A stretch of 64,000 nt of DNA from positions 2,033,659-2,097,658 of the forward strand of contig OZ316895.1 in NCBI GenBank assembly GCA_973895155.1, read 5' to 3'. This document shows positions 1 through 64,000 of the stretch, piece by piece (the first letter of the stretch is position 1; each line of letters starts with the position of its first letter). Source of the stretch: Marsupella aquatica (lineage: Eukaryota > Plantae > Marchantiophyta). Made by a program: the position numbers and the translations under genes. The notes beneath the pieces were generated by a model. The model was not told the origin of the DNA. It saw nothing but the letters and a program-made list of their open reading frames with translations, and did not search any database.

Positions 1-569
1 GCTTTTCTTTCACTCAAAAAGCCTCTTCAAATTTGAATGACGACCATTTAAAAAAAGGTGCAACCCTATTATAGTTTTTAATAAAACATAGAGATAAGGG
101 AGGAGGTAACAAGAAATTGTCCTGGAGGAAAAAAAGGGGGGAGGGCCAGAGAAAGGAAAAAAATAACAAAACTTGAGGAAGAGGAGAATGAAAAAGGTAG
201 GGAAAATAGAGAATTCCAAGTGAGATAATTTTGCATTTTCCTGCCCCCCCCCCCCCCCATTTAAAAACAATAAGCGTGTATATATTTTTGTATATAAAAT
301 ATTAATAATTTTAATAAAAAATGCATTGTGTTTTTGGGTGATCATACTACAACTCCGTGATGTAATGACTACTGTCACCCATCTTGCATCCCCATGTTTT
401 CACCTTCATCCTCCTCAATAGTAACATGTTCACAAGAATGACCAAATGACAACATTTTTGCAACAATGACAAACATCAAGAAACAACTTACTACAGTTTT
501 TATGCTAGTATATCTTTTTTGTGGCGCATCGGGAATGAGTTTTCTTGCATTTTATTGTTTCCTGAACAA

Positions 570-1285
570 CTTTGCCTCACCTCAATATCTTTTCTTTACC
601 TCAACATCTCTTCTTTACCTCAACATTTTATGTGCAGTGCATGGACATTTTTTGGGTTCTTTACCTCATCATGACATCTTTCCATCACCGTCAACATATT
701 TTCTCTTATCAACATGTTTTCCTCATCTTTACATCTTTTTATCACCTTGCCATCTTTTCTCTCCTCAACATAGTTTTTTCACTTTGACTTCTTTTCCTCA
801 CCTTGACATCTTTTTCTCTCATCGACAACTTTTTTCACACCAACATCTTTTCTTCGCCTTGAAATCTTTTTCTCTCATCAACAACTTTTTCACACCAACA
901 TTTTATTTCACCTCGACATCTTTTTATCTCATTGACAATTTTTTTCACCTGAACATCTTTTGTACATGCAACACATAGGCACTGGGCCTTGGAGGGTTAA
1001 CTAAGTGTATATTTTGGGGTACCACGTGCAATCCTATCCTAATCTAAATAGACCTATTTTATAAAAAAAATATTCCAAGAATATTCTTTATTTTCAATAT
1101 TAATAATCTATTTTACTTTATAAAGGGTATATATTAAAGAATATTCTATAAACATGAGTTTATAATACCTTCTTTTGCTTCCTACGCTTTTAAAAACTTT
1201 AGTTAAAATCTGCCAAAAATACCTATTTTGGATCGCACGTGGTTCCTAAGATTTTTGATAGTCAACCCCCCGAGCACTGGGCTAG
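570..1285 (+). mobile_element. Putative Helitron-like 3' terminal region: CCTCAACATCTT-type subterminal repeats ending in TGCAACACATAGGCACTGGG-CTAG|T, interrupted by a MITE
   Basis: Removing 988-1274 plus one TSD copy restores 'tgcaacacataggcactgggctagt'. This matches the terminus at 47177 on the minus strand (tgtgcaacgcacggcatggggctagt), which has the hairpin-then-CTAG|T form of plant Helitron 3' ends. Confidence 0.55.
988..1274. mobile_element. 287-bp non-autonomous TIR element (MITE) with 8-bp TSD
   Basis: TIR cttggagggttaacta vs reverse complement of right end ctcggggggttgacta. Inverted subterminal ccacgtgcratcc. Exact TSD CACTGGGC at 980-987 and 1275-1282. Confidence 0.85.
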
Positions 1286-1367
1286 TGTATGTAATATTAG
1301 CTTTAATTAGCTAAAGTTGTGAGAGGCTATTATGGTCCAAAATGCTCTAGTAACACACATTATTATG

Positions 1368-1996
1368 CCCGGGGTCCTCGCTTCTTTTCTTCCGACCCAT
1401 CATGCGCGAATAAGTATATGGGTTTTTTATTGGGTTTAGTGAAATACTTTTAAATTTTTGTTGAAGAACATTCGCTATTTTAATCCAATTTTGAGAATTA
1501 TAAAAATCATAGGGTTTTTTAAAATCAAATATGAGAATCTTCTTGGAATATTCCATTAAGTTAGGAGTAAAACAATTCCTAAAAAAAATTATTGACTTAA
1601 CTTTTAGGGTGTTTATTCTCCAAAAACTTTGAGCGTGATATGGGACACCCCTTGGATTGAGGCACCTGAGTTATTATGATGAGACAGTGTTACAAATTTT
1701 CTCAGGGGTCTCACTATATGGGGACCTCCCCATCGCCTACGACGTTTTTAGGCCTCGGACCCCCTAAAATGTAAGAAAAAAAATTATTTTTTAACCCCTA
1801 TAAAGTTGGAATATTCTTGGAATATTCTAAAAATTGGATTAAAAAGACCCTAATGTTCTTATAAGTCTCAAAATTGAATTTAAAAGACCCTATTGTTCTT
1901 CTACAAAAATTCTTAAGTCTTCCCTTAGAACCAATAAAATGACCCTATCCTTCGTCGCACGTGATATGCCATTTTTGTGGAAGTGAAACCCCCGAG
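1368..1996. mobile_element. Foldback-type MITE with ~250-bp imperfect inverted arms
   Basis: Left arm cccggggtcctcgctt...ttttattgg...gaagaaca...gaatattcca aligns with the reverse complement of the right arm ctcgggggtttcactt...ttttattgg...gaagaaca...gaatattcca. Same CTCGGGG-type end as 988-1274. No clear TSD. Confidence 0.7.
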
Positions 1997-4246
1997 CAAA
2001 TTTTAGTAAAAGTATAGGAGAAATTACACAACCAGCTCATCCAAATGTGATTATGCCATCATATTCATAATTATGACTAGGAAAGAGTCGTAGAACTCGA
2101 CTACCTTAACACTTAGCTTCGGCGTCGCTGACTCCGACACCGAGCTCCCTTATGATCCAGGCCCGGTAGGCCATCCGGGGAGGACTTAGCATGGAAAACT
2201 TGTGGGCAACGAGACGTGGCACTAGTGAAGGCAAGGAGCCAAGCTGGTGATACACACTAAGGACTTAGGCTAGCTGAGAGCTGGTCAGGTCAAGGGGAAA
2301 AGGGGCCGGGCTCAAGGTCGACCGTCCGAATCCCCGGACGGACTTTGAGTTCTGAGGGCTTGAGTGTGAGCTCCTCTTGGGCCCAAGGCCAATGGAGTTG
2401 ATGCCATGGGCAACGGACGCTTGGGGCGTGAGTTACAGCCTGATCCGGGTTTGGCCGATCGAAGACCCCAAGCGGAGATGAGACTTGAGGGCCTAGGCAT
2501 GAGCACTGGATCGGCCCAATCACAATGGGCTAAGGCACTACGCTTGCGGACGTCTAGCAAGAAAGTTATGGGCGTTGCCAATTGGTGGTGCGCCCAGTAT
2601 GCACGATAGGATCCGGATTTGAGGCCAAAATTTTAGGTACCAAAGTTGGTCCGGGGGTGGCAGGTCTCCAGAAACATATATGAGAGGAATGGTGTCTCCT
2701 TGGGGGCTAAGGGCAAGCCAAAGTCGTGAGCCGCGATGGTCACGACACTAAAGAAAAGCGCCAAACAAAAATGACAATATCTTTTTCCGTTGGAGGACTT
2801 CATGGGTGCGTTGGAAAGCTCTCAAGGAGGGCTACGTCCTCTTGAGCTCAACTGGGTCTGGGGGCACCATGGGTTCTTGAGGTTTGCGGGTGTTAGCTCG
2901 CCCGCTTGCCAAATCCTGACAAACAGTAGCCAAGTCACGTTCAGTCTCCCAAGGGAGCTGCCTTGCGTTGGGGAGGCAAGGCCAAGTAGGCGTGGAGGTT
3001 GAGTTCCAAAGGTGCTTGGCCCTAGACCATCACTGGGGCAAACCGGGAGTTGGTTGCTAGAGCCGGGGCCATTATGGTCCCGACGTGTTAAGACAAGCCA
3101 AGGACAAGCTACGCTATTTGGGCCATGAGCATGTCTTGGGATCAGGGTAGTCAGTTGGTAATTGATAGGTATGAGGGGGAACCCGGGCTGCGCCCAAGGA
3201 AGGAGCTGTTCTGGACAAACAGTGGGTGTGGGTTCTGGTTCCGGCTTATGGCATCGGGAGGACCTATCGCTGACCTATTTACCAATGTCTGTTGAGCTTG
3301 AGTTAGGATGCTAGACTTGGGAGTTCTAGATCCTGAAGGGTTACTTATCGAGGTGCTTGGTTGTTTGTGCAAACTGGGAGGACCGGTGAGTAGCGGTCGG
3401 GTTGGAGAGCAAGTGTGGCTTCGTATGGGAGGGGCCGTTGGTAGTGCAAGTTGCACTAGGTTGCTTGCTCGAGGTATTTCGTGGAGGCATTCGGGCACCA
3501 GGGGCACTTAGGCATGGGTGCCGGGATTGGTGAGGGCACTGGGTGGCAAGGTCCACCACTGAAAGTGAGCGCTTTTAGCTTGAGTTTTGAGAGGCTAATA
3601 TGGTCCATAATGCTCTGCTAGCAAACATTGAAACACTTAAGGTCTATGAGATATTTTAACTAATTTTAGAACATTAATAAACACAAGGCACAATTGTTTT
3701 TACGTTAGTTGATTTGGGCATTGGATTGCACTATATTCGACCACTAAAGTGCCATGGGCACTCAATTTGAGTTGAAAAGACATTCAACTTTCTCAAGATC
3801 AATGAATTGAGAAGTCTACTTTAATTCTCCTTGCTTTTCTCAACCTCATTCTCAACAACAAACCCTAAGCTTTCTAGTAGCTGAATTCTGTCTGTAGAAG
3901 ATTTGTCGCCCTATTTGTTAATGTAATTTCAAATAATTAAAAATTCTGCACATTTCACTAAAGTATGACTTTGGCAAGTTTTGAATTAGAGGTTAATAGC
4001 CTCATGACCTTGAGGCAACTATTTACCAAATAGAGAAGTATGATTCGGAAGGGAAGTTGTTAGTCATGTTGTGTTGGATAAGTATGATAGATTCTACAAT
4101 TTGCACTGTTAGATTAGATTAATATTCTCACGGAGTCATTGTGGACCCATTCAGCAATGGCCTGAGTTTAGGTTTTAGGGTTTAGGTTCAACTGCCACAC
4201 GAATACTATGTTTTGCAGGCCAAAGTTGAAGATATGGTGAATACAA

Positions 4247-4542
4247 TGTTAGGAATTGACTCCAATTCCCGACATAGTTAGCTTGGTCTTACTAGGATTA
4301 GTTAACCCTAGATTACATTTGGATAAGGTCCGCTTAGTTTAGGCCCACTCATCTTGGCCCCCTTGGGGGGTATAGGCTGGAGGGAGAGCACTCTCTCCCT
4401 CATTCTTCACATGTACTCTCATTTGCTATGGAGCCTTCAGGAGTTTCTCCACTCGGGGTGTCTTGTCGGTGTAGCGTCTGATTGAGTGAGTCTCTCTCAT
4501 GTTTCCGCATTGCTGTCTAGTCCGAAGCTGACGGTTCTTACA
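4247..4542 (+). repeat. 5' LTR of copia element (296 bp)
   Basis: tgttaggaattgactcc...ggttcttaca; direct repeat of 10312-10599. Confidence 0.97.
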
Positions 4543-4544
4543 AG

Positions 4545-4557
4545 TGGTATCAGAGCC
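4545..4557 (+). promoter_or_regulatory. Primer binding site, tRNA-iMet
   Basis: TGGTATCAGAGCC, 2 nt after the 5' LTR. Confidence 0.95.
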
Positions 4558-6239
4558 TCGTGTTTGTGGTTCGGTGGCCTGGGCAGTGGTGAGAGCGTTC
4601 GTTGTGTTGGATTGTGGTGGAAGATTGAATCGTCGTCAACGGTTGCATGATCATTTCACTGGTCGTTTCGCGTTGAAGGTTTTGTGCTTGAATACGGTGA
4701 CGGTTTCCCGATTGAAACTTCAGCTTGGAGTGTCGGATGTGTCTCTGTTCTTTGAAGTACTGTGAAGAGGACAGTCTAGCGATCTCTTATGCGCGTCGGC
4801 GGGCACTACGTTTTGGTGAAGGTGTCACTGCTTTTCATCATTGGTGTCCCGAGTAATCTTGTAGATTGAGGTTGCTGTTTAGAGCTTGATGCTCTAGGTC
4901 ATGGCTTGTATATGTTTCGACTTAATCTTGTGTGGGGCCGAAAAGTCTTGTTTTCTTTGTAAAAAGGTCGTGCATTGAGGGACCGGTGTTGCAATTTTAT
5001 TTTATTTTCGTATATTTTTGTTTGTGCCGCATCGCAACACAATACGGCGGTGCGGATGGGTTTCTTTGCGTATGTGCGGAGAGAGGGGCGAAATGGAGAT
5101 TTTATTGCCCGGGCACGTTGCCCTATGCGCGCGAGTGAACCAGGAGGGCTCGGAATACAAAGGACTGAAGGAGGAGCGGAGGAGAAAGTCGAGCCCCTGG
5201 CCCGAGGCCCTATGAGGTACTAGAGCAGGGCCTTATGTCTGTGCAGGTACAGTCGTACCTGTAAGTACAGTTTTAAAGTGAGGGGAGGGGGAGTTCAAAG
5301 CTCCCTTCTCTTGGGAGCTTTAAGGGGGCCATTGCCCTATGCAGAACCAATAGGAGGGGAAAGTGGAAGCGAGCATACTCCTTTCCTTAGGGAGCACTTA
5401 TTAACATGGGCACGAGGCCCTATGCTTGTACTTTAAGTGAGGAGGGGGAGCATACGAGGCTCCTTTCAATTTGGAGCCTTTAATTAAGGCTTGCGTCAGG
5501 TGGGTGGCCAAGGACACAAAAGGTACTACTATACCTACACAGTACAGATTTGGGAGGGGGTACGAGGGGGTATTATATATCCCTGTACTCTGCCAGGTAC
5601 AGTGTGAACAAGGAGATGGGCCGGCATGCGACCCTATGTGCGAGAGTATTTTTTTTCAAAGAAATTGAAGGCCGGGAGGACGATTGTAGTCTTTTCGTTC
5701 TTAATTTTTTTGTTAAAGCCAAAGGGTTTTTACTTGTTTTCTTTTCTTTTCCTTCCGTGTTTGGATCTTTTCTTTTCCAATCGGACAGGTGTCGGCTCCA
5801 CGTTCTTTTTGCTGTACATTTCGACTGTACTTTGATTCCCTGGAAAAGATACTTTTCCAGAGAGCTGATTTTTGACTGAAATTTTCAATTTCGGTGGTCG
5901 TCGAGGCAGAATTTTTTCGCGACACTTTGCAAGGGGATACTCAAGGGAGTTGAGCACGGGCTAGTGAAATTGATTTGTGTGTTGCTATTGCGAAATTTTT
6001 TTGGGACCTAAGATACCTGACACGGGTCAAAACAGCCATTTTGACCCCCCTCTGGTCCGGGTTGAATAAGTTTTTGCTGAAGAAGTTTTTTGCCGAATTA
6101 TTTTCAGATCTTGGTAGTGTACCTTGCAGGCTACGCGGCGGTGCATTCCATTTCCACTTTCGCCAACTTTCAATTTTTGGTGAATTTTTGGGTGGAGGTA
6201 TTTCGGTTGTGTATTTCCTGTGTGTTTGTGGCAGCATCA

Positions 6240-9200
6240 ATGACTTCAAGAAAGCTTGCGGCGCCAAAGTTTGAGGTGGAGAAGTTTGACGGGAAGGTTA
6301 GCTTCAGCCTCTGGACTCGGAAGGTGACCAATGTGTTGATCCAGTAGGGTCTTGAGAAGACCCTCACTGGAGTGAAACCCTCGAATCTAACAGATGAGGA
6401 GTGGGAGGACATGTCGGTGCAGGCGTGTAGCACAATTGAGTTGTTCTTGGCAAACAACATTCTCAAGAACGTGTTGGGGATGGATCGGAATGCCAAGAAG
6501 ATCTGGGATATGCTTACTTAGCTATACCAGAGTACTTCGTTGACTACTCGCATTTATCACTTGGAGCGACTGTTCAGGTTGAAGTTGAAGGATGGTGGCA
6601 ACATGCGTGATCACCTCAGTCTCTTCGATGAGATTGTGCACGAGGTGACCACGGCGGGAGACAAGTTGACCGATGAGTATCTTGCGATGCATTTGTTGAT
6701 GTCGCTTCCTCAGACCTATTTGACATTGGTGATGGTCATCACACATGACAAGTCTACGTTGAAGTTGGATGAGGTGAAGGCTACCATTCTTGCAGAATGG
6801 GGCAAGCAACAACTTTTTGGCTGTGATGAGTCTACTGCCTTAGTGGTTAGAGGTAGATCGACGGAGCGTACCACGGATCAGTCTAGATCTAAATCACATA
6901 GTAGATCTAAATCTAAGTCCCGTAGTAAGAAAGTTCAGTGTTGGCATTGCCATGAGAAGGGCCACACCAAGTGGAATTGTCTTTCTCTATCAAAGCAAAA
7001 GCGTTCTACTTCCAATGGTGCATCCTCATCGTCAGCTGGTATTGTGATTGCTGATAATGAAGATGCTACTGAAGTGCTATGTATTGGTGCTGTGAATTCT
7101 GTGTATGACAATAAATGGATGTTGGATTCGGGTTCTCTTATCACGTGTGTCCAATGCAATCATATTTCTCCACTTACCAACCTTGTACCGGTACGGTGGA
7201 AATCGGAAATGGTGTCCGATGTGCGATTGTTGGCATGGGGACTATCAAATTCCGGATGTTTGATGGTGTTGTGCGAGCATTGACGGGAGTCAGACACATA
7301 CCAGACATCTCTAAGAACTTGATTTCTCTTGGTGCTTTGGAAGCTGGTGGATCTCATTTCACTGCACGTGATGGTGCGCTCTTTGTCGTCAAAGATGATG
7401 TATCTTTGATTAAGGCACTACGGCAGAATAATTTGTACATCTTGGAAGGAGATGTCATTGCTCCTAGAGTGGAGCATGTGGATTCTGTGATGGAACGTTT
7501 GGATGCCACAACAATATCTGCCGCAGAATCATCTTCGGCTGCTTCAATTGAAGCACCCTCAACATCTGGTTGCACACAAGCCATAGATTTGTGGCATGCA
7601 CGGTTGGGGCACTTGAGTGGTAAAGGATTGGCAGCCTTGGCAAACAGAGCTTTGTTGCAAGGCGCTCAATCTGGTAAACTCTCTTTCTATGAAGATTGCA
7701 TCTTCGGCAAGCAGAGGAGAGTGAGTTTCAATTCTAGTTCATACCATTCTCATGAGATTCTAGAGTATGTACATTTGGATGTTTGGGGTCCAGCACCGAA
7801 GCCGTCGTTGGGTGGAGCCAGATATTTTGTGACGTTTGTAGATGATTACTCTCGAATGTGTTGGCTGTATTACATGAAGGAGAAGTCTCAAGTCTTTGAG
7901 ATCTTCAAGGAGTGGAAAGCCATGGTAGAGCTACAAACTGGGAAGGAGTTGAAGTGTGTTCGGTCCGATAACGGTGGTGAGTATAAGTCCAATGAGTTTG
8001 ATCAATTTGGTCAGGACCTTGGCCTCAAGAGTCATTACACTGTACCGGAGACCCCGCAGCAGAATGGAGTTGCAGAACGGTTGAATCGGACATTACTGGA
8101 GAAAGCACGCAGCATGCTATGTAAGTCCAAGTTGCCCAACAACTTTTGGGCTGAAGCTGTCAACCAAGCTGCATACGTCTACAATCTGTCACCGCATAGT
8201 AGTAAGTTGATGCAGACTCCATTTGAGTTGTGGTATAAGAGACCTGCTGATTACTCTAGACTTCGAGTTTTTGGTTATGCTGCCTATGTTCACATTGAGC
8301 AGACACACAGGTCTAAGTTGGATCCCAAGTCTAAGAAATTTATTTTTCTAGGCTTTAGTCCTGGGCAGAAGGGCTATAAATTGTGGGATCCTGTCGATTG
8401 CAAGGCAGTTGTGAGTAGAAATGTTGTTTTTGACGAAGAATGGTTGTCAAGACCCCGGGGTATTCAGGAGGAACAGGTGGAGGAACCCACTACGGTGGAG
8501 CTTGGTGGTGATGAGGAAGCTGCTGGTCCCTCTGGTAGAGGAGAAATTCCTCAACCAAGGCGCTCCACTAGGGCCAATTTTGGCCAACCCCCTGATAGAT
8601 TTGGTTTTGCAGATCCTCGTGTTCATGTTGTTGAACATGACATTGATCCCGGTGTTGTTTTGCTTACTGAAGATGGAGACCCCTCTAGCTATGAAGAAGC
8701 TATGGCCTCTCCAGAGAAGGATAAGTGGTTGGAGGCGATGTTGAAGGAGATGAATTCTTTGAAGAAGAATTCAACTTGGCGCTTAACTGACATGCCTCGC
8801 GGGAAAACATTGGTTCCATGTAGATGGTTGTACAAGAAGAAGTAGGATGGCACTTACAAGGCACGCCTTGTGGCCAAAGGGTACACCCAGAAGGAGGGCT
8901 TGGACTACACGGAGATTTTCTCACCAGTTGTCAAACTCGCTACTATCCGTGTTTTACTTGCGATTGTGGCATTCTATGATCTTGAGTTAGATCAAATGGA
9001 TGTAATTACTGCTTTCTTGCATGGATTGCTTGATGTAGAGATTTATATGACTCAGCCTCTAGGTTTTATTGACGAGAAGACCAGACACTTGGTGTGTAAG
9101 CTCTTGCGCTCGTTATACGGATTGAAGCAGAGTCCCAGACAATGGAATAAGCATTTTGATTCCTTCATGTTATCTCAGGGGTTCACACGAAGTGAACATG

Positions 9201-10279
9201 ATTGTTGTATTTACATGAAGGAGGTGGAGAATTACTCACGTTTTGGTTACATTGTGCTGGCATTGTACGTGGATGACATGCTTATCCTGGTTGAGAATAA
9301 GTCTGATGTTGCCCATCTAAAAGCAATGCTGAGTAAGGAGTTTTCAATGAAGGACTTGGGTCAGGCCAAGAAGATATTAGGGATGGAGATTCATCGTGAC
9401 AGGGAGCAAAGGCAATTATGGTTGTCTTAGAGGCAGTATTTGGAGAAGGTACTTGCCAAGTATGGAATGGAGAATGCAAAACCAGTTGGTACTCCATTGG
9501 CCTCCCACTTTAAACTCTCAAAGGATGATTGCCCTTCTAGTGAGAGTGATAGACTGGCGATGAAACATGTTCCCTATGATAGTGTTGTGGGTAGTTTGAT
9601 GTATGCAATGACATGCACTAGACCTGACATTGCCCACGCTGTTAGCATTTTGAGCAGATTTATGGCAAATCCTGGTAAGCTTCACTGGGAAGCAGTGAAG
9701 TGGGTGTTGCGGTATCTGAAAGGTACCTTAGATTGTGGGATCTTATTTGACGGTAAAGCAGACTCTACATTAGAGTTGGAAGGTTTTGTAGATTCAGATT
9801 ATGCTGGTAACTTGGACAACAGGAAGTCTACTACAGGCTATGTGTTTATGCTGGGTGGAGGTTGTATCAGTTGGAAGTCGGCAACTCAATCTTGTGTTGC
9901 GTTGTCTACTACTGAGGCTGAGTACATGGCTGCATGTGAGGCAACCAAGGAGCTGATCTGGCTAAGGAGATTGGTGAGTGATCTGGGTCTTTCACCTGAA
10001 AGACCGGTGCTGCTGTGCGACAGTCAAAGTGCTTTGCATCTGGCTAAGAACCCTGTGTTCCATGCCAGGACAAAGCACATTGATATTCGTTATCACTTCA
10101 TCCATGAGGTGACTGAGACGAAGCAGATATTTCTGGAGAAGGTGGCTTAAGAGGAGAATGCGGCAGACATGCTCACCAAAGTTTTACCTACCAGTAGCTT
10201 TAGTCATTGTGTGGATATTATTAATGTTAGGGCCAAACAGGAGACTATGTTACTTAGTTGCATATTGTATATCACTTGA
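6240..10279 (+). pseudogene. Copia gag-pol polyprotein pseudogene
   Basis: Gag start MTSRK..VEKFDG..FSLW, zinc knuckle CWHCHEKGHTKWNC, protease WMLDSG, integrase (WHARLGH, VHLDVWGP, SDNGGEY, PQQNGVAER), RT (LYGLKQSPRQW, YVDDML) and RNase H (DSDYAG, STTEAEY, HARTKHID). In-frame stops at 6345, 6519, 8843, 9428 and 10148; frameshift near 7135. Confidence 0.96.
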
Positions 10280-10300
10280 CTCATTGTGTGAACTTGAGTC

Positions 10301-10311
10301 AAGGTGGAGAT
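10301..10311 (+). promoter_or_regulatory. Polypurine tract
   Basis: AAGGTGGAGAT immediately before the 3' LTR. Confidence 0.85.
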
Positions 10312-10599
10312 TGTTAGGAATTGACTCCAGTTCCCGACATAGTTAGCTTGGTCTTACTAGGGTTAGTTAACCCTAGATTACATTTGGATAAGATCCGCTT
10401 AGTTTAGGTCCACTCATCTTGGCCCCCTTGGGGGGTATAGGCTGGAGGGAGAGCCCTCATTCTTCACATGTACTCTCATTTGCTATGGAGCCTTCAAGAG
10501 TTTCTCCACTCGGGGTGTCTTGTTGGTGTGGCGACTGATTGAGTGAGTCTCTCTCATGTTTCCGCATTGCTGTCTAGTCCGGAGCTGACGGTTCTTACA
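10312..10599 (+). repeat. 3' LTR of copia element (288 bp)
   Basis: About 9 substitutions and one 8-bp deletion relative to the 5' LTR (manual count). Confidence 0.97.
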
Positions 10600-12457
10600 T
10601 ACAAGCAGTGTTCAAAATAAGTCCTTTTTGCTACATGCAACCAATTGTAATTCTCAAGGTAAGAGAGTCAGAATTCAATTTGTGGCAAGTCCATTTAGGG
10701 TTTAGGGTTAAATACCAGATCAATGTCGATCAAATGAATTGTATCAGTTTGCTGAGTTCAAGTTCCTACCATAGCTAGCAATTTGCCTTAATTGAAAAAG
10801 TCCAGAAATCTTACTCCAGGTGCCGATTAAGTTTTAACAAGGAAGTTCTCACATTAATTATTAGTCATTGTTTATTCTCTGAAAGAAATACTTTATAAAT
10901 TATCTTTGAATTTAAGTTTTAAAATTAGAATCGTAACTAAAACGGTTACATAGTGATAATTTTACCCGTCTTGCTCTTTGCATTTGTAAGTTTTTACATT
11001 TTCTTTTTATGGCATAGCGTCCCAAAATTTACACCCAAATTGATGCAAACACAAATGAAAATTAAGTGTAAGTTTAATTGATTCACAAAACTAACAAGTC
11101 TTGTTTGTTGCAATTGTTGTTGACGTGACACTCTTCAGTGACAGGAATTTTGCAAGGGACCCCTAGTGGGAGTCTGCAAAAAAAAACTTGCTCTTTGTGT
11201 GACAAATGATATCATAATCCATGTGAATTCCTAATGCAAAACATTCTGTCCCACCCATTCTCCACTTTCCCATCTATTATCAAACCTATATCATGAAATG
11301 TCATCCACCTGTGCAGATTTTGACCATTTTTGCCCAAAACTTTGTCAGCCAAACTTTGTTACCAGTGGATGACACTGTAACAGGTTGGACCTAAGTGACC
11401 TGATGTTAGACTTTAGAAAACTGTATTTTCTTCTTACAAAAACTTTGGTCCTACCCAGAAGGAGGACCATGATGGAAGTTGTGTTTCATGGCACTCAAAA
11501 TAACGCTGCCATGACCATAATGCTCACAGGCTTTTCCAAATACAGTTAACTCTCTCTTAGTGCACATTCTTGGAAAAGGGATCTGGTATGGACTAAACCA
11601 GGTGTTGCATTCCTTGACTTAGCGCACCCCCCTAAGAAGTACAGTTATAGATAAGTGCACTTGTTTTAGATTCCTACGTTAAATTTAGAGCCCCTCGGTT
11701 AGTGAGTAGTCACCCTCTTACTTTATATCCTTGCCCTCATTGTGTGCCAACCTTTCACTGCAGTCTATACTCTCCTAAGAATGGGCATGCATTTACGTAC
11801 TAGTAAATGCAATTTCATGATTTTATGGGCATCTATAAGAACATAGCAACACTTATCTAGGGTAAGCAAGTATAAAGGTGCACTTTACCAAAATGATTTT
11901 AGCCCTGTGTGTGCTTAGAAAAGGTCCCGTGTAAAAAAGAACGGAGGACCTGCAGGGTAAGCGCTTATGGAGTGCGCGCTGACAGAGCCCACTAGCTGTA
12001 GTTATGTGAATCTAAAGCTAGCGGTCTAAAGAGAGCTCAAAGTTGCATTAATTGGTCAGAGACCAAGTTGTTGAAGTCAGATCAAAATTACCCATCAATG
12101 CTCTACACATTGATCGTCTCAATTGTCATTTGAGAACTACTTTTGCTATTAGTATGTTAGGAGAACCAGATTCTGAGAGCCAAAGCTACATGTGGAAGGT
12201 TAAGACGGTCGAGAAACATTGCATTCACAGCGAATTTGTGGAGCAAGTGCGCAGGAAGGTACACTGGTAACAAGGGTTGTGATGGTGGCAGACAGAAGGT
12301 GCCGTTATTGACACCATTTTTCTTCTGACCTCCGGCAGTAGACTCAAATGCTGGTCTTGTATCACTTACATTGGAAAAAAATTTGAAATCTTTGGAATAG
12401 AGCTTTATACTATGGAGTATACTTCTTGTTCATGCTTTATGATCTGAATTATAAATA

Positions 12458-12600
12458 ATAGCCCCATGCCTGGGGTTGCACAAAAGATGTCAAGGTGAAA
12501 AAGGATGTTGAGGTGAGGAAAAAGAAGTGGAGGTGAATAAAGATGTTAAGGCAAGGAAAAGATGTTGAGAAGAGAAAAAGATATTGTTGCAAAAGTGATA
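12458..12600 (-). mobile_element. Degenerate copy of the Helitron-like 3' terminus
   Basis: atagccccatgcctggggttgcacaaaagatgtcaaggtg matches ctagccccatgccgtgcgttgcacaaaagatgttgaagtg at 47177. Confidence 0.55.
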
Positions 12601-13676
12601 AGAGAGATAGGCCCCATTCTAATGGCAACACATGGCATTCACATAAAGCATATGTCATCATGCCCCTTCTTAGAGAATCTTTGTGCATACCAAAATATTT
12701 TGTGTTGTTTGGGTTAGAGATATTGTTTTTGACAAATGAAAGACAAGGATTAAAGGGCTTATAAATCCAAGGTCATGGAATCTTCTCTCCCAAAGTGATT
12801 TTGTAAAGGGATGACATCCACTTTTGGCGTGATAGGGTATTATAGTAGTAAGATTTCATTTCATGAACTTTCATCTGGGTTGTTTTCTTGTACTAATTAT
12901 TTTAATTTCCAATTTCCAATAATCTGGAACTTCTGTGGTAACGTACTCGCCATTTTAGGATACTAATTCCAAAATGGCTCAAAGATCTCAGAGATTGTCT
13001 GGCCCCAACACATTATTGACCTTATTGCCTTGTGTTGGAGTTTTGTTCGTGGAGTGTCTTTTAAATTTCTCTCACAGGCCACTGACCTGGAATCCTGGAT
13101 TCAGTGCTGATGTTCGTGCTAGATTTGTCTTTAGTTTGTCTTTTAACTTATGTTTGGCAATATATACAGAAGCGTGTTTTATCACACTGCTCTCACACGC
13201 TAGCTACAGTAGCTGTTTCTCCATTTGTCACACCGTATCGAGTCGCTCATTGCTCAATCCTGCTCAGTTCCTGTGTATAAGGTGCCCCTGTGAATATCCT
13301 GGCAATGACTCGTAGAACTCGTTGAATGAATCTCTGTCGATCTCTAAATTGTGGGGGAGCCTTGAATACTTGGATTCCCAGCTCAACTCCAATTATGGGC
13401 GATACACGTGGGCTACAATCGAACTAGGACTGTAAAAGCAAAAACTAATGGAACACTGAGGAAATTTTCATTTCAAACCTCAACCTGTGGGCATCTCATT
13501 AGCGGCTAACTTCGAGGAGAAGGACCCACCCACTGCAAAACATAACTAGTATGTGGGTCCAGCCCAATTCTTTTTTGGGTTGATGGTGCATTCAATAGAG
13601 TGTTGTGTATGGGCTAGATCACATTGTCAAAGTGCATTCAAAGGAGTGTTCTATATATGTATATATATGTAGGCTA

Positions 13677-14217
13677 CCGTCTTCCCCCGAACACAGCGCC
13701 CGGGCGTTGTGTTTGAAAGTTGAAAATTTAGTGTCCTTATACAAAAAAACATGTTTTCTTCGAACACAACGCCACTTTTACACAGCGCCCGGGCGCTGTG
13801 TTCGAATTTGGCATTGTGTTTGGGGATGACGTTGTGTTTGAACTTGGGCACTATGTTTGAATGAGGGGTTTGCTGTAGTGTCTTCCGTTACAATGAAGTG
13901 TTCGAAGTTGACATTATGTTGTCCGAGTGAGGACATTGTGAAAGCAAACAAAAAGTTATCGACAATGAGCGCACTGAAAGCAAATATGTTTCACATAATA
14001 ATTATATGCTTACCATTATAATTATATGCCACTATTCAAACACAACGTTAATTTTGAAACACAACGCCAATATTAGAACACAACGCCACATGTTACAAAA
14101 ATCCAAAACAAAGTGTCAAAACTCAAACACAACGCCCAGGGCTCACTAATCGAATATAACGCCCCTTGACTCACTATTCGAATATAGCGCCCGGGCGCTG
14201 TGTTCGGGGGAAGACGG
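13677..14217. mobile_element. 541-bp Tc1/mariner-pogo-type MITE with TA TSD
   Basis: Perfect ~30-bp TIR CCGTCTTCCCCCGAACACAGCGCCCGGGCG flanked by TA (13675-76, 14218-19). Many internal AACACAACGC subterminal repeats in inverted orientation. Confidence 0.9.
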
Positions 14218-15601
14218 TAGGTTAGATTGCCAAAGTGCATTGAAAGGAGCATTATAAATCTGTCATTTTAAATTCATGTGCATAAAATCTAATTTTGGTA
14301 AGAATGACATCTATTAAAGCTCATCTATAATAATAAAAGGATGCCACAAGAAAAATGATGGCTTGGATTTAATCACTAGTTGCAAATATCTATGATATTA
14401 TCTTGGGCAACATAGTTTGAAGATTCAATTTGTTAATACATGCTAATAAACCAAAATTCTCATCAATGTCCTAATGATCATGGCAAGTGGAAACAAAGAC
14501 AAAAACCATAAGTGTAGAATCATCATAGGTGTTGGAGAGAGAGGTCATATAGACCAACTTTCATGGGACTATGAACACTTGTTCTCTTGCATGATGTGGA
14601 TTATATAATCAATTGTACTTTATGATGTTATTTTGTCTTATTATTAAATGTAGCTTTCTCCATTATGTAGAGATTATAACTAACAAACTGAACAAAAATA
14701 GGTTGGATAGGAGAATTAGTGATGTTGTGTTCAATATTTATGGACTAATTTGTGGTTGTGGAGGCTGATTGGAGTTGAACTCATGACTCTTTTGGTGTGC
14801 CTAGGGTGATCATAGTGAGGTTTAATAGCATACTTCAAGCTAGGTGGGAGTATGGTTTACAAGAGACATTCAAGCTTGGAGGCGTACATCAAGTGGCAGA
14901 GTATTTTTTGTATGGCTCTCATCATGTGACCCAGGTAGGTTTGTAACATTGCATGTTTTGTTTAATAATTACAGTTTGTATGGATTTTATTAGTTGTGAA
15001 GTGGCCCAATGTCCTTTCAATTCAATGGTTGAGCCCCCCTCTTCACCCTTTCTTGAGATGAAGATTTTAATCTTGGTTGCTAGACAAACTTGGGAGAGTT
15101 TACGAATTATTTTATAATCAATAGCAAGCTCAACTTTTTGACAACACTTGAAATACAGGTTTGCCTTCTTTCTCTTCTCTCCTTATGGTCCAGAAGTGTG
15201 ATTGCTAATATATTTTGTGATAAAAATATTTCAAATATTTGTTCAATTCCAAGATTTCACCTTAGTCCATTGATTTTTGATAATTATTTCTAGATAAAAG
15301 AAAGTGAAAAGTTCTAATTTGCAACATGATATTCAGATCTAAACTTAGTGAACTGTTTGACCTGGAAATTGGAGTTTCATATTTTACTTGTAAATACTTT
15401 TTCAGATCTTGACAACTGAAAAGATGTAAATATTGATAGTCTATCTAAGGAACTTTGTTACAAAGAAAGGCATAAGAAGACTTTAGATTGAGAGTTATTT
15501 CCTTTTGAAATTCCTTTTCCAATAGAAATAGCAAAAGCAAGATCAACATTTGATTCTACTCTTAACATAACATTGTCTTTATGTTAAAAATTAAGAAGAT
15601 C

Positions 15602-15881
15602 ACAAGTTAAGGCATCTTGGTGCCCACATCCAGAAGGTTGGTGTACTTTTTGACCCCAATTATACCTTTAAACTTAACAAGGTTACAAGTTAAGGCATTC
15701 TGGTGCACACATCCGCAAGGGTCGGTGTACTGTTTGACCCCAATTGTAACTTTAACATTAATAAGGTTACAAGTTAAGGCATTATGGTGCACACATCCGC
15801 AACGGTCGGTGTACTGTTTGACCCCAATTGTAACTTTGAAATTGATAAGGTTATGAGTTAAGATATTAAGGTGCACACATC
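15602..15881. repeat. Tandem repeat, 83-84-bp unit, about 3.3 copies
   Basis: acaagttaaggcat recurs at 15602, 15685 and 15769. Confidence 0.9.
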
Positions 15882-17589
15882 CTTAAGTAGGCTTAGCGTA
15901 ACTGAGATTGGATTACGATAAATTGTCATATCAATATATTTTTAACTCACAATTTGGAGCTAAGTTTGAGCTCCAACTTTAATGCTAGATTCCCCAGCTT
16001 TACTCTATCCCATAGAGAATGTTCAGTCCATTTGGTTGAGTAGAACAAAAATGATTTATTTTAGAGATCCATGTTGATTTTGGCTTCAACTTAGTTGACC
16101 CACATTACTGGCCCATATTTAATAATTACTCTTTTGAGTGACAACTAGCATAGATTTGACATGCATTATACTTCTCACACACACTACTATTCTTGCACGT
16201 GCCTCCATTCTCGCACATATGGCAATTTTTACACAAGTGACTTTATTGTGCATCAACCCAGTTGCACAACTCTCATCATTGATCAACAAACATCAATGGT
16301 TAAGACTAGCTTGTTATCTTATTTTATTACCCAAAGTACTATCCAAGTTTTTGTTTAAATTTGGCATCAAAGAATGTGTATCATTCTTGCAAATGAACCC
16401 AACATTTTCTTCACAGTTGCCACACGAGTGTCTTGAATGCTCACACGAGTGATACAACACGTTGTGCAATCTCCACCATTGATAAGTAAAATCCAACGGA
16501 TAAGAATGAATGGATGACATGGAATATTCTCTGAATTTATAAATTTGCAAGAGTCTCTAACTGGACCCGTAATGAGTGACAAAACAACGCTGAAGCTCAA
16601 AGTTCAATTTCCCCAAGGCTGGCTGATTTACTGGACTAATTAGCTTGAACCAATTTCTGGATTTCCTGCAATTAAAAACTGTAATACAAAATCACTTTTT
16701 ATTACAATGGCGTCTTAAAGAATATAGGATTCTCTACGCCTAAAGAAATGGGCAAAGCCAAGCTAGAAGGGGCAATGAAAAACTTCAAATCATAGAGTTT
16801 TTTGTGCCAAAAAAAAAAGCAGCAAAGCAAAGCATAGCAGAGCTAGAAAGGGTAATGAAAAACCAGTATGTGGGTCTAGTTGTGAATTGTTTAGTAACAT
16901 CATTGAGCTTTAAATTTCCAACCACTTTTCTCTCAATTGGACTCTACCAAAAGGAAAGTTGTTTGATGTGATAAGGGAAGGTGGGGGAGGGAGAATTAGG
17001 ATGTAGGGTTCTTTTACAAGTGCCCCATCCATAACAACATTGTTGAGAGTAGCAAGGGTTAACAACTTAATTGTTGATACTTAACTCAAGCAAGTGGTTA
17101 AATAGGTTAACTCTCCTAACACAATGTACTTTACCATGAATTAGTGCTGCTAAGGTTAGACTAGTGGGGAGGGCCTATACCTTGGAGGAACACTTCATTG
17201 TGCCCACACTAGATATCAATGGTGAAGAGTTGGAGAGTGGAGAGAGAGAAGAGTATAGTGTTATGGAGCTCAGCATGTGATTTGTCAAGCTATGGCCAAT
17301 GTATGGTGTTAATATATTTAGTCAATTTTTCCTTTTGGTCAAGGACGCACCCTAAACAGGGTGAACCAAACTTCTTTAAGTCAACACATGTATCTCAACA
17401 CAACTAGCAATAAGGATGTCCATTCATATGCGAAAAGACATTCATTACACAACCCTTCCATGCCACATTGATTTGTAGATTGATTGAATTGTTTTTTTTT
17501 TTTGAGGAATAAAGGGGGAAAGAGGGTGAGGACCACTCAAACCCAAATAAACAAGAGAGCAAGCACTCCTATAATGAATACTGTTTTTC

Positions 17590-18600
17590 TTTAGGTCCTC
17601 CTAGGTCAGATCTGCCTGGGTCAAATCAGCTTAGAAGGCATTTAATTATGTCTTATGTGGCATACTAATCAGACAAATGTGGGCTATCTTTGCCTATTTT
17701 TTATTCTTGACCCCATGCTCCATTGGTACTAAGATTTTGCCACAGTATATATGGTCACCATGTCTATCTATGAGCTCTAAAACTTTCAACTTTTAAATCA
17801 AGTACAAATGAAAGTAAAAAATGCTGGACCCTGCTCTAAGTTTTGAATTCAGCATATATAACATCAGAAAATGTCAATTTGGCTTAGGTAAGGTCGGCTG
17901 GGGTCAGATCTGCTTAGGTCAGGTCAACTTAAGGTCACCTTAGATAAAGCAGCTCAAGTGAAATCATCTTAGGTAAATCACCCTAAGAAGAGAGTTGTGT
18001 ACAGTGTGACAAACTGATCATTGGCTATCTTTGTCTCCCGCTTTGTCTATTTTATATATCTTTGAATGTACATTTTGATGTCTCAACTTCAAGTTCCAAT
18101 GATACTCAATTTTTACCAGAGTATACGGCTATGTCTATACTATTAGATAGTAAACTCACACCTTTTTTATCCAATAGAAATGAAATAAAAAATGCACAAC
18201 GTTGGTAAGAATTTTGAAGTTAGCTTAGATAGATTAGGTTGGCAACGGTCAACTTGGCTTAGACAAGGTTTTTTCTGGTCAGATTGGCTCAGTTGAGGTC
18301 AGCTCAGGTCTGATCTGCCTGTGTCAACTTGGCTTAAGGTCGGCTTAGGTAAATTTGCTTAGAAGGCATTTGTGTCACAATATGTGTGTTCAGTGGAAAA
18401 CTAAACATTGACTAGCTTTGCGTTTGCCTTATTCTTAACTTTTACCTTCATTGGTACTTACTAAGATTTTATTAAAATAGACCACCATGTCTATTCTGTA
18501 AGTGATAAACTTGGAGTTATTTTTATCCATTGCAATATAAATGAATTTAAAAAGCACAAAAATGATCTAAATGATGAAGTTGGCTTAGTCAGCTTCAGTG
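17590..18600. repeat. Diverged tandem repeat, ~360-bp unit, about 3 copies, with internal GGCTTAGGTC-like 10-mers
   Basis: Anchors atgtctat (~17760, ~18130, ~18487) and ggtcagatctgcc-like motifs recur with a ~360-bp period. Confidence 0.7.
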
Positions 18601-19676
18601 CACAAGCAAGTTTTGCTTGATTGGCGGGGAATCACACTCCTGCAATCCACTTAGAGTCCTCCTAAGAAAAGTTCTGAAGAGTTGCACACAAGGACATCCA
18701 ACAAGTTGTAACTTAAAGCCAACTAACACATCATTTGAATTTTTTCATACCCTCATCCCTCAAGAAGCCCAAGAAGGAGCCTGTCCCAAACATTTAACAC
18801 TACTACAAACACTGTAGATAAGTCCAACCTGATTTGAAGGTTCTCATGTGCCCTTGTTGCGTAGTGCATCCTTAGATCAACTACAGGCTTCAGGGGCACC
18901 AAAAAGAATGGAATTGGATACTTTGTCACTATTTTATGTTAAGTCATTATAATCCCACTATTTACACTCTTGATTAACCAAAGTAACTCTGGCTAGCTAG
19001 TTGGAATGATCCAATGGTGGAACCATTGAGTGTTGCAAGGACTTGAGGGTAAAATATTAGTTGAGGTTTAATTTTGGTAATGTTATATAATTCCTATCAT
19101 CAGCCATTAAGGGCTCTTCAGGACATATTTGAAGTTTTGGGTGATTGGTTGTAATGCAAAACTAGCTCAATACCTGTGCATTACACCAGAGATATTGTTA
19201 TGCAAATTGAAGATGTTCTAGTGTAAAAGATGTCATTACCCAAAAGATGACATTACATAAAAGATGACATTACATAAAAGATGATATTGCATAAAAGATG
19301 TCCTTGTGCAAAAGATGTACAAAATATATCATTGCAGAAAGTATGCTGTTATGCAAAGGATGTTACAGTGGAATAAAAGATATAGGTATGTAAAAGAATA
19401 TGTTGCATACAAATTATCATTGCGTTCCCCTTTTCTCATCCATTGAGCTTTGAAGGCCATGTCTTCCCATCCATGTGCCTTCTACTTTCTCCTTCATCAT
19501 CGCCCCTTTTTTTTTCCAGTCTCTTTGACCCCTTCCATGTTTTGCTTCACAGTCTTTTGTTGGCATGAAAAAAGTCAAAATTTGGAAAACAACCATGATA
19601 GTGCAAAAGTCTCCTCATTTTGGTTGGGTTGTTAGTGTTGTAAAATTGTTATTAGTTTGATCATTGTTGTTGTTGT

Positions 19677-19945
19677 CCGCGGTCCTCACTTATTTTCTTT
19701 CGACCCATAATGCATGAATAAGTAAAAGGTTTTTTTATTGGATTTTGTGAAAGACTAATAAATTTTTGTGGACGAACACTAGGGCTGTTTTAATCAATTT
19801 CTGAATAAGAATATTCTGAAAAGTCAAAAGAATTAGTGGTTAACAAAAATGAGCGATTAAAATTTTTACTTATGTTTAATGTGTTGTTGCCCCAAAATTT
19901 TGTGTGTGATATGAGACCCCCTGGGCGTAAGGCCCTCGAGATTAT
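19677..19945 (+). mobile_element. Truncated copy of the left arm of the 1368-1996 foldback element
   Basis: tccgcggtcctcacttattttctttcgacccataatgcatgaataagta... is similar to cccggggtcctcgcttctttttcttccgacccatcatgcgcgaataagta... Confidence 0.7.
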
Positions 19946-21449
19946 TGTTGTGAAAGTGTTGCTATTGGGGAGAGAAAAGGTTTGTGCATGGGCACGTGCG
20001 GCGGGTGTCCATGTATGGTCACGCAATATGAGGGAGTGTTTTTATTTTATTTTTATTAATTTATTAATTTATTAATTTATTTATTAATTTATTTTTTTAT
20101 TTGTAGGTGACTGTTAATATGTATATTTAAATAATAGTCTAGATATTCAGATTTTTCCAAAATTTCCAAATTTTATTTTAATTTTCGTTTTGGGCAGATG
20201 CGAGCAGGCATTGTGACAGACATTTGAGGTGTGAGGAGAGTCTAGGCGGATCTGATGGTACCTAAAAAATCCATTTTTGATAAAGGGCTAGGATTGACTC
20301 TTTTTTTCCTTATTTTGTACCCTCATTCCATTATGACATGGTTAAGAAAAATGAGGGACATGCATCTATTTTTTGGTATGACATGATCTAAGATTCTAAT
20401 ACAATCTGACACGGGTTCTCATTTTTGTCCCACATGATTCTGCATACAAGTGTCCCCACATGCAAGGAATACACAAATGTTCCCACAAACAAGAAATCTA
20501 GATGCTCCAATTAGAAACATCCAATGGCTGAGAATCAAGTATTCACTTTTGTCCCACATGAGTGTTCACACAAGTGCTCACACATGAAAAGAATCCAGAT
20601 GGTTCAATTAGATGGATCCAATGGTTTAGAATTTATGGGATGATGTGGATTTTTCACAGAATTTTCACAATTACAAGAGTCTCTAACTAGACCCGTAACA
20701 ATGGCAAAAGGGGCAGGAGAATAATTATTTGTATACTCCATTTGATACTCCTCATCCCCGAGAGAACTCTTATATACAAGGGTTTACATTTTTATATTGA
20801 ACTAAAAATTAAGTTGGCTATAAGAAAAATTCCAATTTGAGAAAACTTTGGGTTTACACTTAAAGAAAATTTGAAGTCATATAAAAGGTTTGTTTTCTTC
20901 TTTCTTCACATAAAATTAAAAAATATTATTAAACATGTTGTAATTTTTATTCAAAGATTTTGAATTTTAAGAAAAGTCCCCCAAAGCTGGCTAGTTTGGC
21001 TGTAGACCTCTATATTAAAAACAATTCATATAATTTGGTTTTGATCAAAATTTTCCCTATGATCAAAACATGTTTAATTCTTTTTACAGTTATATCTTTG
21101 GATTCCTTCAGTTGAGAGGTACAAGATTTTAGTAGGCTAAAATGAAAAATTCTTTCACATGATCAATTGGATATAAATTCATTATAAAGAATAAAAATTG
21201 CCTTATGAAAAGGGGAGTTGCTTACCCGGGCTCCTCATCAATGTTCTTGCAAGTAGAGTTCCTTCATTTGATCTCCTCAAGGTACTTTTAAGTTCATGGT
21301 CCACTGCCATTGTCTTCTTTGTATTTATTATTTGTATTCCCCTAGTACCCCAATGTATTCCCCTTTTCATTGCCCCTCCCCACAGTATTGGCACAATTGA
21401 ATATATATTTGGATGCGATAACAAGGGAGTGCTAGTAGAAAACACTGTA

Positions 21450-22150
21450 TTTTATGACGGAAACAATGACTATTAATCAGGTCTTTTTAACAAAACAATG
21501 ACGCAATCGTTCTTGTCTTTCCAGACACGTCACAACGGACATTTTGGTCACGGTCCTTTTGGACAAATGACATTAAAAACATGTGGTCATTTCATACTAT
21601 CCTAAATGACCATTTTTATGATATGGTCATAAATGTTGAACGGTCCAAAATGACGACAAAAATCACCATCTACGGTCAATTGCCGTTGACCGTCGACGAT
21701 CCCCGTACCCAATCACACAATGACACGTGGCAATCAAAAAACAAATAACATTGGTCATTTTGGACTTGTCTAAAATGACGTACATTATATAACAAATCAA
21801 ATAGTGACACGTGGTTCAAAGAGGATTCACCATTTGGCAATATATTTGTGTCATTTTGGACGTGTCCAAAATGACTACGGTATAAACAAGTCATATTGAG
21901 ACACGTGGTTCAATTGGGAGGAGACACGTAAAGATACACATTAGTCATTAATGACATGTCTTGAATGACATAAAGTGAGTCATAGTGGACTTGTTTATGA
22001 TGACCATGAGAACGGTCATTGTATATGTCATTCTTTGAATCATTTAGTCTATGTCTTTAATGACCAGAGTTGAGTCATATTGGTCACAAAGATAGTTATG
22101 GATAATGACCATTACATCAGTCATTCTAGCCAGTCATTCAGGTGAAGTAT
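21450..22150. repeat. Left subterminal repeat region of CACTA (ATGAC/GTCAT motifs)
   Basis: Dozens of aatgac and gtcatt motifs in direct and inverted orientation. Confidence 0.85.
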
Positions 22151-22489
22151 TCAATGATTTGGAGAAATTCAAATTTAAGTGATCATGATAGATAAAACTT
22201 CATGTCAATCAAAAATCATACATTACAAAGCCATTCAATAGATTTGTTGAATGAAAACTTAAAGAAACATTCGATATATATCACAAATCCAATTGACATT
22301 CATACAAGATATTCATAAGTCTCACGGTAACTATTGAACTCAATGCAAATTTATGAAACAAAATTACATTGACATCAATAATATTAGATTGTCAATTGTT
22401 ACAACCTGACATACCAATCACTGCATGTTTATAGAAAAACAGAGTTGTCATTCTATCATGTCTATTGTTTCTTGACAGAGTGCTATTTC

Positions 22490-25400
22490 TATTGCTTCTT
22501 AAGCAATCTAGAGTTTCATAGGGCATTCATCCCTTTCACATCAGATAATTTAGACTGGTTCTCCCCTGCATTGGCAAATGGCAATGCCACATCTACAAAC
22601 ACTTCAATCACACGCACTCACAAGAAAGGGCTTTCAAAATCTGCACAATGAAACTTATCTTCTCCTGGCAGCCCTGTCACCTCACCTTCTGCCACTATCA
22701 TGGAATTGTCCACAACGCTCTTCATCTTCACCAAATCTCCTCTTGCAAACTGTGAACAACACATTTTGTTAAAAATGCAATAAACAGAAATTGAAAGATA
22801 GAAGAACACTCAAATCAAACACACATTTACCTTTGCAATGGGGTTAGGAGACTGCATTGGTTTCTTCTGTGCAAGTGATGCATTTGCTGAGGATGCTTTC
22901 TTCCTTTTCTTCTTTCCCTTTCTAGTTGATGGAGTGTCATCCTGCTCACTTGGAACAGGAGTTTCTTTTGGCAACTCAGATGATTCTGGGGTTACATCTG
23001 GTGTCAACTGAGTCGACTTATCCTCTGGCAACTGAAAGGCATCTGAAATGGCTTCTTTGGGCAACTTAGATGGCAAAAGGTTCACTTCCAATAATTCAGT
23101 TTGCTTCAGAGTACTGTTAGCTGTGTCAGTTGGTCTTCCCTGTGACACAGGAGGCTCCCCTAAAGATGCTGTCATAAAACACACACAAAAGAAATGCATA
23201 AACAAACATGTATACACCAGCAACATATAATCACACTAAAAACATGCAAGAACATTATAAACATGCAATGACATATACACATCACAATAATTACATTGAA
23301 TGGACAGTGTATACATGATAGAGAATTTTACCTTCATTATCGCCTGAAAAAGTAAGAGATCGCTTTCTACTACCTTGTTTGGTAGCTGTAGTCAACTTAC
23401 TGTGACTAGGCACAACTGTTGGAACTTGTGCATTACTGGTTTGATGTGCCATCCACGTAGTCATCATGTTTGTCAACTCCCTCACAGTGCCTTTCAACTT
23501 AGCGACATCCAATTTCACAGCCCCAATGGCAGTGATCTCTTCTTTTGAATGTGGGGTCTGTAAATGAACCACAAACCAACACAACATTCTCACTGTCAAA
23601 CTTACAAACGACACAACACTCTGTCAAATGGAGAATGATGTACAAATCAAATTGGTATGACAATACTCACAGCTGATCCATGTCTGTATCCTTGCCCCAG
23701 TAAGCTAGCACTTTTACCCTCCCCACTTGCCAATGATGGGCTCACCTTTGCTCCCACAAAACTACCAGTTTGACCTTCTGCACTTGCCAATGATGGGCTC
23801 ATTGTCACCTTTGGCAATGAACCCTGACTACCATGGTTTTCTTTCAGGTCAGATATACCTGGGCTTGATCCTCTCTTCTGCTTCTGTTCAAACACACAAT
23901 GAATGAGAATCACAGAGTATGTTTTCATGAAGATTCACAAACAAGACAGAATTGATAGTGAAAATGATAGACAATTTACCATTCTCTTTGCTGCTGCAGC
24001 ATGCCCTCCTCTTCCAAAGTGAGAGGTATCTTGCACTCGTGCTCTTTTATCAGTCATCTGTTTACTCAAAGATATCAATGCTGGACTGGTAAAATGAGAT
24101 ACCAAAGCTGCCCATTTCTTTGGATCAACACCAGATGGCCCAGGTTTGGTTGGATCCTCATTGCAAACTTTCTTCCAATAAACATGCATTTTATGGCGCT
24201 CTCTCTTCAATATGCCACGACAATGTCTCTGGAATTTGGTCTTAATAAATTCCCCACCCACATACTTCCACTCAGCTGCCATGTTATTCCACACTGTGGT
24301 TGTATGAACTTGTGGATGATCAGTCCATTTTGGCTTTGATACATCAAAGACTCTGAGTACGTTGCCACGAAGTTCCTCCAGCCAGTATTGTTTGTTGCCA
24401 TCAGAATCATCAATATCATTGTCATAAATCTGCATTTCACAGACAATGTCAATTCATAACTCTGGAATTTATGCAGAGTCCAGGTTTTATACACACAACA
24501 ACAGAGAGGATCAGATTTGTCTAAATCTACATTCAAAAAAAGTACAATACTCACTTTAATGTGTTTGGGCAAATCTCCATGATCCCTTCGTTGTTTGGCA
24601 GTATTATCAAACTGCTTCTTAGCATGCCTTCGTTCCCTGCGCATCTCAGAGGCCCTGCCTGCAATGCACACACATGCATTCAATCAAAAAATATGTACAT
24701 GATTGAAAAGTTGAGCAAATGCTCTTGCATATGCATGATGAGCAGATTGTGTATTACCTGAAGATCCTCTGGAATGTAGTACATCAGATTGACCTGATCT
24801 GCCTTCAGATGCTGATGGAACCACTAAACAAACACACAACACCAAAGCACTTCAATTAATTTCATTTCCAAGTAGAATATCAACTTCCAAACACACCTGA
24901 AAAGTAGAACAGTACAATCCACTCACTTTCATATAAGAGTCCAGTGTCTGGGTCTTTCCAACATCTCACCAGCCCACCTCCACCAGGCCCAGTCTTCTTA
25001 GGACCACGATTTTGTTTCTGTACCTACATCATGGACAAACGTAAGCATATCAACATATAATTTGAAAAAGGGACAAGGATCCCTTCCTATTAGGATGATG
25101 AAGTTCAAGCATTACCTGTTGTTCACTCTCTGGTTCTGACCCTCCAATGTCAGAGTCCTCAGTGTCATACTCAGAAGGAGAACCATAGCCATCATCACCA
25201 CACTCTGCCATGTTCACCTTGGTAACTTCTGATAGTCTAGAGCTCCTCCTCTTTGGCAATGTTTCAGTTGAAGTACCTTTCACCAAAGTAGGCTTTCCTC
25301 TCTCTCGTTGTACATGTGTGGTTGGGCCTCTAAGGAACAAAGCAATCATCAACATACACCAATGTAGATCAAACATACATGCAAAATGAATCTACAACAC

Positions 25401-25660
25401 CGTAACACTAGTACTTATGTACAGGATCCATACTAGTATGAGACCAATCTGGAATATGAAAACAGAACATGAACCTGACAACTTCATTTACTGAATGAAA
25501 TTTGCAACAGACATATTAACACACACATCAGCATGCAGCCTGGCCCCAGTCCTAGATCATGCATAATTTTGACATTATGCTCTATGTTCCGCTTTCGGGC
25601 CTCCTCATAAGGATTCACAGAATGTGACAACCCCTGCAATCTTCCTTTCACAGGCTGCAT
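22490..25660 (-). pseudogene. Multi-exon TnpA-like (En/Spm ORF2) gene, decayed; exon structure only partly resolved
   Basis: Candidate ATG at 25660 (MQPVKG...NPYEEARKRNIEHN...LGL). Exon ~23980-24430 has a Ptta/En/Spm-type motif (PSGVDPKKWAALVSHF...SHFGRGG). Last exon ~22490-22750 has a TNP1-like motif (VAEGEV...FH...V.V..VALPF) with an in-frame TGA at 22618. GT-AG introns lie between the ORF pieces. Confidence 0.7.
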
Positions 25661-25754
25661 TCACCAACTGCACAAATGGGTAAACCATTAGTCTGATTTC
25701 ATATATAGTCCATACATGTAGTCCATCTATGGACTTCACACACCTAAAACCTAT

Positions 25755-28700
25755 TCACTGCTTAGGCCTGCCCTTTCTTGCAGATCCCTCTGCATCTCTG
25801 CCTCGTTTGGGACCAGTACTTGGTCCTGGATTTGCTCTCGACCTACAGGCCTTAGCCAATTCGATGTGTAATTTGGCATTGTTTTCCATTGTAGCATGGA
25901 AATCAACGTCTGTGTAATCACCTAACACCCTTGCGGACCTGGATTCTTTGTGGAGGATTGTTCTCCATGCTATCCCCTTCTCATTGGGGTGGAAGAAAAC
26001 CTGCTCCACTTGCTTTGGGAAAACGTAATCCATTTTCTTGGACACACCCAGTTCTCTATGGAAATTCACCTGCCAAAGACCAGACTCAGAATACCTCATA
26101 CTGGCAGAGGATTTAGGAGTCCATGATGGATCTGCCCATTTCCCTTTGAAAAGAATCACCTCTTTCCTCAAGCTACCGTAATTCAGTACTAAGATATCTG
26201 TCAAGGCCCCTACATACTGTACAGATTCTTCTCTAGTTGCGCCAGACCTGTCCACTCGCTTCTCAGTGAATGTCGAAGCCATCCCAAAATCAAAAGTGCT
26301 GAATGCACCAGAATCACAATCACTCAAACACCCCAAGGATGGAATAGTCCTCCAGTGATGCCCATAGGCTCTGCATGCCCTATACAGTCGTGCCTTCAAA
26401 CTAGGTGGTGTGGAGTATGCAGATAGTAATGACCGCTCAGACTCTGTCTCAAAATTATGGGTATTGACTAATGTTTGAAACCATTCCCTGAAAGGTGGCA
26501 GTTCTTGGCAGTCAAGGGGAAATTCCACTGGTTTTCTTCGATTGGCAGGCTTCCTCATCCATTCCTTCCGGAAATCCACTCTTTGTTTGGTAATAGTCTC
26601 ATTGGTAGCATCATATATCCTACATGGCAACAACAACACTCAAGACATTAGTGCACGATCCACAATGAATATACAAACACAATGGGGCAGCATAATTATG
26701 ATGCATATGGTACAGGGTTTACATACCTATACCATGGAGCCATTGTCTCTTCATTCTCCAATATATAATGATGCATGGCCATCATTTCAGACCAATTCAA
26801 AGTTATCTCCTTTGCAGCCCCTTCCAAGACAATGCCTGCAACGCCAGCATCCTCCTCCAACTCCCAGGTTTGTTTTCCCTCTCCCTTAGCATCAATCATG
26901 TATTCAGAAAGGAATCCCAAAGACTCATCTAATACATAGCCTTCAGCCATAGAAGCCTCTGGACGTGCCTTGTTTCATACATAACCCTTCAAAACCTTCA
27001 GGTTCCTCTCTATTGGGTACATCCATCTGCCTGTAACTGGGCCACACAAGTCTAATTCCTCCACTAGGTGAATCATTAAATGGGTCATGACATCAAAGAA
27101 GCTTGGTGGAAAATGGATTTCCACAATGCAGAGAGTGAATGCAACATCCATCATCAAATTCTCATACATTGAAGGGTCCCACACCTTCGTACAGATCTGG
27201 CGATAGATATTGCTCATCCCAGCTATGGCCAAGCAAACCCCTTCATCAAGTAATCCCATTGTTGCCAGAGGGAGAATCTGTTGCATGAGTTGGTGGAAAT
27301 CATGTGATTTCAACCCAGAGAGTTTCTTGGATTTTGTAACACACTTTGCCAAAGAACTTGAAAAACCAGTGGGCCCTTTCAAGGTCAATAACACCTCCAA
27401 GAACCTTGTTCTTTCCTTCTTGCTCAGGCAATATGGGGCTGGGGGCATCAACAATTTGTCATCCTTACGCTTGGGAGCTGGATTGGGTACAAGCCATAGG
27501 TGTTGGCGCACCTGTAAGAGCTTCAGGTCTTCTCGCACAGAAGGAGTGTCCTTGGTCCCAATGATAGTGTGCACGATGTTGTGTGCAAGATTCTTCTCAC
27601 AGTGCATGGGATCTAGACAATGGTTAATGAGTAGTTCCTGCAGTGGACACACAATTCAGAAATTAGGGCACTGAATACAACAATTACAAAATCTGGGCTA
27701 CAGGAAGTAAACACATTTCAAAGTCATATGAAGAGATTGCAGAAATTCATTGTAGTAGTATGGAGTCTTACGTTCCAATAGGGTAACTTGTACAGACTAG
27801 TAGCCCTCTTCACTCCATGCACCTTTATGGGGCAGCTCTCATCCTCAACCTTGGTTCCTCCCTTCTTCAAATATTCTGTTGTCTCGTCTCCCCACTTCTT
27901 TCTATCAGAGCTTGACATTCTACACGGTGCAGGTCGGCTCTCAATTGCACCATCAAAGTATTGTGCATTGTCTGGTCTACGAAAAAGATGCCTTGCTGCT
28001 AACCATCGACGGTGGCCACTGTACTCTAATTTCTGCAAGTGCTTAGAACCACGTGCCACACATTTTGGCCCATAGATGACACATCCTTTGTATCCAGCGT
28101 GTTGTTGTCCAGATATTAAACCATATGCAGGGTAATCATTGATTGTCCACAATAGCACAGCCCTTAGGTTGAAGTGTTGAGACAATCCTGGGCGTGGCAA
28201 TTTGTCAAAGCAGGGCACTCCTTTCGTCCACAACAGCTCCAGCTCCTCATAGAATGGGCCCAATATTATGTCCAGTTGTTCCTCTGTTACTGAATCAGGT
28301 CCTGGAATCAGCATAGCTAGCATGACAAAGAACTTCTTGGTGGTAAGCCAAGGAGGTAAATTGTAATTCAACAACAAGATTGGCCAGGTAGACCAAGCTG
28401 TGGAATTATTCCCAAAGGGATTCACCCCATCAAGTGCCAACCCAAATCGCACATTCCTTGGTTCAGCTGCAAATTTTTTATCAATATTTGTATCCACATG
28501 CTTCCAAGCCTTGGAATCTGCTGCGTGCCGAACCATGTTGTCTGTGCTTCTATTCCCATGATGCCAAGTCATGAGTTTAGATGTACCAGCAGTGGCATAC
28601 AATCTCTTCAACCTGGGAATTATAGGGAAATACCGCACCACCTTCCTTGCCTGTAATGAATTCCCCACTCTCTTCATCTTGGGCTGCTGACACACTGAAC

Positions 28701-29631
28701 AGTTTTCTAACTTGGCATTTTCACCCCTAAAGAGCATGCAACCTTTCTCACAGACAGGGATTCTCTCATAATCCAAGCCAAGCTTTCTCAATAGCTGCTT
28801 TGCAGCATATAAGTTCTTGGGCAGATTATGCTCTGCAGGCATACCATGCTCCCCCATCAAAGACAACAATGCATTCACTCCTTTGTTTGAGAATCCATGG
28901 CCATGACAGATGTTCAGCAGAAGCAACATGAATGACACAACATCTATTTTGCTGCCTGGGAACAAAGGTTGCATTGCTGCATCTAAAGATAACTGTGCAG
29001 GATCAGTCTCCACAGGAGTTTTGGAGGTTTGAAGGGGGTTTACAGGATGGGCACCTCCTTCACTCTCATCATCCCCAAGTACAAAATTCAAGTCAAAATG
29101 GTCCTGATCATCTAGCTCATGCTCAGGGGATTCTTCACTGGTTCTCAGCAACGTTTCTTCCAGTAGAGCCCTGATATGTTCTTCGACATCTATAGTTGGA
29201 TGTTCTTGAACATCCACAGTTGGATGCTCTGGAACATCTACAAATAAATGTTCTTCAACATCTACAGTTGGCTGTTGTGCATAGGTTGCCTGTTGAAGGT
29301 TTGCTACCCTCAATGCCTCAGGGCCATGTTGTGACATGTAGTCAGCACCCCACTCTTCATCAGAAGAGTCCTGTCCCTCTCCCACCCACACTCGACATGC
29401 AGGGTACCGACCATGTTTAATAAGGTGCAATCTAGCAGTATTTCGATTAGTCCTATAATTCCCTTTGCAGTTCACACAAGGGCAGTACATCTTATGGTCC
29501 CCACTCTTGTGGCAGGCCTTCTGTTCTCGAACCCACAAAGCATCATCACGATGTTGTACTCTAGCTGGATGGAAGAGCGGCAACTTTGGAGTTCTACCCA
29601 CACCTAACGTATTCTATGGCAATTGTGCCAT
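25755..29631 (-). pseudogene. CACTA transposase (TnpD/Tnp2-like), 3 exons: 29631-27772, 27637-26727, 26619-25755
   Basis: N-terminal CPCVNC motif, Transposase_21-type core (RNVRFGLALDGVNPF, WPILLLNYNLPPW, DYPAYG), DPMHCEKN, LKSHDFH, WMYPIER and RPEASMAEGY. Introns are frame-consistent GT-AG. In-frame stops: TAG at 29614-16 and TGA at 26975-77. Confidence 0.93.
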
Positions 29632-30231
29632 GCTAGCTTGATTGAAATTGTATTCAAACTATGATTTTCAAACTGAATCAGAGAGACATGCATACAAAAT
29701 TGGGCCTACCGTCATAGTTGTACAACCGATGCCAACCACAGTCCAATTGCTCAAACCCACAGAGCCCAGTTTCTCAAATCCACTGTAGTAGGGCACCTTC
29801 TCCTTCTTGCATACAAATAGAGCATCACATACAGTGTCATCAGAATGATACTATGAACGTAAATCTCTGTGCCTTCATCATTTCCAGTATTTGTTTGCCT
29901 ATTAGGAATGTGAGCAGACAGGTCTGGAATAAGTAACGTTTGTGACACTAGTGACAAATTTACAAGTGAAGTTTAGACATCAATATGGAGGAAAGTCACA
30001 CTCAAAGCACATGCTTGAAAATCGGAATCCTACCCTGGAAAAGATAATAAAGTTGATTTCTCAAAATTAATTGCCTCAATCCGCAATGCACTGTCGTAGA
30101 GTGTGTATACATGAGGAGTTCATCAAACTGCATATAAATAGTCCACATGTTTTAGCACTCTGAAAATTGTTTAAGTCCACGTGAAACCATCAAAAAGCTC
30201 TATCTCAAGTTTGTGTTCCATCCAGCCTCAA

Positions 30232-30891
30232 TCAAATCCAAGATATGTGGCTCCTAGCAGGAGTGCCTAGTGTAGGGTCAATGTCATGGTCAGAACAATA
30301 AAACATCCCCTTCTTGGGCTGCCCATGCGCTGAGTGATCCCAAATTGTTCGATCATGGGCAAATCCCCTCTGCTGGATAAACAGCAGGCAGTCCTTGTGC
30401 CATGCCTTAGGACACCTCATGCACTGAACCAAAAAGCCATTAGCCCCATCATTGGGCCCCTGTCCACAAGTAAGACAAATATGGAGTCCACATGATGCTC
30501 TGCCAGGAACCAAACACTGCCGACTGTAAAACCGGGCACAGAGAGAGTCTGGACATTTTCTTACCTCTTCACCAATTTTTCCAGACACATGGCACTTAAA
30601 GCAAGAATGTTCCTCATTCTTGCAATCAACACAAAGCCATTCTCCAACATGGCCATCAACGAGGGATATAGTTGGGCATAGCCATTGCTGACCCAAAGGA
30701 CAGGAAACATTCTTATGGAAATGTCGGTGGCAAGGCCCATCACAAACAATGAGATCCCCTCCCTCATCACAAATCGCACATACATGTGGACTATTCTGGT
30801 TAATCTCAATGTCTGAATATAAGGACAATTGAGGTGCTTGAGAGGATTCACCTCTGCAACGATTCATGGCCTTCTGCTTATTGCGAGCCAT
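30232..30891 (-). CDS. Stand-alone EDM2-like composite PHD finger protein (219 aa) carried inside the CACTA element
   Basis: Open intronless ORF with ATG in accATGG context, just after a tgatgtAG acceptor. Sequence VCAICDEGGDLIVCDGPCHRHFH...WLCVDC...HSCFKC...CPDSLCARFY...CGLHICLTC...CMRCPKAWHKDCL...RTIW...FYCSDHDIDPTLGTPARSHI is colinear with the EDM2 PHD region as recalled (VCAICDNGG..C.G.C.R.FH ... CRRCPKSYHRKCL ... YCQEHEIDEELLTPVRDH). Confidence 0.85.
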   Translation of the reverse strand: MARNKQKAMNRCRGESSQAPQLSLYSDIEINQNSPHVCAICDEGGDLIVCDGPCHRHFHKNVSCPLGQQWLCPTISLVDGHVGEWLCVDCKNEEHSCFKCHVSGKIGEEVRKCPDSLCARFYSRQCLVPGRASCGLHICLTCGQGPNDGANGFLVQCMRCPKAWHKDCLLFIQQRGFAHDRTIWDHSAHGQPKKGMFYCSDHDIDPTLGTPARSHISWI

Positions 30892-32189
30892 GGTCCTGCA
30901 CACTCAGACCCTACATCAGATTGTGAAACAAGCAGGAATAACAGGGTGCAGCATGACACAAAAGAATGAGGGTGCAGCATAAAATATGACATGTAACCAC
31001 AAGGGTGCAGCATAAACCAATGCTTTATAGATGGCAAAGCATTTAGGACTGAGCAGCGCAAATAACCTTGGCCTATGATTGGAAGCAATCACAAATATTG
31101 CAACCTGTATGCCTTCGCTTGCTGTACAACAGTGCTCACTCACCCTGCCTTTTTAAAATCTGTAAGGGCAACACAGAACAAATAGCAATTGAGTTTCAGC
31201 AAAGCATTCATTTGGCTCTCAAGTTTTAAAATGGACAGAGCAAACACAACAATGTGCACAACAAAGCACAGAGAGCAACAAAACTCCAGCAAACTGGGAC
31301 TCAGGCAAGAGATACGAATTTTAACAGCGAAATCAAATCAAGATTCGGACCTGTGAGTTCAACATGCAGTGCTCACTCACCCTGCCCTTTTTTAAATCTA
31401 TAAAAATCAAGTTTTATTGTGTGCCTTCTACATCTTAAGCTGCTGCACACATCTGTTACAGAACCATAATTAAGTTGCTTTACTCTCAACAAGCTGCTGG
31501 TCCACCCACTTTTTCAAAAGCTGCACCGTACTCTATCTTCGTGCACAAATGACTATACCGGGCTGCTGTCAGAGACCCTTACGAAGAATTTAAAATTGAC
31601 CAAGCTGATTTTAGTTTAGTTTCCAAAGGAAATCATGTGGCTGTATTCATGGAGTTGTATTCATTGCTGTGTATGGATGTTGTGTGAACATCAGACAGTT
31701 AGCTGAAAATTACCATAGTTGAAGAGCAAGGCTTGTACAAAATCCACTAAGGAATTCTCTGAGGTGGCACAGCAGTTGGCAAACCACACACGAAACTCTG
31801 AAACTTTTTGGTGACAAAATTCTACAGAGTCGCTGCTGGAATCAAGTGAGGATTCACCATACATGCCTGCACTTCTCTTCAGTAAAAAAAAGAGAAAAGA
31901 AAAGGGCTATGATACAGAGGGATGTCAAAAGAAGAGTAAGGAAACCAATTCATTCCTTGGTTGGTTTTTTTTATAAATTTTAATATCGTGAAAGACCCCA
32001 CGGATAGGGGGAACAACAGCCCTTAATACAGGGACAGCAACAGCACACTAGCAAGCCACAAAGAGAGCCCAAAAGCACAAAAGAGAGCATCAAAGCCCCA
32101 GGGAGAGCCCCCCCTCAAAGAAGGGAAATAACACCGATCAAGAGAGCACCCATGCCCTTCCCACAGCAGCCCCCCAAAAAGCAGATCCC

Positions 32190-35100
32190 TCAATCAGCAA
32201 CGCCGCCGCTAGAGGGCACCAAGAGAATCCTGTCCCCACCCCGTCTCAGCCAGATTTGCCTCGTTCCCCGCAACCATTCCTGAGCCCGGTTCAACCGAGA
32301 GCGACGCCGCCCAAAGCGTAAACCAGCCCCAACCGCATGGATGTGATTGGCAATCTCAGCAAGCATCAGGCCCAAGTCAAATGAACGTCCCACCTTGTCA
32401 GAGAACATATGTTCATTTCTTCCCAGCCAAATCATCCAGAGAGTCTGATATACACAAAAGATCCTAGCAGTGTGAATAGGCTCCGGTCCTATCGATGCAT
32501 CAAGAATAGCCAGCAGACCACCTCCAATGGGTAAGCGAAGCTCCGTCAAAATCCTGTCACACATCCTCCAGCAACATGAGGCATGGGAACATTCAATGAA
32601 CAAATGTTGCATCGTCTCCAAGACCCCACAGCAAAGCTTGCAATTCCCAGTACCAGCCTGGATACGGAGGGCCCGTTGACCAGTAAACAATCCACCAACC
32701 AGGATCCGCCTGGAAAAGGTTTTTGCCCTGCAGGAGAGGTCAGAAATCCACAGCTTCTTCCATCCAATGCACCATTCAATTTCCGACCGGTGTGAGGACC
32801 AGCACCTATTAAGCAGCACATGAAGGCTCATCTTGGGTCTCAAGAACTGGTAGACCCTGCAGTTGGTGATCTGAAAGTCCTTGAGAGGTTCTGCCCTGTC
32901 AGACCAGCGCCACTGTCTGGCCGGAGGATCCCTGTCCTACCTGCAGGCAGTTGACTCCCAAATTCTCCCTAGGAACGCTCTAGCCAGCCCTCTGTGCTCC
33001 CCCGTGAATCCTCGCAGCACCTGCCCCCTAAGCGGAAGGTCTTTCCAGCCCCCTGTCTCCACCGACCATCCGTCCTGAATTGATCTCATTCCCAAGCGTC
33101 CACAAATAGCAGTGACTCCTACAATGTCCACATTTGGCAATGAATTGAAATCTACCATACATCTAATTGCATCGTTAATGCTCCAGCGTCCAGGGGCACC
33201 ATATCTCCCAGGACAAAAAGCCAGATGGGCACGCAGCTCCTCCCAAGCCTTCCATAGACCACTTGTATACCTGAGACCACCGCCTGCCCTAGGAGTACAG
33301 AGCAGAAGCCTATCCTTGAATGTGTAATTGTTTCTTCTGATCACCTTGTAATTCAACCATCCCATTAAAGATAAGTTGGCTGCCAGCATCTTCGACCATT
33401 CCCTGTCTGGATACTCTAGGGCCTTAGTGAACCATTGTGATAATAATGCATTGGAGTGGCTTCTGAAGTCCTTGAATCCCAGGCCGCCCTCTATTTTTGG
33501 AAGTGTCATCTTGTCCCATGCCACCAGCGGAATTTTCTTCCCACCTGCAGGATTATATCCCCACAGAAAATCTCTACTGAGGGCAATGAGTTTCTTGGCC
33601 AGACCCGCTGAAGCCTTGAGGTGCATCACATGGTAGATTGGGATGGCCTGGAGCACGTGTTTGACCAATAAGGTTCGACCTGTGAAAGAGAGGAGCTTAT
33701 TTGTCCAGGATGACAGTCGTGAGCTGATTTTATCTAGGCAGAATCTGTGCAGTTGCTCAGTCTTCAGCCCGGCCCCCAAGGGAGCGCCCAGATATTTCTG
33801 AACCTCCCCCATTGCACTCACTTGACAACCAGAGTACAGCAGCCAATCCGGGATGACCTCAATTGCCAAGGGAATCACCACAGATTTTCGTAGGTTCAGC
33901 TTTGCTCCAGAACCCATTTCATAACATGCAAGTGCAGTTTGTGCCTGGGTGAAAGCTTCCTCCGTGGCAGGAATGAACATTCCAACATCATCTGCGAATA
34001 ATCTGTAGCATATTGTGAGTGTGTCCGTGATTGACAGTCCACTAAGTCTCCCAGCCTCCATCTCCGCAACTAAGAAGTCCATCAGCGGTTGTGTCGAGAT
34101 GACAAAAAGTAGGGGCGACAAGGGGCAGCCCTGTCTCACCCCCCTCTTAAGCTCAATCATACCCGTCGCAAAACCATTGACCATTGCCTTCGAGAAAGAT
34201 CCAGCCAACAGAGCCCGTACCAGTGTGATAAAGTGGCCACTTATTCCCAGTAAGTGCATTGTGTCCCATATGTATTCGTGATTCACCCTGTCAAAGGCCT
34301 TTTCGAAATCCAACTTCAAGAAAAGTGCCTCCGTCTTCTTGTGCTGTATCCAGTCACATGCGAGCCAGGCCAGTGAGATGTTTTCCAGAATGTGGCGCCC
34401 CTGTATAAATCCGGTCTGTTGGGGGCTGATTATCTTGTTCATGATTTCTTGTAACCGCAATGCCAGGATCTTAGCAATGACTTTGTACGTTGTGTTCAAC
34501 ATTGTAAGGGGACGCCAGTCCTTCAGTGATCTCTTATCAGGCTTCTTCGGAATGAGCTTTATTATTCCTTCTTTTAACACACTATCAATCTCTCCTGTCA
34601 TCCAGAATTCTTGTATCATTTCCACCAAGTCCTGTCCCAGAAACTCCCAGCATGCGCGCAGTACTTCTGCCGTTAAGCCGTCTGGGCCAGGCGATTTGTC
34701 TCCTGGTAGCATCCAAAGCACTTCCTTCACCTCTTTAGTTGTCGGGAGAGCTTCCAATTTCATTCTCTCTGCCGCTGTAAGCGCAAATTTTGTGTGTTGC
34801 AGTAGACGTCTCCTCTCTTGCCGTTGTTCTTGTGTCTCCCTTTGTGAGGGTTCCTGCGGTGCATAAAGTGCTTGACACATTTTCTCCACTTCAAGCACAA
34901 TGCTTGCCGCCTCTGTTATCTCCGTCCCATCCTCTTTGAGAATCAGGTTCATGGTTTCTCGGGCGCGTTTAGCCTTTACTATCGCATAGAAGAACTTTGT
35001 TGATTCGTCTCCTTCTCCCAGCCATTTAATCCTTGCAAGTCTCCGTCCCTTATTAGCCACTTCCAACTCGGTTGCATGCAGTGTGTCTTCCGTTTCCGTG

Positions 35101-36130
35101 TATTCCTTGATTTCATCCTCTGTGTGTTCCTCCAGAATGGATGCTTTCAGTGCTCTCATTCTCGCTCTAAGAAACTCCATCTCAACCTCTGCCAGCCTTG
35201 GTCTTGCTTGTAACTCCATGTATTTTTGCCTAAAATTGGAGCACGCTTTTGAAAATCGCAGCACAGGGTTTGCAAATTCCCTCCTTCCCTCCAGGCTCCT
35301 TCTGGAAGCGCCAGGTCCTCCTTGTTGCTTAGAAGCGCTGGATTGGCCATGAATAGTCTCACCTTACCTCGCTCCACCTTCTGACCTGCATCTCTGAACC
35401 TCCCTTTCAGTATCACCGGGTCATGGTCTGATAACGCTGATCCTCCTTCATGCACCAGCTCTACTCTCTCCTCTAACCACCATCCCTTCTCGCTAATGTA
35501 GAACCTATCTAATCGGGATTGTACCATTAATCCCCTTCTCATCCTTCTCCATGTGAATTGGGCACCCGTAGCGCCCCCGGTGATCTCCCACGCATCTACC
35601 AGGTCAAAGCGCGTTTTTAAGAAGCGCCAGAATTCCGCTTCTCTTCCGCCGATCAGAGGTGATCTCCCGGTTGAGTCCGCTCTTCTTTCTGTCATGTTGA
35701 AGTCGCCACAGATGATCCAGTTTACCTGCGGAAGCTCATCCTTAAGCTCGTTCTATAGCAAAGCCCTTAAGTCAGCCGAGTTTGGTGCATAGATAGATGC
35801 CACTCCATAATTGCCTCCTTCGTTCTCAATGATTATCCACACAGCTCTGCCAAGGTCCAGTTTGCCTGATGCTACCACCTTCAAAGACGGGTGGACCAGA
35901 AGTGTCGTTCCTCCCCTGCCTTCCTCTGGTGCCGATGAGAAGTGTTGATAGTTTGAGAGAATTGTTCTCAGAGCCATGTCCAAACGGAATTGATCCGTCT
36001 TCACTTCTTATAGAGCTAGGCATCCCAGCGGAAATCGCAGTGCTTGTACCCAGTTTTTGACGACATGTTTGCGGTTTGTCTCACACAGCCCACAGACATT
36101 CCATGTGGCAATCCGCATTATGTTCTCCAT
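32190..36130 (-). pseudogene. LINE ORF2 (APE endonuclease, RT, zf-RVT), disrupted
   Basis: MRIATWNVCGL, SIYAP, GDFN, SRLDRFY, SDHDPV; KSPGPDG, WRPLTMLN, KLDFEKAFDRV, GVRQGCPLSP, LFADD; C-terminal CKLC...HLFIEC and WMIWLGRN. Stops at 36008 and 32937; frameshifts near 35755 and 35300. Confidence 0.95.
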
Positions 36131-36189
36131 CCCCTCCCCCCCCGCTGCTCCCCAAGTCGAGTGGTGCACTTGGTCAGCACACCGTCACC

Positions 36190-38259
36190 CTAGATACGAT
36201 TCCGTCCTCCAGGGGATAGCATCCAGCCCTGAGAGCCGCTCCCCGTTTGCTGCTCAGTCAGTCCCCCTATCAGGGAGTAGTCGTCTCTCATCTTAGTTTG
36301 TGCTGCGCCTCTTTGTTCACTTCTCGGACTCCTCGTTTCAGGGCTGAGCAATCTGTTTGTCCTTGTTGAGCTTTCGCCCGCACCTGCATCAGACATGGAT
36401 CCTCGTGAGAAGTACAGCGAACGTTGTTTTTTTGCTTCACCCTTCGGCTTATCTTTATCTTCAGTTGGGGGGGTTCTCAATTCTTGTTTCCTGGTTCGTG
36501 CTTTGAGTTTGCTATTTGATATGTAAGCTTCATATTCTGACATCTCTGCATCGGTGTCCCCATGGTACGAGAAATTCCCTTCGGCTTCTACCTCTAAGAG
36601 CGATCCTGGAAGCCCGAGTGTGTCTGTTCTGGCCTTCGTGCTGAATTCCGGCCCAAAGCTTGGTGCACTGGCATTTAGAACAGAGCCTCTGCGGTCTGTG
36701 TTACCTCCAGGATCCCGGGCCAGTCCACTCCCAGGTGGGAAGTCTCGCGAATTCCCCTTAGTCCTAGTCGGTTCCCATCTCACCATGGCGTCCAAGGGTC
36801 CACGAGTGGGCTCCAGCAATTCCATCCCAATAGCACCCACATTCGGCCGTTGTGGGTTAGCTGGAGTTCCTTTGTCCGGTTCTCTAACATCTGTCGCAAT
36901 GATCAGCTCCACATGGGCAATTTCCTCCTCAACTGAGTTTTTCCGGATCGTGTTCGCCTGCCGCTCTTGGTTCTCCCTGAATTTAACCCGGACCATAGCA
37001 TTCTCTTGGGCCTTTTGTATCTCTTCTGGGTCAGCCTCCGAGTGTCGTTCGTCGTCTTTTTCATCAGGTATTTCCAGCACACTCGTCGGCCTCTGCCCTT
37101 CATCTCCTTCTCGACAGCTGCGGGCTAGATGCCCTTTCTTATGGCATTTGTAGCAGTGGTAAGGAATATTGCGGAAGGTCACCGGTTGCCAAATTACTAT
37201 ATCCTTCTGAATTTTCACTCGAACACTTGCCGGTATCTCCCTGTCAGTGTCCCATAGTATGCACGCACGGTCATGTGGGTAAGAACTGAATTGGTCTCCT
37301 TGAATGTAGTATAGTAGGGTGCCAAGCGCGCTTGCAATTTTCCTTCTGCATCCTTCCAGCTCCAAGGCTCTAAATGGTAGCTCAATCCATACTGGCAGTT
37401 TGGTGTAAGACTCATTTTTTATGTCAAAGGTTGGATCCCATGGGAAGGTGTATACAAATCTATTTTCCATAAACCATGGCGCCCCATTCAGTGCCAGATC
37501 CCGATGATCAGGTTCTTCAAAGATTACCATGTAAAAATTTTTCCCCACAAACTTGACTTGTAGCACCGGCCAGCGCCCTTGCCTAGTCATTTCGTCTTCT
37601 ACCCAGTCTCTGAAGGCTGGAAGCAATGGGGTTCTATCTGTGAAGTAGCATAGCAAGGCATAGTTATATAATTGCCTCACATTCATAGCTGCTTCCGTCA
37701 TGTTCCATTCAACTATGGCAAACAGCTTTTTGTCAAGGTCACCCTTAGAGCGGTGTGCTACAGCTCTCAGAATTCTGATACATTCCTCCGATGTTTCCTC
37801 CTCTTCAGCTCCTTCGCGGCCCCATGTATCAGGATTCCGGGTACCATTTGAGATTCCATAGATTCCAGGACCCTCTCCCCTGAGCTCTGCACCTCTCAGG
37901 CTACGTCGTGTCTCTCCATCCAAGGCTGGGACCTTGTCCCGAGCTGAGCCGCCGCCATTCTCATCCTCTTCCATGTCCATCAGATCGTCCTGTATCTCCC
38001 ATTGTGAGCCGGCTGAGCCCCCCCTACTCTCTCCCTGTAGGCCAGGATTGCCTCCTCCCTTTCTCTCCTGCAGTGGTCCGTCCCCATCATTCCGCGCATC
38101 TTGCGCCGAGAATTGGTTGCACCTCCCCACTCCCTCCTCTTCGAGTTTTCCTTTATTCTGAGAGGCCAAACCAACCAGATTGGTCTCGCGCCCTCTCACC
38201 CCCTGGAGCGTCCCCGTTCTAGTCTGTTCTTGTTTCAGTCGCCCACTGTAGCACCCCAC
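36190..38259 (-). CDS. LINE ORF1 (DUF4283-like region plus CCHC zinc knuckle); true start uncertain
   Basis: ALNGAPWF...FPWDPTF...LPVWIELP and CYKCHKKGHLARSC, upstream of ORF2. Confidence 0.85.
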   Translation of the reverse strand: MGCYSGRLKQEQTRTGTLQGVRGRETNLVGLASQNKGKLEEEGVGRCNQFSAQDARNDGDGPLQERKGGGNPGLQGESRGGSAGSQWEIQDDLMDMEEDENGGGSARDKVPALDGETRRSLRGAELRGEGPGIYGISNGTRNPDTWGREGAEEEETSEECIRILRAVAHRSKGDLDKKLFAIVEWNMTEAAMNVRQLYNYALLCYFTDRTPLLPAFRDWVEDEMTRQGRWPVLQVKFVGKNFYMVIFEEPDHRDLALNGAPWFMENRFVYTFPWDPTFDIKNESYTKLPVWIELPFRALELEGCRRKIASALGTLLYYIQGDQFSSYPHDRACILWDTDREIPASVRVKIQKDIVIWQPVTFRNIPYHCYKCHKKGHLARSCREGDEGQRPTSVLEIPDEKDDERHSEADPEEIQKAQENAMVRVKFRENQERQANTIRKNSVEEEIAHVELIIATDVREPDKGTPANPQRPNVGAIGMELLEPTRGPLDAMVRWEPTRTKGNSRDFPPGSGLARDPGGNTDRRGSVLNASAPSFGPEFSTKARTDTLGLPGSLLEVEAEGNFSYHGDTDAEMSEYEAYISNSKLKARTRKQELRTPPTEDKDKPKGEAKKQRSLYFSRGSMSDAGAGESSTRTNRLLSPETRSPRSEQRGAAQTKMRDDYSLIGGLTEQQTGSGSQGWMLSPGGRNRI

Positions 38260-41200
38260 CAGATCGATGCGAACCCTTGTTCCAATGTGTCTACCTTTTA
38301 ATCCCCGCCTCCAAAAGTGGCAGCGGGAAAGGTGCTCCCGCTAGACTAACGCATCGGCTCATCCGCCACCCCTGGCTCCAACTCTCATGACCGGATCTCC
38401 ACAATTGTGCTCCCGCAATCCAGACTAGTATTCCACCCTAAAACAGCAGAACCGGCTCTAAAGCGGATCCCGATCGTAGCGATGGCGAGAGAGAGCAGAA
38501 AAAGCTTCGTGCAGAAGCAGGGGTCACCCTCGTATCGATTCCACCCCTCTCGAGAAGCTTTTTGCCCCTCTCAATCTCCTTCTAGAAGGTCGAAACGCTC
38601 ATGGATGAGCACAAGTCCCTCCGCCCTTCTTCGCAAGTCCACTGTCAGTTAGCTCGTTCAGCCCCAGGAAACCAATTCATTGAGGAACATAGACAGACTA
38701 AGGAAAACATCATACAATGGAAAACTAAGGACTACATTGTAATAATAAGAGATCAAGCTCACCTTGCACCACAAAGATTGTCACGAGTCACCTCGCAGTT
38801 CCTCGCAGCTTAGGTCCAGGATGACATTTCAATATGGAGGAAAGGAGTTTACTCATTTAAAACAGAGAAGGAGTGGCATCTACAGGGACTTTGGCAGCAC
38901 ATTGAAAAGGTTGGCGATACATCAGGTTATCTTTCTAGGTTGACACTGCCAATAGAATTTTGAACACAACAAACACAACAAACACTGCCAGATATAGAAT
39001 TTTGAACACAAGGGTATGGCATCCTGATTTGCCTAACTCAATCAACTTAATAGCATATTTTTATGTTCAATTAGGCAGCACTAAATAGAACAGCCTTTCA
39101 CGCAGTCAGAATAATTGGCAATAATTGCCAGACGACAACAAGACAACAAACTGAACTGAACATAGTAGACAAATCCAACAAGTAGCAATCAGAAATTAAC
39201 AGCAGACAGACAGAGGACAACTCGGTCAGAACTCGGGCACTTGATTTAGTTGTGGTAAATAGCCGTTCAAGTTCTGGACAAGCAAGAGCAATACGTGAGC
39301 AGACTCCAGAAAAATCATCTCTTGAGATTGAGGAGAAAGGCATTCCCCAGCCAGCTTACCTATGTCTTGAAAAATGTATCGGACATCGTGGACGCTGGGG
39401 CTCAGCTGTTGGCCGCAAGGGAAGATTTTGCCAAAACAAACAATAAAGCTCGAAGATAGTTAAATTTCTTAGGTCATTCTAAATGGGGAATGAATTAGCA
39501 ATTAGAACCAGTAAACCCTGATCTTGGGCAAGCAGAGAGAGAAGACTCTGCGCCTAATACTTATGTCTACCCGAATTTTACTGGGACATATGAGCATTGG
39601 GATGGCATTGCAAAGCAGAATTTTGTAGCAGTGGAAGGAATCAACATAGATAGCAGTGGAAGGTCGCAGTGGAGCTAGCATGGGACAGGGAAGGAAATGC
39701 AGGCACTTGTGATGCAAAAGGCTATAGAGGGCGAGAAGGTGGACAACCAAACTCAGCAAACTCAAAGAACATGTAGCAAATGGCAATAGAATTGAAGATC
39801 AGAGAACCTGAGTGGGCAAAAAATTGATATAGATTGTAATGGGCAATAAAGAAGCTCAACCGGGAGACTAGCAGTAGTGGAGACAGTTCCGTCTTAAATG
39901 GAAAAGGAGAGATATATACAATAAAGAGAGACGTCCTTTAAAGTAGAAATTGTCTGAAAAGTAAGTGCAAATAAGTGCATGCAACAGGAGCGGTCACATA
40001 CAAATTGAGCAGATCCTCTCAAGGCTACAGAGGGCGAGAAGGTGGACAACCAAACTCAGCAAACTCAAAGAACAAGTAGTAAATGGCAATAGAATAGAAG
40101 ATCAGAGAACATGTAGCGAATGGAGAGGGATAGATAGAGAAAAAACATAAGCAGAGAGCTCTGGCACACAGCAACACAGGTCCCAACACAGCACATTGCA
40201 GGTCCCAGGCTGGGGTGGAGCCGGAAGTGGAGAGCACAGAGCAACCAGGCAAATCACAGCATGGGCGCCAATGGGAATAAGGTCAATACCTTTGAGGCGG
40301 AAGCTAGCAGGCCTCAACTTGCAGGTAGCAGCTTGTGCTCTGTTGCCTTCCGCAAGTAGCTTGCACTCTCAGCTTCCGCAATGAGTCGCCCTCTCCCCTT
40401 TTGCAAGCAGCTGCTCGACCTCTCCCCTTCCACAAGCAGCTTGCCTTCTCCCCGTCCGCAATCAGGTCACCTCTCCCCTTCCGCAAGCAGCTCGCACCCA
40501 CTTAAAGAAACAAATGTTGAGACCAAACAAACAACCGGCTCCCTTCCGCAAACTCCACAACCTCTTCAAGAAGCTATCGTCGACCTTCCGCAGCAAGAAT
40601 CATTTCCTCCCTGCTTTCACTGCCTCCACGAGCTTCCATAGCAATCGCCTTCCATGATGATCGGGGCCCCAGTGCGCAAATGCCTTCCGCATCCACCTTG
40701 CGCAGCTTGTTGCCGATTGTAGCTCCTCACCCACAGCTCGTGACCCGCAGCTTGTCGCTCGACTGTTTCTGATTGTGTCCGGCTCTTCCTTCTGCAGCTC
40801 TTCCCTTCCGCACCTCCAACCTCACGCAACTCCTCCCCTCCCGCAACTCCAACCTGTGCTCCTGGGGCAACTCCAACCTGTGCGCGGAAGAGTGTTGCAG
40901 CTCCTCCCCTCCCGCAACTCCACCCTGTGCTAGTCTAGCAAATGTGCTCGGAAGAGTGTCGCAGCTCCTCCCCTCCTGCAACTCCAACCTATGCTCCCGG
41001 GGCAAATGTGTTCGGAAGAGTGTCGAAGCTTGGTGGAGGCAATGCACAACGCTGCGCAACCCTAAGCCCTTGCAATGTGCACACAAGGCATGCCAAGAAA
41101 AGAGCACATCGCGCATTGCCCTCTCCGTCGATGTTTTTTCAGGAAAAAGGGCTCCTGTTGGTACGCGAGAACACTTGAGGAGGAAAAACCTAATGCTGGA

Positions 41201-41649
41201 CGCCTAAACCCCGTAAAAGTAAGGTATTTCTCCAGATGGGGATGGTGGATATTGTACGTGGGTCATGAATTAGGTTCTATTCTGACAATCTCTCATATGT
41301 CTGGACCCCCCATAAGACCCTAGGGAAGTTGAGACTAGGTTAATAACAATGTAAACCACCCCCCCCCCTCGCCCCCATAAGGCCCTAGGGAAATACCGAC
41401 TATATAGGGTAATAACAAGGTCCGGACGCCCCCATAAGGCCCTAAGTAGGGAAGGCAAGGTTAATAACTTATAATGTCGCAACCCCCCCATAAGGTCATG
41501 GCTGTTTGTGTAGGTGCCAACAAGAATGTTAAGGACCAATGTTATATATAAAAAATCATGCCCGCGATATAAAACGTCCTTTTGGACCAAGGGAAGACTA
41601 CATATGAGGCTATGTTGTCTAAGAGTTTTTGAGAGCATTACACCAAAGC

Positions 41650-44600
41650 ATTAACAAGTGAGCCTTCCCATGACTATATGACCTCCAATATGCCAACATT
41701 AATGGCTTCCAATATGACAGCATGAGTGACCCCACGTTTAGTCCTCAGATTGAAGCACCATTTAATTCACAAATGACCCAATGAACTCCCTTGTACCTCC
41801 AAAGAGAACCCCCCAATAGCCTTTGTAAAGACCACATTTCCAGTCATTTGGTACTTCTGACCTCTAGTATGACAACCAAGATTACCCTAATTTGAGGTGT
41901 TTTCATTAATGACACACCATGAGGGACCTCTCTAATGACCACATATGCAGTCAATTGCTCCAAATGACCTCCAACTGACTACCAAAATGACCCTTATTGT
42001 AGTCATTGACATTAATGACACACATTATGTGAAAATGACCCAATGAAGAGTATACTACCTCTCGGAGTGCCCCTTTACAATTCCTTTGGAATTTAATAGA
42101 ATATATCCAAAATCCAAATATCGGCACAAACATGACATAGTTATATAGAAGGACATAGTCTTCCACTAGTATTGCACTATATACCTCTTGGAGAGACAAA
42201 AACAATTTTTGTATGCATGCCTTAGGATGGTATGCATGCATGGTGACACTTTTGGCAAATCACTCCAAAGTTGTATGAATTGGGAGTGATTTCCCCAAGG
42301 TTGCATCACCCCTTAAGTAATTGCAAAAACATGGCTCCAAAGTGCTCATGGTGCAACTAGTGGTTGGAGAATAGTGGGTATAGTACCCCGCACCTTGTGG
42401 AGAGGTTGCCACCTTCATGTAGAGCCCCATGGCACACTAGGGCCACCTTAAGCTCCTAGACCCAAAAGGGTCATTTCTGATGGTCCGTAATGACACCATG
42501 AGGGACCTCTATAATGACCCCATATGGAGTCATTTGGCACAAATGACTTCCAAAAGGACTGCCAAAATGACCCTTACTGCAGTCTTTGGCATTAATGACA
42601 CACTATTCCTCCAAAATGACCCAATGAAGATTACAACACCTACGCACAATGCCCCGACACTATTCATATGCAAAATGGAGTATTCCCCATCCAAACACCG
42701 GCACAAACATGACACAATTACATCACAAGATGACAACCTTCCATTGGTGTTGCGCTACTTCTTGGAGAGACAAAAAAATGGCTCCATTTGCGCTTGGATA
42801 CGGTGGTATGCATCCATGGTGACACTTTTGGCAAATCACTCCAAAGTTGTATGACTTGGGAGTGATTTCCCCAAGGTGCATCATGCCTTAAGTAAATGCA
42901 AAAACATGTGTCCAAAGTGTTCATGGCACAACTAGTGGTTGGACGATGATGAGTATAGTGTCCCGCACCTAGTGGAGGGGGTTCTCACCTCTATGTGGGG
43001 CCCCATGGCACTCTAGGGCCCACCTCCAGCCCCTAGCCCCAAACTGGTCATTTGTGCTTCTGCTTAATGATTGCACAAGGGACCCCTCAAATGACCACAA
43101 ATCCAATCATTTGACTTATGTGACAGCCCATATGACAGATTTAATGACCGTACTTGTAGTCATTGGTATTTATGACACCAATTTTTTCAGAAATGACTCA
43201 ATGAAGATTACACTACCTTCTTGAGTGCCCCATCACTATTCATTTGCAAAATAAAATATTCCCCATCCAAACACCGGCACAAACATGACACAATTACATG
43301 GAAGGACAACAGCCTTGCACTACTTCTTGCAGAGACAAAAAAAATGGCTTCATTTCCTTTAGATAGGATGGTATGCATCAATGGTGACACTTTTGGCAAA
43401 TCACTCCAAAGTCGTACGACTTGGGAGTGATTTTCCCAAGATTATATCATCCCTTAAGTAAACACAAAAACATGGCTCCAAACTGCTAATGGTGCAACTA
43501 GTGGTTGGAGAATAGTAATTATAGTATTTGACACCTAGTGGAGGGGTTGCGAGCTCTATGTGGTGCCACATGGCACTCTAGGGCCCACCTCCAGCCCTTA
43601 GCTCCAAATTGGTCATTCATGCTTGTCTTCAATGACTGCACTAGAGACCCCTCAAATGACAACAAGTCCAGTCATTTGAATTATATGACATCCCATATGA
43701 CCAATTCAATGACCCTACTTGTGGTCATTGGCACTTATGACATGACTTTGTTAAAAAATGACCCAAAGAAGGTCCTGGTAGCGCCAGAGAGAGCCCGCTC
43801 TACATTCCTTGCAAAAATGGAATAATTGTATACCTTTAAACATCAGACACATCATAGAGGGAAGCACCACTGCCACACCCATTCCATTGGTGTTGCGCTA
43901 CCTCTTGGAGAGACAAAAAAGGGCTTCATTTGCGTTTGGAACAGTGGTATGCATCCATGGTGACACTTTTGGCAAATCACTCCAAAGTCATACGACTTGG
44001 GAGTGATTTCCCCAAAGGTGCATCATGCCTTAAGTAAACGCAAAAACATGTGTCCAAGGTGTTTATGTTGCAACTAGTGGTTGGACAATGATGAGTATAG
44101 TGTCCCGCACGCAGTGGAGGGGTTCTCACCTCTATGTGGGGCCACATGGCACTCTAGGGCCCACCTCCAGCCCCTAGCCCCAAACTGGTCATTTGTGCTT
44201 TTCCTTAATGACTGCATAAGGGACCCCTCAAATGATCACAAATCCAGTCATTAGACTGATATGACTCTCCATATGACAGTTTTAATGACCCTGCTTTTAG
44301 TCATTGATATTTATGACGGGCCATTGCTCACATATGACCCAATAAAGGCCCTAGTACCTCCAACTAAAGCCAGCTTTAGATTCCTTGCAAGATTGGAATA
44401 TTCCTCTTCCCTATATCCGCACCCACACCATACTGAGAAGCACGACTCCCCTGCCCATTCCATTGGTGCAGCACCACCTCTTGGAGAACCCAAAAACAAC
44501 TTTTATTTGCCTTTGTATGTGATGGTGTGCATGCATGGCAACACTTTTGGCAAATCACTCCAAAGTCGTACGACTTGGGAGTGATTTCCCCAAAGGTGCA

Positions 44601-45890
44601 TCGTGCCTTAAGGAAACACAAAAACATGTGTCCAAAGTGTTTATGTCGCAACTAGTGGTTGGACAATGATGAGTATAGTGTCCCGCACCTCGTGGAGGGG
44701 TTCTCACCTCTATGTGGGGCCCCATGGCACTCTAGGGCGCACCTCCAGCCCCTAGCCCCAAAATGGTCATTTGTGCTTTTCCTTAATGACTGCATGAGGG
44801 ACCCCTCAAATGACAATAATTCAGGTCATTCCGCTTATATGACATCCAATGTGACCATTTTAATGACCTTTCTTGTAGTAATTGGCATTTATGACGGGCC
44901 ATTGCTCACATATGACCCAATAAAGGCCCTAGTACCTCCAAAGAGAGCCAGCTTTAGATTCCTTGCAAGGTTGGAATATTCCCAAACCCTAATCCCGCAG
45001 CCACACCATGCAAAGAAGCACGACTCCCCTGCCCATTCCATGCGTGCAGCACTACCTCTTGGAGAACCAAAAAACAGGTTTTATTTGCCTTTGGATGTGA
45101 TGGTATACATCCATGGTTGCACTTTTGGCAAATCACTCCAAAGTCGTACGACTTGGGAGTGATTTCCCCAAAGGTGCATCATGCCTTAAGGAAACACAAA
45201 AACATGTGTCCAAAGTGTTTATGTTGCAACTAGTGGTTGGACAATGATGAGTATAGTGTCCCGCACCTAGTGGAGGGGTTCTCACCTCTATGTGGGGCCC
45301 ATGGCACTCTAGGGCCCACCTCAAGCCCCTAGCCCCAAAATGGTCATTTGTGCTTTTCCTTAATGACTACATAAGGGACCCCTCAAATGACCACAAATCC
45401 AGTCATTAGACTGATATGACTCTCCATATGACAATTTTAATGACCCTACTTTTAGTCATTGGCATTTATGACGGGCCATTGCTCACATATGACCCAATAA
45501 AGGCCCTAGTACCTCCAAAGAGAGCCAACTTTAGATTCCTTGCAAGGTTGGAATATTCCTCTTCCCTAAACCTGCACCCACACCATACTGAGAAGCATGA
45601 CTCCCCTGCCCATTCCATTGGGGCAGCACTACCTCTTGGAGAACCAAAAAACAACTTTTATTTGCCTTTGGATGTGATGGTATGCATGCATTTATTTGCA
45701 AATTAAAATATTCCCCGTCCAAACACCGGCACAAACATGACACAATTACAACAAAACATGACAACCTTCCATTGGTATTGCCCTACTTCTTGGAGAGACA
45801 AAAAGGTTTCATTTGCCCCATGGATACGATAGTATGCGCGCATCTATATATGATGACACTTCTGGAAAATCACTCCAAAGGTGTATGACT
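41650..45890. repeat. Right subterminal array of CACTA: ~575-bp unit, about 7 copies
   Basis: Anchor cacttttggcaaatcactccaaag recurs near 42245, 42820, 43390, 43965, 44540 and 45120, with a diverged copy near 45860. Confidence 0.92.
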
Positions 45891-45973
45891 CTACAATTAT
45901 GATAGGTGTCTGGAATGACTATTGAGTATTTTAATCTTCATATCTCTTGGGTTCTTTAATGACTCTATAAGTA

Positions 45974-46554
45974 GTCATTTATGTAATAAGTCCATAATGA
46001 CTGTATGTTATTGTAAACATTGATATATCCTGATTTTTAGATTGACCCTATATTTAGTCATTTATGCGACAAGTCCATAATGACAGTATGTTGTTGAAAA
46101 CACTGATATATCCTAATTTCAAGATTGACTGTGGAGTTAGTCATTTATGAGAGAAGTCCATAATGACGGTATGTTCTTGTAAACACTGATATGTCCTAAT
46201 TTCAAGATTGACCCTAGAGTTAGTCATTTATGAGAGAAGTCCATAATGACGGTATGTTCTTGTAAACACTGATATGTCCTAATTTCAAGATTGACCCTAG
46301 AGTTAGTCATTTATGAGAGAAGTCCATAATGACGGTATGTTCTTGTAAACACTGATATGTCCTAATTTCAAGATTGACCCTAGAGTTAGTCATTTATGAG
46401 AGAAGTCCATAATGACGGTATGTTCTTGTAAACACTGATATGTCCTAATTTCAAGATTGACCCTAGAGTTAGTCATTTATGGCAGAAGTCCATAATGACA
46501 ATATGTTGTTGTAAACACTGATATATTCTCATTTTCAGATTGACCCTAAATTTT
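45974..46554. repeat. 83-bp tandem repeat, 7 copies, in the CACTA subterminal region
   Basis: gtcatttat at 45974, 46057, 46140, 46223, 46306, 46389 and 46472; central copies identical. Confidence 0.95.
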
Positions 46555-47176
46555 GTCATCTAACACCGTTGGTTAAAATGACGATAATACATTTTTTGTC
46601 ATTTATCACCGTTGTCCAAAATGATCCAAATAGATTTTTGGTCATTTCAGTCATTGTCCAGAGTGACTTTAATGTTACTAAACACTGATTTATCATTGTT
46701 GTTATTAATTGTGTCATTTAAGACATGTGTCTAAATTGACCATTTAGGGAAATTGGGTCATTTTGGTCGCATCAGTCATTATAGACATTATACAAAATGA
46801 CGAAAAAATTAACATTTTGTCATTTCAGTCTTGGTCATTGTGGACAGTCATTCCCCTGTCATTTTTTTTGTGTCATTAAAACTTTTGGTCATTTATTCAT
46901 CTCTGTCATTGGGTGATTGGTCATAAAGGGCCCTGTTTTCTTCTAGTGGAGTACACTTAGCTTAGTTACTAGTTTTGCGCAATGTCATTTTTTACACATT
47001 GCACCTTTTGCACAACATCATCCTTTCCTTAAATGACAAGTTTTTTTATTTAACACATCTTCTGCATAAACATATCTTTTACTAAATAATATCATATGTG
47101 TAATGGCATCTTTGACTTAATTAACAAGATAAGACCATGTATGAATTTGATATTTTTTATGGAATAATATGTTCTA

Positions 47177-48036
47177 CTAGCCCCATGCCGTGCGTTGCAC
47201 AAAAGATGTTGAAGTGAGGGCAAGATTTAGAGGTGAGGGCAAGATGTTGAGGTGAAGTCAAGATATCTAGGTGAGGGAAAGACGTTGAGCTGAGGGCAAG
47301 ATTCCAAGTGAGGGCTGGATGTCAAGGTGAATGCAGCATATTGAGGTGAGGGCAAGATGTTGAGTGAGGGCAAGATGTTGAGGCAAGGGCAAGATGTCAA
47401 GGGGAGGAAAAGGTGTCAAGGAGAGACAAAAATGTCCAGGAGATGCAAAGATGTCAAGGCAAGGGCCAGATGTTGAGGAGATGCAAAGATGTCCAGGCAA
47501 GGGCCAGATGTTGAGGAGAGGCAAAGATGTCCAGGCAAGGGCAAGATGTCGAGGGGAGGGAAAGAGGTCAAGCAAGGTCAAAGCAAGGTCAAAGTGATGT
47601 CAAAGCGAGGCAAAAGACAAATAATTACGGAGAAAGGCAATGTTCAAAAATAAATTAAAGAAAATAAAAGCGAAAAGGCAAACACAAAAGGCAAAGTGGG
47701 AGAACCCAACTTTAAACATATCAAAAGGGAGTTAGAGGAGATTGTATCTAAGCTATAAATGGAGTTTTGCAGATCAAGGGTCAACTTATTTTCCATCCAA
47801 TGGTTGAGCTCAAGGTTGAATCCGGCCCAAGCTTGCGACTATAAGCAGATGCTGCCCATGAATGGATGGGGTCCATGATTGTGTGATAGCCGGCCCGATG
47901 CCCATGCTTTACACACTCAGAAAACTTTGAGGCGAAGCAAGGATCGATGTAGCTAGAGGCGAAGGAAAGATGTTGAGGCAAGACAAGAATGTCAAGGAGG
48001 GACTCTACAAAATCCAAAAAGTTTGACATGGTCCAA
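47177..48036 (-). mobile_element. Helitron-like 3' end with ~19-bp AAGATGTTGAGGTGAGGGC subterminal tandem repeats; 5' end not defined
   Basis: Minus strand reads GTGCAACGCAC (hairpin)-GGCATGGGG-CTAG|T. Two related termini occur at ~960-1285 and 12458. Confidence 0.65.
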
Positions 48037-48048
48037 AAGTTTATGGTT

Positions 48049-48889
48049 GGAGATTTCCAAAATTACCGCCTACGGATGATACCACCTGGTGCACCAGATC
48101 GATGTGATCTGCATCAACAAGAAGATATTATTCATTGCATTTGGGGTTCACTTGTCCTTGTTCTCAAATTGTTGGGAGGTGGGTGAATCACCTCTTGATG
48201 CTGTGTTCCTTCTCCAGGGGGAACCTTGTACAACTTCAGCCTGCACATGTCTTCATGGGAGCGGGATTACCTGAGGAATGGGACATACCTGAGAAGCTGT
48301 CAGTGGCATATTCTCAAAAGCTATAATATGCTGGAATGTATGGAACGACCGAAATCTGCACTTCCTTGAGAACACACATCCAAATTCATAAGGGGTCATT
48401 AGAAAATCATGGCACAGAATTGGACACGTCACCGTACCAAATCAGGTCTAGGAAGCTCACATTCAATGGAGATGCTCATTGTGAGATGTCCCACGACTTC
48501 GGTACTTGGGCAGGCCTCTGGGACATTCACGAAGAAATCCAGGCCTGTAGGTCCCATCTGTCCCCCCACGTCCCCCATCAATTCTTCAGGGATCAGGTTA
48601 TGGAGTTGCACTACAGGCAGACTGATGGGGTTTTTACCTTATCGCAGATCCACTCATGGGAACCTTGCCGGAACCCAGCACTGGCCGGTCTTATAGGGGT
48701 GTGCTACTCTCAATGTAGTCTCTAAATTGCTTTTCCAGGGCTCAACTCCTCACCTGGTATGGGCCTCCCTGGTATTTTAGCACGTCCACCTTTTGGTCCT
48801 GTGCGCTGGTGTCCCTTTATTTGGGCCCCCCGTTTTGTATGTTGGCTATTTGAATGGAATTCATTTGGTTCTTTCCAGGCAAAAAAAAG
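48049..48889 (+). mobile_element. 5'-truncated LINE remnant (ORF2 C-terminus)
   Basis: Frameshifted WCTR-CDLHQQEDIIHCIW-TCPCSQ (zf-RVT-like) and AIICWNVWNDRN. A-tail at 48881-88. 12-bp TSD AAGTTTATGGTT at 48037-48 and 48890-901. Confidence 0.85.
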
Positions 48890-49673
48890 AAGTTTATGGT
48901 TAGGATGTGTGTAATTTAATAAAAGAGAAAGACACATTTTAGATAATGTCACATAACTAGTATCTATATAAGAATTATCTCATGTACTTTGTATTTTATT
49001 ATAAAGAAAGTATATCATTTGACACTCGTGGTCAATCAATCCAAGAGTACACAAAAAACTAAGAAATAAGCTACTACTGCTTAGGTTTATTTCTTCCATT
49101 TTTGTAAGCAGAGGAAAGTACTTTTTGGCAGCATTGCATATTAAAGAAGTAATAGAACTTTTTGGCCGCATTGCACATTAAAGAAGTAATAGAAATGATC
49201 TGTAGTTTTATTTTCTGGAACCAACCAGCAAAATTGAATTGATTCTGTTCTGACTTCCTCAACTAGCATTGATTCCGTTATTCCTCAAATTCCAACCGGA
49301 GGCAGCTGCCGCACCTGTGCGTCGATGAATATACTGGACAGTCACTCTGATAGTCTGATCCCTTTATCTGTCAGCTTCGGGATTATTTGTGTATTTGGTC
49401 TCACTTTCAGACCCCTCTCGGTTCGAATGGATCGATCTTCAGGTCTACGTGATTGATGTCATGTCAGATTACTTCTGGACGTGTTCCGATTCAGACTGTC
49501 GCGTGTGTATGAAAATTTGTCAGCTATCTAGCTGAAAATTACAGGGTGCAATAGATTACCAACTACCTGTGAGTCGGCAAAGTACTAAGTTAAATTCCTG
49601 TCAACGGAGCTCCGTCTCACTGAGAACGCTATCGGTCGGCAAGCGGGCACGCAGGCTGTTCGAGGAACGCACC

Positions 49674-51274
49674 ATGAAGAGAGAGTGTACGCCGATGCTG
49701 GCTCTTGCTCTAGCCAGCATCGTTGGTGCTTCTTTTCTCTCGGGCGCTTTGGCGGAAGGGCCTAACGGTACCGAGCTGCATTCGTCGAATTCTCTCAATG
49801 GCGTGGTTGGTGGAAAGCCTCTCAAGTACTCTGCCGAGTACAACCAACTTTTTGTGAAACAGACAGACGAAATCAACTCCATGCTTTTAGGACCTATTCA
49901 TCAAGTTGCTACCGAGGCTCAACTACCTCATTGGAGTGTAACATGGCTTCGGAACTGGTGGGCCGGGACAGTTCTCTACTTCCTATCTGCAGGAGGCTAC
50001 TATTTCTATGCTTACTGGTGGAAGAGGGAGCAGAACTTTCCTAAAGGTAAGCTTCAAATAGAGCTTCAATTGTCTTCTACGGGATCGACAAACTGTGCGG
50101 ATCGTGACCTTCACACATTTACGATGTATTGTGTTTTGTTGGACACAGTTCTTGAATTGGTACGTATGCTTCTAGCTAGCCCAATCAGAGCTTCTTCGCT
50201 TTCGTATGTTTTTCAATATTAGTAAAGGCGTCCTCGAAGGTAATTTTGCAATAGGTACTTTCTTGCGGTCCACTTAAACTACCCCAACTTTGAACAGTTC
50301 TGATTTGGCAAAAGCTTCGTACTTGGCTTCCAATCTTGGCAGGCAGCCCTCTGGCGATAAGACATCTGCTCGAGCAGATGGTCATGGGCTTGCTAGGACT
50401 TCCCGTGCTCACTGCTCTTCCCAGTTTTGCGGAGTATATTGTCGAGAAGGGATGGACGCGTTGCTATGTGGAGATCGGGGACGTTGGACTGGCGAACTAC
50501 ACCATGCATATCAGTGCATACCTGTTCTTCTCCGAATTCTGGGTTTATTGGTTTCACCGGTGGTTGCATACACCACTTCTCTACAAATATATGCACCATA
50601 CCCACCACTTCTACTGGAAGCCTTCCACTGTATCTCCATTTGCAGGTCACTCTTTCAACTCGTTTCAGATTAAGAATATTCTAAGTACTAGGATCGGAGC
50701 TAGCGTTTCTCGTTTGAGATTGAGATTGCCAGGTAGTAGATGAATCCTTGAATTTTCTTTCAATCCTTTGCATTCTTCTGAGGACTATATAGGCCGACTT
50801 TCGCCGACAGTTGCCGAATTGCCTCAGTCTTCTGATCAATCATGCATCCGTGCTTTTAGAGTATGTTCTAAGCCGTATTCCATGCTGTTCTTTGGTATAC
50901 AGTTTCCAATCTCTGATCGAAAAGTTCTTGCTTTGATTTGTTCTACAGGTCTAGCATTCAACCCCTTAGATGGGGTTTTGCAAGCCAGTCCTCTTGTCTT
51001 TGCGTTGTTCTTCGTGCCAATGCACTTTCAAACCTACTATATCTTGTTCTTCCTTGAGGAGATATGGAGCGCGAACATCCACGACACCATTGATGGAGGT
51101 TTCTATGGGATATTGGGAGCCGGCTATCACAACTACCACCATACCCATTTTAACTACAATTACGGGCACTTGACTATTTTCATGGATTGGCTCTTTGGCA
51201 CGCTCATCGACCCAAAGAAGGGCACGCCACCCAAGAAAGAATTCAACTTAGCGAAGCATACGTCGAGAAGGTGA
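49674..51274 (+). CDS. Delta7-sterol C5(6)-desaturase-like protein (STE1/DWF7/ERG3 family), 3 exons: 49674-50046, 50343-50645, 50949-51274; 333 aa
   Basis: His boxes HRWLH, HHTHH and HNYHH; [40 protein letters not shown]. Splice sites are frame-consistent GT-AG. Confidence 0.92.
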
Positions 51275-54200
51275 TAAACGTGGAGTGACGACGAGGCCCC
51301 CACCCTCACCTGTTGTCACCCAGTACTCAATGCTGGAGACATTTGATCCTGGACACAATGGTCATAGACGGCCTCGATCCAAACTCAAGATCATGAGTTC
51401 AACTTTAATATTTTCCATCGAAATTGCACATTCAACTTCGATATTTTCCATCGAACTTGCACATTCAGAAGGCAAGGTTGACCAAAATGAAGCTCAAGCC
51501 AACTTCAATAGCACTCTTCTCACTGCGTCACATCCATAACCCCTACATACAAATCCTATTGCGCTGTCTATTTAGTGCACCTGGAACAACCTCCCTTTTG
51601 CCAAAGGATACTGCTTTAGGCCAGGTTTACACTGCAGTTAATTCTTGGACCCTTTTTTTATTCAAGACAAAATTTTACTTCAAGTTTTTAGTGGTAAAAA
51701 AAAATTTCAATGGTCCATTTCAAAGAAACTAAGGATTAGGCACGCTGATAGGAAGATGGGTTGCCCCGGGAAGTACTCTGGGGCTAGGGACACTTGCACC
51801 TTTAGCTCTTTGGAGACCTTTTGTGATCCTTTTGATTCTGCTTGTTATCCTTGCCACGGTGCTTTCGTGGTTCAAATATATAAAACTAAAATGGTTTTAA
51901 GGAAAGAAACCAAGGATGAGGGAAAAAAATTCACTTATAAGTTTAGGTGGTCACCACCTAAAGTTGGACACTCCATACAATGACCCCCTTGAGCAGTGCG
52001 AATGTGCACAAAATTTCTTTTCTGGACATTTTTGGGGCTTTTGTCCCGGCTTTTGTACCAAAACAATACATTGCAATGTTCACGGTTGCCCTACACAGAA
52101 ATCTTTTTCAAAACATTTAGTGCAACACAACTTGAAGGTTTACTTCTATGGATGCCCTATTCAGCCATGCGATCAATTTGTGCAGAAGAATCGAATGTAA
52201 TTAACATTGTACAACTTCAAGATTTGTGTTGTGGCATGGATGCCCTACAGAGCCAAGCTTGTACAAGAAGCTAGTAGACTGCAATGGACAACTTCAACGT
52301 TTTAGTCAATGCCGACACAAATAGTCTCTGCCAAAAATTGAGGTCTACATGGATGTCCTATAACATAAGGTCATCTCAATCAGTTTATGGACGCAACCTC
52401 CTGCTTCAACGTTTGGAATGGAGAACCCCGTGGCCAACGATTTCGGACTTTTTCAGCTCCACGTGATCTTGGGTCTCACCTCTTACCTCAAAGTGAGCAT
52501 TTCTTGCCTCAAAAAACAAGCGAACTTCCCACTCTTCCTACTCAGCTGTGATCAAACTTGGGCTCAAAGTAAGAGGTGCAAGACAATGGAGAAGCTGGGG
52601 TGGGCCTCGCTGTGTCCACTGTCTCGGGGTGCAAGTAGGGCTTGCCGTTAGAGTACTCAAGGATGGGCTTGGCTTAATTTAAATAGCTCAGCCTGTGTTT
52701 GGTTTATGTCAAAAGTGACAGAAAGAACACAATTTTGGACCCAACGATAAGGATTTCAGCACACAAGAAAGGTGTTCACATTTTGCCGATTCTCCCAAAA
52801 TAGTCTACTTTTTATATTCAACCCTTTGTATCTCCCCAAAAAAACAATTTGGTATCAAAGTTTAGATTGAATTGGCAATTTGAGGAATGGGCCAGACTGA
52901 CCCCTGAAATTTAATAGTCTGAGAAATTTGATTCATCTTGGAAAATTACATTCAAAAATCATCAACAAAGTTTATGCTCTCCTTAAAGATAAAAAAATGT
53001 TTTGACCCCAACAACCAAAACTAATGAAAGAATAACTCCAATGTAGATATTGACTCCGCATTTCACCATCAAAATGTTGTTTGAAACTCCAATTTAGACA
53101 ATTTGCGATAACATTCATTCAGGACCAACCCGGTTTGCTACATTGCATTGTCCCCGGTTCGTCATGAATATGGAGGACGAACCCGGGGATAAACCTGCAA
53201 CGATGCAATGTAGCAAACATTAGGTTTTATGTGTCGGAGCCCAATTATCTATCAGGGTTTGCATTGCCTTAGAAAAAACAGAATTGGGCTAAACGAGAAT
53301 TGTGTCACACCTCCTGTTCAGTACAAAATCATGTTAAAGGGTAATGGTGCAATAGGGTGTCTCAAACCTTCAGGTCAAAAAACAAACTTGTCCCAAAAGT
53401 AGCAGTTTTGGTCAACGGTCAGGAGTGTACTGACAAGTTGTGTCCACCACTTTTTTCCAGGAAAATGCCCTTACTGCGACCAAAGGCAAAATGAAGAGGA
53501 TTAAGACACCCTGATAGAATGGGTGAGGCCTGGGGTGAGGGCAACTCGGCTAGACCAAAATTAGGCCAGGACTAACTTAAGGAAGGGCCCTTTCCTCTCA
53601 GTGAGAGGTAATCCAGGGTGCACGTCAGAGCCAAGGGAAATGGTGGCCACTTGATTCAAAAATGTGGCTGATTGTTGCCAGCTCAAATGTTTGGTGGTAA
53701 CCCACACTGAGTTAACTTAAATGGACACCCCAAAATATGGCCTCCTACTAACTAAACTAAAACAATATATGGCAAGGTGTGATATTGGGACCTGTAAATA
53801 GGACAATATATATAGTAAAACCCAGGCAGATTTCATTGAGAAGTCCATTCAAACAAAAGAAAGAATAGGAGCACAACCGGGAGCATATTGTCTAATATGT
53901 AATTGAATGTGTTATTTTAGAGATTTTCACTTCAGTGGGCTTTTGGCAATAAGCCCCTCCAACAGGGATCAGATATTTGTAGAATGGCTACGTACATACC
54001 AATAAAGGTTCAATGCCATGTAATTATAGTTTGTACAAATCACTACTCTACAATTTCATTGTGCACTTCTTCCTATGTAAGGTGATGCTTGATAGGAGCA
54101 CCTCTCTCATCTACTACATGAAACAACAGATACATGAACCCAAATACGTTGGGTGAAATACGCCAATGAATGGGTACCAAATATTGGAGTGTTGAGGGAG

Positions 54201-54756
54201 TTTGTTTGCATTTGTCGTCACCATACTGATCCGTCTTCATGGTCATGCCATAATAAGCATGGATTTTGAAATGTGGAAAGAAAGAAATATTCCTTCAATC
54301 ACTCAAACTTGTTGAAAAATATGTGAATTGTTTGTTATTTGCCACCATCAGAAATTGGTTGTTTATGTTTGAGTTTTATAAGAATCTGCAATATCAGTTA
54401 ATGGTAGCTTAAATTCTCAATCCGACTTGTAAATTGACTTAGCTCAATATGCAAACATAAAGCTAAGTGGTTCAATTTTTTTTATACTATGTCTGATACA
54501 CCAGTAGTGAGAGCATTACATTTTTTAGGAGACAATCAATCATCGGTATCGTACATGAAATTAATTTGTCAATTAATATCAGCTCTTACTTTCCTGTGAA
54601 ATCTGATGAGATGAACAACTCAATATTGGAAACTGTGTTGCCACTCTACTTCAATTATTGGATATTCAGTTTTGTTGAGGTGAGGCTAGAAACCAATCAA
54701 ACATGAGCATTTAAGTCCGTAGGTCAGGAATGAAATTTTAAATTTTTTTAATCAGC

Positions 54757-57700
54757 TCATTTTAGAGTGGAAATTTGGAGTTTCAATCTCACCTCCTTCA
54801 TTCTAGATAAGTCTGTGTGCTTCAATACTGGCTTTTCAATGACAGCAGTCTCCTCAGATCCAGCCACACCAACAACAGCGTTGTCTTGCTTGATCTCTGA
54901 TTTGCTACTAGGCAAAGCTTTAGTTGGCACCGCGGGAGGACTGGATAATCTCAATTGAGATGTGGTGCCAACCAGCATCTTCTTGTCGACATCATTTTCA
55001 ATAATGGGAGGTCCAGTTGGCCTTTCAAGGTCAACAAGAGACACTACAAGTTCCCAATGGTTCATACTCATAGGTCGCATTGGGTTAAGGGTCTCATCAA
55101 TTTTCTCCTTCTCCTGCTGTCTGGGTGAATTGTACAATTCCAGAAATATGTTTTCTTCAGTGAGAAAATTCCAATAAGAAGGGCTTATAATCAACTTCCA
55201 CATAACCAGACTTATATGGCCCTCCAAGAGAAACTACTTCGTGCACAACTCCTCTAATAAGTAGGTGCTCGTACATTGCATTACTCACTAGTGTTTCCCT
55301 GATTATGTTAGGTTTGTACAGCTAATTCTTTTCAAGCTCTTAATTTGCTATGCAGAATGAGCAAACTGATGGAGGTAAGAGTAACAAAAAATTTGCCACA
55401 ATTAATTTGATGAAGAAAGTATCTTTCATTTAAAAACTGAAACCAAGAGCTTACACAAAGATGTGATTGATCTGATTAGGTGAAGCTGTATGAAGTAGGC
55501 AACTCTTACAATGACTAGGCACACATCTCACCTGTTCCTCACTCGTTTCAAATCTATTTCAATTTTTCGTTGCTTGTAAAAATTTTCCCTTGCTTTTTGG
55601 GCGGCTTGTAAAACCTGCTCAGTCAAATTATATGATTCACCCATGAAACCATAAAACAGGTTGTGTTACTGGAGGCGATTCCTCCACATAAGGTTATGAA
55701 TTTCAGGTTTACTAGACTTTGCTCAATCAGCCTCCAAATTCAATGATCATTTCATGTACAAGAGGCATACTAGTAGTTGGCTATCTCAATCATGTCCAGC
55801 TACTCTTAAACTACATGAAAACAAGCCAGGTTGAAAATGAATTAATGGGCACCTCAGGTGGGTTAGCACCGAGCTAGCCAGGGTCTTTGGACAATTTCAC
55901 TTAATAAAGAAATGTTCAATGGCCTCAAGAGCTGGAGTTGCATGTTGACCTTTTCCTGACCCTCTTTAGATTTAGCCTCCCTTGCTTGCACATCTTCGAG
56001 ACTTTTTTGAGTCCATTCTCTGCAAATTCAATATGGGTATGTTTAATCTGCTTTAAAAAATGTCATAAGACTTTCCCTTATTTCGAGAGATGTCACTTTG
56101 TTGCTTCAAACTCTTGGTTACATGACCGCATTGCCCTTGACTACTTTGTATTGCAAAATTATTCCTTGAACTTCTTGCAAAATGATGAGATTTTTTTCCC
56201 TACTTGTCTTCTTCCCGACTTTTCTTCTTCCCTAGTTTTCTATCTTCAAACTTCAATCTTACTAGGGAATTATCAGCTAGAAGTGATTTCAATTACAAAC
56301 CATAACTCCTCCATGAAGAGTTTTTCATCCACACTTGATCAAGCAGAATTACTTAGGCATGAGTGATACTGGATGAATATTACAACTCCATTCACTCACT
56401 TGAGCAAGTCAGATTCTTGGGTTGGTAGGCCAGAAGAAGATCTGCGTCGAAGATAACGTACTTCTGGGGAACTCGTCACACCCTTGGCAGGGATCACTCG
56501 TCTCGAACTGGGAATGTTGCGAACAGCTAGAACAACTTCTTCTTGTCTCAGCTGGGCCTTGAGGTCAAGTCCATTGGTACACGGATCTTGGTCGATGTGT
56601 GACTCAGTTGTGTTACCGAGAGATTCTTTAGAATTTATTGAGTTTGCAGATGAGGTAGCTGACATGGATGATGTCGATGAAGGAGATGATGGAGATGGTG
56701 TACTGTGACCTAAAGGGCACTTACTCCCTTCTCCGTCTAGAGTTGTGTCAATGAGGTGTACTTTGAAGTCCGACCTTCGCTTGAGGGAGCCAATGAAGTG
56801 AGAAATCTGATCAACAGGTTGTCTCTGAGGTGAGAACAATGGAGATGAAGGTCTTTCCGAAACATTCCTTCTATCTTCGTCATAAACTTGATTATTGATT
56901 ATTGTTTGAACTTGACTGGATGGTGTGGGTGGTGTGGATGATGTGGATTTTGTAGATGATGTGGATCTTGTGGAAGATGATGTGGACGATGTGGTGTCTT
57001 CTGCTGGAGGGATCTTTTCATCCTCATCAATTTTGTCGTCCAAATCCTCCTTCCACTCCACATGTTTAGTCTGAACCCACCCTGTAGGACGCCTTAGTAT
57101 CGGTTTTTTAACATTTTCCTCTGGAGTCTCTTCTTGCCTCTCCAATACAAATGTGGGAGTCCTCTTAAGGTTACCGTGCTCTTTTCGTGGAGTCTTTGGA
57201 TCACTTTGGGTCACTGTTGGGTCAGTTGGTTTTTTCATGAATGATCTTTGGCGACCGATTCTCCCTGGAGTAGCTATTGAAGCCGATGCGCTGGGCTGCC
57301 CTGTAGTAGGGCTTGATTGGCCACTAGATACATCCACCTCTTGTTGATCCTCCTTCAGAATTAATTGCTGTTGTGAATCCTCACTGTCCTTTTTCTTTTC
57401 TTGAGCTCCCCTCATATCCGATTCTTCCTCAGGCAAGTCTCCGGTTGAAGAAGAAATATGTCTTGAGTAGGGAAGATTGTCTCCGGATTCCTGCCCTAGA
57501 ACCTTGGAGTAGCAATCTGACGACAACTCTCTGCAATTGCAATACAGATTCTAAGCCTTCTTATGTGATTTGTTATTTATTTTTATGTCAACCATCACCT
57601 TCTCTGCAAGATGTTTATTGATTGTAAATGATACCCTAATTACAAGTAAGCCGCAAGAAGGGTTTTTAATTAACAAAACCGAAGATGACTATTGCAACGG

Positions 57701-57800
57701 AAATGATCCCAATATATAACTCAGCTAATGGAATGGATAGAAGTATACACCACCTGACAATGCCCAAGACCCGGGAGCAACAAGTCTTCTCAGTATCCAT
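54757..57800 (-). CDS. Uncharacterised multi-exon gene encoding a Ser/Thr/Pro/Glu-rich, probably disordered protein; structure tentative
   Basis: 376-codon ORF at 56396-57526 bounded by acceptor ttgcAG (57531) and donor AA|GTGAGT (~56399). Frame-compatible small upstream exon 57800-57754 (MDTEKTCC...). Further open segment at 54757-55227. No domain recognised. Confidence 0.5.
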
Positions 57801-59627
57801 ACATCCATTCAACCATTCATGTCGAGAGAGTGCATGCCAATGCTTGTCCCGATGGTTGCATTGATTTATTTGGCATCAATCCAGGGCAAGAATCAAACCA
57901 TCTACTGGTTTGAAGGCCATCGTGAACGAACATTGTCACTGATGCTTCATTATTGGTATGGAAAAAGGGAAATAAAATCGCTTTGTGACGATGTTCCATT
58001 TTTCCATACCACTCCAAGTCCTTCACTATGGCTTCATCGCATTGAAGCATATTCTTGAAGTCTTCGTGCAATTCAGAGACTTGATTTTGATTTGTGTTTT
58101 TTTACGATCAAGGTCCTCTCAATTGGTCGAGCCAGAGGATATTTAATACGACATAATCTACAATTCTGTCGGTCTTATAGTGTGAGACTTTTAACTCCAG
58201 ATGTCTGCACTCCATGCTTGGGAGTGTTCTGGAATTTGAAGACGGATAGACCTAGCTTGTGAACCAGACAATCCCCATTGATCATGACACCCTTTCCACT
58301 GTCATTCCCTCGCACTCTTCCCCCTTCCGAAAGTTCGTTATCAACAAACTTTGACCTTTTAGTCTCTCCCTCGAAAAAAATAAAATTGGTTATTCTTGGG
58401 GTTTTTTGAAGCAGCTTAGAAATGTCATATTCATAAGCAAACTTTGACCTATCATTAACTTATAATCCTATCCGCGAATGGCACTTTACCCATCATCCTG
58501 TTTGATACCTAGTCTCTATTCAAGCCACTTTGCTACCCGGGCTTTCCAAGGGCTGGTGACCCATCCAACTCCAGTTCCAATTACAGGCAATAACAATACT
58601 TATCCGAAAGACATTGAAAACAAGAATGGGGTCAAGTGCTCCTTTACATCAGAGCCCTGTTGCAGATATGGTTTCTGATCCGCACACTAAGCACAAAAAC
58701 TGAATTGGAAGTCTGCTTTTGCAACAACACGTGAAATTAGCGACTTGAGGGTCTTTCGGTATACTTAGCAAATGACCCTCAACTCGGCAATTTCTCCCAA
58801 TGTAGAAAAGCAAAACTGCTACAGCCACTACATTAGGCGTGTTGCATCATTCAGTCGTATGTGACCAAACCCCTTGGTCAGTGACCTGGGTCATGTTTTC
58901 CCCCATGACCCACAAGCCACTCTACCAAAGCTCGTGCAATAATTAGCCAAAACAACTTAAAGCTCTTGACACCTATTTTGTTGTTTTGGCCAGTTAACCT
59001 TCTAATTTGCCTCTGTTAAGTACCTATTTTGCCTAAAACACATCATTGACAACTCCCCAGAAGCCTTGCCTATGAGCCCATCGACAGTATGCATCCACAT
59101 TAGGTACCCCTAATGTCGTGAATGTGAGCAGACTGTTCCACTGATTTTAGAAGGGCAGCTACTCACTAACAGCAGAAAGGAATTAGAGTCCCCAACAGAG
59201 CACCTGATCCGCACATTTGGTATTCGAAGAGTGGAAATTGCTTCAGAGATCCACACAGAGCCATGAGAGGAAGCAGAGAGAGTCGACTTTGACTGAACTG
59301 TGCTTTTGAAATTCTTGTTTGATGCGGATATTCATCGCAGAGCTCGCCAGAGATACCTTTGATGCCCGTACCAATGGACCTCTTCCCCGTAGATTGAAGG
59401 CACCCACTTCTGAATCCCAGCGGTTCCTTTTCCTTCAACTCTTAATTGAGGACTGACGTTAAGAAGTAATGAACATACCTGAACTCATATCCGTTTCGAG
59501 AAATTGATTTGAAAACTCGTTTCCATCCTGAATGAGAGATGAGTGTTACACTTGTTTGTTCTGACCTGATGTAGAGAGGGCCATTAGGAAGCGTACGAAT
59601 TTGACGTTGTCAGCTCCTTGATCCGCA

Positions 59628-62600
59628 ATGAGGATGAGCAGGGGACGAGCGTTAGCCCTGTGGTGGCTGAGCTCGGTGCTACTTCTCAATACAGAGGTGG
59701 GGGGAGTAATTATAGACGAGACGACGAGTTGTAAGGCATGGCTGGTGCAGTCCATTCCGACTGACATGCCCGACCTTCGTCTCGTTTCGGGAGTCCTTTC
59801 GTCGGGGGAAGTGCTGAACTGGCTGGCCGGGAATGCGACTCAGTCCCTCGATCTTACGGTACAATACTGGCAGTTTCTGGCGCAGCCAAACGACAACAAC
59901 TCTGGCGATTATGGGTTTTCCCAAGCCGAGATGGACCACTTTGGAGCTCCCGTTGGTGCCTCTGTCTACCAATCCTTGGAAGAGGCTGCTGATCGAGGAA
60001 TCCCCTTGAGGTGAACCTTGTTATTAAGTTCTCGTTTCCTTCAAGAAGTTTTGTCCCAGGCATTCATTCATGAAGAAGCATAAAGACTTGGGGGGATTCT
60101 CAACCCACGTTAGACAACCGCAATGACTGTCCGCAATGAATTGGAGGAAGCAGGACTGTGGATATTTTCACTTGATGTATTTTTTAGCCTAGCAGACTTC
60201 CGGATCCTCTGGGTATGTAACTCTGTGGTAGTGAAATGTCTTTAATCTAGACTAAGATTTACATGCAGGCAGAGAGAAAACTGGAGAAGACATTGTTCCC
60301 CTGTCATTTGGTAGCAAATGCTTCGATGATCACAGCTTTCCTTAGTTATGAAGTACCCCAGTGTGCGTGTTCCTTGAGGGGAATTTACTCCAATTTCACA
60401 TTACTCTGTATTGTCAAAATTGACAGAATGAAATTCATTCCAAGTAAGTCTTCCAGTGCAATGGTGTTGTTCCTTCCCTTGCGAGACAACTTTTCACTTT
60501 TGTACGTACTTTCTTGTCGAGGATGGCTCAGGATTGTGCAGCACACAGGCGTCTACCCAGACTATGTCACAGAGGCAGCCCAGCTTGCAGCCGGGAGGCC
60601 AAACGTCCAAAACCGGACACTATTGTTGAGTGACTGGACAGGATCCGGCATAATACATTCCAAAGTCTGGATTGCAGATCACAAACATTTCTATATAGGA
60701 TCAGCCAATAACGACTGGAAATCCCTCACACAGGTAGCTTACGCACCAGGTCTCATGTGGCTTCGAGGTTTCTGGTCAGTAATATCTTGAGAGTTGGTGC
60801 ATTCTAACATTTTTCCAAATGTGGGCCATACTCTGGAGTACATTTGCTTTACATGATCAGTGGTAGGCATCCAAGTTCCATATTACGTGTTAGCAGTTTC
60901 TCAGCTGGCCCTGTCCTTTGCAGTGTCTTTGATTCATTATACATTTATGCTCTTGTGCAATGAAACAAGCCAACTCTTCCCCATTTGGTTTCTTCTAGGG
61001 CTCGATCTACTGCTTTTATCATCGTATTAGTTGAAGCGAAGACGATCACTACTGTTCTGATTTTCCGAACGCGCATTATCTCTGTCATCCGTAATTGCCA
61101 GGGCTATATTGCCATCAATTCTCATATAGTTTGCATTGAATTAAGCTACATATCAGCTGGGATGAATTCCTCAAGTCATATCTGCACTATAGATGTTGCA
61201 AACTGTTACAGGTGAAGGAACTTGGAATCTACATCACTGACTGTCCGAAAATTGGAAAGCAACTGGAACACTATTTTGACAATCTGTGGGCATTGACAAC
61301 CCTCAATGCGTCTCTCCTGACAACGAGCTTCTATGATCCGAATTGGCAAGTCAATCGAACTGTGCCATGCTGGTCTCAGTTCCTTCCTTCCGCTAAACAG
61401 TGTCGGTATGTTTTCCTTTCGCACCCCTAGGACTGCTTGTGGATACCTTGTTTGATCATTATGTCTTTAATTGGCTGTCTGAAATAGATTGGCAATGACA
61501 GCCTGACACTCTGGACTCACTTGATCATTCTCTTCTCATTTTATCTCGTAGATCCCCGCTGCAACCATCTATGAAGTCCTCACATGGGCTGGGATATCCT
61601 TATCTGACGAATCCACAATTTTTTGACCTCACCTTGAAGACTCCTGGTATTGCAAACAAGAAATCAAATCCATCAAAGGCTTACCTGTCGTTTTCGCCTC
61701 CAGAGGTATCTACGGGTACCACAGCTCCATTGTGGATTCATTCAAAATCTGAATTGCCAAGGTTTTCCATTAGGACTGTAGGACTATGAATTGTCGTTCC
61801 TATCCCAACATTCTAAGCTTCAATTTATCTTATTTTGCAGCTGTTATTCAACAATCACCAATCAGATGAACAAGGATGGGTAGAAACAATATTATCGGTT
61901 CCAATCAATGGAACCGTCAGAATGAATACGATGGACTGGCTGGGCCAATCACAATATTTGGACAACACAATCTTCTGGACAGCATTATCAACAGCTATTG
62001 GAAAGGTAACTACTTCAATACAGCATTTTTCTGTTCAAACTTTCCATCTGTACCCTGATCTTGCTCAAAATTGTGATTTAGCTTATCGGTTTTGCAATGG
62101 AACGTTTAATTCTTGTGTAGATTTAAAAATTGAGGTGCTTTATGTTAGCAAAGCGAGATATACTATGAAGAAACTGCTCCTTATTTGTGCTCCCAGACTG
62201 CGACATAACCTGGCCATTGGCAGGTTGTCCTTGCGAAAGGGGCATCAGTAAAGGTACTGGTAGCTCAGTGGGCACACACTATTGAAGGACAAAGTGAGTA
62301 CCTGGAATATTTGGAGTTCATTGACGACCTGTGCAACTCATCTTCATATAACCGTTGCACGGGAAAGGTGGAGGTGAAACTGTATGAGGTTCCTAACTAT
62401 AACTCCACAGGAGCAGCCATAGAGAATGGCAAGCCTACAGGAAACCAGTTTCCAGCTTATACAAGGGTAAATCATGCCAAGTTCGCTGTCAGTGACGTTA
62501 GAGCTCACATTGGAACTAGCAACCTCATCTGGGACTACTTTTACAGCACAAATGGCGTGAGCTTTGGAACTTATGATTTAAGAATCGTGACACAGCTCAT

Positions 62601-62676
62601 AGATGTGTTCGAAGCAGATTGGGAATCTCCATATGCAGTACCTCTAAAGTATTTTTCAGGAGCTATTGCAGCTTGA
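59628..62676 (+). CDS. Phospholipase D superfamily protein, PLD3/PLD4 (PLD-Z-like) type; 6 exons: 59628-60010, 60532-60733, 61212-61405, 61552-61705, 61841-62005, 62224-62676; 516 aa
   Basis: N-terminal hydrophobic signal, [13 protein letters not shown] motif 1 [30 protein letters not shown] motif 2 [17 protein letters not shown]. All junctions are GT-AG and in frame. Confidence 0.93.
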
Positions 62677-63147
62677 TAATTGTCATTGGAGACCAACCTG
62701 CAAGTAGAACTTGCTACAGAGGTTAATAATGTTCGTTTTGTGCCCTGAGGGCATCTATACAATGCCCCTTTGCTACGTGTAAGATTCAACTCAGGTCCTG
62801 GCTTTGATGCAAGGCATGGCCATGGGGCCAGACTGCAAAATTTAACTCCGAGACAGGTCGTTCTATCCTAAACAGTCTCTACGGAATTTGCTTCTCTTTG
62901 CAAGCTTTTTTCTTTTTATGAACTTGAATAAAGTTGTTCTTTCAGTGGCTGTTCAAAAGTGTGCTGTCTCTAAGAATTCCAAAGGTTGGAATCATTTCAA
63001 ATGAATCATCTAATCCTATCATGGTAACAAGCTCTTTCTCTAAGATGTAGAGTGTGAATTAAGGTAGATAATTATGTAGCAGCTAGCCCAAATGTTTATG
63101 CGTTGCAAATTGTTGTTGTTGTCATGTTGTTGGTACAGTAATGTCTA

Positions 63148-63381
63148 TGCTTTGTACAGAAATCTTGAGTTGGGACAACAGAGTGCAGGTGTGGCAATGA
63201 AGTGTTATTTTTCCAGTCATGTCATCAGTGCACTCATGTTATTGTTGGAGAAGTGTATTTGTTTTGCTTTGTACAGAAATCTTGAGTTGGGACAACAGAG
63301 TGCAGGTGTGGCAATGAAGTGTTATTTTTCCAGTCATGTCATCAGTGCACTCATGTTATTGTTGGAGAAGTGTATTTGTTT
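63148..63381. repeat. Perfect 117-bp tandem duplication
   Basis: tgctttgtacagaaatcttgag... starts at 63148 and again at 63265. Confidence 0.95.
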
Positions 63382-64000
63382 TGGTTGGGTGGTTGTCACG
63401 GAACTTACTGTCATTGTTTTGGTCAAGGTTGTTATAAAAATGATGTTGGGGAGGGAGGTTGGAGTGTATGACGGGCAATTGCCTGAGGCATCGCAGGGTC
63501 GAGGCGTGGTGCTACATGGAGGGATAATTGTTTTCTTATTTTTTTAGTCCCCTTTTTTTTCCTTCTTTTTCCCTTCCCGGCCGCCTTACCTTTCTCTCCT
63601 GCTGCTGCCTGCCCTTTGTCATGATTGTGGTACTTCTACATACACAAAATGAATTAAACCCCCTTATGTTTTGCACTAAATGACTTCCAGGCCAGCTTCC
63701 TCAAAACCAGTAGGAAAGAACCAATGGTTGGATACTAAGGGGTTCTATCTCACAAAATGTAAGGGTGGGAGAGAATTGCAAACCCCAAGATTCCTTCTAG
63801 AGTACTTGGACAATAGAGGGGTAAACAAGGGCCCCATTACATGCCAAATAGGACACCCAAATTAACATTAGACTGGCGCCATCATTTTGTAAAGCCAAAT
63901 GTTGTCAGCCCTCTATTATCAACCATTAGGATTGTTTCCATCACCTCCCAAAAAAAGGGGGAAATTGCTGCCTCTACGGTAGTGTGAATAAACCCAAAAA

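Follow-up and report, generated by a model that had tools for sequence, protein, structure and literature searches.

The window, meaning the whole 64,000-nt stretch of Marsupella aquatica DNA analysed here, contains a CACTA/EnSpm transposon in which an intronless gene for a triple-PHD protein (P0001) lies beside the transposase gene (Table 1). Read along the minus strand, the element presents a repeat-rich 5' end, a putative leader, the PHD gene, TnpD, a TnpA-like gene and the 3' end. The PHD stop codon falls 600 nt upstream of the co-oriented TnpD ATG (29631), which bears out the preliminary description of an ORF located between the CACTA termini, 600 bp upstream of the transposase and on the same strand.

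Table 1. The CACTA element and its component features, with positions in the window
Feature	Position	Strand	Details
CACTA element	21430-46948		TIRs; GAG 3-bp target duplication on both flanks
Target site duplication GAG, left copy	21427..21429		3 bp
Target site duplication GAG, right copy	46949..46951		3 bp
CACTA 3' end	21430..22200		degenerate TIR 21430-21443 and subterminal ATGAC/GTCAT region
TnpA-like gene, multi-exon	22400..25400 (approximate)	-	best exon 24429-23977
TnpD transposase, three inferred exons	25755..29631: 29631-27772, 27637-26727, 26619-25755	-	identified by Pfam
EDM2/NSD-type triple-PHD gene (P0001)	30232..30891	-	intronless, 219 aa, basic M-A-R-x-K N-terminus; C123S and P200S in the window copy
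Putative spliced 5' leader	30892..31403	-	AG acceptor 5 nt before the ATG; a reading of the sequence only
Nested LINE	31939..38681	-	16-bp target duplication 31939-31954 / 38666-38681
CACTA 5' end	41600..46948		about six 577-bp repeats, seven 83-bp repeats, dense ATGAC/GTCAT, TIR 46935-46948

The element and its surroundings

The right terminus of the element is an exact CACTAGAAGAAAAC at 46948 on the minus strand. The left terminus, at 21430, is degenerate, with 11 of 14 bases matching and TTTATGAC in register, and the two ends agree at 18 of 31 bases when aligned in register. By itself the left 14-mer is unremarkable (12 matches at three or fewer mismatches, with 8.45 expected), and this end was therefore accepted on the GAG target duplication together with a sharp onset of the ATGAC/GTCAT motif, which occurs 26 times in the 771 nt inside versus 48 times in the 21,429 nt outside. 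The motif is found 33 times in 1049 nt near the other terminus and 41 times in 19,401 nt of internal sequence. With inverted repeats at its termini, a 3-bp duplication, subterminal motifs at both ends and a TnpD gene, the element belongs to the CACTA/EnSpm group.

The TnpD product matches Transposase_21 (E 8e-64), Transpos_assoc, DUF4218 and DUF4216 in Pfam. The TnpA-like gene has no Pfam match; its ESM Atlas matches (0.92-0.96) are to unnamed streptophyte clusters and serve as a lead only, six of the 30 coming from a set whose best cluster carries Transposase_24 on 32% of its members. In the putative leader, two duplicated mini-exons of 16-17 nt with GTGAGT donors lie at about 31383 and 31146, and we infer that the PHD gene is expressed from this spliced 5' leader of the element. 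The leader region is interrupted, upstream of the PHD ORF, by a near-complete LINE of 6.7 kb, absent from the preliminary description, with an ORF1 (DUF4283/zf-CCHC), an endonuclease, a reverse transcriptase and a zf-RVT domain. One contig from sequencing run X3 joins 31954 directly to the sequence at 38682 and thus represents the empty site; after subtraction of the LINE, the CACTA element measures about 18.8 kb.

The 5' subterminal region is swollen (41600-46600), and each of its approximately six 577-bp repeats has an internal palindrome, in addition to the seven 83-bp repeats. AAGATG-rich arrays, 17-bp and 19-bp, flank the element at 19206-19420 and 47056-47600 and share a 38-nt match in inverted orientation; further 19-bp arrays of a similar kind are located at 580-970 and 12480-12590. 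The CACTA element may be nested in an older repeat element. Elsewhere in the window there are a Copia-type LTR retrotransposon (4247-10599) with 94% identical LTRs (4247-4542, 10312-10599) and a pol broken by stops, a degenerate palindrome of about 570 nt (1399-1965), one end of which resembles 19674-19800, and two host genes on the plus strand, one sterol-desaturase-like (49536-51271, Pfam FA_hydroxylase) and one phospholipase-D-like (59622-62673). A perfect 117-bp tandem duplication at 63148-63383 is either very recent or an assembly artefact. Rfam returned no matches in the 64-kb window.

The triple-PHD gene and its relatives

The PHD gene runs on the minus strand from its own ATG (30891) to a TGA (30232) without internal stops, confirming the open frame of 219 aa described initially; the plus-strand frame of the same interval is interrupted by stops. 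Among 1638 frames of the window, it is the only clade-like ORF. Three NSD/EDM2-type PHD models follow one another in order, namely PHD-1st_NSD at residues 36-60 (27.2 bits, the Pfam cut-off being 27 bits), PHD_NSD at residues 94-127 (E 6e-8) and PHDvar_NSD at residues 139-169 (E 3e-7), and the last zinc ligand is a His, as in a composite PHD module. The top PDB sequence matches are PHD1-3 of NSD3 (E 1.7e-10) and of NSD2 (E 2e-7), and a quinoa EDM2-like protein is 29% identical across residues 26-216, a span that takes in the C-terminal YC.H.I..LGTP.R.HI stretch. The assignment to the EDM2-type composite PHD is thus upheld, with NSD PHDs rather than unrelated PHD proteins as the best matches. 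A structure predicted from 16 aligned sequences has a mean pLDDT of 72.5, with residues 1-24 and 207-219 below 50 (an earlier fold from four sequences was poor, with a pLDDT of 39). Among solved folds it comes nearest to NSD PHD-C5HCH and PZP H3 readers, at middling scores (Foldseek E ~1e-4; Z at most 6.6), and neither the sequence nor the fold search returned an EDM2 entry among the solved-structure matches.

P0001 shares with Arabidopsis EDM2 and plant EDM2-like proteins the two-and-a-half atypical PHD module, the terminal His and the LGTP.R.HI tail. Unlike these proteins, it consists of the module alone, without acidic stretches and without any of the features that define an EDM2 orthologue (the N-terminal RFD, the ELP methyltransferase-like domain and the Pro-rich tail); it is intronless, resides in a transposon and belongs to a separate clade. 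A His-to-Cys exchange at a PHD2 zinc ligand is a further difference: Cys is present in 17 of 19 scorable clade members, whereas 122 of the 123 host-type proteins that could be scored have His. Ahead of the first Cys of PHD1, the Asp-rich stretch found in all 12 host proteins compared is replaced by Q-x-[SA]-[PA]-[HQ] in all eight clade members compared. Identity amounts to 32-35% with liverwort EDM2-type proteins and does not exceed 35% with any host EDM2-type protein in the comparison, which did not include Marsupella's own EDM2.

Protein searches retrieved about 25 stand-alone relatives of P0001 at 31-82% identity, a set that leaves out three near-duplicates (P0157, P0158 and P0186). A motif test divided the 25 into 14 complete and 11 partial modules; proteins of the complete type span 187-278 aa, and intronless complete ORFs with matching ends are found across 40-80% identity. 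The trees, which are without a true root and have long branches, were built on a subset of 150 listed hits and place 18 of the relatives. In a quick tree of 71 rows, 14 clade rows lie on one side of a branch with an SH-aLRT of 100. A careful tree of 45 rows groups 12 clade rows at 100/99, with a stem length near 1.1 changes per column, and leaves the host EDM2-type proteins outside, so that the stand-alone proteins placed in the trees form a separate clade.

The best BLAST scores to P0001 among these host proteins belong to short EDM2-like paralogues of liverworts (Marchantia MARPO_0005s0286, Calypogeia, Riccia), at 33-35% identity, and a tree in which the clade is joined with this paralogue is not rejected (AU p=0.177). 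The paralogue resembles P0001 in its C-terminal module, some copies ending within a few residues of it, and differs in its length of 600-770 aa, its N-terminal region and the retained His ligand. The preliminary description had seen a clean boundary in the stop at the end of the module. The stop is indeed there; as an argument it is weakened, because the liverwort host paralogue has it too and the stop position in P0001 may be inherited.

Related short proteins also occur outside the studied clade. The second EDM2-like paralogue of liverworts (P0013, P0014, P0016, P0021, P0049) terminates with the PHD module or close to it and has no ELP domain. Grasses (Eleusine, Triticeae, Miscanthus) have short PHD-only EDM2 derivatives (P0088, P0093, P0114, P0125, P0161, P0026, P0037, P0121, P0164), several of which begin MAR[KMR]K or MARR; they could be independent mobile captures.

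A distant stand-alone member was recovered as a locus (L001:754-1429) by a degenerate DNA pattern in a metagenome scan, on a contig of 1495 nt. It is intronless, begins MARPK and has a frameshift near 1080. Its flanks, 750 nt upstream and 65 nt downstream of the PHD gene, contain no transposase. The scan for related loci gave 74 pattern matches, none of which was confirmed, and the degenerate DNA pattern that yielded L001 had no hits in prokaryote genomes or viral contigs. Transposon linkage is established for the close family only, L001 being the sole distant locus retrieved. The distant clade might accordingly be viewed as a lineage-specific host gene family, of which only the CACTA family of the window captured and keeps one member; the missing transposon context of L001, with none known for the other distant members, fits this view. 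We nevertheless consider it quite improbable, given that 11 of the 25 members are partial and L001 carries a frameshift, which would be expected of mobile copies in decay (incomplete proteins can also arise from short contigs and prokaryote-style gene calls), and that among the 16 clade clusters looked up besides P0001 none has an accession from a named genome, whereas the EDM2-type genes of Marchantia, Riccia, Calypogeia and Selaginella do.

Sister copies and selection

The region was found in seven of 11 listed sequencing runs, from five studies, and three runs contain at least half of its words; no RNA run was among those listed as containing it. The contigs of six of the 11 runs were compared with the window. 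In run X6, where single contigs cover each part, depth is 298 over TnpD, 277 over the spacer and 233-256 over the PHD ORF, and goes down to 1-11 over non-coding 31336-32000; the corresponding values in X5 are 26-33 (TnpD), 22 (spacer) and 17-26 (PHD). X3 and X2 have many contigs over both the PHD ORF and the transposase, and X1 has the entire PHD ORF in a single 1204-nt contig at a depth of 701, with six differences from the window. A short contig on the PHD ORF in X7, a run with a small share of the region, is uninformative. A more diverged subfamily is also seen (X1 record 2, X3 record 11). In three organisms, therefore, the PHD ORF and the transposase are tiled at similar depth, where depth is not to be equated with copy number. 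Among the contigs listed, none spans the PHD ORF to the TnpD ATG in one piece, so the linkage in sister copies is deduced from overlapping tiles. The ORF is not confined to the window copy, a restriction that the preliminary description had named as counting against its proposal.

Substitutions were counted from the majority letters of the run contigs. The comparison of X1 with X6, based on 17 sites, gives seven nonsynonymous and 10 synonymous changes (dN/dS 0.18; binomial p 0.0008, or 0.002-0.006 with transition weighting), and no Cys or His is changed. X1 and X5 differ by five nonsynonymous and nine synonymous changes (dN/dS 0.14), a comparison that is not independent of the former since X5 and X6 are close relatives; these two differ by two nonsynonymous and three synonymous changes (p 0.07). 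A CpG artefact behind the low ratios was considered and rejected, as none of the 10 synonymous changes between X1 and X6 is a CpG transition. Between organisms, the ratio is thus well removed from the value near 1 that would have spoken against a maintained gene.

The window copy itself departs from this pattern. Its six differences from the dominant X1 contig, four nonsynonymous and two synonymous (p 0.37), fall at positions at which the window is also unlike X5 and X6, and the private changes include C123S, by which a zinc-ligand Cys is lost, and P200S. TnpD has two premature stops (29616-29614 and 26977-26975; the dominant X6 contig has six gap letters over the first), and the window copy of the element is probably dead. 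The preliminary description had reported stops in both the TnpD-like and the TnpA-like genes and had contrasted the open PHD frame with them. The TnpD stops are real; those of the TnpA-like gene are unconfirmed, because its exons are partly mapped and many stops may fall in introns. The contrast itself carries no evidential weight, since at the TnpD stop rate a frame of 219 codons would stay open by chance with P=0.70.

Capture of host fragments by Pack-CACTA elements is documented (in the part of PMC13317346 cited here), and the four nonsynonymous and two synonymous changes private to the window would be compatible with neutral cargo that has no function for the element. This explanation is disfavoured and we regard it as very improbable in view of the purifying selection between organisms, the intronless complete ORFs with matching ends across a wide identity range, the low identity to the host proteins compared and the flanks of the PHD ORF, in which neither a target duplication nor an inverted repeat was found (the best direct match, of 10 nt, is by estimate about what chance provides). 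Pack-CACTA cargo would be a recent, near-identical host fragment, evolving neutrally in a non-autonomous element; the PHD ORF is at most 35% identical to the host proteins compared, lies in an element that has a transposase gene and shows a dN/dS of 0.18 between organisms. Taken together, the parity of depth, the dN/dS of 0.14-0.18, the deep stand-alone clade and the identity of at most 35% to host EDM2-type proteins suggest that the PHD ORF is very probably a maintained element gene, the third of the element, rather than a fresh Pack-CACTA fragment, in agreement with the initial proposal.

Possible roles in the element

EDM2, whose likeness to NSD1 has been noted (PMC3776765), binds H3K9me2 and other marks through its PHDs (PMC7472560), and ASI1-AIPP1-EDM2 (AAE) promotes full-length Pol II transcripts through intronic heterochromatin (PMC7472560, PMC7529245, PMC10241880), as stated in the sections cited from these papers. 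According to the cited part of a recent preprint, Spm elements switched on by TnpA retain H3K9 methylation (10.64898/2026.08.24.746577), which would give an element a reason to carry a helper on the histone side. The PHD protein is likely to bind chromatin. The reading that we favour, with a probability of roughly 45%, is that it acts as a chromatin-binding anti-silencing helper; the role of EDM2 at heterochromatin and the H3K9 methylation kept on active Spm are what place it ahead of the other readings. The protein would bind histone H3 tails on silenced chromatin and keep the element transcribable, either by helping full-length spliced TnpD/TnpA transcripts through H3K9-methylated chromatin, as host EDM2 does for its targets, or by shielding the marks from host readers.

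Several features limit a direct transfer from EDM2. As PHD1 has no acidic patch of the host EDM2 kind, specificity for H3K9me2 cannot be assumed and the preferred mark may differ. Acidic residues before the first Cys of a PHD finger have a role in H3K4 reading. Having none of the other EDM2 domains, P0001 may not recruit AIPP1 or ASI1. Moreover, PHD1-3 of NSD2 also serves protein-protein binding, as described in the cited part of PMC12870971, which counts against a simple transfer of EDM2's function.

A maintained gene could alternatively steer integration, its product anchoring the TnpA/TnpD complex on chromatin that bears a favoured histone mark. Chromodomains target chromovirus integration, and the PHD gene and TnpD run in the same direction and may have a leader in common. 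PHD domains are also known from the DNA transposons Rehavkus (PMC6446971) and Ginger1 (Ginger1-9, PMC2836005), in animals; according to the sections cited, these are single PHD fingers fused to transposases and not a stand-alone EDM2/NSD triple module. The protein of the window, by comparison, is a separate ORF in which hardly any residues beyond the module would be available for contact with a transposase. A search of longer proteins for a transposase-PHD fusion yielded only EDM2 (one match among 1252 candidates, which is weak evidence), and no transposase Pfam family was present in the 26 longer or selected hits scanned. Integration steering is rather unlikely.

The N-terminus of the protein, which the preliminary description did not mention, is a further point of interest. 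The motif M[AT]RxK is present in nine of the 21 clade members having at least 20 residues before PHD1, in eight of them at residue 1, compared with three of 135 host-type representatives and four of 2262 ATG sites of the window. Except for the pair P0001/P0002, the nine carriers are only 34-63% identical to each other. The first five residues of P0002 are identical to the start of the histone H3 tail. The corresponding Fisher p of 4e-7 is purely descriptive, because the motif was noticed post hoc and the members share ancestry. Such a tail might mimic the free H3 N-terminus and make the protein a decoy that titrates H3K4/H3K9 readers or writers or competes with EDM2. The enrichment in the clade despite low identity points in this direction, as does the nature of the three host-type carriers, which are likewise short stand-alone proteins made up of PHDs only and include two named from Eleusine. 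Yet the motif is missing in 12 of the 21 members, its position 3 varies among carriers (T, N, P, E, C), four of the nine carriers are absent from the trees and MAR likewise opens ten long host-type proteins, the named ones being from liverworts and Selaginella. Furthermore, the motif would be equally well accounted for by a nuclear localisation signal or by a basic tail that binds DNA. A decoy is on balance unlikely.

Within the favoured anti-silencing reading, the H3-like N-terminus might, speculatively, act as a self-ligand of the protein or lure host readers and writers of H3. An old plant CACTA lineage would then have domesticated an EDM2-type reader as a two-part anti-silencer composed of an H3 N-tail mimic and a triple-PHD module, a scenario to which we assign little probability. 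If true, it would represent a transposon-borne histone mimic directed against plant heterochromatin, of a kind not found in the full-text literature search. Viral histone mimics are known (cited part of PMC11738798).

Transposon-encoded accessories that act on chromatin state have been described, among them VANC of the Mutator-like VANDAL elements and KIU (PMC13317346) and TnpA of Spm (10.64898/2026.08.24.746577). In the portions of these sources cited, VANC and TnpA recognise DNA motifs and cause DNA hypomethylation, in contrast to P0001, a putative histone reader of host origin, which the element encodes in addition to a TnpA-like gene and which is known from sequence. In fungi, CACTA-group elements (EnSpm, Plavaka and KDZ transposons) carry TET/JBP genes as extra ORFs (cited part of PMC12730594); these too encode chromatin-related proteins, but they are DNA-acting enzymes of fungi as opposed to a non-catalytic putative reader in a plant. 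In the full-text literature searches, no CACTA-borne PHD or EDM2 gene and no transposon histone mimic was found, which agrees with the preliminary description; supplementary data or Repbase may hold such an element. The word 'PHD' does not occur in the main text of PMC13547354, PMC13317346, PMC12730594 or the Spm preprint (10.64898/2026.08.24.746577), and the cited part of this preprint, in which 962 Spm proteins from Repbase are surveyed structurally, reports various accessory domains without naming PHD.

The known plant counter-silencers, VANC and TnpA, act through DNA motifs and DNA demethylation. How Spm-like elements get long spliced transcripts through H3K9-methylated chromatin is a question on which the PHD gene may bear. 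A conserved, element-borne EDM2-type reader would be a small, single-exon candidate for the histone side of this conflict, or for mark-guided integration. In addition, the P0001 family isolates the PHD module of EDM2 as a natural minimal protein for structural and binding work.
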